Below are positions 1 through 32,000 of a stretch of DNA of 32,000 nt, one piece after another. The notes under the pieces are model-generated. The model saw nothing but the letters and a program-made list of their open reading frames with translations. It did no database searches and was not told where the DNA came from. Where the stretch lies: contig NZ_OMOH01000001.1 of assembly GCF_900289195.1 (NCBI RefSeq), forward strand, positions 298,706-330,705. The letters run 5' to 3'. The DNA is from Propionibacterium ruminifibrarum. GTDB taxonomy: Bacteria; Actinomycetota; Actinomycetes; Propionibacteriales; Propionibacteriaceae. The position numbers and the translations under genes are program-made. The stretch's first letter is position 1. Every line of letters begins with the position of its first letter.

Positions 1-380
1 GTGGACCCGGCGACCTCTGGCAACTCGGTGCCGGTCACGCGCGGCCAGAAGTAGCGGATCTGACGCAGGGCGGCCGAGTGGAAGGTGCGCGCCTGGACGC
101 GGGGGGCGCCGAGCGCGCGGAGTCTGGCCCGCATCTCACCGGCGGCCCGCGTCGTGAAGGTGACGGCCAGGATCGCCGAGGCCTTCTGCTGACCGGTGAG
201 CACGGCGTGCACGATGCGGTGCGTGATGGCGCGTGTCTTGCCGGTGCCGGCGCCAGCGATGACCGCGACGGGCCCGCCGATGGTCGTGGCGACCTGCCGC
301 TGCTCGGGATCGAGCCCGTTCAGGACGGACTCGTCGAGTTCGGCCGACGCGGATGCGCTGTCGAGCGGCTGACCATTCAT
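1..380 (-). CDS. uvrD2: UvrD2-like SF1 ATP-dependent DNA helicase, N-terminal about 126 codons (partial, continues beyond window start)
   Basis: Reverse-complement translation from ATG at 380 gives [110 protein letters not shown]. It has Walker A AGAGTGKT and motif Ia VTFT.RAAGEM, and the TFH.AA.RQ.RYFW block matches my memory of mycobacterial UvrD2. It is absent from the ORF track because it runs off the edge. Confidence 0.85.
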
Positions 381-387
381 GGTGGCA

Positions 388-409
388 ACCTTAGGACCGA
401 CCACCGGCA
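388..409 (-). promoter_or_regulatory. RecA-NDp (PafBC-type) DNA-damage promoter motif for uvrD2, leaderless geometry
   Basis: The minus strand reads TGCCGGTG-gtcggtcc-TAAGGT, then 7 nt (tgccacc), then the ATG at 380. There is one mismatch to the consensus tTGTCRgtg-8nt-TAnnnT. Confidence 0.6.
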
Positions 410-477
410 CGTTCATGTCCTGCCGGCGGTTGTCCACACCGGGCCGGCAGCGCCCACGTGGACACGGCGGCCCCAGG

Positions 478-499
478 TGTCGGTGCCGCTGCCTAAGGT
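478..499 (+). promoter_or_regulatory. RecA-NDp (PafBC-type) DNA-damage promoter motif for recCBD, leaderless geometry
   Basis: The plus strand reads TGTCGGTG-ccgctgcc-TAAGGT, then 7 nt (gttgacc), then the ATG at 507. This is a full match to tTGTCRgtg-8nt-TAnnnT. Confidence 0.65.
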
Positions 500-506
500 G
501 TTGACC

Positions 507-3500
507 ATGGCGTACACGCGAGCACCGGACGAGCCCGGCAGGGCAGTCGTCACCGCCTGCCGCTCCTGGGCCGACGTCTGCGCCCACGCCGGCGAGTTCC
601 TCGCCGCCCACGCAAACGATCCCTTCACCGTACCCGTGCTCGTCACTCCCGGTGCGGCCCACAGCCGCAGCATCGGGCAGTTCATCGCGGCGGCTCCGGA
701 TGGCCCACAGGTCTTCGCCGGTGTCGACACCATGACACCGGGCGGTCTGCGTGCCCGGTTCGAACACGACCTGCTCGGTCTTGACCCACAGTCCGATCCC
801 TGGCGTTCGAATGGTCTGGTCCTCCACGTCGCCTCGCTCATGCGCGACTGCGCCGCAGAACCCTGGTTCGCACTCGTCCAGCGGCACCTCGCGGGTCATC
901 CCGGGCCCGGCGAGGCACCCGGGCCGGCCCCCGGACGCCTCGTCGCCACCGCCGAGGACTACACCCGCCTGGTCCGCAGCTACCTGCGGCACTGCCCCGC
1001 CATGGTGCAGTCCTGGTCGCAGGGTTCCCTGGTCGATCCGCTCGGGGCACCACTGGCGGCCCATGACCAGTGGCAGGCCCTCTTGTGGCAACGTCTGGTG
1101 GCGACGATCGACTGGCCCCACCCTGGAGTGCGCCACGAACGGCTCTGCCGGGCCGTGCACGAGGCACGGGAGGACTCGCTGCCCACCGCACTGGGGTTCG
1201 CCTGCCTCGAGGCGCCCCCGCCGTCCGACGTCGAACTGCTCACCGCGCTGGCCGGGCGACGACCGGTCCGCATCTGGCAGCTGGGATCCCCGGACTGGGC
1301 GGCCACGGATCGGGCGGGATCGCTGCTGCGGCAGCGCTATGGCACGGCCCGCGCGCGAAGCTGGCAGGGCTGGCTCAGCGCCGCGGTGACCGTCCGTCCC
1401 CCCGCCGAGCCCGTCCGGGACCCCTCGACCATGCTGGAGGCGCTCAAGTACCAGCTGCACACCGGCCGCCGGCCCGTTGAGCCGGCCGAGCCCGATGGCT
1501 CGGTCAGCATCCACGTCAGCCACGGCCCGGACCGCCAGGTCGAGGTGCTCCGCGAGGCATTGTGCGACGCCTTCGACTCCGACCCGACGTTGCAGCCGCG
1601 TGACGTCGCCGTGCTGTGCACCGACTTGCCCGCCTACGCGCCGCTGCTCGAGGCGGCCCTCGGACCCGTCGACGCTCCCGGCCATCACCCCGGGCACGAT
1701 CTGCGGGCCCGCATCGCAGGCCCCTCGACGGAGCGGCAGAACCAGGTGCTCACCGTTCTCCTGACCCTGCTCGACCTGCCGGCCTCACGAGCCACGAGCA
1801 CCGACCTGATCGCGCTGGCCTCACTCGAGCCCGTCGCACGCACCTTCGGCTTCGATGCCGGGGCCCTGGAGCGGGTCGTGCGGCTCGTCGAGCGGTCACA
1901 GATCAGGTGGGGCGTCGACTCGCGTCACCGCGCGGCGCACGGGCTGCCCACCGTGCGCCAGGGCACCTGGGTCACCGGCACCGACCGGCTGCTCGCCGGC
2001 CTCATCGTTGCGGACGACCCACTCACCAGGCTCAACACCGTCGTCCCGGTCGACCACCTCAACGGTTCCGACGCGGACCTCATCGGCTCGATGGCCGAAC
2101 TGGTCTCACGGGTGCGCATGCACCTGCTGCGGTTCGAGGAGCCCGCCGACGTCGCCACATGGCGAGCCCGCCTGCTCCGCGCCGCAGCCGACCTGGCCGG
2201 GAACAGCCCCGACGACCAGTGGATGCTCAACCACCTCAGCAGCGCCCTGTCCGACCTGTCGTGCGCGGGTCGAGCCGGGTCCCGGCTCGACGCCGGTGAC
2301 ATCGCCGCGGCTCTGCGGCACCTCGTGAGGCCCCAGCGTGGGCGCGCCGACTACGGCGCCGGTTCCATGCTCATCTGCGGGCTCGGTGAGCTGCAGGCCA
2401 TCGACCACAAGGTGGTGGCCATCCTCGGTCTGGACGACGCCCACTTCCCGCCACGGTCAAGTACGACGGGCGACGACCTGCTCGCCCGCACCGCCGGCCG
2501 GGCCCGGGCGGACGGCGCGGACACCGCCCGGCAGCAGGTGCTCGACGCCATCGGCAGCGCCGGCGAGAAACTCCTCATCGTCGCCGCCGGCGCCGATCCG
2601 CGCACGGGCGAGACGCTGCCGCAACCGGTCGTCGTGGCCGACATCATCGCGGCCTGCACGGGCCGCGAGCCAGGCGCCGTGTGGGAGCAGGCGCACCGTC
2701 CCGATGCGGGGCGGTGGCCCAGCATGCTCCGCGTCCACCCGCTGCACGCCCATGCGGCAGACAATTTCGGCCCCGACCTGGCAGGTGGTGCGCCGAGTTT
2801 CGACGCGGCGGCCCTCTCCGGCGCCAGGGCCCGCAGCGAGCAGCGGCCCAGGCCCCGGCCGGAACGCATCTGGTCGATCCATGGCACGGCCCCTGACGAG
2901 TCGGCCCACGCGGTGAGCGTCGACGAGCTCGCCTCCTTCTTCCAGGACCCGATCCGGGCCTGGGCCGTTCACAGCTTCGGTTTCCTCCCCGGGTCCGCGG
3001 CCGATGAGACACCCACCGACCTGCCGATCGTCCTGGACGGCCTCGAGAACTGGGCGGTCAACGAGTCGATCACCGCGGCACTGGTCGCCGGTCAGTCCCC
3101 CGCGGCGGCCCTGGACGCGGCGCTGCTCGGCGGCCGGGTTCCTCCCGGCCGGCTCGGCACCACGATGCTCGGCAGCCGCCTGCCGGCCCTCGAGTCCTAC
3201 GCCTCTGCGGTACGGGCCCGGCTCACCGAACCGGCCGAACACGACGTGACGTGGCGCGAGGGCCCGTGGTCGGTTTCCGGCACCGTCAGCTCGTACGCCG
3301 GCCGGATCGTGCACCACCGCTACGCCCGACTCGGGGGCAGGCATGTCGCAGCCGCCTGGGTCGAGCTCGTCTGTGCCGCCGCTGCCGGCGCAGACGTGAG
3401 CGAGGCCCTTCTCCTCGGCAGGAGCGACCGCCTCAGGATCGGCGCTCCGAGCCCCGAGAGGGCGCGGGCGTTGCTGGGGCAGATGTGCCGCCTGCGTTTC

Positions 3501-3800
3501 ACCGGGCTCGGCGAGTTCCTGCCGATGCCCCCTGACACCTGCTTCGACTACGCCCGGCGGGCGAACCGGAACCCGCGCAGCGCCGCGGCCTTCCTGACGC
3601 GTGACTACGCCCGAGAACTCGAGTTCTCCCCGGTGCTGCGCTGGGTGGGGGCCTCCTGGCGCGACATCGAGGCCATCGGCTCTGAACCCGAGGACCCGCT
3701 CACCACCTCACCCAGCCGGTTCGTCAACCTCGCCCGCTGGTTCTACGGCCCGGTGGCGGCTTCCCTGCGCACGTGGGATCCTGGGGCCCGCCATGACTGA
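507..3800 (+). CDS. recC: Exodeoxyribonuclease V gamma subunit RecC (1097 aa)
   Basis: ORF 78..3800 trimmed to ATG 507, because the 78-506 extension is antisense to uvrD2. RecC-like blocks are [25 protein letters not shown] and [53 protein letters not shown] (compare E. coli RecC HSCHSPQREVEVLHD..DPTLTPRDIIVM). It lies directly upstream of recB and recD. Confidence 0.9.
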
Positions 3801-6800
3801 CCCGTCCTCCCCCGCCCCGGTGTTCGACCCGACCGCCGACCTGCCCGAGGGCACCACCGTTCTCGAAGCCAGCGCCGGCACCGGGAAGACCTATACGATC
3901 GCTGCTGCGACCGCGCGGTTCGTCGCCCTGGGCCAGGGCGGCATCGACCGCATCATGCTGGTCACCTTCGCCCGTTCGGCGTCTCTCGAGCTGCGCTCGC
4001 GGGTCTACGAGCGGCTGCAGTCCAGTGAACGCGTTCTCGGGCAGGCCACGGCCGGGACGAGGCCTGAGGGTCTCGATCCGGTCGACGCCCAGCTGTGCGT
4101 GGGACCGGCCGACGAGCTGGCACGGCGGCACGCGCGCCTCCGCCAGGCACTCGCCGACTTCGACCGGGCCGTCATCGCCACGACCCATGAGTTCTGCGCA
4201 CGCCTGCTCGAGGAACTGGGAATGCTCGTCGACCACGACGGGGCCATGCGCTTCATGAGGGACATGACCGCCCTGCGGTCACAGGTCATCGACGACGCCT
4301 ACCTGGCTCGTGCCGTCGCCGGCGACACGCAGCTCAGTCACGAGCAGGCCCGCGTCATCGGTGCGGCGGCACTGACGCACCCCGGTCTGCCGCTCCTGCC
4401 CGGGCCGGGCGAATCCCCCGATGAGCAGGACCGTCTGGCCTTCGCCGCCGACGTCCGGGCCCGGATGGCCCGCCGCCGACGCGCGATGGGGGTCTACGGT
4501 TACGACGACATGGTGCAGCGAGTCAGCGACGCCCTCGACGATCCCCGCACCGGCGAACTGGCCGCCCGAACACTCGCCGCACGGTTCGACCTGGTGATGG
4601 TGGACGAGTTCCAGGACACCGACCCGCTGCAGTGGCGCATCCTCGAACGGGCCTTCCACCACCGCACCCGCCTGGTCGTCATCGGCGACCCCAAGCAGGC
4701 CATCTACGGTTTCCGCGGCGCCGACCTGCAGGCCTATCTGGACGCCCGGGACCGCGCGGACCGCCGCTTCACCCTCAACCACAACCACCGCAGCGACGCC
4801 CGCGTGGTCGACGGCATCGCCCAGCTCTTCGGCCGGGCATCGCTGGGTGGCCCCGGCCAGGCGATCGGTCTGACACCGGTCACGAGTTCGGGCCGGACGT
4901 GCCGTGTCTGGCTCGACGACGCCACCAACGCACCGGGGGTGTACGTGCGGGCGATCGCCCCCGACCAGGAGCTGCCCGCGGCCGACGCGCGCAAGGCGGT
5001 CGCCGCCGACCTGGTGCGCGAATTCATCAACCTGCTCGCCCGCGGCCGAATCGACGACCACGGCACCGTCCGCAACGTCCGCGCAGCCGATCTGGCCGTC
5101 CTGGTGCGCAGCAGGAGGGTCGGCGACCAGGTGCGCCGGGCACTGACCGGGGCCGGTGTTCCCGCGGTCTTCACCGGTGGGGAGACCATCTTCGGTTCCG
5201 CGGGCGCCAGGGACTGGCTGTGCCTGCTCGAGGCCATGTGCGATCCGCGTCCTGCACGGCTGTTCGAGCTGTCCCTGACCGCACTGGTCGGCTGGTCCCC
5301 GGGACGTCTGGCGCACGCCAGTGACGAGGCCCGCAACCACGTGCTCATCCTGGTCACCTCGCTGCGCGAGTGCATGGCGGAGACGGGCCCTCTCGGTGTC
5401 CTCGAGCGGCTGTGCGCCCAGCAGGACGACGGGCGGCCCGGGCTCCTGGCACGGCTGCTCGCCGACGACCGCGACGGTGAGCGCGCCTACACCGATCTTC
5501 GCCACGTCGCCGAGTTGCTCGAGTACGAGCGGCGTCACTCGGGGCGTGACCTCGTGGGTCTGCGCGACTGGTTGGCGCACTCGATCCGCGAGGACGCCGA
5601 ACACGGCGACGACGACGCCGTGCGCCGTCTCGAGACCGACCGCGGTGCGGTCACGATCATGACGATCCACAAGGCCAAGGGCCTGCAGTTCCCGGTGGTG
5701 GCCCTCCCCGACATGGCGAACAAGTACATCGGTCAGGACACGGCGGACCGTCTCGGCCGCGTGCTGGTTCACTCCGGCGGGGTCCTCGGCCTCGATCTGT
5801 TCGGGGACAGGTCGGCCGAACGTCACCGGACGAAGGTCGCCGAGGAGCAGGGCGAGGACGTGCGGCTGCTCTACGTGGCGGCGACCCGCGCCCAGAGCCG
5901 CCTCATCGCCTGGTGGACCCGCACGAGGCACAACACCTCGCGTTCGGCCCTGCACCGTCTGCTGATGAACCCCGCCGGAAACCACGAGCTGGCCTCCTCG
6001 TACCCGGTCGGGGCCGACGTCGAACGGTCCTGCGCCGGCCGCGACCTGGTGCGGCTGATGGTCGTGCCGCGCCCCTCGGGCACGCCCGAGGCCCCGATGC
6101 CGGCCGCCGCCCCGCCCCGGCTCGTCGGACGCACATTCACCGGCGGCATCGACCACGCGTGGTCCCGCACCTCGTACTCGGGTCTGGTGGCCGGCCTCCA
6201 CGGCGCACCCGGCGGGCTGATCGGGTTCGACGAGAACGATACCGATGACGAGCCCAGCCTCGGCGGGGACGTCGGCGCGCAGGTCGCGGGCTCGGCGCCC
6301 TCCGAGGGCACCACGCCCCTGTCGGAGTTGCCGGGGGGCACCCAGTTCGGCTCGCTGGTGCACTCGGTCCTCGAGATCGTCGACCCGGCCGGCCCGCGCC
6401 TGGCCGAACGCGTCCTGGCGGCGACCCGCCAGATGCTCACCCGGTGGCCGATCGAGGGGGTCTCGGCGGATCAGCTGTCGCAGGGCCTGCAGATCGTCCT
6501 GGGCACGCCTCTCGGTGACCTCACGGGCGGGGCGAGCCTGTCCCACATCGGCGCGGTGAACCGCCTCGCAGAGCTGAGTTTCGACATTCCCCTCGGATCG
6601 GTGACCGGTTCCCGGGAGCTCGGGGCGATCGCCGAGCTGTGGAACGACCGCTCCCTCGTCCCCGCCGACGACCCCCTGGTCGACTACGGCCAGGCGCTGG
6701 CGAACAGCGGCGCCGCCCACACCGTCCTGCGCGGCTTCCTCACCGGATCGATCGACGCCGTGCTGCGGCTCCCGCCGGCCGGCGAGAGCACCGAACCGGG

Positions 6801-7194
6801 CAGGCCCGTCGAGAGCAGGCGGGCGCGTTACGCGGTCATCGACTACAAGACGAACCGCATCCCCACCCCTCCTCACGTCCGGTTGGGCCCGCACGCCTAC
6901 ACCCCCGCAGCCATGACGAGAACGATGATCGAGGCCCACTACCCGCTGCAGGCGCTGCTGTACTGCGTCGGCCTGCACCGGTACCTGAACTGGCGGCTGC
7001 CCGGGTACGACCCGCAGCAGCACCTCGCCGGTGTCGGGTACCTCTTCCTTCGGGGCATGGCCGGCCCCGAGGGCCCGGCCCAGGCCCTCATGCCGCCGGG
7101 CGTCTTCGTGTGGCACCCCAGCGCCGCTCTCGTCGAGGCGGCCTCGCAGGTCCTCGCCGGCGGCCGGCAGACCAGGGGTGGTGGTGAGGCGTGA
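3793..7194 (+). CDS. recB: Exodeoxyribonuclease V beta subunit RecB, helicase-nuclease (1133 aa)
   Basis: ATG 3793 overlaps the recC stop (ATGACTGA). Motifs are Walker A EASAGTGKTYTIA, MVDEFQDTDPLQW, GDPKQAIYGFRGAD and TIHKAKGLQFPVV. The C-terminal RecB nuclease has GSIDAV..VIDYKTNRI..YPLQALLYCVGLHRYL. Confidence 0.93.
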   Translation: MTDPSSPAPVFDPTADLPEGTTVLEASAGTGKTYTIAAATARFVALGQGGIDRIMLVTFARSASLELRSRVYERLQSSERVLGQATAGTRPEGLDPVDAQLCVGPADELARRHARLRQALADFDRAVIATTHEFCARLLEELGMLVDHDGAMRFMRDMTALRSQVIDDAYLARAVAGDTQLSHEQARVIGAAALTHPGLPLLPGPGESPDEQDRLAFAADVRARMARRRRAMGVYGYDDMVQRVSDALDDPRTGELAARTLAARFDLVMVDEFQDTDPLQWRILERAFHHRTRLVVIGDPKQAIYGFRGADLQAYLDARDRADRRFTLNHNHRSDARVVDGIAQLFGRASLGGPGQAIGLTPVTSSGRTCRVWLDDATNAPGVYVRAIAPDQELPAADARKAVAADLVREFINLLARGRIDDHGTVRNVRAADLAVLVRSRRVGDQVRRALTGAGVPAVFTGGETIFGSAGARDWLCLLEAMCDPRPARLFELSLTALVGWSPGRLAHASDEARNHVLILVTSLRECMAETGPLGVLERLCAQQDDGRPGLLARLLADDRDGERAYTDLRHVAELLEYERRHSGRDLVGLRDWLAHSIREDAEHGDDDAVRRLETDRGAVTIMTIHKAKGLQFPVVALPDMANKYIGQDTADRLGRVLVHSGGVLGLDLFGDRSAERHRTKVAEEQGEDVRLLYVAATRAQSRLIAWWTRTRHNTSRSALHRLLMNPAGNHELASSYPVGADVERSCAGRDLVRLMVVPRPSGTPEAPMPAAAPPRLVGRTFTGGIDHAWSRTSYSGLVAGLHGAPGGLIGFDENDTDDEPSLGGDVGAQVAGSAPSEGTTPLSELPGGTQFGSLVHSVLEIVDPAGPRLAERVLAATRQMLTRWPIEGVSADQLSQGLQIVLGTPLGDLTGGASLSHIGAVNRLAELSFDIPLGSVTGSRELGAIAELWNDRSLVPADDPLVDYGQALANSGAAHTVLRGFLTGSIDAVLRLPPAGESTEPGRPVESRRARYAVIDYKTNRIPTPPHVRLGPHAYTPAAMTRTMIEAHYPLQALLYCVGLHRYLNWRLPGYDPQQHLAGVGYLFLRGMAGPEGPAQALMPPGVFVWHPSAALVEAASQVLAGGRQTRGGGEA

Positions 7195-8999
7195 GTGTCG
7201 CCGACGGTCGTGTCGTCTCGGCCAGGGACGACCTCGCCCGGTTCAACGAGGCAGGTCTGCTCGAGGCACCCGACATCCACACCGCCCAGCTGATCGCCCG
7301 CACAGCCGGTGAGCGCAACCCGATGGCGCTGCTCGGCGCCGCGCTCGCCATGCGTGCGCTGCGCGCCGGCTCGGTCTGCCTGCCGATCCGGCAGGTCCAC
7401 CGTCTGGCCCAGTTCTTCGTCCGCGACGCCGACGCCCAGGCCGGCATCGCACCCGAGCTCGACGCGCTCCCCTGGCCCGGGGCCGACGAGTGGCTCGACG
7501 CGCTGGCCGGCTCGCCTCTCGTGGGCGACGAGCACGCCCCGGCCAACGAGCATCCGCTCCGTCTCGTGGACGAGGCCCTCTACCTCGAACGGCACTGGCA
7601 GGACCAGGAATCGATCACGCGGATCCTGCTCGGCAGGTGCGGGCCCTTCCCCGGTGTCGACGGGCAGGTGCTCGAACAGAGCCTGGCCTGGGGATCGGGG
7701 CGGTCCGACCGGCGCGACGAGGCCCAGCGCCGCGCGGTGCGCACGGCCATCGGCGCCCGCACGACGGTCATCTGCGGCGGCCCGGGTACCGGCAAGACGA
7801 CGACGATCTCTCGCGTGGTCGCCGCCGCAAGGGATCAGGCCGAGGCCTCCGGGACGCCGCTGCGCATCGCGCTGGCGGCGCCCACGGGCAAGGCCGCCGC
7901 CCGGCTGAGTGAGTCGCTCGAGGAGCACGCCCGCGAGTTCGGCGGCCGGGCTCCGGCCGCGACGACCCTGCACCGCCTGCTCGGGGTCCGCCCCGACCGT
8001 GCCCCTCGCTTCGGCCCCGGCCATCGGCTCCCCTTCGACATGGTGATCGTCGACGAGATGTCGATGGTCTCCCTCGAACTCATGGCACGCCTGCTCGAGG
8101 CGCTCGGCCCGGACACCCGCCTGGTCATGGTGGGCGACCCGGATCAGCTGACCCCGGTCGACGCCGGCGCCGTGCTCGCCGACATCACCGCGGCGGGACT
8201 GCCCGGACCGGAACCGGGCCTGCCGGGCGTCGTCGTCCTCGATCACGGCTACCGTTTCACGAGCGGCATCTCCGACATCGCCCGGGCGATCAGGGACGGC
8301 GACCCGGACCGCACCCTTGAGCTGCTGGCCGGCACGGACCGTGTCGAGTTCCATGACCAGGACGCCGCCGAACTCGATCTGGAGGCGACGCTTTCGCTGC
8401 GCACGGCGCTCGTCGACCAGGCGCTCGCCACGACACGGGCCGCCCGGGAGGGCCGTGCGGAGGCGGCCACCGAGGCGCTCGGGGCCCACCGCCTGCTCTG
8501 CGCGCACCGCACCGGCCCGTACGGCGTCACCACGTGGGGTGCCGCGGCTGAACGCCTGCAACGCGCCGCAGCCGGTCAGCTCGGCTCGGGCGCGTGGTAC
8601 GACGGCAGGCCGCTGCTGGCCACCAGGAACCTCCCCGAGCTGGGCATCAGCAATGGGGACACCGGCGTCGTCATCACGACGGACCGGGGCAGGCGCGCGG
8701 CGATGAGCAACCACCGCACCTACCCGGCCTACGTGCTGGAGGACGTCGAGACGATGTACGCCATGACGGTGCACAAGTCCCAGGGGAGCCAGTTCGACAA
8801 CGTCACTCTCGTCCTGCCCTCGCCCGACTCGCCCCTGCTCACGAGAAGTCTCCTCTACACGGCCGTGACGAGGGCCAGGACCGGTGTGCGCATCATCGGC
8901 CCGGCGGCCTCGGTCCGGGTCGCCGTCACCACGGAGGCGCAACGGGCGTCGGGGCTGACCGCGCGACTGTCGAGAGCCCCCGGGTGGCGCGGCCGCTGA
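7191..8999 (+). CDS. recD: Exodeoxyribonuclease V alpha subunit RecD (602 aa)
   Basis: GTG 7191 overlaps the recB stop (GTGA). Motifs are Walker A ICGGPGTGKTTTI, MVIVDEMSMV, VGDPDQLTPV, AMTVHKSQGSQFDNV and LLYTAVTRAR. Confidence 0.92.
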   Translation: MSVADGRVVSARDDLARFNEAGLLEAPDIHTAQLIARTAGERNPMALLGAALAMRALRAGSVCLPIRQVHRLAQFFVRDADAQAGIAPELDALPWPGADEWLDALAGSPLVGDEHAPANEHPLRLVDEALYLERHWQDQESITRILLGRCGPFPGVDGQVLEQSLAWGSGRSDRRDEAQRRAVRTAIGARTTVICGGPGTGKTTTISRVVAAARDQAEASGTPLRIALAAPTGKAAARLSESLEEHAREFGGRAPAATTLHRLLGVRPDRAPRFGPGHRLPFDMVIVDEMSMVSLELMARLLEALGPDTRLVMVGDPDQLTPVDAGAVLADITAAGLPGPEPGLPGVVVLDHGYRFTSGISDIARAIRDGDPDRTLELLAGTDRVEFHDQDAAELDLEATLSLRTALVDQALATTRAAREGRAEAATEALGAHRLLCAHRTGPYGVTTWGAAAERLQRAAAGQLGSGAWYDGRPLLATRNLPELGISNGDTGVVITTDRGRRAAMSNHRTYPAYVLEDVETMYAMTVHKSQGSQFDNVTLVLPSPDSPLLTRSLLYTAVTRARTGVRIIGPAASVRVAVTTEAQRASGLTARLSRAPGWRGR

Positions 9000-9010
9000 C
9001 CAGGGGCCGT

Positions 9011-9919
9011 TCAGCCCTCGGGGCCGGGCAGCCGGTCCTCCAGCCATGCCCGGATGAGGTGGTGGCCGACCGAGGCACCGGGCGGCAGCACGAGTGACCC
9101 GGCCTCGGTGAGGCGGGTCACCTCGGTGCGGGTGTACCAGCCGCCCCACGAGAGCTCCTGGCCGTCGACCCTGCCCGGGGAGTCGCTGCGCGCGACGAAA
9201 CTGAGCATGAGCGAACGCGGCATGGGCCACGGCTGGCTGCCGAGGTAGCGCAGGGCGGCGATGCGGAGTCTGGCCTCCTCGGCGATCTCGCGGTGAACGG
9301 CCTGCTCCACGGTCTCGCCGGCCTCGACGAAACCCGCCAGCACCGAGACGCGACCCTGCTCCCAGGTGCCCTGGTGCGCGAGGAAGAGTCGGTTGTCATG
9401 ATCGAGCACCGCGCAGATGATGGCGGGATCGGTGCGGGGGAAGGTCTCGTAGCCGCACTGGGAGCACACCGCGGCGAACCCGCCCCGCGTGCGCAGCAGC
9501 TCTCCCCCGCAGCGGACGCAGCGGCGGGTCGTGCGGACCCAGTTGAGGATGGCCTGGGCGGCGCTGGCGACCTCGCGTTCGCCCGGGGTGAGCCTGGCGC
9601 TGCGAAGCACCGCCGTGTAGGGACCGGCGTCCCGCCGGGCGAACCACGGGTGACCGTCGAAGCGACCGAGGAAGACGTCGTCATCGCCGGGGACATCACC
9701 GTCGGCCGCGGTGACGGGCCGGCCGAAGGGATCATCGTTGAAGCGACCCTCGTCGTCGAGGCAGATGAGGCGGGCCCCCGGCTCGCGCCAGGCCTGCTCG
9801 ATCAGCTGCGCGTCCTCACGGACGCCGGAGGCATGGTCCAGGCTCGGCGGACCGCCCCACGCCGCGAGATCCCACATGTACGGGTCGCGGCCGGCATCGA
9901 GATCCTGGCTGAGTCTCAT
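9011..9919 (-). CDS. nudC: NADH pyrophosphatase / NAD-cap decapping Nudix hydrolase NudC (302 aa)
   Basis: Zn ribbon CVRCGGELLRTRGGFAAVCSQCG, Nudix box GFVEAGETVEQAVHREIAEEARL, and NudC-type SQPWPMPRSLMLSF. ATG 9919 is preferred because the track start 9928 is a TTG. It begins 26 nt after the adnB stop, so it is probably co-transcribed. Confidence 0.88.
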   Translation of the reverse strand: MRLSQDLDAGRDPYMWDLAAWGGPPSLDHASGVREDAQLIEQAWREPGARLICLDDEGRFNDDPFGRPVTAADGDVPGDDDVFLGRFDGHPWFARRDAGPYTAVLRSARLTPGEREVASAAQAILNWVRTTRRCVRCGGELLRTRGGFAAVCSQCGYETFPRTDPAIICAVLDHDNRLFLAHQGTWEQGRVSVLAGFVEAGETVEQAVHREIAEEARLRIAALRYLGSQPWPMPRSLMLSFVARSDSPGRVDGQELSWGGWYTRTEVTRLTEAGSLVLPPGASVGHHLIRAWLEDRLPGPEG

Positions 9920-9945
9920 GGGAGTCAAAACTAACGCACAGCCGA

Positions 9946-12900
9946 TCAGCCCCCAAGGGCCCCGCTCCGGGTGACCCCGACGGACCCCGGCCCCTGGGAG
10001 CGCAGCCCGGCGACCATCTGTCGCAGCCCCTCCCGGCCGACGAGCCGGGCTGGACGTTCATCGGTACCGCTCATGACGTGGTGGAAGACGGCATCAACGC
10101 GCTCGGGCGGGACACCGACGATCTCGGACCAGGCGAGTCGGTAGAGGGCGAGTTGGAGGGCGTCACCAGGACCGTCGTAGGTCTTCCAGTCGACGACCCT
10201 GAAGTCGTGGTCCGGGTCGTCGTCGAGTGTGAAGACCGCGTCGATGCGGCCGCGGATCTGCTGGCCGTCGACCATGAGGACGAAGGCCTCCTCGATGGCG
10301 CACGGGGTGCGTTCGGCGTAGGGGCCGGCCTCGAAACGCTCCTTGAGCCTGTCAAGCCTGGCACGCGCCGGTTCGGCGCCCGCAGCGGCGTGGGCGCCGA
10401 ACCGGCCGTCGTCGGCGAGGTCATCCACACCTCCTGGCTGCAGCATCCGGTCGTCGATGAGCGGGCTGCCCGCCCGACGGAAACGGGCCTCGACCCACTC
10501 GTGGAAACTCGTGCCGACACCGGCGCCGACACTCGCCCGGCGCGGCATCGGCCTGGCGAGGGTGGCCATGAACTCGGCGCGGTCCTGCTGGGACTGGATG
10601 AGTGCCGTTGCCGACAGCGAGCCGGGCACCGGGACCTGGCCATCCCCGTCGGCGCGGCGGGCGGCCTGGGCGAGGAGCAGCTCTGATTCACGCGCCCAGC
10701 GGTCGACCGTGGCCTGGTCGTCGAGGTCGAGGGGCTCGTCACTGGTGAACTCCCCGGACTCCTCGTCCTGCTCCGACCGGGCACGGCCGAGGACGAAGGC
10801 GGCCAGCGCCTCGAGACGCCTCTGGGCCTGTTCGTCACCCGTGCTGGGCCAGCTGATGCGCAGGTGGCCGTCGCCGAGCGGGTTCTCGCCGGTGACGGTC
10901 TGCGGCTCAGCCACCACGTCCTGCGCGCTCTCGGCGAGAACCGCGTAGTAGGGCGAGATCCCACGAGGCCTGGAACGGCCGGGCTCCCAGACGTGGCTGG
11001 TCGCGACGAGGTCATGCCTGGCGCGGGTGATCGCCACATAGGCCAGCCGGTCCTCGGCGAAACCGGCCGCCGACTTGAGTTCCTCGGCATGGGCACGGAT
11101 GCCGTCACGCGAGGCCTCCGACAGCGCCGGCCGGCTGCCGGCGTCGCCACGGAGCGGACCGGGAAGGAGCCTGGCCGAGCTCACCCAGTTGTCCGCGCGG
11201 TGATCCGGGAAGACCCCGTCGACCAGCCACGGGAGATAGACGCGGTCCCATTCGAGGCCCTTCGCGCGGTGGACGGTGAGCAGTTTGACCGAGTCGCCGG
11301 CGGAGACGACCGCCTGCTCGATGCCGTTCTCGTGGTCGATCTGCACGTCGAGATGGGCGAGGAAGGCGCTCAGTCCCGCCTGCGGATCGACATCGGTGAA
11401 CTCCGTCACCACGTCGAGGAAACGCCGCACCTGATCGCGTCTGCCCTGGCGGAAGAACGCCGGGTCCCCCTCGAGTTCGGCGTCGACGCCGGCCAGCAGG
11501 CAGATCCGCCGCACGAGATCGGCGAGTGGGGCATCCATCCCGCGCCGTAGCCGCGCGAATTCCGTGGCGAAGCGGCGCAGCCGGTGCCCGCCCTGCTCGG
11601 AGATCCCGGGGATCTGCCCATCGAGGGCGTCGAGAAGGCATACCGGTGGCCGGACGAGCCCCTCGACGAAGGCCGCCATGGCGCCGTCACCGTCATCGCC
11701 GGCCGGATCGCGCCCCGGGGCCGCCCCGGCCGGGGATTCCTGCTCCGCGGCTGTGGAGCGAGCCGCCTCGGCGAGACGTGTCAAGTCGCTCGCCCCGATC
11801 CGCCAGCGCCGCGAGGTGAGCAGCTCGACGAGCGCGGGGTTGTTCGTCTCGTCGTCGAGCAGCCGCAGTGTGGCGACGATCTCACGCACCGGGCTCAACG
11901 AGACCAGGCCGCCGATGCCGACGATCTCGACCGGCACGTCGGCTTCGACCAGTTCCTCGTAGATGCGTCCTGTCGAGGTGTTCGTTCGACAGAGGATGGC
12001 CATGCCGGCCCACCGGCCCGGGCCTCCGTGCGCGGCGACATCGGCGGCGAGCCAGGCCATCTCCTCGTCGACATCGGTGAACCGCCCCACCGTGACACGG
12101 CCGGGCTCGGTCCCTTCGGGGGCGCGCAGCCGCTGACCCGTCGGGTCGGTGACCGGCATGGCGGGGTCCTCGTCGAGCCGGGCCGCCACCTCGTTGGCGC
12201 ACCGCAGGATCACCGGGCCGCTCCGACGGTTGACGGTCAGCGAGTAGACCTCTGCCGGGCTGTTGTCGCTCCGCCGGAAGGTGCGGGGGAATTCGGCGAT
12301 GGTGTTCGCGGCGGCCCCGCGCCAGCCGTAGATGCCCTGGCGGGGGTCGCCGACCGCCATGACCGGATGACCGAGGCCGTGCTCGGTGTCGGGGCCGGAG
12401 AACAGCCCGGAGAGCATCATCGTCTGGGCCGCGGAGGTGTCCTGGTACTCGTCGAGCAGGACGGCGCGGAACCTTTGGCGCAGCGCATCGGAGGCCTGGG
12501 GCACCCGGAGGCTGATCGTGGTGGCCCGGGCCATCTGGTCCCCGAAGTCGCCGACGGCGAGCTGTTTCTTGCGCATCCGGTAGGCGCGCACCAGCCCGAG
12601 CAGCTCGAGCCGGGTGCGGGCCACGTCGATGGCGTGGGTGACATCCCGGTAGGGCCTGCCCCTGTGGAGCGGGGCCTCACGCAACCCGGTGATGAGTGAG
12701 CCGGTGAAGGCCTCGAGCCGGTCGGGGTCGACGAGATGGCTGCTCATCTCGTTGTCGAGCGTGATGAGGTGGTCCACCAGGGTCGCCGGTGAGATGTCGG
12801 TGAGGTACTCCCAGCCGCCCTCGGCGGCCGAGACGACCTGCCCGGCGAGCCGGTAGCGCATCGGCTCGGCGAGCAGCCGTTCGATCGGGTCCTCGCCGAT

Positions 12901-13269
12901 GCGCGGGGCGTACTCGGCGACCAGGTGTCCGGCGAAGGCGTCGTAGGTCATGACGAGCTGGGCCTGCATGTCGTGCAGGGTCTCCTCGTCGACGACTCCG
13001 GACCGCTCCAGGGCCGCACTGATGCGGGCCGACAACTCGCCGGCTGCCTTGCGGGTGAACGTCAGCCCGAGCACCTGGTCGGCCCGCACGGCGCCCGTCC
13101 CGACGAGCCAGACGACGCGCGCCGCCATGACGGTGGTCTTGCCCGAGCCCGCACCGGCCATGACGACGCCGGGCTCGAGGGGAGCGGTGATGGCGGCCAG
13201 CTGCTCCTCGGAGAAGGGGATGCCCAGGGCCTCACACAGCTGGCCGGGATCGTGCAGTGGTGCGGTCAT
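9946..13269 (-). CDS. adnB: AdnB-like helicase-nuclease subunit (UvrD-like motor + C-terminal RecB-type nuclease, 1107 aa)
   Basis: ORF 9946..14136 trimmed to ATG 13269, which overlaps the adnA stop (ATGA). Motifs are MAGAGSGKTTVMAARV, LLDEYQDTSAAQ, VGDPRQGIYGWRGA and TVHRAKGLEWDRV. The nuclease has RGRIDAVF..FRVVDWKTY..LQLALYRLAW. Confidence 0.88.
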   Translation of the reverse strand: MTAPLHDPGQLCEALGIPFSEEQLAAITAPLEPGVVMAGAGSGKTTVMAARVVWLVGTGAVRADQVLGLTFTRKAAGELSARISAALERSGVVDEETLHDMQAQLVMTYDAFAGHLVAEYAPRIGEDPIERLLAEPMRYRLAGQVVSAAEGGWEYLTDISPATLVDHLITLDNEMSSHLVDPDRLEAFTGSLITGLREAPLHRGRPYRDVTHAIDVARTRLELLGLVRAYRMRKKQLAVGDFGDQMARATTISLRVPQASDALRQRFRAVLLDEYQDTSAAQTMMLSGLFSGPDTEHGLGHPVMAVGDPRQGIYGWRGAAANTIAEFPRTFRRSDNSPAEVYSLTVNRRSGPVILRCANEVAARLDEDPAMPVTDPTGQRLRAPEGTEPGRVTVGRFTDVDEEMAWLAADVAAHGGPGRWAGMAILCRTNTSTGRIYEELVEADVPVEIVGIGGLVSLSPVREIVATLRLLDDETNNPALVELLTSRRWRIGASDLTRLAEAARSTAAEQESPAGAAPGRDPAGDDGDGAMAAFVEGLVRPPVCLLDALDGQIPGISEQGGHRLRRFATEFARLRRGMDAPLADLVRRICLLAGVDAELEGDPAFFRQGRRDQVRRFLDVVTEFTDVDPQAGLSAFLAHLDVQIDHENGIEQAVVSAGDSVKLLTVHRAKGLEWDRVYLPWLVDGVFPDHRADNWVSSARLLPGPLRGDAGSRPALSEASRDGIRAHAEELKSAAGFAEDRLAYVAITRARHDLVATSHVWEPGRSRPRGISPYYAVLAESAQDVVAEPQTVTGENPLGDGHLRISWPSTGDEQAQRRLEALAAFVLGRARSEQDEESGEFTSDEPLDLDDQATVDRWARESELLLAQAARRADGDGQVPVPGSLSATALIQSQQDRAEFMATLARPMPRRASVGAGVGTSFHEWVEARFRRAGSPLIDDRMLQPGGVDDLADDGRFGAHAAAGAEPARARLDRLKERFEAGPYAERTPCAIEEAFVLMVDGQQIRGRIDAVFTLDDDPDHDFRVVDWKTYDGPGDALQLALYRLAWSEIVGVPPERVDAVFHHVMSGTDERPARLVGREGLRQMVAGLRSQGPGSVGVTRSGALGG

Positions 13270-16200
13270 CTGGAGTCCTCCCGGGTCCAGAGCGGACATC
13301 CGCTCCGGTGGGTGCAGGTGCGGCACAGGTCGCCCTGGACTGCCGTCCAGTCGCCGCTGGCGGCGTGTGTCAGGGCCTGCGTCATGGCGTCGTGGATCCA
13401 TGTGGGTCCGCCGCCCTCGGGCTGCTCGGCCAGCGGCGGGTAGGGGTGGTCCTCGATACTCGGCTGAGTCAGCACCTTCGGCTGACCGGGTTCTTTCGCG
13501 CTCTGGGGGACACGGAGATGGACGAGTTCCGCGCCGCCGAGGTCGGGACGTGGCCCTGTCAGATCGGCGCAGGCGCCCTCGGCGACAGCCAGCTGATACG
13601 CACCGAGTTGCAGATGGGCGGCGAGCTGCTTCTGGGTGGGCACGCGCCGGCCGGTCTTGAAGTCGACGACGTGAACGCGGCCGGTGTCCTGCTCGCGTTC
13701 GAGGCGGTCGATGGTGCCGCGCAGGAGGACGATGCCGCCCGGCAGGTGGAAACGGTGCGTGATGGGCACCTCGACCCCGACGACCTCGCGTCCACGCTGG
13801 GCGGACGACCACGCCCCCAGACGATCGAGCATCTCGTGGGTCGCATCGCGCTGGGCCCGGCTCTGCCATGCGATGTCGAAGCCGATGAGGTCCCAGTACT
13901 CGTCGACCTGCTCGTGCTGACGCGTGATGCTCCATCCGTGCACGACGGCGTTCTCGGCCATCTTGTGGACGAGTGAACCGATCGCCGCCTGGGGGCCGGC
14001 CGCCTCCGGGGCACCGGCCCGGGAGTCGAGGAACCAGCGCCGGGGGCACCTGGCCAGCTTCTCGAGGCCGGTGACGCTCACGGTCAGTTCCGGACGTGCC
14101 CGGGACGCCGCCCCGCTGAGCCCTCCCAGCCCCCACCAGGTGGAGGCATCGGCGGCCTGGACGAGTCGTCGCCCGTGCGCCGAACGCGCGCCGGCGAGTT
14201 CGGCGATGCGCTCGGCGGCCCTGCGGCGCAGGGCCTGTGGCCGGGCGGGGTCGAGAGCGGTCCGGCGCAGTTCGCCGACGAGCTCGTCGAGGGTGCTGTT
14301 GCGTCGTGTCCCGGGGCGGGGCTCCTGGCGGGGTTCGACACCGAGTTCGGCGATGAACCGGGAGGGTACGCCACCCTCGGAGCCCTCACCGGCCACCGCT
14401 GTGACGAGCAGCGTCCGCGTGGCACGGCTGACGGCCAGGGCGAACAGCCGACGTTCCTGCCGCACCCATTCCCGGGCCGCCTCGAGCGCGTCACGACCGG
14501 TCTGGTCCGTGCCGGCCGGATCACCGATCATCTCGGCAGACAGGAGTCCCTCACCGCCCCGCTGCCCTGGCCAGGTGCCCTCGACGAGATCGACGAGGGC
14601 CACGTGGGCCCACTGACGGCCCTTGACCCGGTGTGCGGTGATGACCTGGACTCCCCTGCCGTGGGGGTCGGACTCCCGGGCCCGGTCACCGGGGATCTCC
14701 TGGCCGTTGATCTCGGCGACGAGGGTGCGCAGGCCCCGGTCCCCCTCCAGCCTGTCGTGTCGGGCGGCCAGGTCGAACAGGGCGCACAGGGCATCCAGAT
14801 CTCGTTGGGCCGGCGCAGAGTTCTCGTCCTGGCCCAGGGCCTCGGCGCGAAGCCGCGCCGGCCAGTCGGTGCCCTGCCACAGGCTCCACAGCACCTCGTA
14901 GACGCCCGAACCGCGTCTGAGGCCGCGGGCCGCAGTGCCGAGAAGTGCCCCCAACGCCGTCAGCGCAGCGGCCTCGTCCCCGGCCGACGTCGGGACCGGA
15001 TGGTCCTGGCCGGTGGCCACCGGGCCGGCAGTCGTCCGGGCCTGGCCCCCAGCGCCCGCCCCGCCGCCAGAGCCCATCGCTGTGACGGCGGACCGACCGA
15101 TCAGGTCGAGCAGCGACTCATCCGAGCCGTCGGTGCCGCGCCGGAGGCGGCGACGGAGCAGCCGCAGCGTCCTGGGCTCCACCGGGCACAGTGGGCCGCC
15201 CACGAGGGAGAGGACGCGTGGGGAGCCGAACCGCCCTAGACTGGCCAGTTCGAGGCAGCACTCGGCGGCCTCGACCAGGTGCTGGACGCATCGCTGCTCA
15301 CCCAGGGCGATGTCGTCCCCGTCGACGTCGACGGGGACGCCGAGGCCCTCCAGCGCCCTCGCGACGAGCGCCAGCTGGCTCTTCCCGGATCTGCCGACGA
15401 CCGCCATGTCGGACCAGGCCGTGCCCTGCATGTGGTGGTCCCGCAGCCACCGGGCAACGGCATCCAGCTGGGCCGTCGCGGACGGGTGGAGCAGGGCGTC
15501 GACACGGGGCTCGTCGTCCCCGGGGGAACGGCTGCCGCGAGGGTCCACATCGGTGTCTGCCGACCACGCCCGTTCCTGCACCGTCACCGCCTCGCACCCC
15601 GGTTCGGCCGGATTGTGCGCGAGCACCGCCCGGAGCGCGGCCCGCACCTCGCGTACACCGCTGTGGTCGCCCGCGAGTCCGATGATCCTCGGCTCCTCGA
15701 GGCCCGGCGCGGTGAACCGGCGCGGGAAGTCGGCGACCGCTCGTGCGTCAGCACCGCGGAAGGCGAAGACGCGGGTGCTGGGGTCGGCCGTGGCGATCAC
15801 GGGGACACCCAGTTCGTGCACGTGCGCGAGCAGCCCGATCTGCGACCTGTCGAGTTCGGCGAACTCGTCGGCGTAGACGCCCTGCACACGCGAGGAGACA
15901 CCGGCCGCGGCTCGTTCGTCGAGCAACAGGAGCCGTGTCCGGTGGACGAGTTCGGCATAGTCCCAGGCGCCCTGACCGTCGAGCACGTCGAGGTACTTCT
16001 CGAAGAAGACCCCCAGTCCGACCCACTGGGAGCGGCCGGTGCGTTCGCCCAGCTCGATGAGGTCATCGGGGTCGAGCCCGTACTGACGAGCCCGGGCCAT
16101 ACCGGTACGGACCTCCTGGGTGAAGGCACGTGTCCGCAGGGCCGGGCGGACGTCCGGCGGCCACAACTGCTCACCGGCGCCGGCGAGGAGTTCGCGCACC

Positions 16201-16559
16201 TGCATCTCCTGCTCGGGCCCGGTCAGGACTCGGGGAATCCCGCCGGAATCGTCGAACGACCCGTAGGCGGACTGGAGGGCCAGGCACCAGCCCGGGACCG
16301 TGGTCATGACCGGCGCCCGCTGCGTGCGCCCGATCCGCGCGATGATCTCGGCGCGGAGCCGATGGGCCGCGGGCCGGGACCAGGTGAGCACGACGAGCCG
16401 GTCGAGGCTGCTCCCTGACTCGACGGCGGCGGCGACGGCTTCGACTAGCGCAGTGCTCTTGCCGGTGCGCGGGCCGCCCACCCCCAGGACAGCGGCGTGC
16501 GGCCTGGCGGCCGCTTCGAGGAAAGCGCGCTGCCACCGATCCATCCGCTGCCCAGCCAT
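13266..16559 (-). CDS. adnA: AdnA-like helicase-nuclease subunit (1097 aa)
   Basis: ORF 13266..16718 trimmed to ATG 16559 (MAGQRMDRWQRAF..). Motifs are Walker A GVGGPRTGKSTALV, VYADEFAELD and TAHRVKGRQWAHV. The nuclease has RGTIDRLE..VHVVDFKTGR..LQLGAYQLAV. There is a four-Cys AddB-like signature (ARCPRRW ... CRTCTHRSGC, that is C-x2-C-x5-C). Confidence 0.85.
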   Translation of the reverse strand: MAGQRMDRWQRAFLEAAARPHAAVLGVGGPRTGKSTALVEAVAAAVESGSSLDRLVVLTWSRPAAHRLRAEIIARIGRTQRAPVMTTVPGWCLALQSAYGSFDDSGGIPRVLTGPEQEMQVRELLAGAGEQLWPPDVRPALRTRAFTQEVRTGMARARQYGLDPDDLIELGERTGRSQWVGLGVFFEKYLDVLDGQGAWDYAELVHRTRLLLLDERAAAGVSSRVQGVYADEFAELDRSQIGLLAHVHELGVPVIATADPSTRVFAFRGADARAVADFPRRFTAPGLEEPRIIGLAGDHSGVREVRAALRAVLAHNPAEPGCEAVTVQERAWSADTDVDPRGSRSPGDDEPRVDALLHPSATAQLDAVARWLRDHHMQGTAWSDMAVVGRSGKSQLALVARALEGLGVPVDVDGDDIALGEQRCVQHLVEAAECCLELASLGRFGSPRVLSLVGGPLCPVEPRTLRLLRRRLRRGTDGSDESLLDLIGRSAVTAMGSGGGAGAGGQARTTAGPVATGQDHPVPTSAGDEAAALTALGALLGTAARGLRRGSGVYEVLWSLWQGTDWPARLRAEALGQDENSAPAQRDLDALCALFDLAARHDRLEGDRGLRTLVAEINGQEIPGDRARESDPHGRGVQVITAHRVKGRQWAHVALVDLVEGTWPGQRGGEGLLSAEMIGDPAGTDQTGRDALEAAREWVRQERRLFALAVSRATRTLLVTAVAGEGSEGGVPSRFIAELGVEPRQEPRPGTRRNSTLDELVGELRRTALDPARPQALRRRAAERIAELAGARSAHGRRLVQAADASTWWGLGGLSGAASRARPELTVSVTGLEKLARCPRRWFLDSRAGAPEAAGPQAAIGSLVHKMAENAVVHGWSITRQHEQVDEYWDLIGFDIAWQSRAQRDATHEMLDRLGAWSSAQRGREVVGVEVPITHRFHLPGGIVLLRGTIDRLEREQDTGRVHVVDFKTGRRVPTQKQLAAHLQLGAYQLAVAEGACADLTGPRPDLGGAELVHLRVPQSAKEPGQPKVLTQPSIEDHPYPPLAEQPEGGGPTWIHDAMTQALTHAASGDWTAVQGDLCRTCTHRSGCPLWTREDSR

Positions 16560-16566
16560 GGCGACA

Positions 16567-16588
16567 ATGCAAGCACAGACCACCGACG
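16567..16588 (-). promoter_or_regulatory. Possible RecA-NDp-like promoter for adnA-adnB-nudC (degenerate)
   Basis: The minus strand reads CGTCGGTG-gtctgtgc-TTGCAT, then 7 nt (tgtcgcc), then ATG 16559. This is the same motif/8/hexamer/7/ATG geometry as recC and uvrD2, but the hexamer lacks the A at position 2. Confidence 0.4.
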
Positions 16589-16925
16589 TTTTCCCGCGGA
16601 CGGCGCCGGGCCGTCCGCCACGGCACCGGCCCGCGCCCACCCCGTGATCGTCCGGCCCGTGGGAGCCCTCGCCGCCGCATGACCGCGCGCCGAGCCTCCA
16701 GACACCACTGTTGATCATTCAAACGATCTCCGGCAGCCAGCGGCTACGGGCGAAAAGTCGACATCAAGATTCACCCACTGCGTGCCTGTGACATTGCCGT
16801 GACGGGGAGCGATGTTATTCGCTGGGTCATGCTGAATGCGTTGCCGGCAGGTGATACCAGCAGGTCTCCCTCACCTAGGTACTCGAAAAATGATCGACCC
16901 ATCAATGGATACCGTGGCCGTCGAG

Positions 16926-16934
16926 TGTTATGTT
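16926..16934 (+). promoter_or_regulatory. Extended -10 promoter element TGtTATGTT (copy A)
   Basis: TGn + TATGTT lies 48 nt upstream of the AAGGAGG-ATG at 16982. The identical 9-mer is conserved in copy B inside a block that is 59/65 identical. Confidence 0.55.
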
Positions 16935-16959
16935 CGGTTTTAACCGAGCTTCCGGAGAG

Positions 16960-16980
16960 CCGGGTTCAAGGAGGAACCGG
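16960..16980 (+). promoter_or_regulatory. Leader hairpin presenting or occluding the Shine-Dalgarno sequence (copy A)
   Basis: CCGgGTTC-AAGGAG-GAACCGG forms a 7-bp stem with one bulged nucleotide and a 6-nt loop that is the SD core. It ends 1 nt before the ATG. Confidence 0.4.
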
Positions 16981-16981
16981 T

Positions 16982-17170
16982 ATGTCCGTGGCCCTGTATC
17001 AAGAATAGTGGCACCCAGAATTGTTCGAGCCGGCAACAGCGGACCGTATCGCGATCGCGAATCATGCCGCCAGGGGCTGATGAATCCCGCGGGGATCGTC
17101 GATGCCACGGGGATGGGATCACCGCCCATCGAGGCGCCACCCTGCGCATCAGCCGCTGCGCGCCGACAGA
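16982..17170 (+). pseudogene. Truncated, disrupted 5' stub of an OYE2-like enoate-reductase paralogue
   Basis: ATG TCC GTG GCC CTG TAT CAA GAA TAG reads MSVALYQE*, then PELFEPATADRIAIANHAARG*. OYE2 reads [29 protein letters not shown]. An extra segment of about 15 nt carries the in-frame TAG. Nucleotide similarity to OYE2 continues, with frame breaks, to about 17170. The end is approximate. Confidence 0.7.
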
Positions 17171-17350
17171 AGAAGTCGGGACCGAGCACACCCGACGCGA
17201 TCCCTACAGCCCGACCACACCACAGTCATCATCCACGATCAACGAAAACACGCTCGCCAGACAAATGAGCACAACCGAACCCAGGAGCCATCAGCGCCAC
17301 TGCCAGCCAACGGCGCCATGCGTCAATCACAGCGCGAGGGGAAGAACGCA

Positions 17351-19273
17351 ATGCTAGCCAATCTATTCAGCTCATACGAACTCAAAGGAAAGACCCTCAG
17401 GAATCGAACCGTGGTCGCTCCCATGGTCATGAACCTGTGCAATTCCGATGGTACGTGCACCGAACGCTTCATCGCCTATCATGAGGCGAAGGCGCAAGGC
17501 GGCTTCGGGATGATCATCACCGAAGACTTCGCCGTCATGCCGCATGCGAAGGGGTTCGTCGGAGTACCCGGTCTCTGGGCGGACAGTCAAGTCGAGGGCT
17601 TCAAGGAGTTCACGGACCGGATTCATCGGTTGGGCGCCGTCGTCGTTGCGCAAATCTATCATTGCGGACGTCAAACCACGGAGGCAATCAGCGGAGAACA
17701 ACCTTGGGCGCCATCGGCCAACCCGTGTCCGCTCAGCTGGGAGATTCCGCACGAGATGACAACTGAGGAGATTGACGAGGTGACGGAAGCCTTTGGTGAT
17801 TGCGCCAGGCGCGCCGAGGCCGCGGGATTTGACGGAGTCGAATTGCACGGTGCGCATGGCTATCTCCTGGCCGAGTTCACCTCGCCCTATTCGAACCAAC
17901 GGACGGATGAGTACGGCGGTGGCCTTGAGAACCGAGTTCGATTCGCCGAAGAAGTCATCCGTAATGTGCGCGCCAAGGTCAGTCCAGAATTCATCGTGGG
18001 CTACCGAATTTCCGGCGACGAATACGTATCAGGAGGCCGCACCATTGAAGACACCAAGACGATCGTGCCGTACCTGGAGAAAGCGGGTATCGACTACGTC
18101 CATGTCAGTGCTGGCTGTTATGGCGCGTTGGGCGCCCTCTGCCCCTCCATGTACACGCGACATGCCTGGATCGCGGACGATGCGAGAGAGGTCAAGCAGG
18201 TGACAAACCTGCCCGTCATATCCGTGGGCCGATACAACGACATGCGCATCGCGGATGAGGTGCTGGCCTGTGGCAAGGCCGATCTCATCGCATTCGGCCG
18301 TGCCTCGCTAGCCGACCCGGCAGCACCCAACAAGGCAAGGGCGGGTGATTTTGAAGACATCATCACGTGCATTGGATGTGAGCAGGGTTGCCTTGGTGAA
18401 ATTTACAAGCAGGAGCCGGGCGGCTGCATCCTGAATCCTTTCACAGCACATGAGTACAACACTCCGGTGACGGTAAGAGCCGAGCACCCCAAGAAGGTCA
18501 TGGTGGTGGGGGCCGGGCCCGCGGGAGCGGCGGCCGCCATTGAAGCAGCCAAGGCGGGGCATCAGGTTGAGGTCTATGAGCGAAGAAAATGGGCCGGCGG
18601 ACAGTTCCGGCTCGGCGCGGTTCCGCCCAGCAAGGGTGAGATAGCCTCGTTCATCCGCTGGCAGGTGCACCAGCTGGAGAAAATGGGCGTCCCGATTCAT
18701 TGGGCAACAGAAGTCACCAGAGCACTTGTCGAGGAGAAGCGACCGGACGTCGTCGTGATTGCCACAGGCGCCAAACCCATCATCCCCAAGACCATTCCCG
18801 GGATCGGGAGTGCACATGTCACGACCGCCCATGACGTCCTGGCGGGTGAGACGCTCGCCGGGGAGCGAAATGTCGTCATCGGCGGTGGTTCCGTGGGCTG
18901 TGAGACAGCGAATTTCATCGCCGCCAGCCACAAATCGGTGACAGTCGTGGAGATGTTGGACGACATCGCCGTCGACGAAGAGGCCCCCACCAGGCAGGAT
19001 CTCCTCGCCGACATGGAGGGCCACCGCGTCCGGGTGCTCACCGAGACAACCGTGCAAGAGATCAAGCAGGACTGTGTCGTACTCGAGGGGAAGTCCGCCG
19101 GCACGGTCAAGGCCGACAAGGTGATCCTGGCCATCGGTTCCACGCCCGTGACCGCCTTGGCAGATGAGCTCGGCGACCTGGATTGCCGGGTCGAGCTGAT
19201 CGGCGATGCCGCGCAAACCGGCCTGGCGGGCAAGGCGATCAGGGCGGGCTTTGAGCTCGGCAGGTCACTGTGA
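17351..19273 (+). CDS. NADH:flavin oxidoreductase / 2,4-dienoyl-CoA-reductase-family Fe-S flavoenzyme (OYE barrel + 4Fe-4S + FAD/NAD(P) domain, 640 aa)
   Basis: ORF 17102..19273 trimmed to ATG 17351, preceded by GAGGGGAAG. Motifs are TVVAPMV, IYHCGRQ and ELHGAHGYLLAEFTSPYSNQRTDEYGG. The Fe-S motif is CIGCEQGCLGEIYKQEPGGC (C-x2-C-x3-C-x11-C). Rossmann motifs are VMVVGAGPAGAAAAIEAAKAGHQVEVYE and VVIGGGSVGCE. GC is visibly lower and A/T-ending codons more common than in neighbouring genes. Confidence 0.88.
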   Translation: MLANLFSSYELKGKTLRNRTVVAPMVMNLCNSDGTCTERFIAYHEAKAQGGFGMIITEDFAVMPHAKGFVGVPGLWADSQVEGFKEFTDRIHRLGAVVVAQIYHCGRQTTEAISGEQPWAPSANPCPLSWEIPHEMTTEEIDEVTEAFGDCARRAEAAGFDGVELHGAHGYLLAEFTSPYSNQRTDEYGGGLENRVRFAEEVIRNVRAKVSPEFIVGYRISGDEYVSGGRTIEDTKTIVPYLEKAGIDYVHVSAGCYGALGALCPSMYTRHAWIADDAREVKQVTNLPVISVGRYNDMRIADEVLACGKADLIAFGRASLADPAAPNKARAGDFEDIITCIGCEQGCLGEIYKQEPGGCILNPFTAHEYNTPVTVRAEHPKKVMVVGAGPAGAAAAIEAAKAGHQVEVYERRKWAGGQFRLGAVPPSKGEIASFIRWQVHQLEKMGVPIHWATEVTRALVEEKRPDVVVIATGAKPIIPKTIPGIGSAHVTTAHDVLAGETLAGERNVVIGGGSVGCETANFIAASHKSVTVVEMLDDIAVDEEAPTRQDLLADMEGHRVRVLTETTVQEIKQDCVVLEGKSAGTVKADKVILAIGSTPVTALADELGDLDCRVELIGDAAQTGLAGKAIRAGFELGRSL

Positions 19274-19463
19274 TGACGTCACCCAGCCGTTCCCTCGGAA
19301 GGCGGCAAGAACCCCCGGCCCCGCGGGACCTCACCATTGACCGGGTTCGCGTCAACGGTCGAGACCGGTGACTTGGACCGGTTCACCGGCGCGAGCATCG
19401 CGTCCTGTCCGGGACTGGCGCCCAGCGAGCACTCCAGCGGCGAGGGCATGCTTTTCCCAACAA

Positions 19464-19507
19464 GATCTGGCCGTTTCCTCTCTTCTTCGGCCTGAAACGG
19501 CCAGATC
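19464..19507. repeat. Perfect 14-bp inverted repeat (GATCTGGCCGTTTC / GAAACGGCCAGATC) with 16-nt spacer; candidate terminator or protein-binding site
   Basis: Left arm 19464-19477, right arm 19494-19507. On the minus strand the hairpin is followed by TTGTTGGG. Confidence 0.6.
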
Positions 19508-19739
19508 CTGTGGGATTTGGCATACCTGCCCACACGCCACACCCCGGCACCGGCAATGAACAGGTGCCTTCGCGCAACCAGCACGGGGGCACCCGACCCT
19601 GCCACGAGGCAGGGACACCACACATCAGCCGAGCAGGTTTGTGCCCGAGCAGCCGGTCACCCCGGCTCATGTCCTGGACGGGTCGGACGGGTGGGCCCTG
19701 CTCGCCATGAGCGTGCGGACCGCCCCCGGGCAGGCCAGG

Positions 19740-19761
19740 ACTGTCCGTCACGACACCGACC
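19740..19761 (-). promoter_or_regulatory. RecA-NDp-like motif facing the non-coding spacer (speculative)
   Basis: The minus strand reads GGTCGGTG-tcgtgacg-GACAGT. The hexamer has A2 and T6. The homologous position in copy A reads GGCCGGTG-ccgtggcg-GACGGC, which has no usable -10. Confidence 0.3.
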
Positions 19762-20062
19762 CGCGCCTGCGCCCGCCCCGTGATCGTCCGGCGCGCTGAC
19801 CCCCCCCCGCGCGCATGACCGCGCTTCGAGTCTCACGGTCACCACCGTTGATCATTCAATACCGCCCGATAATCCGTGAACGACATCGATGATTCGACAT
19901 CAAGACTGTTCCACGGCTCATCGATGAAATCGTTGTGACAGGGAATGATGAGCTTCACCAAGGACCAGCGGATGGGGATTTTCGTCGCCCAAGTCATCAG
20001 GATCCCCTAACCTCAATGCCCAGAAAAATGGCCGATAAACCGATGATGTTCTGGACGTCGAG

Positions 20063-20071
20063 TGTTATGTT
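20063..20071 (+). promoter_or_regulatory. Extended -10 promoter element TGtTATGTT (copy B) for OYE2
   Basis: Same 9-mer as copy A, 48 nt upstream of ATG 20119. Confidence 0.55.
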
Positions 20072-20096
20072 CAGCTTTAACCGAGGTTCGGGTGAG

Positions 20097-20117
20097 CCGA
20101 GTTCAAGGAGGAACCGG
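20097..20117 (+). promoter_or_regulatory. Leader hairpin around the Shine-Dalgarno sequence (copy B)
   Basis: CCGaGTTC-AAGGAG-GAACCGG. The only difference from copy A within these 21 nt is the unpaired bulge base (G to A). Confidence 0.4.
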
Positions 20118-20118
20118 T

Positions 20119-22137
20119 ATGTCTGCATCCCTGCATCCAGAGTTGTTCGAGCCCACCACGGTGGGCAGTATCGAGGTGAAGAATCATTTCGCGATGGGGC
20201 CGATGGGCCCCTTGGGGTTCGCCGATGCCGAGGGCGGGTGGAACCAGCGCGGGATCGAGTTCTACGCGACGCGGGCTCGCGGCGGGATCGGCTTGATCAT
20301 CACGGGCGTGTGCCAGGTGACGAATCCCGCCGACGCCGTCCCGCCGGGCATCTTCCCCAATCCGACCCAGTCCCCGGGGGTCTTCCTCACCACGAGCCGA
20401 GACCTCACCGAACGTGTTCACGGCTATGACGCGAAGATCGTCCTGCAGGCGGGAGCGGGCTTCGGCCGGGTGCTTTTCCCGGGTGTCCTCGGCGGCCGCA
20501 CGCCGGTGGCCCCGTCGGCGATCCCCTACCGATGGGATCCCACCATCACCTGCCGTGAAATGACGGTGGAGGAGATCAAGGGCGTCGTCGCGCAATTCCG
20601 GATTGTCGGAATGGTAGCACGCGAGGCCGGATTTGACGGCATTCAGGTGCACGCGATCCACGAGGGCTATCTGCTCGACCAATTCGCGATCTCACTCTTC
20701 AACCACCGCACTGATGAATACGGTGGCCCGCTGGAGAATCGGCTGCGTTTCGCCCGTGAAGTGGTCGAGGCCATTCATGAATCAGCCGGCGATGACTTTC
20801 CCGTCCAGCTCCGCTTCTCCCCGAAGTCGATGATCAAGGCCCTCGGGGTGGGCGCCATGCCGGGCGAGAGTTTCAGCGAATTGGGACGCGACATCGACGA
20901 GGGCATCGAAGCGGCCCGTCTTCTCGAGTCCTACGGCTACGAGGCCCTCGACGTCGATGTCGGCTCCTACGACGCCTGGTACTGGAGTCACCCGCCGATG
21001 TACCAGGACAAGGGCCTGTACGTCCCCTACGCGCGCCAGCTGCACGAGGCCTGCCCCGACATCCCGCTGATCGTCGCCGGACGCATGGATGATCCCGAGC
21101 TGGCGGCCGCGGCCACGGCCGACGGCACGGCGACGCTGGTCTCGCTCGCCCGGCCGACACTCGCGGACCCGGACATCGTCAACAAGCTCCAGCGCGGGCG
21201 ACGCGACCTGGTCCGCCCCTGCATCTCGTGCCAGGAGGGCTGCATCGGTCGCATCGAGAAGTACTCGTCCCTGCGCTGCGCAGTCAACCCGCTCGCGGCC
21301 CGTGAGATCGAACGTCCGATGCCGCAGGCCACCGATCGCACACGGATGCGCGTCCTCATCGTCGGCGGCGGCGTTGCGGGGATGGAGGCCGCACGGGTTC
21401 TGGCCGAGCGTGGCCACATCCCGGTGCTCCACGAGGCGTCCGACCGGCTCGGAGGGGTCGTCATCGCAGGCGGCCAACCCTCGTTCAAACGGGATGACCT
21501 CGCCCTGATCGCCTGGTACGAGCGTCAACTCGAGAATCTCGGGGTCGAGGTGCACCTGGGCTCACGAGTCGACGCCGACCTGATCCGTCGGTCCGGAGCC
21601 GACCACGTCCTCGTCGCAACGGGTTCGACGCCGCAGTCCCTCGATCTCGGCGAGGGCATACCGGTCGTCGAGGCAACGGACGCCCTGCTCGACCCGGGCT
21701 CCCTGGGCGACCGGGTCGCCATCGTGGGCGGAGGCCTCACCGGCTGCGAACTGGCCATCTCGCTGCGCGAACGCGGCACCGAGGTCACGATCGTCGAGGC
21801 GCTGTCGGACGTCCTGGAGAAGAACGCGCCCCTGTGCATGGCGAACCACGTGATGCTTCACGATCTGGTCCCGTACCGCGGGGTCGAGGTACTGACCGGG
21901 GCCCGCGCGAACCGCGTCAATGACGAGGGCCTGCTCGTCACCGTCGACGGTGCGGAAAGACTGGTGCCGGCGACGACGGTCGTCACCGCAATCGGCTACA
22001 CACCCCGACACGAGCTGCTGTCCGAAGTGAGAGCAGCAGGCATCCCATGCCACGTCGTGGGTGACGCGCGACGGTGCGCCAACATCATGTACGCGATCTG
22101 GGACGCCTTCGAGGTCGCCAGCCAGCTGGAGAAGTAG
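20119..22137 (+). CDS. 2-enoate-reductase-like Fe-S flavoenzyme (OYE barrel + 4Fe-4S + FAD/NAD(P) domain, 672 aa)
   Basis: ATG 20119 follows AAGGAGG. Motifs are [26 protein letters not shown] (a form I associate with clostridial 2-enoate reductases), [42 protein letters not shown] and [12 protein letters not shown]. Confidence 0.88.
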
Positions 22138-22149
22138 CTGCCCGGCCCT

Positions 22150-22182
22150 CCGGCGCGGCGTCCACCGGAGCCGTCGCGCCGG
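22150..22182 (+). terminator. GC-rich hairpin after OYE2 (possible terminator, no U-tract)
   Basis: CCGGCGCGGCG (22150-22160) pairs with CGTCGCGCCGG (22172-22182). The stem is 11 bp with one mismatch and the loop is 11 nt. Confidence 0.35.
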
Positions 22183-22418
22183 ACATGGCCGATGCGGCCG
22201 GCTCGCCCCATCGAGCGCCCGACCGTGCAGATGACCGGCGGGCGGAGGGGCCGCGACGCCATTCGTCCTTCCCAGTGGGGGCGGGAGTGTGGAAGGATGA
22301 AAGCGCTGTTCACGCCGTAACGGCGACATCATCCCGCCAGTCCCGGAGCCCGTCGATGACGTTCGACGAGACTGGTAGCGGCCCGCCAAGGCCCGGGAGC
22401 AACGATAGGGAGTACCAC

Positions 22419-22625
22419 ATGGCCACTGGAACTGTGAAGTGGTTCAACGCGGAGAAGGGCTACGGTTTCATCGCTGTCGACGGTGCGGGGGACGATGTCT
22501 TCGTCCACTACTCCGCCATCGAGACCAGCGGTTTCCGCTCGCTCGACGAGGGCCAGAGGGTCGAGTTCGACGTCGCACAGAGCCCCAAGGGTCAGCAGGC
22601 CGAGCACGTGAAGCCGCTCAGTTGA
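22419..22625 (+). CDS. cspA: Cold-shock protein CspA family (68 aa)
   Basis: [52 protein letters not shown] contains RNP1 KGYGFI and RNP2 VFVHY. The upstream non-coding region is about 280 nt. Confidence 0.95.
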
Positions 22626-22643
22626 CCCACCGGCCCTCCTGAC

Positions 22644-22673
22644 GGGAGGTCCCGCCCATGGGCGTGGCCTCCC
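22644..22673 (+). terminator. Imperfect hairpin after cspA (probable terminator)
   Basis: GGGAGGtccCGCCCA / TGGGCGtggCCTCCC gives two 6-bp helices around a 3x3 internal loop. It also argues against the 22658 start of the next ORF. Confidence 0.45.
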
Positions 22674-22834
22674 GTCGACCATGTGGTGGGTTGCTCCTCC
22701 TCTCGCATAGGATGCTGACGACTCATTCCGGGCCGGACCGGCCCATGACACACCCGGTCGCCACGGTGCGGCGATTTCCCGTGGGGGTGCTCCGGGTGCT
22801 GAACTGGAGTGCACACGCCGATCAGGGAAGTCAG

Positions 22835-23821
22835 ATGACCACTGGACCACGAGCCACGGGGCGCGATGATCTGCGCCGCGGACCCGCGGTGTGGGCAGGT
22901 GGCGCATCGCACGTGGGCTCCAAGACTCCCCCCAACCAGGACGCACTGGCCGTCGCGGCAACCAACGCCGCCGCACATCACAGCGCCATCGCCGCGGTCT
23001 CCGATGGTGTCTCCACCTCACCCCACTCCGAGTTGGCCAGCCAGATCGCCGTCGACGCGGCCACCGATTCCCTGATCGGTGCGCTCACCCGGCACCCGGC
23101 GACCAGCGACCCGGATGACCTGTGCCTGGCCATGCGGATGGCCGTCCTCACGGCCCAGGACGAGATCGTCGCGCAGGCCGGCCACGACATCGATGGGTAC
23201 GCCTGCACCCTGGTCCTCGCGCTCTTCCACCGCGGCCTCGTGATCGTCGCCAATGTCGGGGACTCGCGGGCCTACTGGTTCGGTGACAGCGGCACGAACA
23301 TGATCCTCACCACCGATGACTCGATGGCGCAATTGAGCATCTCGCTCGGCACACCACGCGAGATCGCCGAGGCGAGCGCCCAGGCGCATGCCATCACGAA
23401 GTGGCTGGGCCCCAGCTCACCGGGTCTCGACCCCACGATCTCGCCCTTCCGCGTCGCCGAACCCGGCTGGCTGATGGTCTGCACCGATGGCCTGTGGAAC
23501 TACGCCTCCGACGCCGACGAACTCCGCAATGTCTTCAACCATCTTCCGGTCAGCGCCGACGCCAGCGCCGAGAAACTGTCGGTCGCGCTCGTCGACTGGG
23601 CCAACGAACAGGGCGGCCACGACAACATCAGCGTCGGCCTCATTCGCATCGACGAGGACGACCTGCGCGGTGTACCGGCCCGGGCGGCGCAGGAGCCCTC
23701 CATGGATTCCCCCGCCCGCAGCGCCGAGCCCCCGTTGCGGCGCGCGTCCACCGAGGACGAGCCGGCGGTCTCCCGGCCCGGCCCTTCCGAGGCATCGCCC
23801 CAGCCGGAACTGCCCCTGTGA
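22835..23821 (+). CDS. PP2C-family Ser/Thr protein phosphatase, atypical motif II (328 aa from ATG 22835)
   Basis: Motifs are PPNQDA, AAVSDGVSTSPHSELAS, LVIVANVGDSRAYW, MVCTDGLWNY and GGHDNISVGLIRI. The C-terminal 60 aa or so is Pro/Ser/Glu-rich. The start is uncertain, with alternatives at 22745 or 22658. Confidence 0.8.
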   Translation: MTTGPRATGRDDLRRGPAVWAGGASHVGSKTPPNQDALAVAATNAAAHHSAIAAVSDGVSTSPHSELASQIAVDAATDSLIGALTRHPATSDPDDLCLAMRMAVLTAQDEIVAQAGHDIDGYACTLVLALFHRGLVIVANVGDSRAYWFGDSGTNMILTTDDSMAQLSISLGTPREIAEASAQAHAITKWLGPSSPGLDPTISPFRVAEPGWLMVCTDGLWNYASDADELRNVFNHLPVSADASAEKLSVALVDWANEQGGHDNISVGLIRIDEDDLRGVPARAAQEPSMDSPARSAEPPLRRASTEDEPAVSRPGPSEASPQPELPL

Positions 23822-23885
23822 GGCCTCTCCCCCGCTCCGCTGGCCGCGTGCCGCATCCTTGAGGAACGCCGGTACCGTTGAGGCC

Positions 23886-24113
23886 GTGGATATCAAGATC
23901 GGCATCGAGAACGTCACCCGCGAACTGTCCATCGAGACCGAACAGTCTCGCGAGGACATCACAGCAGCCCTCTCCGCGGCCCTCGCCAGCGAGAACGGTC
24001 TGCTCACCATCGCCGACTCCAGAGGCCGCCAGGTCATCGTCCCCGCGGCCCGGATCGCGTACATCGAGTTCGGTCAGGAGCATGCCCGCCAGGTCGGTTT
24101 CGGCGCGATCTGA
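23886..24113 (+). CDS. DUF3107 family small protein (TB9.4-like, 75 aa)
   Basis: VDIKIGIENVTRELSIETEQSREDITAALSAALASENGLLTIADSRGRQVIVPAARIAYIEFG. The sequence pattern and the position next to a DEAD-box helicase match my memory of DUF3107. The GTG start is inferred. Confidence 0.7.
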   Translation: MDIKIGIENVTRELSIETEQSREDITAALSAALASENGLLTIADSRGRQVIVPAARIAYIEFGQEHARQVGFGAI

Positions 24114-24132
24114 CCGCCGAACGCGGCAGGCC

Positions 24133-24933
24133 TCACGTGCCGAGCCCGAGACGGGCGAGGCGCTTGCCGTGCTCGACCATGAGTCTTTCGAGGAGTTCGC
24201 TGACGACGCCCAGCTCGTCACCAGCAGAGGTGATCGCATCATCGCTGTCGGCCGCGCGGGCGACGAGCGAGGTGAACTCGACCTGCCGCGCGACGAGACG
24301 CTGGATCTGGCCGACGGCCTCCGCCGCGAAGCGTCGGCCGTACAGTGACAGGGCACCTGTCGCGGTGGGATCGGCCTCAAGGGCCTCGGACAGGGAGCGC
24401 CCGGCGAAATCAGTGATGCGCCATGCGGTCGGGCCCGGCTCGATCAAGGCGGCGATCCGGTCGTCCAGCCGGTCGCCGATGGCGGCGACGAAATCGGCGC
24501 GCAGCCCGTTGACGAGCAGCGCGCGCAGCACGCAGGTGTCCCAGGTGCGAGCCCTCGTCGCGCGGGCGAAGGCGTCAAGAGCCTCACGGTATGGCTCCAG
24601 GGTGTCGACGAGCACCAGATCCTGCGCGGCGAGCTGATCGGCGATGCGCTCGAATCGGGCGAACTGGTCGGCGGCGAGCATCGCCACGTCGATGCGCTGG
24701 GCCAGCGTCGGGGCCAGCGGGGCCGAGGCGGTGAGCATCTCGAAGTCCACGAGATCGGCCTGGGCGGTGAAGCCGAGCAGGTCGGCACCGCCGGGGGGCA
24801 GTTCGATGGGACTGGGCGCACGCCCCTCGTCGTGGTGGCGTGCTGCGGCACTCTGCTGGTTGTCTGAGTTGGGGCTCACGACGCCAACATTAGCGGCCCG
24901 GGCCCGATCCGGGCGGGGCGCTGGGGCCATCAT
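24133..24933 (-). CDS. Conserved actinobacterial protein, probably ferritin-like-fold protein paired with the DEAD-box helicase (266 aa; alternative GTG start at 24879)
   Basis: Intact 266-aa ORF, divergent from the helicase, with an Ala/Leu/Asp-rich helical sequence (DLVDFEMLTASAPLAPTLAQRIDVAMLAADQFARFERIADQL..). The family name is from memory of the neighbourhood only. Confidence 0.5.
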   Translation of the reverse strand: MMAPAPRPDRARAANVGVVSPNSDNQQSAAARHHDEGRAPSPIELPPGGADLLGFTAQADLVDFEMLTASAPLAPTLAQRIDVAMLAADQFARFERIADQLAAQDLVLVDTLEPYREALDAFARATRARTWDTCVLRALLVNGLRADFVAAIGDRLDDRIAALIEPGPTAWRITDFAGRSLSEALEADPTATGALSLYGRRFAAEAVGQIQRLVARQVEFTSLVARAADSDDAITSAGDELGVVSELLERLMVEHGKRLARLGLGT

Positions 24934-24937
24934 CGGG

Positions 24938-24943
24938 TAAAAT
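24938..24943 (+). promoter_or_regulatory. Candidate -10 hexamer TAAAAT for the DEAD-box helicase (5' UTR of about 170 nt)
   Basis: This is the only AT-rich hexamer in the 186-bp divergent gap. It is followed by hairpin GGCGCAC-tccc-GTGCGCC (24947-24964). Confidence 0.35.
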
Positions 24944-25119
24944 TGTCACGGCGCACTCCCGTGCGCCGCCTGCACGATGCTCCCGGCGGTGCCGTCGTTC
25001 TCTCATCAGGCGTGCTTCCGGGCCGTACGGCGATCCCGGGTTCCGGTTTCGCACCGCACGCGCATGCAGGCCACCGAACTGCTTGTCCTCCGTTGACGCG
25101 GGGGCGGAGAACCGAGTAC

Positions 25120-26616
25120 ATGACCCTTCCGATCACTGACCCCACGGCCACCGAGAAGACCACCTTCGCCGATCTGGGCGTGGCGCCCCCCATCGTCGCA
25201 GCCCTCGCCGACAAGGGCATCGAGCATCCCTTCCCCATCCAGGAGATGGCCATACCGATCGCCCTGGGCGGCGCCGACATGATCGGTCAGGCGCGCACCG
25301 GCACCGGCAAGACCCTCGCCTTCGGCATCCCGATCCTGCAGCGCATCGTCCTGCCGGGCACGAAGGAGGCCGATGAGTTCGAAACCCTCGGCACACCGCA
25401 GGCGCTCGTCATGACGCCCACCCGCGAGCTGGCCATGCAGGTCGCCGATGACCTGGCCGCTGCCGCTGCCAGGGGCCGGGCCCGTATCACCACCATCTAC
25501 GGTGGCGTCGGCTACGACGACCAGCTCAAGGCACTCGCCGAGGGCGTTGACGTCGTCGTCGGCACCCCTGGACGCCTCCTCGACCTCGTGCACCGCCGTG
25601 ACCTCGACCTGTCGCACGTGAGCATCGCCGTTCTCGACGAGGCCGACGAGATGCTCGATCTGGGTTTCCTGCCCGACGTCGAGGCCCTGCTGGACCGTGC
25701 GCCGACGAACCGCCAGACACTGATGTTCAGCGCGACCATGCCGGCCGTCATCATGTCGCTGGCCCGCAGCCGCCTGAACCAGCCGGTGCACATTCGCGCC
25801 GAGAGCCAGAACGCCCAGATGACGGTGCCGCAGACGACCCAGTTCGTCTACCAGGCGCATGACCTCGACAAGCCCGAGATCATCGCCAAGGTCCTTCAGG
25901 CCGATGGCATGCACAAGATGATGGTCTTCACCCGCACCAAGCGCGCCGCGCAGCGCCTGTGCGATGACCTGCGCGACCGTGGTTTCGACGCGGCCGGGCT
26001 GCACGGCGACCTGAACCAGGCCCAGCGCGAGAAGACGATGAAGCGTTTCCGCGAGAACAAGATCACCGTCCTGGTCTGCACCGATGTCGCGGCCCGTGGC
26101 ATCGATGTCGATGACGTCACGCACGTGGTCAACTACGAGGTGCCCGACAGCCCCGAGCAGTACGTGCATCGCATCGGCCGCACCGGTCGGGCCGGTCACG
26201 AGGGGATCGCCGTGACGCTCGTCGACTGGCAGGACGTCACCCGTTGGAAGGTCATCAACAAGGCCCTCGACCTCGATTTCCACGATCCGGTCGAGACCTA
26301 CTCCACGAGTGAGCATCTCTTCACCGACCTCGACATCCCGGCCGGGACCAAGGGCCGGCTGCCCGGGGCCAGGTCACGCGATGAGGTCGAGCGTCGGCAT
26401 CGGGCCGAGCGCGCTGCTGACAAGGACAAGGACCGCGATGGGACGCGCGGTCACCGCGGTCGTGGCGACGGCAAGCATGGCGACGGGAAGAAGCACCGCG
26501 GGGAGAAGAAGGACGGCGAGAAGAAGGCCAGGGACAAGGATCGCAAGGATCGTCCGCGCCGCAAACGCCGCCGTACCCGCAACGGTCACCCGGTCGACAG
26601 GGAGAGCACCGAGTAG
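25120..26616 (+). CDS. DEAD-box ATP-dependent RNA helicase with Lys/Arg/Asp-rich C-terminal tail (498 aa)
   Basis: ORF 24943..26616 trimmed to ATG 25120 after GGAGA. It has the Q motif region FADLGV..GIEHPFPIQ, then AQARTGTGKT, PTRELA, DEADEM, SAT and HRIGRTGRAG. The tail reads KKHRGEKKDGEKKARDKDRKDRPRRKRRR. Confidence 0.93.
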   Translation: MTLPITDPTATEKTTFADLGVAPPIVAALADKGIEHPFPIQEMAIPIALGGADMIGQARTGTGKTLAFGIPILQRIVLPGTKEADEFETLGTPQALVMTPTRELAMQVADDLAAAAARGRARITTIYGGVGYDDQLKALAEGVDVVVGTPGRLLDLVHRRDLDLSHVSIAVLDEADEMLDLGFLPDVEALLDRAPTNRQTLMFSATMPAVIMSLARSRLNQPVHIRAESQNAQMTVPQTTQFVYQAHDLDKPEIIAKVLQADGMHKMMVFTRTKRAAQRLCDDLRDRGFDAAGLHGDLNQAQREKTMKRFRENKITVLVCTDVAARGIDVDDVTHVVNYEVPDSPEQYVHRIGRTGRAGHEGIAVTLVDWQDVTRWKVINKALDLDFHDPVETYSTSEHLFTDLDIPAGTKGRLPGARSRDEVERRHRAERAADKDKDRDGTRGHRGRGDGKHGDGKKHRGEKKDGEKKARDKDRKDRPRRKRRRTRNGHPVDRESTE

Positions 26617-26650
26617 AACGGGCCACGGGGCGGCCCAGGCCGTGGTCGCC

Positions 26651-26691
26651 GGCATTGCCCCGGCGGGATTGACTCCCGCCGGGGCAATGCC
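26651..26691. terminator. Bidirectional terminator hairpin between the convergent helicase and trpS genes
   Basis: Perfect 18-bp stem GGCATTGCCCCGGCGGGA / TCCCGCCGGGGCAATGCC with loop TTGAC. Confidence 0.7.
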
Positions 26692-26733
26692 CGAACCGAG
26701 ACGTCGGCGCGGCGCCCCGACACGAATTCGGGC

Positions 26734-27843
26734 TCAATAGTTCATCTTCATGGCGATGCGCACCTCGTCGAGGGTGGCGTCGGCCACGTCGTTGGCGCGC
26801 TCGTTCCCGGCGTGCAGAACCTCGCGCAGATAGCCGGGGTCTGCGACCAGCTCGGCGCGGCGCGCCCGGATCGGCGCGAAATGATCGTTGAGGGCCTCGG
26901 TGCAGGCCTTCTTCAGACCTCCCCCGCCGCCGTCACCGATCTGCTCGGCCACGGCCTGCGGGCTCTGCCCGCTGGCGAGAGCGGTGAGCAGCACGAGGTT
27001 GGAGACCTCGGGGCGATTCTCGGGATCGTAGGTGATGTGCCGGTCCGAGTCGGTCTTGGCCTTCTTGATGAGCCTGGCCGTCTCGTCAGCGGTCATGCCG
27101 AGCTCGATGGTGTTCCCCCGTGACTTGCTCATCTTCTCCCCGTCCAGGCCGAGGATGGCCGGGGAGGAGCTGAGCAGGGCGTCGGCCTGCGGGAAGACGG
27201 GGGCCTCGGGCACGGCGCGACCGTAGCGCTCGTCGAAGCGGCGGGCGATGAGCCGCGTGACCTCGATGTGCGGCAGCTGGTCCTTGCCGACCGGCACGAG
27301 GTTCGCCTTGCAGAACAGGATGTCTGCGGCCTGGTGCACGGGAAAGGTGAGCATGAGACCACTCATGGCCCGGTTCCCGGAGTGCTCCAGCTCGTCCTTG
27401 ACGGTGGGGTTGCGGTGCAACTCGGGCTCGGTGACCAGGCTCAGGAAGGGCAGCAGCAGCTGGTTGAGCGCGGGGACGGCGGAGTGGGTGAAGATCATCG
27501 TCCGTTCCGGGTCGATGCCGCTGGCCAGGTAGTCGGCGATGCCGCTGTAGACGTTCTCCTGGATGGCGCCGACGCCCTCCCGGTCGTAGATCACCTGGTA
27601 GTCGGCGATGACGAGGAAGGATTCGACGCCGGCGTTCTGCAACCGCACGCGGTTGGCGATGGACCCGAAGTAGTGGCCGATGTGCAGGCGTCCGGTGGGC
27701 CGGTCACCGGTCAGCACGCGGTAGCGCTGCGGGTTCTTCTCGATGTCGGCCTCGATGGCGTCGCTGCGTTCCTGGCTGGCGCGCAACGAGCCATCGGCCG
27801 GATTGGTGACCGTGTTCGTCTCGCCCTTGGTGGTTTCCGGCAT
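26734..27843 (-). CDS. trpS: Tryptophan--tRNA ligase (369 aa)
   Basis: HIGH region TGDRPTGRLHIGHYFGS, then VPVGKDQLPHIEVTRLIARRF and KMSKS (GEKMSKSRGN). SD GGGAAGGGA lies upstream of the ATG. Confidence 0.92.
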   Translation of the reverse strand: MPETTKGETNTVTNPADGSLRASQERSDAIEADIEKNPQRYRVLTGDRPTGRLHIGHYFGSIANRVRLQNAGVESFLVIADYQVIYDREGVGAIQENVYSGIADYLASGIDPERTMIFTHSAVPALNQLLLPFLSLVTEPELHRNPTVKDELEHSGNRAMSGLMLTFPVHQAADILFCKANLVPVGKDQLPHIEVTRLIARRFDERYGRAVPEAPVFPQADALLSSSPAILGLDGEKMSKSRGNTIELGMTADETARLIKKAKTDSDRHITYDPENRPEVSNLVLLTALASGQSPQAVAEQIGDGGGGGLKKACTEALNDHFAPIRARRAELVADPGYLREVLHAGNERANDVADATLDEVRIAMKMNY

Positions 27844-28079
27844 GTTGTCCCTTCCCTGCGCCCTGATCGGCGGCCGCCGAGCATGACGAAGGACCGCCGC
27901 GAGCGGCCGTTGTCGTCAATGGAGAAATGCACGATGGCCGCGTCAGCGGCGCCGCCAGCACCGTGCGCACGCTGCTGGGATGCCCGGGCTCATCTGCATG
28001 CGCTGCAGTCTACTCGCCAGGACCCTGGCCTCGCGGCAGGAACCGGGCATCGGGCAACGTCGCGACGGAGGCCACCGGA

Positions 28080-28961
28080 TCACAACCGGTTGAGAATCTG
28101 CTCGACCGTGCCGAGGTCGCCGCCGCGGGCAATGATGCGCGTGGTGATCTCATGAAGAGCCGATGGCCTGGTCGTCTCGCAGCCGATCTCGTGGCCGGTC
28201 TTCCCCGTGCCGTGGTAGTCCGAGGAGCCGGTCCGGATCAGCCCCAGGCGGCCGCCGAGGTCGAAGAGCATGAGCCGGGTCTCCTGGTCCTGATCGGGGT
28301 GGTCGATCTCGATGCCGTCCAGGTCGTGTTCGCGGACCAGCTGCGTGATGAGTTCGGCCGTGACCTTCTCGCGGTTGCCGCGGATCCACGGGTGGGCGAG
28401 GACCGCGACTCCGTGGGCTGCATGGACGAGATCGATCGCGCGCCCCAGCTCCAGCGTCTCGCGTTCGACGTAGGCGGGGCCGCCGTTGTACAGGTAGGAG
28501 GCGAAGGCATCGTCGCGATCGGTCACGTAGCCCTTGGCGACGAGTGCGTCGGCGATGTGGGGGCGACCGATCGTCACGGCAGCCTGGGCCTGCTCGGCGA
28601 CGTCTGCCTCGGTCAGGTGCATGCCCAGGGCGTCCAGTTTCGCCAGCATGTCACCGACCCGCGTCGCCCGGGACACCCGCATCCGCGCCAGCTCACCGCG
28701 CAGCGGCTCGGCCCAGGGATCACATCCGTAACCGAGCAGGTGCACCTGCGCGTCTTGGCTGTGAGTGCTGATCTCGACGCCGGGCAGCACCGCGACACCG
28801 AAACGACGACCTGCCTCCTCGGCCTCGGTCAGGCCGTCGAAGCTGTCGTGATCGCACAGCGCCACGACCGAGACGCCGCCCCGCTGGGCGGCGCGCACCA
28901 GCATCGTCGGACTGTCGGTGCCGTCTGAGACATTGGAGTGGGTGTGCAGGTCGATTCGCAT
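28080..28961 (-). CDS. PHP-domain metal-dependent phosphoesterase (TrpH/YciV family, 293 aa)
   Basis: MRIDLHTHSNVSDGTDSP..VVALCDHDS..LPGVEIST..VAVLAHPW..GSSDYHG are PHP His/Asp metal-ligand blocks. Confidence 0.88.
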   Translation of the reverse strand: MRIDLHTHSNVSDGTDSPTMLVRAAQRGGVSVVALCDHDSFDGLTEAEEAGRRFGVAVLPGVEISTHSQDAQVHLLGYGCDPWAEPLRGELARMRVSRATRVGDMLAKLDALGMHLTEADVAEQAQAAVTIGRPHIADALVAKGYVTDRDDAFASYLYNGGPAYVERETLELGRAIDLVHAAHGVAVLAHPWIRGNREKVTAELITQLVREHDLDGIEIDHPDQDQETRLMLFDLGGRLGLIRTGSSDYHGTGKTGHEIGCETTRPSALHEITTRIIARGGDLGTVEQILNRL

Positions 28962-29044
28962 GCCTCCATTCTGCCCTCCCCCGCGCCGGGGCCGTCCCCA
29001 ACCATGGCGCCGGCGGGCTCCGCGCGACCCGGCACAATAGGGGC

Positions 29045-29515
29045 ATGGATCTGAATGTTCGTCACGAGTACGCGGCCTCCCCCGACGCCGTGCACGCGAT
29101 GCTCACCTCCCCCGAGTACTTCTCCGGTCTCGGCCAGCGGTCGGGCGCCACCGTCCTGCTCGAGAACCAGGGCAATGTCAGTTCCCTGCAGGTGCAGGCG
29201 AAGGCCCCCGAGCAGGTCAAGGCCATGGTGGGCGAGACGATCAGTCTCAACACCCGCATCCTGTGGGAGCGTGACGGTGAGGGCTGGAAGGGCGTCGCCG
29301 AGGCCGCCAAGCTCAAGGTTCCGGCACAGATCTCCGCCCGCGTCACCGTACAGCCCGGCGGTGCCGGCACCATCGTCGAGTACTTCCTGGCGGTCTCGGT
29401 GACGATTCCCTTCATCGGCAAGAAGGTCGAGCAGATGGCCGAGCCGCGCATCCGCGCGGCGCTCGACGCCCAGAAGGGCAGCGGTGACGCCTGGCTCGCC
29501 GGGCACGGCGACTGA
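29045..29515 (+). CDS. Small conserved protein, probably DUF2505/SRPBCC-like (156 aa)
   Basis: Intact ORF MDLNVRHEYAASPDAVHAMLTSPEYFSGLGQRSGA... CACAAT lies 6 nt upstream of the ATG, so the transcript may be leaderless. The family name is from memory. Confidence 0.6.
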   Translation: MDLNVRHEYAASPDAVHAMLTSPEYFSGLGQRSGATVLLENQGNVSSLQVQAKAPEQVKAMVGETISLNTRILWERDGEGWKGVAEAAKLKVPAQISARVTVQPGGAGTIVEYFLAVSVTIPFIGKKVEQMAEPRIRAALDAQKGSGDAWLAGHGD

Positions 29516-29521
29516 CCACCC

Positions 29522-30076
29522 TCACCGGCGGGGCCCGTCCCGGTGGGCTCCTGGAGCGTCGGTTGCTGAGGCGCACTGGGACACCCAGCCGGCGAGTTCG
29601 CTGACGTCATGCCACAGGAGCGGCTCGCCGAGCAGCTCCTGCACGGCAGCCGCCCCCCAGGCCTCGTCGATGCCCAGCCCGGCCGCCGCCCGCGCGGCTG
29701 CCGTGGTCTCGACCCGGTCATCGTCGGTGAAGAAGGCCTCCACCTGGTTCGGTTCGAGCCGGCTGAGCGTGGCAGCACCGTTGGCCGCATCGGCGCCCGC
29801 GGCCGGCTCGCCGATCGTGGCGGCCGGAACCTGGGCGGACAGCACGAGCCGGCGCCCAGTGCGCGCCAGCGCGCTGACGGACGCCACCTGAAGCGCCGCG
29901 AGCTCAGCCTCCTCACTGGCGGGGGCGACCTCGAAGGTGCGGCACAGGGCATGGTTCGCCACGATGACCGGCAACGGGCCCGGCAGCGGTTGGTGCTGCT
30001 CGCTCAGGCGTCGTACCTGGGCCTCATCGACGGGCACGAACACGATCTGGCGTGTCTCACGGCGCTGGTCACTCAT
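29522..30076 (-). CDS. Conserved actinobacterial hypothetical protein (possibly DUF6912-like, 184 aa)
   Basis: ORF 29522..30109 trimmed to ATG 30076, preceded by GAGGAGG. The sequence IVFVPVDEAQVRRL..EEAELAALQVASVSAL resembles a family seen near secA in actinobacteria. The name is uncertain. Confidence 0.55.
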   Translation of the reverse strand: MSDQRRETRQIVFVPVDEAQVRRLSEQHQPLPGPLPVIVANHALCRTFEVAPASEEAELAALQVASVSALARTGRRLVLSAQVPAATIGEPAAGADAANGAATLSRLEPNQVEAFFTDDDRVETTAAARAAAGLGIDEAWGAAAVQELLGEPLLWHDVSELAGWVSQCASATDAPGAHRDGPRR

Positions 30077-30156
30077 TGGGGCCTCCTCGACCCGAAGTTT
30101 TCCACACATCGTCCGGAGGCTGGCGCAGTGCCCGACTGGCCAGGCAGGCTTGACCC

Positions 30157-30630
30157 ATGGCTGCCCCCACTCCCGCGACCGATGGGCACCGCACCATCTG
30201 GCACTCCGAGGACGGCACGCTGCTCATCAGTGCAAGCCCTGCGCGTCCGCGGACGAACGCGCCCAGCCGGTCCAGCGCCGCGGCGGCATCACGGTTCGCG
30301 CTCGCGCTCGCAGAGGTGCTGGCAGGTCGACGTCCCGCCGCCCAGCTCGCGCCCCTGAGCAGGCCGAGCACCATCAACGAACTCGTCCGCATCCAGGCTG
30401 AGCGTCCCTTCACCGGCGCCCGGCTGCACTCCCTCCACATCGGCAATTCCGCCTCGGCCCGTTCAACCGAGGTCGTCGCCTGCTACGAGTGGCGCCCGGG
30501 CGGAGGTCGTGGCGCCAGGCTCGTGTGCGTCGCCTATCAGATGAGGCGTACCGACAGCGGCTGGGTCTGCCGCGAACTGACGATCGGCGTCCCGAATCTC
30601 GGGCGCGCCGATGCGCACCAGCCCCGGTGA
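30157..30630 (+). CDS. Rv3235-family protein (157 aa)
   Basis: FALALAEVLAGRRPAAQLAPLSRPSTINELVR and a C-terminal ..WVCRELTIG. Both the sequence pattern and the location next to secA fit the Rv3235 family as I remember it. Confidence 0.6.
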   Translation: MAAPTPATDGHRTIWHSEDGTLLISASPARPRTNAPSRSSAAAASRFALALAEVLAGRRPAAQLAPLSRPSTINELVRIQAERPFTGARLHSLHIGNSASARSTEVVACYEWRPGGGRGARLVCVAYQMRRTDSGWVCRELTIGVPNLGRADAHQPR

Positions 30631-30667
30631 ACGGGCACCGGTTCCTGCTGTCGGCGGGCCAGGCGGT

Positions 30668-32000
30668 TCAGCGGACGTTGGGGTTCTTGCCGTGGCAGTG
30701 CTTGAACTTCTTGCCCGAACCGCACGGGCAGGGCTGGTTGCGCCCGACCTTGGCGTAGGGGTCCGTCTCCGCCTCGTCACCGTCGGCGCCGCGCTGTTCG
30801 GCGTCGCCGCTCTCGCCGGGCGCCGAATACGTCATCCTGCTCGGACGCTGATCCTCCAGACCCTTGATGATGGCGCGGACCCTCGGCTGTTCCTGTTCCT
30901 CGTCCTCGTCGGCCCTGGCCGCCCTGCCCAGCAGCGCCGCCGCATCGACGACCCCGCCATCGCCGTCATGCCGCTCGCCCACGACCGGGGAGTCCTGCGT
31001 CTCGACCTCAATGTTGAACAGGTAGCCGACAACCTCCTCCTGGAAGGCGTCGCGCATCGCGTCGAACATATTGGCGCCCTCGCGCTTGTACTCGACGAGC
31101 GGGTCGCGCTGGGCCATGGCGCGCAGGCCGATGCCCTCCCTCAGGTAGTCCATCTCGTACAGGTGGTCGCGCCACTTGCGGTCGAGCACGGTCAGCCAGA
31201 CCTGGCGCTCCAGCTCGCGCATGACGTCCTCACCGAGATTCGACTCGCGGGTGTCGTAGGCCTTCTGGGCGTCCTCCTTGAAGTCGTCGATGAGTTCGGA
31301 GGCCTCCTCCACGTCCACGTAGTCGGACTGGTCCAGACCGACCGGGTAGAGCTGCTTCATGTCGTTCCACAGCGCATCGAGGTCCCACTCGTCGGCGAAG
31401 CCCTGGGTGTGCAGCTTGACGGTGGCGGCGACGACCCGGTCGACCGTCGAACGCAGCATGCCCTCGACGTCGGCGCCCTCGAGCACCGTGCGGCGGTCTC
31501 CGTAGATGACGTGACGCTGGCGGTTCATGACGTCGTCGTACTTGAGGACGTTCTTGCGCATCTCGAAGTTCTGGCCCTCGAGTTGTTTCTGGGCACTCTC
31601 GATCGACTTGGTCAGCATGCGCATCTCAATGGGCTGGTCATCCGGCAGGTTCATGGTGGTCATGACCCGTTCGACGGTGTCCGCCTTGAACAGGCGCAGC
31701 AGGTCGTCCTCGAGGGAGAGGAAGAAACGGCTCTCCCCCGGGTCGCCCTGACGTCCGGAGCGGCCGCGCAGCTGGTTGTCGATGCGCCGGGACTCGTGGC
31801 GCTCGGAGCCGATGACGTACAAGCCGCCCGCCTCGATGACCTCCTCGTGCTCGTCGGCGACCTGCTCGTCGAATTCCTTGATGGCCTTGTCCCACTCCGC
31901 CTCGTAGCCGTCCGGGTCGGAGACGGGGTCGATGCCCTTCTTGCGCAGTTCCTGATCGGCCATGAACTCCGGGTTGCCGCCGAGCATGATGTCGGTGCCT
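30668..32000 (-). CDS. secA: Preprotein translocase ATPase SecA, C-terminal part (partial, continues beyond window end)
   Basis: The frame stays open to the window edge (..[12 protein letters not shown]..). The C-terminal zinc-binding tail is [22 protein letters not shown]. Confidence 0.95.

Follow-up and report, generated by a model that had tools for sequence, protein, structure and literature searches.

How did a 0.54-kb segment come to stand twice beside an adnA-like gene, with an intact gene behind one copy and only a broken start of the same gene behind the other? The original prediction for this locus offered two histories, a Campbell-type single crossover of a circular DNA or a duplication followed by replacement of the gene body. 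Both repeats, we find, derive from a single 0.54-kb segment and are paralogous. Copy B forms the live 5′ end of gene B, and copy A is what is left of another gene of the B type, whose body, from about codon 50, has been replaced by a CA-rich spacer, gene A and an IS110-family relic (Table 1). Gene A is a horizontally acquired distant paralog. The repeat-bounded 3130-bp unit and the chimeric allele found in a sister lineage fit both predicted histories, which the data do not separate; our tentative preference is for an old duplication and replacement of the proximal gene body, followed by loss of the unit in the sister lineage, with copy A controlling gene A. Positions are those of the window, the whole 32,000-nt stretch analysed. 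The host, represented here by uncultured MAGs, belongs to the Propionibacteriaceae.

Table 1. Features of the locus, with the basis of each assignment
Feature	Position	Strand	Basis
AdnA-like helicase-nuclease gene, native left neighbour	13266..16559	-	Pfam UvrD-helicase and PDDEXK_1
Native adnA-proximal block	16560..16596	.	88% identity to L082 up to 16596, then none; L092 100%
Repeat copy A: upstream region and dead 5′ stub of B-type gene	16593..17133	+	blastn, segment identity, shuffles
Island of 5.66 kb, both modules	~16597..22257	+	absent from genus-level relatives
Unit of 3130 bp, present here, absent from L092	16618..19747	+	junction in GTCCG 16613-16617 / 19743-19747
Copy A promoter-leader core	16912..16987	+	65/76 identical to 20049-20124; flanks ~60%; putative promoter
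B-type 2-enoate reductase pseudogene stub	16982..17133	+	translation; alignment to gene B and Actinomyces orthologs
Spacer 1, CA-rich	17134..17350	+	AT skew +0.42; same-species matches only
Gene A, 640-aa Fe-S flavoenzyme (Oxidored_FMN and Pyr_redox_2)	17351..19273	+	Pfam; NCBIfam; composition
IS110-family transposase relic, ~40 codons of Transposase_20	19319..19441	+	PF02371 profile; tblastn
Hairpin, 21-nt arms, 90% complementary, 16 nt between arms	19457..19514	.	repeat search
Repeat copy B: gene B working upstream region and 5′ end	19723..20259	+	blastn, segment identity
Gene B, 672-aa 2-enoate-reductase-type Fe-S flavoenzyme	20119..22137	+	Pfam, NCBIfam, homolog name
Cold-shock protein gene, native right neighbour	22419..22625	+	PF00313; syntenic with relatives

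The repeats and their genes

Gapped blastn aligned the two copies over 557 columns at 67.1% identity (E 8.5e-64), with a local alignment score of 159 against 14.7 ± 1.6 (maximum 24) for 200 dinucleotide shuffles. The start-to-start offset from copy A to copy B varies from 3122 to 3137 owing to small indels, and the longest k-mer common to both is 23 nt. Each copy comprises a 390-bp upstream region (U) and about 50 codons of a gene for a 2-enoate-reductase-type Fe-S flavoenzyme. Identity is 74% in the GC-rich left part (16593-16705), 60% in the AT-rich middle (16706-16911), 86% in the promoter-leader (16912-16987) and 64% in the coding stub (16988-17133). We recovered the predicted 59/65 match in the promoter-leader block unchanged; at offset 3137, the best 65-nt window starts at 16919-16922. 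The left edge of the repeat is sharp, with 17 of 25 positions matching at 16593-16617 (background 7.3; shuffle P ~0.001) and only 4 of 25 in the block directly to its left. A relic of the adnA start (gccatg at 19704) had been suspected beside copy B; a comparison of 16400-16596 with 19500-19722 scored 9, shuffles giving 11.2 ± 1.7, and this shuffle-level score together with the drop in matches left of 16593 leads us to reject it. Among all fetched loci, U-like DNA occurs in this species complex only. A minus-strand 52-aa ORF within the copy B upstream region is taken to be spurious, its copy A counterpart being broken by stops.

The copy A core carries an extended -10-like motif (TGnTATGTT, 16925-16935), a Shine-Dalgarno sequence (AAGGAGG) and an ATG at 16982. 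The promoter/Shine-Dalgarno core has exact blocks of 17, 10 and 23 nt in common with copy B, and the final 23-27 nt of the promoter-leader core are also kept in Actinomyces orthologs. Since the core is conserved at 86-91% between the copies and the flanks at only ~60%, copy A probably drives gene A. A consensus scan for promoters and terminators, not designed for actinobacterial promoters, returned no sigma-70-type promoter or other match, and no terminator-like site between copy A and gene A; Rfam models run over 16000-20600 placed no riboswitch or leader family in the conserved leader. The JGI metagenome scan with the promoter core GAGTGTTATGTTCNNNTTTAACCG gave eight contigs and no true match, all eight being one identical chance match within coding sequence from an unrelated organism of 57% GC.

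Translation from the copy A start codon gives MSVALYQE* (TAG at 17006), and frameshifts follow. The stub can nevertheless be aligned, codon for codon, with gene B and its orthologs; it is broken, as had been described, but its length is ~150 nt, the homology ending at ~17133, rather than 190. What appears as a 15-nt insertion in copy A is ancestral, being present in the Actinomyces orthologs and lost by gene B. Relative to two 81%-identical Actinomyces orthologs, the stub has derived bases in common with gene B. These derived bases, together with the retained ancestral 15 nt, indicate that the second copy arose within or very near this lineage.

Copy B does lead into an intact gene. The protein of gene B is 86-88% identical to Actinomyces orthologs, which lie in a different context, and NCBI names a 99% homolog "2-enoate reductase". 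A 2-enoate reductase/FadH/BaiCD-type assignment fits it better than the earlier label "OYE2". Both proteins have an N-terminal OYE-like FMN domain (PF00724: E 1.5e-82 in gene A, 3.8e-55 in gene B) and a C-terminal FAD/NAD(P) domain (PF07992: E 1.8e-31 in gene A, 3.2e-32 in gene B), and their alignment revealed a four-cysteine 4Fe-4S motif, C-x2-C-x3-C-x11-C, between the two domains (CIGCEQGCLGEIYKQEPGGC in gene A, aligned to a gene B counterpart of 20 residues), which, as in FadH, would bind the Fe-S cluster. The best NCBIfam match of both is BaiCD (491 bits for gene A, 369 bits for gene B; cutoff 825), and neither exceeds any NCBIfam equivalog cutoff.

The DNA between the repeats had been regarded as unrelated. 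Instead, it encodes gene A, a paralog from the same enzyme family that is 31% identical to gene B and starts 370 nt downstream of the copy A start codon. Its GC is 0.61 and its GC3 0.72 (neighbour genes 0.84-0.92); the closest relatives, 80% identical, lie on ~55% GC contigs, and an 80% relative in a 55% GC genome has a similar GC3 (0.705). Metagenomic homologs are 73-80% identical, and one is labelled Lachnospiraceae by NCBI. In a set of 5.8 billion proteins there was no gene A homolog at 81-98% identity and no intact B-type counterpart (B′) at 88-98%, and every member of the gene A 90% cluster is at least 99% identical; no donor lineage is therefore visible. The homologs at 80% (L093/L094) and 76% (L104) belong to different operons, with no U′-like segment (a homeolog of U) and no IS relic.

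Homology to the gene A relative L093 begins only at ~17333, and blastn of the two spacers against the window and all of the more than 100 fetched loci gave same-species matches only. The IS110 relic begins directly after the gene A stop codon and breaks off ~40 codons on. It matches PF02371 only partially (E 2e-4; 22.1 bits, cutoff 21.3; profile positions 9-49 of 87) and by tblastn is 60-70% identical to annotated actinobacterial IS110 transposases (E 1e-8), with no N-terminal DEDD catalytic domain, intact ORF or recognisable element ends. The initial impression that the unit held no integrase, transposase or terminal repeats must accordingly be amended for this transposase relic, but stands in that no intact recombinase, integrase or att-like repeats were found. 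The hairpin downstream of the relic gave a sub-threshold Rfam miRNA match (E 0.31), which is attributable to chance.

Empty sites in related genomes

The two-copy layout recurs at ~99% identity in at least five same-species samples from four pipelines (window/L001, L088/L089, L090, L091 and L103), but it is not common to all relatives. A sister-lineage MAG, L092 (GCA_040307615.1), has one repeat copy and no gene A, and lacks exactly the 3130-bp unit. Its single copy is a chimera, A-type on the left and B-type on the right: across 16596-16612, in the first ~20 nt, it is A-type at 8/8 informative sites, and from 16618/19748 onwards it is B-type, with 132 B against 10 A sites right of 16695 (Fisher P = 8e-13 for the breakpoint). 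The chimera with its in-register junction indicates that the unit was made by recombination between the two copies. Furthermore, L092 differs from the window by 2-10%, whereas copies A and B differ by ~40% in the unconstrained middle; the duplication, or the split between homeologs, therefore long preceded the split between the lineages.

Genus-level relatives supply a second kind of empty site. The 3.1-kb unit had been taken as the insert, which is correct relative to L092, but relative to the genus-level relatives gene B was inserted too: in these (L082/L083, L084-L086 and L087) adnA adjoins the cold-shock gene at 160-280 bp, so the whole 5.66-kb block is an island. Homology of the window to L082 resumes at ~22255-22263. 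The AdnA-like protein is 77% identical to a Propionibacterium australiense protein, its start is backed by homolog lengths, and its exact sequence has no identical record. The native block beside it is presumably the adnA core promoter, and the left edge of the repeat (16593) lies within 4 nt of the end of native homology (16596). The central intergenic DNA of the relatives has no similarity to the island edges and is also unconserved among the relatives themselves. Since it is unconserved, the island edge may be no more than the place where a constrained promoter block stops, and the GC-rich ~100 nt that open the repeat may themselves be native.

Histories of the two-copy locus

In the account that we tentatively prefer, the upstream-plus-B unit would have been duplicated within this lineage, the proximal gene body would then have been replaced by gene A and the IS, and copies A and B would have diverged in place over a long time. 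Later, homeologous or short-homology recombination of one direct repeat with the other would have removed the unit from L092. In the two-copy state, copy A would keep its promoter, Shine-Dalgarno sequence and start codon but translate only an 8-codon remnant, and transcription from it may read through into gene A, placing this gene under the same control as gene B. The heavy decay of the stub and the IS relic fits an old age in place. Deletion between nearby direct repeats is also less demanding than integration of another molecule across DNA of 67% identity, and we lean towards the two-copy state being older than the one-copy state. Against an old two-copy state, the GC3 of gene A does not suggest that the gene has long resided in a host of 70% GC. 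An in-situ segmental duplication would also not predict the coinciding edges at 16593 and 16596, and tail comparisons, with blastn against the window and the fetched loci, found no right-hand duplication junction: the module tail 19274-19722 resembles the other tail (22138-22420) and spacer 17134-17350 only at shuffle level.

The alternative that survives best, which we consider somewhat doubtful, is a single gain of the Campbell type. Here the ancestor would have been adnA - U - gene B, an empty site that L092 still keeps, and a circular DNA carrying a homeologous U′, a B′ stub, gene A and the IS110 relic would have integrated once by an in-register crossover ~20 nt into U. Copy A would then be U(1-20) followed by U′(21-540), and copy B U′(1-20) followed by U(21-end). 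The reciprocal chimera is exactly the pattern predicted, and the parts that are not L092-like (19723-19747 and 16618-17133) are uniformly ~32-40% diverged, as expected of one homeologous segment. Gene A is compositionally foreign and not ameliorated, an IS110 relic lies within the unit, and the IS110 family moves through circular intermediates; the left end of U′ is also the left end of the island, which would be expected if U′ ended a related islet. This gain would nevertheless require recombination between separate molecules over DNA of 67% identity, with only 5 identical nt at the junction, and the decay of the stub and IS would already have taken place in a donor, itself unseen, with the same lineage-specific upstream region. 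No donor was found, U-like sequence being confined to this species complex among the fetched loci, and the unit has no replication or integrase gene and no plasmid match; a DNA search of a plasmid collection for distant similarity to the whole unit gave generic OYE-domain similarity only.

Campbell-type integration and repeat-mediated deletion fit the locus equally well. The chimera would look the same after a gain as after a loss and so gives no direction, and parsimony is tied, there being only two sister lineages and genus-level relatives without both modules. Site patterns, GC3 and junction position were all symmetric or uninformative as a means of polarising the change. Only ~20 nt separate the L092 junction from the left end of the repeat, and it falls in a stretch of 5 identical nt outside the best identity blocks, a position that is unexpected (roughly 5%) under either direction.

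It is improbable that two related islets were inserted successively at one position next to the adnA core promoter through a mechanism that was site-specific or targeted in another way, for example an IS110-type recombinase acting on a sequence at the islet left end, so that the repeat is their common left end and L092 has one islet. This would predict the near coincidence, within 4 nt, of the repeat edge (16593) and the island edge (16596/16597), and it accords with the L092 junction falling among the first ~25 nt of the repeat and being flanked by the same GTCCG, and with the presence of the IS110 relic. However, we found neither an intact recombinase nor att-like repeats nor any element ends that could be recognised, the two modules have nothing in common on the right, module B is just an upstream region and one gene, and the island edge may be no more than the end of a promoter block next to unconserved intergenic DNA.

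Still less probable is that the 0.54-kb segment is a reusable landing pad, and the locus a cassette array of paralogous enoate-reductase genes rather than the scar of a single event; circles made by an IS110-type recombinase may carry the segment, and reductase genes, already equipped with the resident promoter, may plug in and drop out in register. An assembly artefact is very improbable, whether the two-copy assemblies were wrongly joined or had a contig end duplicated, or the repeat collapsed in the single-copy contig: the L092 contig is short (a 4.4-kb MAG contig), but the L092 protein is recorded on two contigs, the two-copy layout recurs across samples and pipelines, and collapse is implausible for copies that are 67% identical, with common k-mers of at most 23 nt and 5 nt at the junction. 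Finally, a regulatory motif shared by co-regulated paralogs, through convergence or a short mobile promoter and not duplication, would suit the 65-76-nt promoter-leader core being the most conserved part, but it is refuted by the blastn repeat of ~0.54 kb (540 nt), which includes 150 nt of decayed coding sequence aligning codon by codon with gene B, and by the distant start and low identity of gene A; the repeat is a duplication, as originally proposed, rather than a shared 65-bp motif.

Relation to known systems

The locus is a natural example of an acquired gene standing behind the duplicated promoter and start region of a resident gene, and it suggests a route by which a foreign paralog may inherit the regulation of a host gene. 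It offers three states for comparison, namely the empty site of the genus-level relatives, one gene in the sister lineage and two genes in the two-copy samples, and it shows that repeats just 67% identical can still define a unit of gain or loss. The annotation is also corrected: the insert is a paralogous Fe-S flavoenzyme gene, the stub is a pseudogene, and the genes are of the 2-enoate-reductase/FadH type, not classical OYE.

Like 2-enoate reductase, FadH (2,4-dienoyl-CoA reductase) and BaiCD, the products of genes A and B combine an FMN domain, the Cys motif and an FAD/NAD(P) domain, but they differ in scoring below the equivalog cutoffs and in their low identity to one another. The 40-residue Transposase_20 stretch resembles actinobacterial IS110 transposases, but it is truncated on both sides, with neither DEDD domain nor ends, and is a relic rather than an element. 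As in genomic islets, an accessory redox block lies between conserved neighbours that are adjacent in relatives and has foreign affinities (gene B to Actinomyces, gene A to metagenomic homologs); it differs in having neither a tRNA target nor an integrase nor att repeats at its flanks, the relic being its sole trace of mobility.

Tandem duplication with pseudogenisation is matched by the two head-to-tail copies of an upstream region and gene start, by the decay of copy A to a stub that a stop codon and frameshifts interrupt, and by the stub being sister to the adjoining gene B relative to other-genus orthologs. It is not matched in that the proximal body was replaced by a foreign distant paralog and an IS fragment, not merely lost. 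The stretch 19274-19722 matches nothing else in the window or the loci, and a duplication junction, if ever present, has been overwritten. Campbell-type integration, or its reversal, likewise leaves direct repeats of a promoter and truncated 5′ gene end bracketing the inserted DNA, one leading to a truncated and the other to an intact gene, and its empty-site allele is a chimera of the left and right repeats. Here, however, the repeats are homeologous, the crossover is close to the repeat edge, where the copies agree over 5 nt, no circular donor has come to light, and the insert, consisting only of gene A and the IS110 relic, has no vector-like functions and no plasmid match that would mark it as a circular replicon. 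The locus reveals no new kind of system; it adds a further case to a known class of event, and is an ordinary but well-documented footprint of gene gain or loss by recombination between repeats.

The direct repeat and its conserved core

The duplicated segment beside adnA that the original prediction had described is real. A gapped blastn comparison, the check suggested for fixing its boundaries, joined 16593-17133 (copy A, an upstream region with a dead stub) to 19723-20259 (copy B, which leads into gene B) in a single alignment of 557 columns at 67.1% identity (E 8.5e-64), and the local alignment score of 159 lay far above those of 200 dinucleotide-preserving shuffles (14.7 +/- 1.6, maximum 24). 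A repeat search of the window recovered collinear blocks at spacings of 3122-3137, and the 59/65 identical block reported earlier was reproduced exactly. The left edge of the repeat is sharp: 17 of 25 positions match at 16593-16617, against a background of 7.3 (shuffle P about 0.001), and 4/25 immediately to the left. The suggested relic of the adnA start at 19704 is unsupported.

Strong conservation within the repeat is limited to the promoter-leader core (Table). Three blocks of the core are exactly the same in both copies: CGTCGAGTGTTATGTTC (17 nt), with a TGnTATGTT extended -10-like motif inside it (TATGTT at 16930-16935 in copy A and 20067-20072 in copy B), TTTAACCGAG (10 nt) and GTTCAAGGAGGAACCGGTATGTC (23 nt), which covers the Shine-Dalgarno sequence together with the start codon. 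That the copies differ at 11 of the 76 nt would argue for purifying selection on both copies of the core and against a recent gene-conversion tract. No known RNA element of Rfam matched the leader. A pattern of the core with 21 specified bases matched eight JGI estuary metagenome contigs (L095-L102), all from one unrelated 57% GC organism and within a coding region, and these matches were rejected as chance. Two exact blocks in the AT-rich middle are possible regulator-binding sites. The repeat also holds a hypervariable GC-rich patch of 40 nt, which in copy B includes a C-run; in a three-way alignment, copy A, copy B and the single copy of a sister lineage (locus L092, see below) are mutually ~30% different in this patch, against 2-10% in its surroundings.

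Table. Features of the repeat, of the DNA that it brackets and of gene B (window positions unless stated)
Feature	Position	Strand	Description
Repeat, GC-rich left part	16593-16705		74% identity, copy A vs B
Hypervariable patch	16656-16694; copy B 19791-19830; L092 1584-1625		
Repeat, AT-rich middle	16706-16911		60% identity, copy A vs B
Exact block of AT-rich middle	16710-16722 / 19848-19860		GTTGATCATTCAA, contains TTGA-N4-TCAA
Second exact block of AT-rich middle	16758-16769 / 19894-19905		TCGACATCAAGA
Repeat, promoter-leader core	16912-16987		86% identity, copy A vs B
Repeat, coding stub	16988-17133		64% identity, copy A vs B
CA-rich spacer, stub to gene A	17134-17350		AT skew about +0.42, GC skew about -0.2
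Gene A	17351-19273		640 aa
IS110-family transposase relic	19319-19441	+	~40 residues, frame +1, directly after gene A stop codon
Second spacer	19442-19722		
Hairpin	19457-19514		21-nt arms, 90% complementary, 16 nt between arms; no T tract
Gene B	20119-22137		672 aa

Genes of the locus

The stub in copy A keeps its start codon at 16982 and reads MSVALYQE* before running into frameshifts. An alignment that includes two Actinomyces orthologs shows derived bases common to the stub and gene B, and the stub retains at 16998-17012 the 15 nt (5 codons) that gene B has lost near its N-terminus (20134-20135) and that are also present in the Actinomyces orthologs (677 aa; about 10017-10031 in L002/L007). 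The stub is thus the remnant of a second B-type gene, which on this alignment would have arisen in or very near this lineage; the shared derived bases exclude a piece of an Actinomyces-like gene.

The DNA between the copies had been taken as unrelated, but it carries gene A, a same-family enzyme and hence a distant paralog of gene B, with 31% identity only. Both genes encode an OYE-like FMN domain, a four-cysteine motif and an FAD/NAD(P) domain and belong to the 2-enoate reductase / FadH / BaiCD family of Fe-S flavoenzymes; neither reached an NCBIfam equivalog cutoff. Gene A has a GC of 0.61 and a GC3 of 0.72 (neighbours' GC3 0.84-0.92). Its nearest relatives are 73-80% identical, one of them labelled Lachnospiraceae, and the closest lies on a 55% GC contig in a different operon. 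Gene B is 86-88% identical to Actinomyces proteins, themselves in unrelated contexts; ahead of the start codon, its similarity to these orthologs covers only the final 23-27 nt, which surround the Shine-Dalgarno sequence. In Actinomyces ruminis CtC72 the ortholog (L007 9974-12032) is split into ORFs 9974-10612 and 10638-12032, of which the NCBI annotation gives a 482-aa protein only; the split reflects either pseudogenisation by frameshift or an error of sequencing.

Between copy A and gene A, which has a ribosome-binding site of its own, no terminator-like site was found. It is likely that the putative promoter of copy A drives gene A behind the 8-codon remnant ORF, in which case both reductase paralogs would answer the same signals. 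The IS110 trace downstream is a relic and not an element: it is truncated on both sides, its score to Pfam PF02371 is just above the cutoff, and in tblastn it is 60-70% identical to annotated actinobacterial IS110 transposases (E 1e-8), including those of Gordonia and Rhodococcus plasmids. The hairpin, for which Rfam gave a chance-level miRNA match only (E 0.31), may serve as a terminator or be what is left of an IS end. Neither spacer matched anything outside this species, and strand asymmetry is strong in the first.

The host is a high-GC actinobacterium of the Propionibacteriaceae, with an AdnA 77% identical to a Propionibacterium australiense protein; NCBI proteins identical to gene A and 99% identical to gene B bear the label 'MAG: Propionibacteriaceae bacterium'. 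Upstream of adnA, a 37-nt block (16560-16596) is 88% identical to P. australiense-like relatives and 100% to L092, and the intergenic region beyond it is unalignable with the former. The adnA core promoter probably lies inside this block, and a CATTGT -10-like hexamer 6 nt before the ATG suggests a leaderless or short-leader mRNA. The Logan gene call starts AdnA at 16718 on the minus strand, inside copy A (1150 aa); homolog lengths (1076-1143 aa) and conservation support a start at 16559. By synteny with relatives, 78-13269 holds recC-recB-recD, a NUDIX gene and adnB beside adnA, so that both double-strand-break end-processing systems cluster next to the island described below.

Occupied and empty sites

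In three genus-level lineages (AdnA 77%, 72% and 67% identical) adnA divergently adjoins a cold-shock gene across a gap of 160-280 bp, followed as in the window by PP2C, DUF3107, a ferritin-like gene and a DEAD helicase. The closest of these is homologous to the window up to 16596 and again from about 22255-22263, which makes an island of the entire 5.66 kb in between (about 16597-22257), with gene B as part of it. The intergenic centre of the relatives showed no similarity to the island edges and is unconserved from one relative to another, so that the GC-rich ~100 nt at the start of the repeat may or may not be native.

The two-copy layout was present in all same-species assemblies checked (at least 5 samples, ~99% identity). 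The empty-site comparison found a single-copy locus in the NCBI MAG GCA_040307615.1 (contig JAWRJE010000201.1, L092), with adnA, one upstream region, gene B and the cold-shock gene, and with gene A absent. Compared with the window, the adnA of this locus is 95.3% identical, its gene B 97.7% and the DNA downstream 99.4%. In a three-way alignment the one upstream region of L092 equals copy A as far as 16617 (A-type at 8/8 informative sites, 16596-16612) and is copy-B-like from 16618/19748 on, with 132 B-type versus 10 A-type sites right of 16695. The difference from the window is exactly 3130 bp (16618-19747), and the join, GGGCCGTCCGTCACGACACC (16608-16617 joined to 19748-19757), lies in register inside the repeat at a common GTCCG.

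Gain or loss of the 3130-bp unit

An in-register join inside diverged direct repeats points to recombination between two copies, of which it is the signature. The same chimera is produced by Campbell integration of a homeologous circle and by deletion between the repeats, and is compatible with both directions. Since copies A and B differ by ~40% in unconstrained parts, far more than the 2-10% between L092 and the window, the split between the copies is much older than that between the lineages. Either L092 lost the unit after both lineages had inherited the pair of copies, or a homeolog, diverged beforehand, was imported into the window lineage.

We tentatively favour the first reading, at somewhat short of even chances, in which both lineages would have inherited two copies and L092 would then have lost the unit. 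No unseen donor has to be assumed; the upstream region was found in this species complex alone; no variants of gene A or of the second B-type gene at intermediate identity occur in very large protein sets; and the stub and IS relic look old. Furthermore, losing DNA between two neighbouring direct repeats makes smaller mechanistic demands than integrating a second molecule through DNA of 67% identity. Against loss, the left edge of the repeat (16593) falls where native homology ends (16596), which two related islets would predict, and gene A is without sign of amelioration; a join so close to the left end of the repeat would not be expected for either direction.

Import by the window lineage through integration of a circle, roughly a one-in-three prospect, corresponds to the Campbell-type crossover of the original prediction; the structural marks of such an event, flanking repeats and a chimeric empty site, are present, and a recognisable circular donor is not. 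The other proposal, duplication followed by replacement of the gene body, which would precede the loss in the favoured reading, agrees with the copies being each other's closest relatives and lacks a duplication junction. It is very improbable that the locus is a homology-guided landing pad, taking up reductase cassettes again and again by way of IS110-type circles. An insertion at random into the DNA separating adnA from an intact upstream region is excluded, because the first 20 nt of copy B would then be L092-like and are not.

The locus thus resembles Campbell-type insertion-duplication, or its reversal, while differing from it in the donor, and resembles a tandem duplicate with one copy overwritten by foreign DNA, while differing from it in the junction. 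It is a well-documented new instance of known genome-evolution processes rather than a new kind of system.
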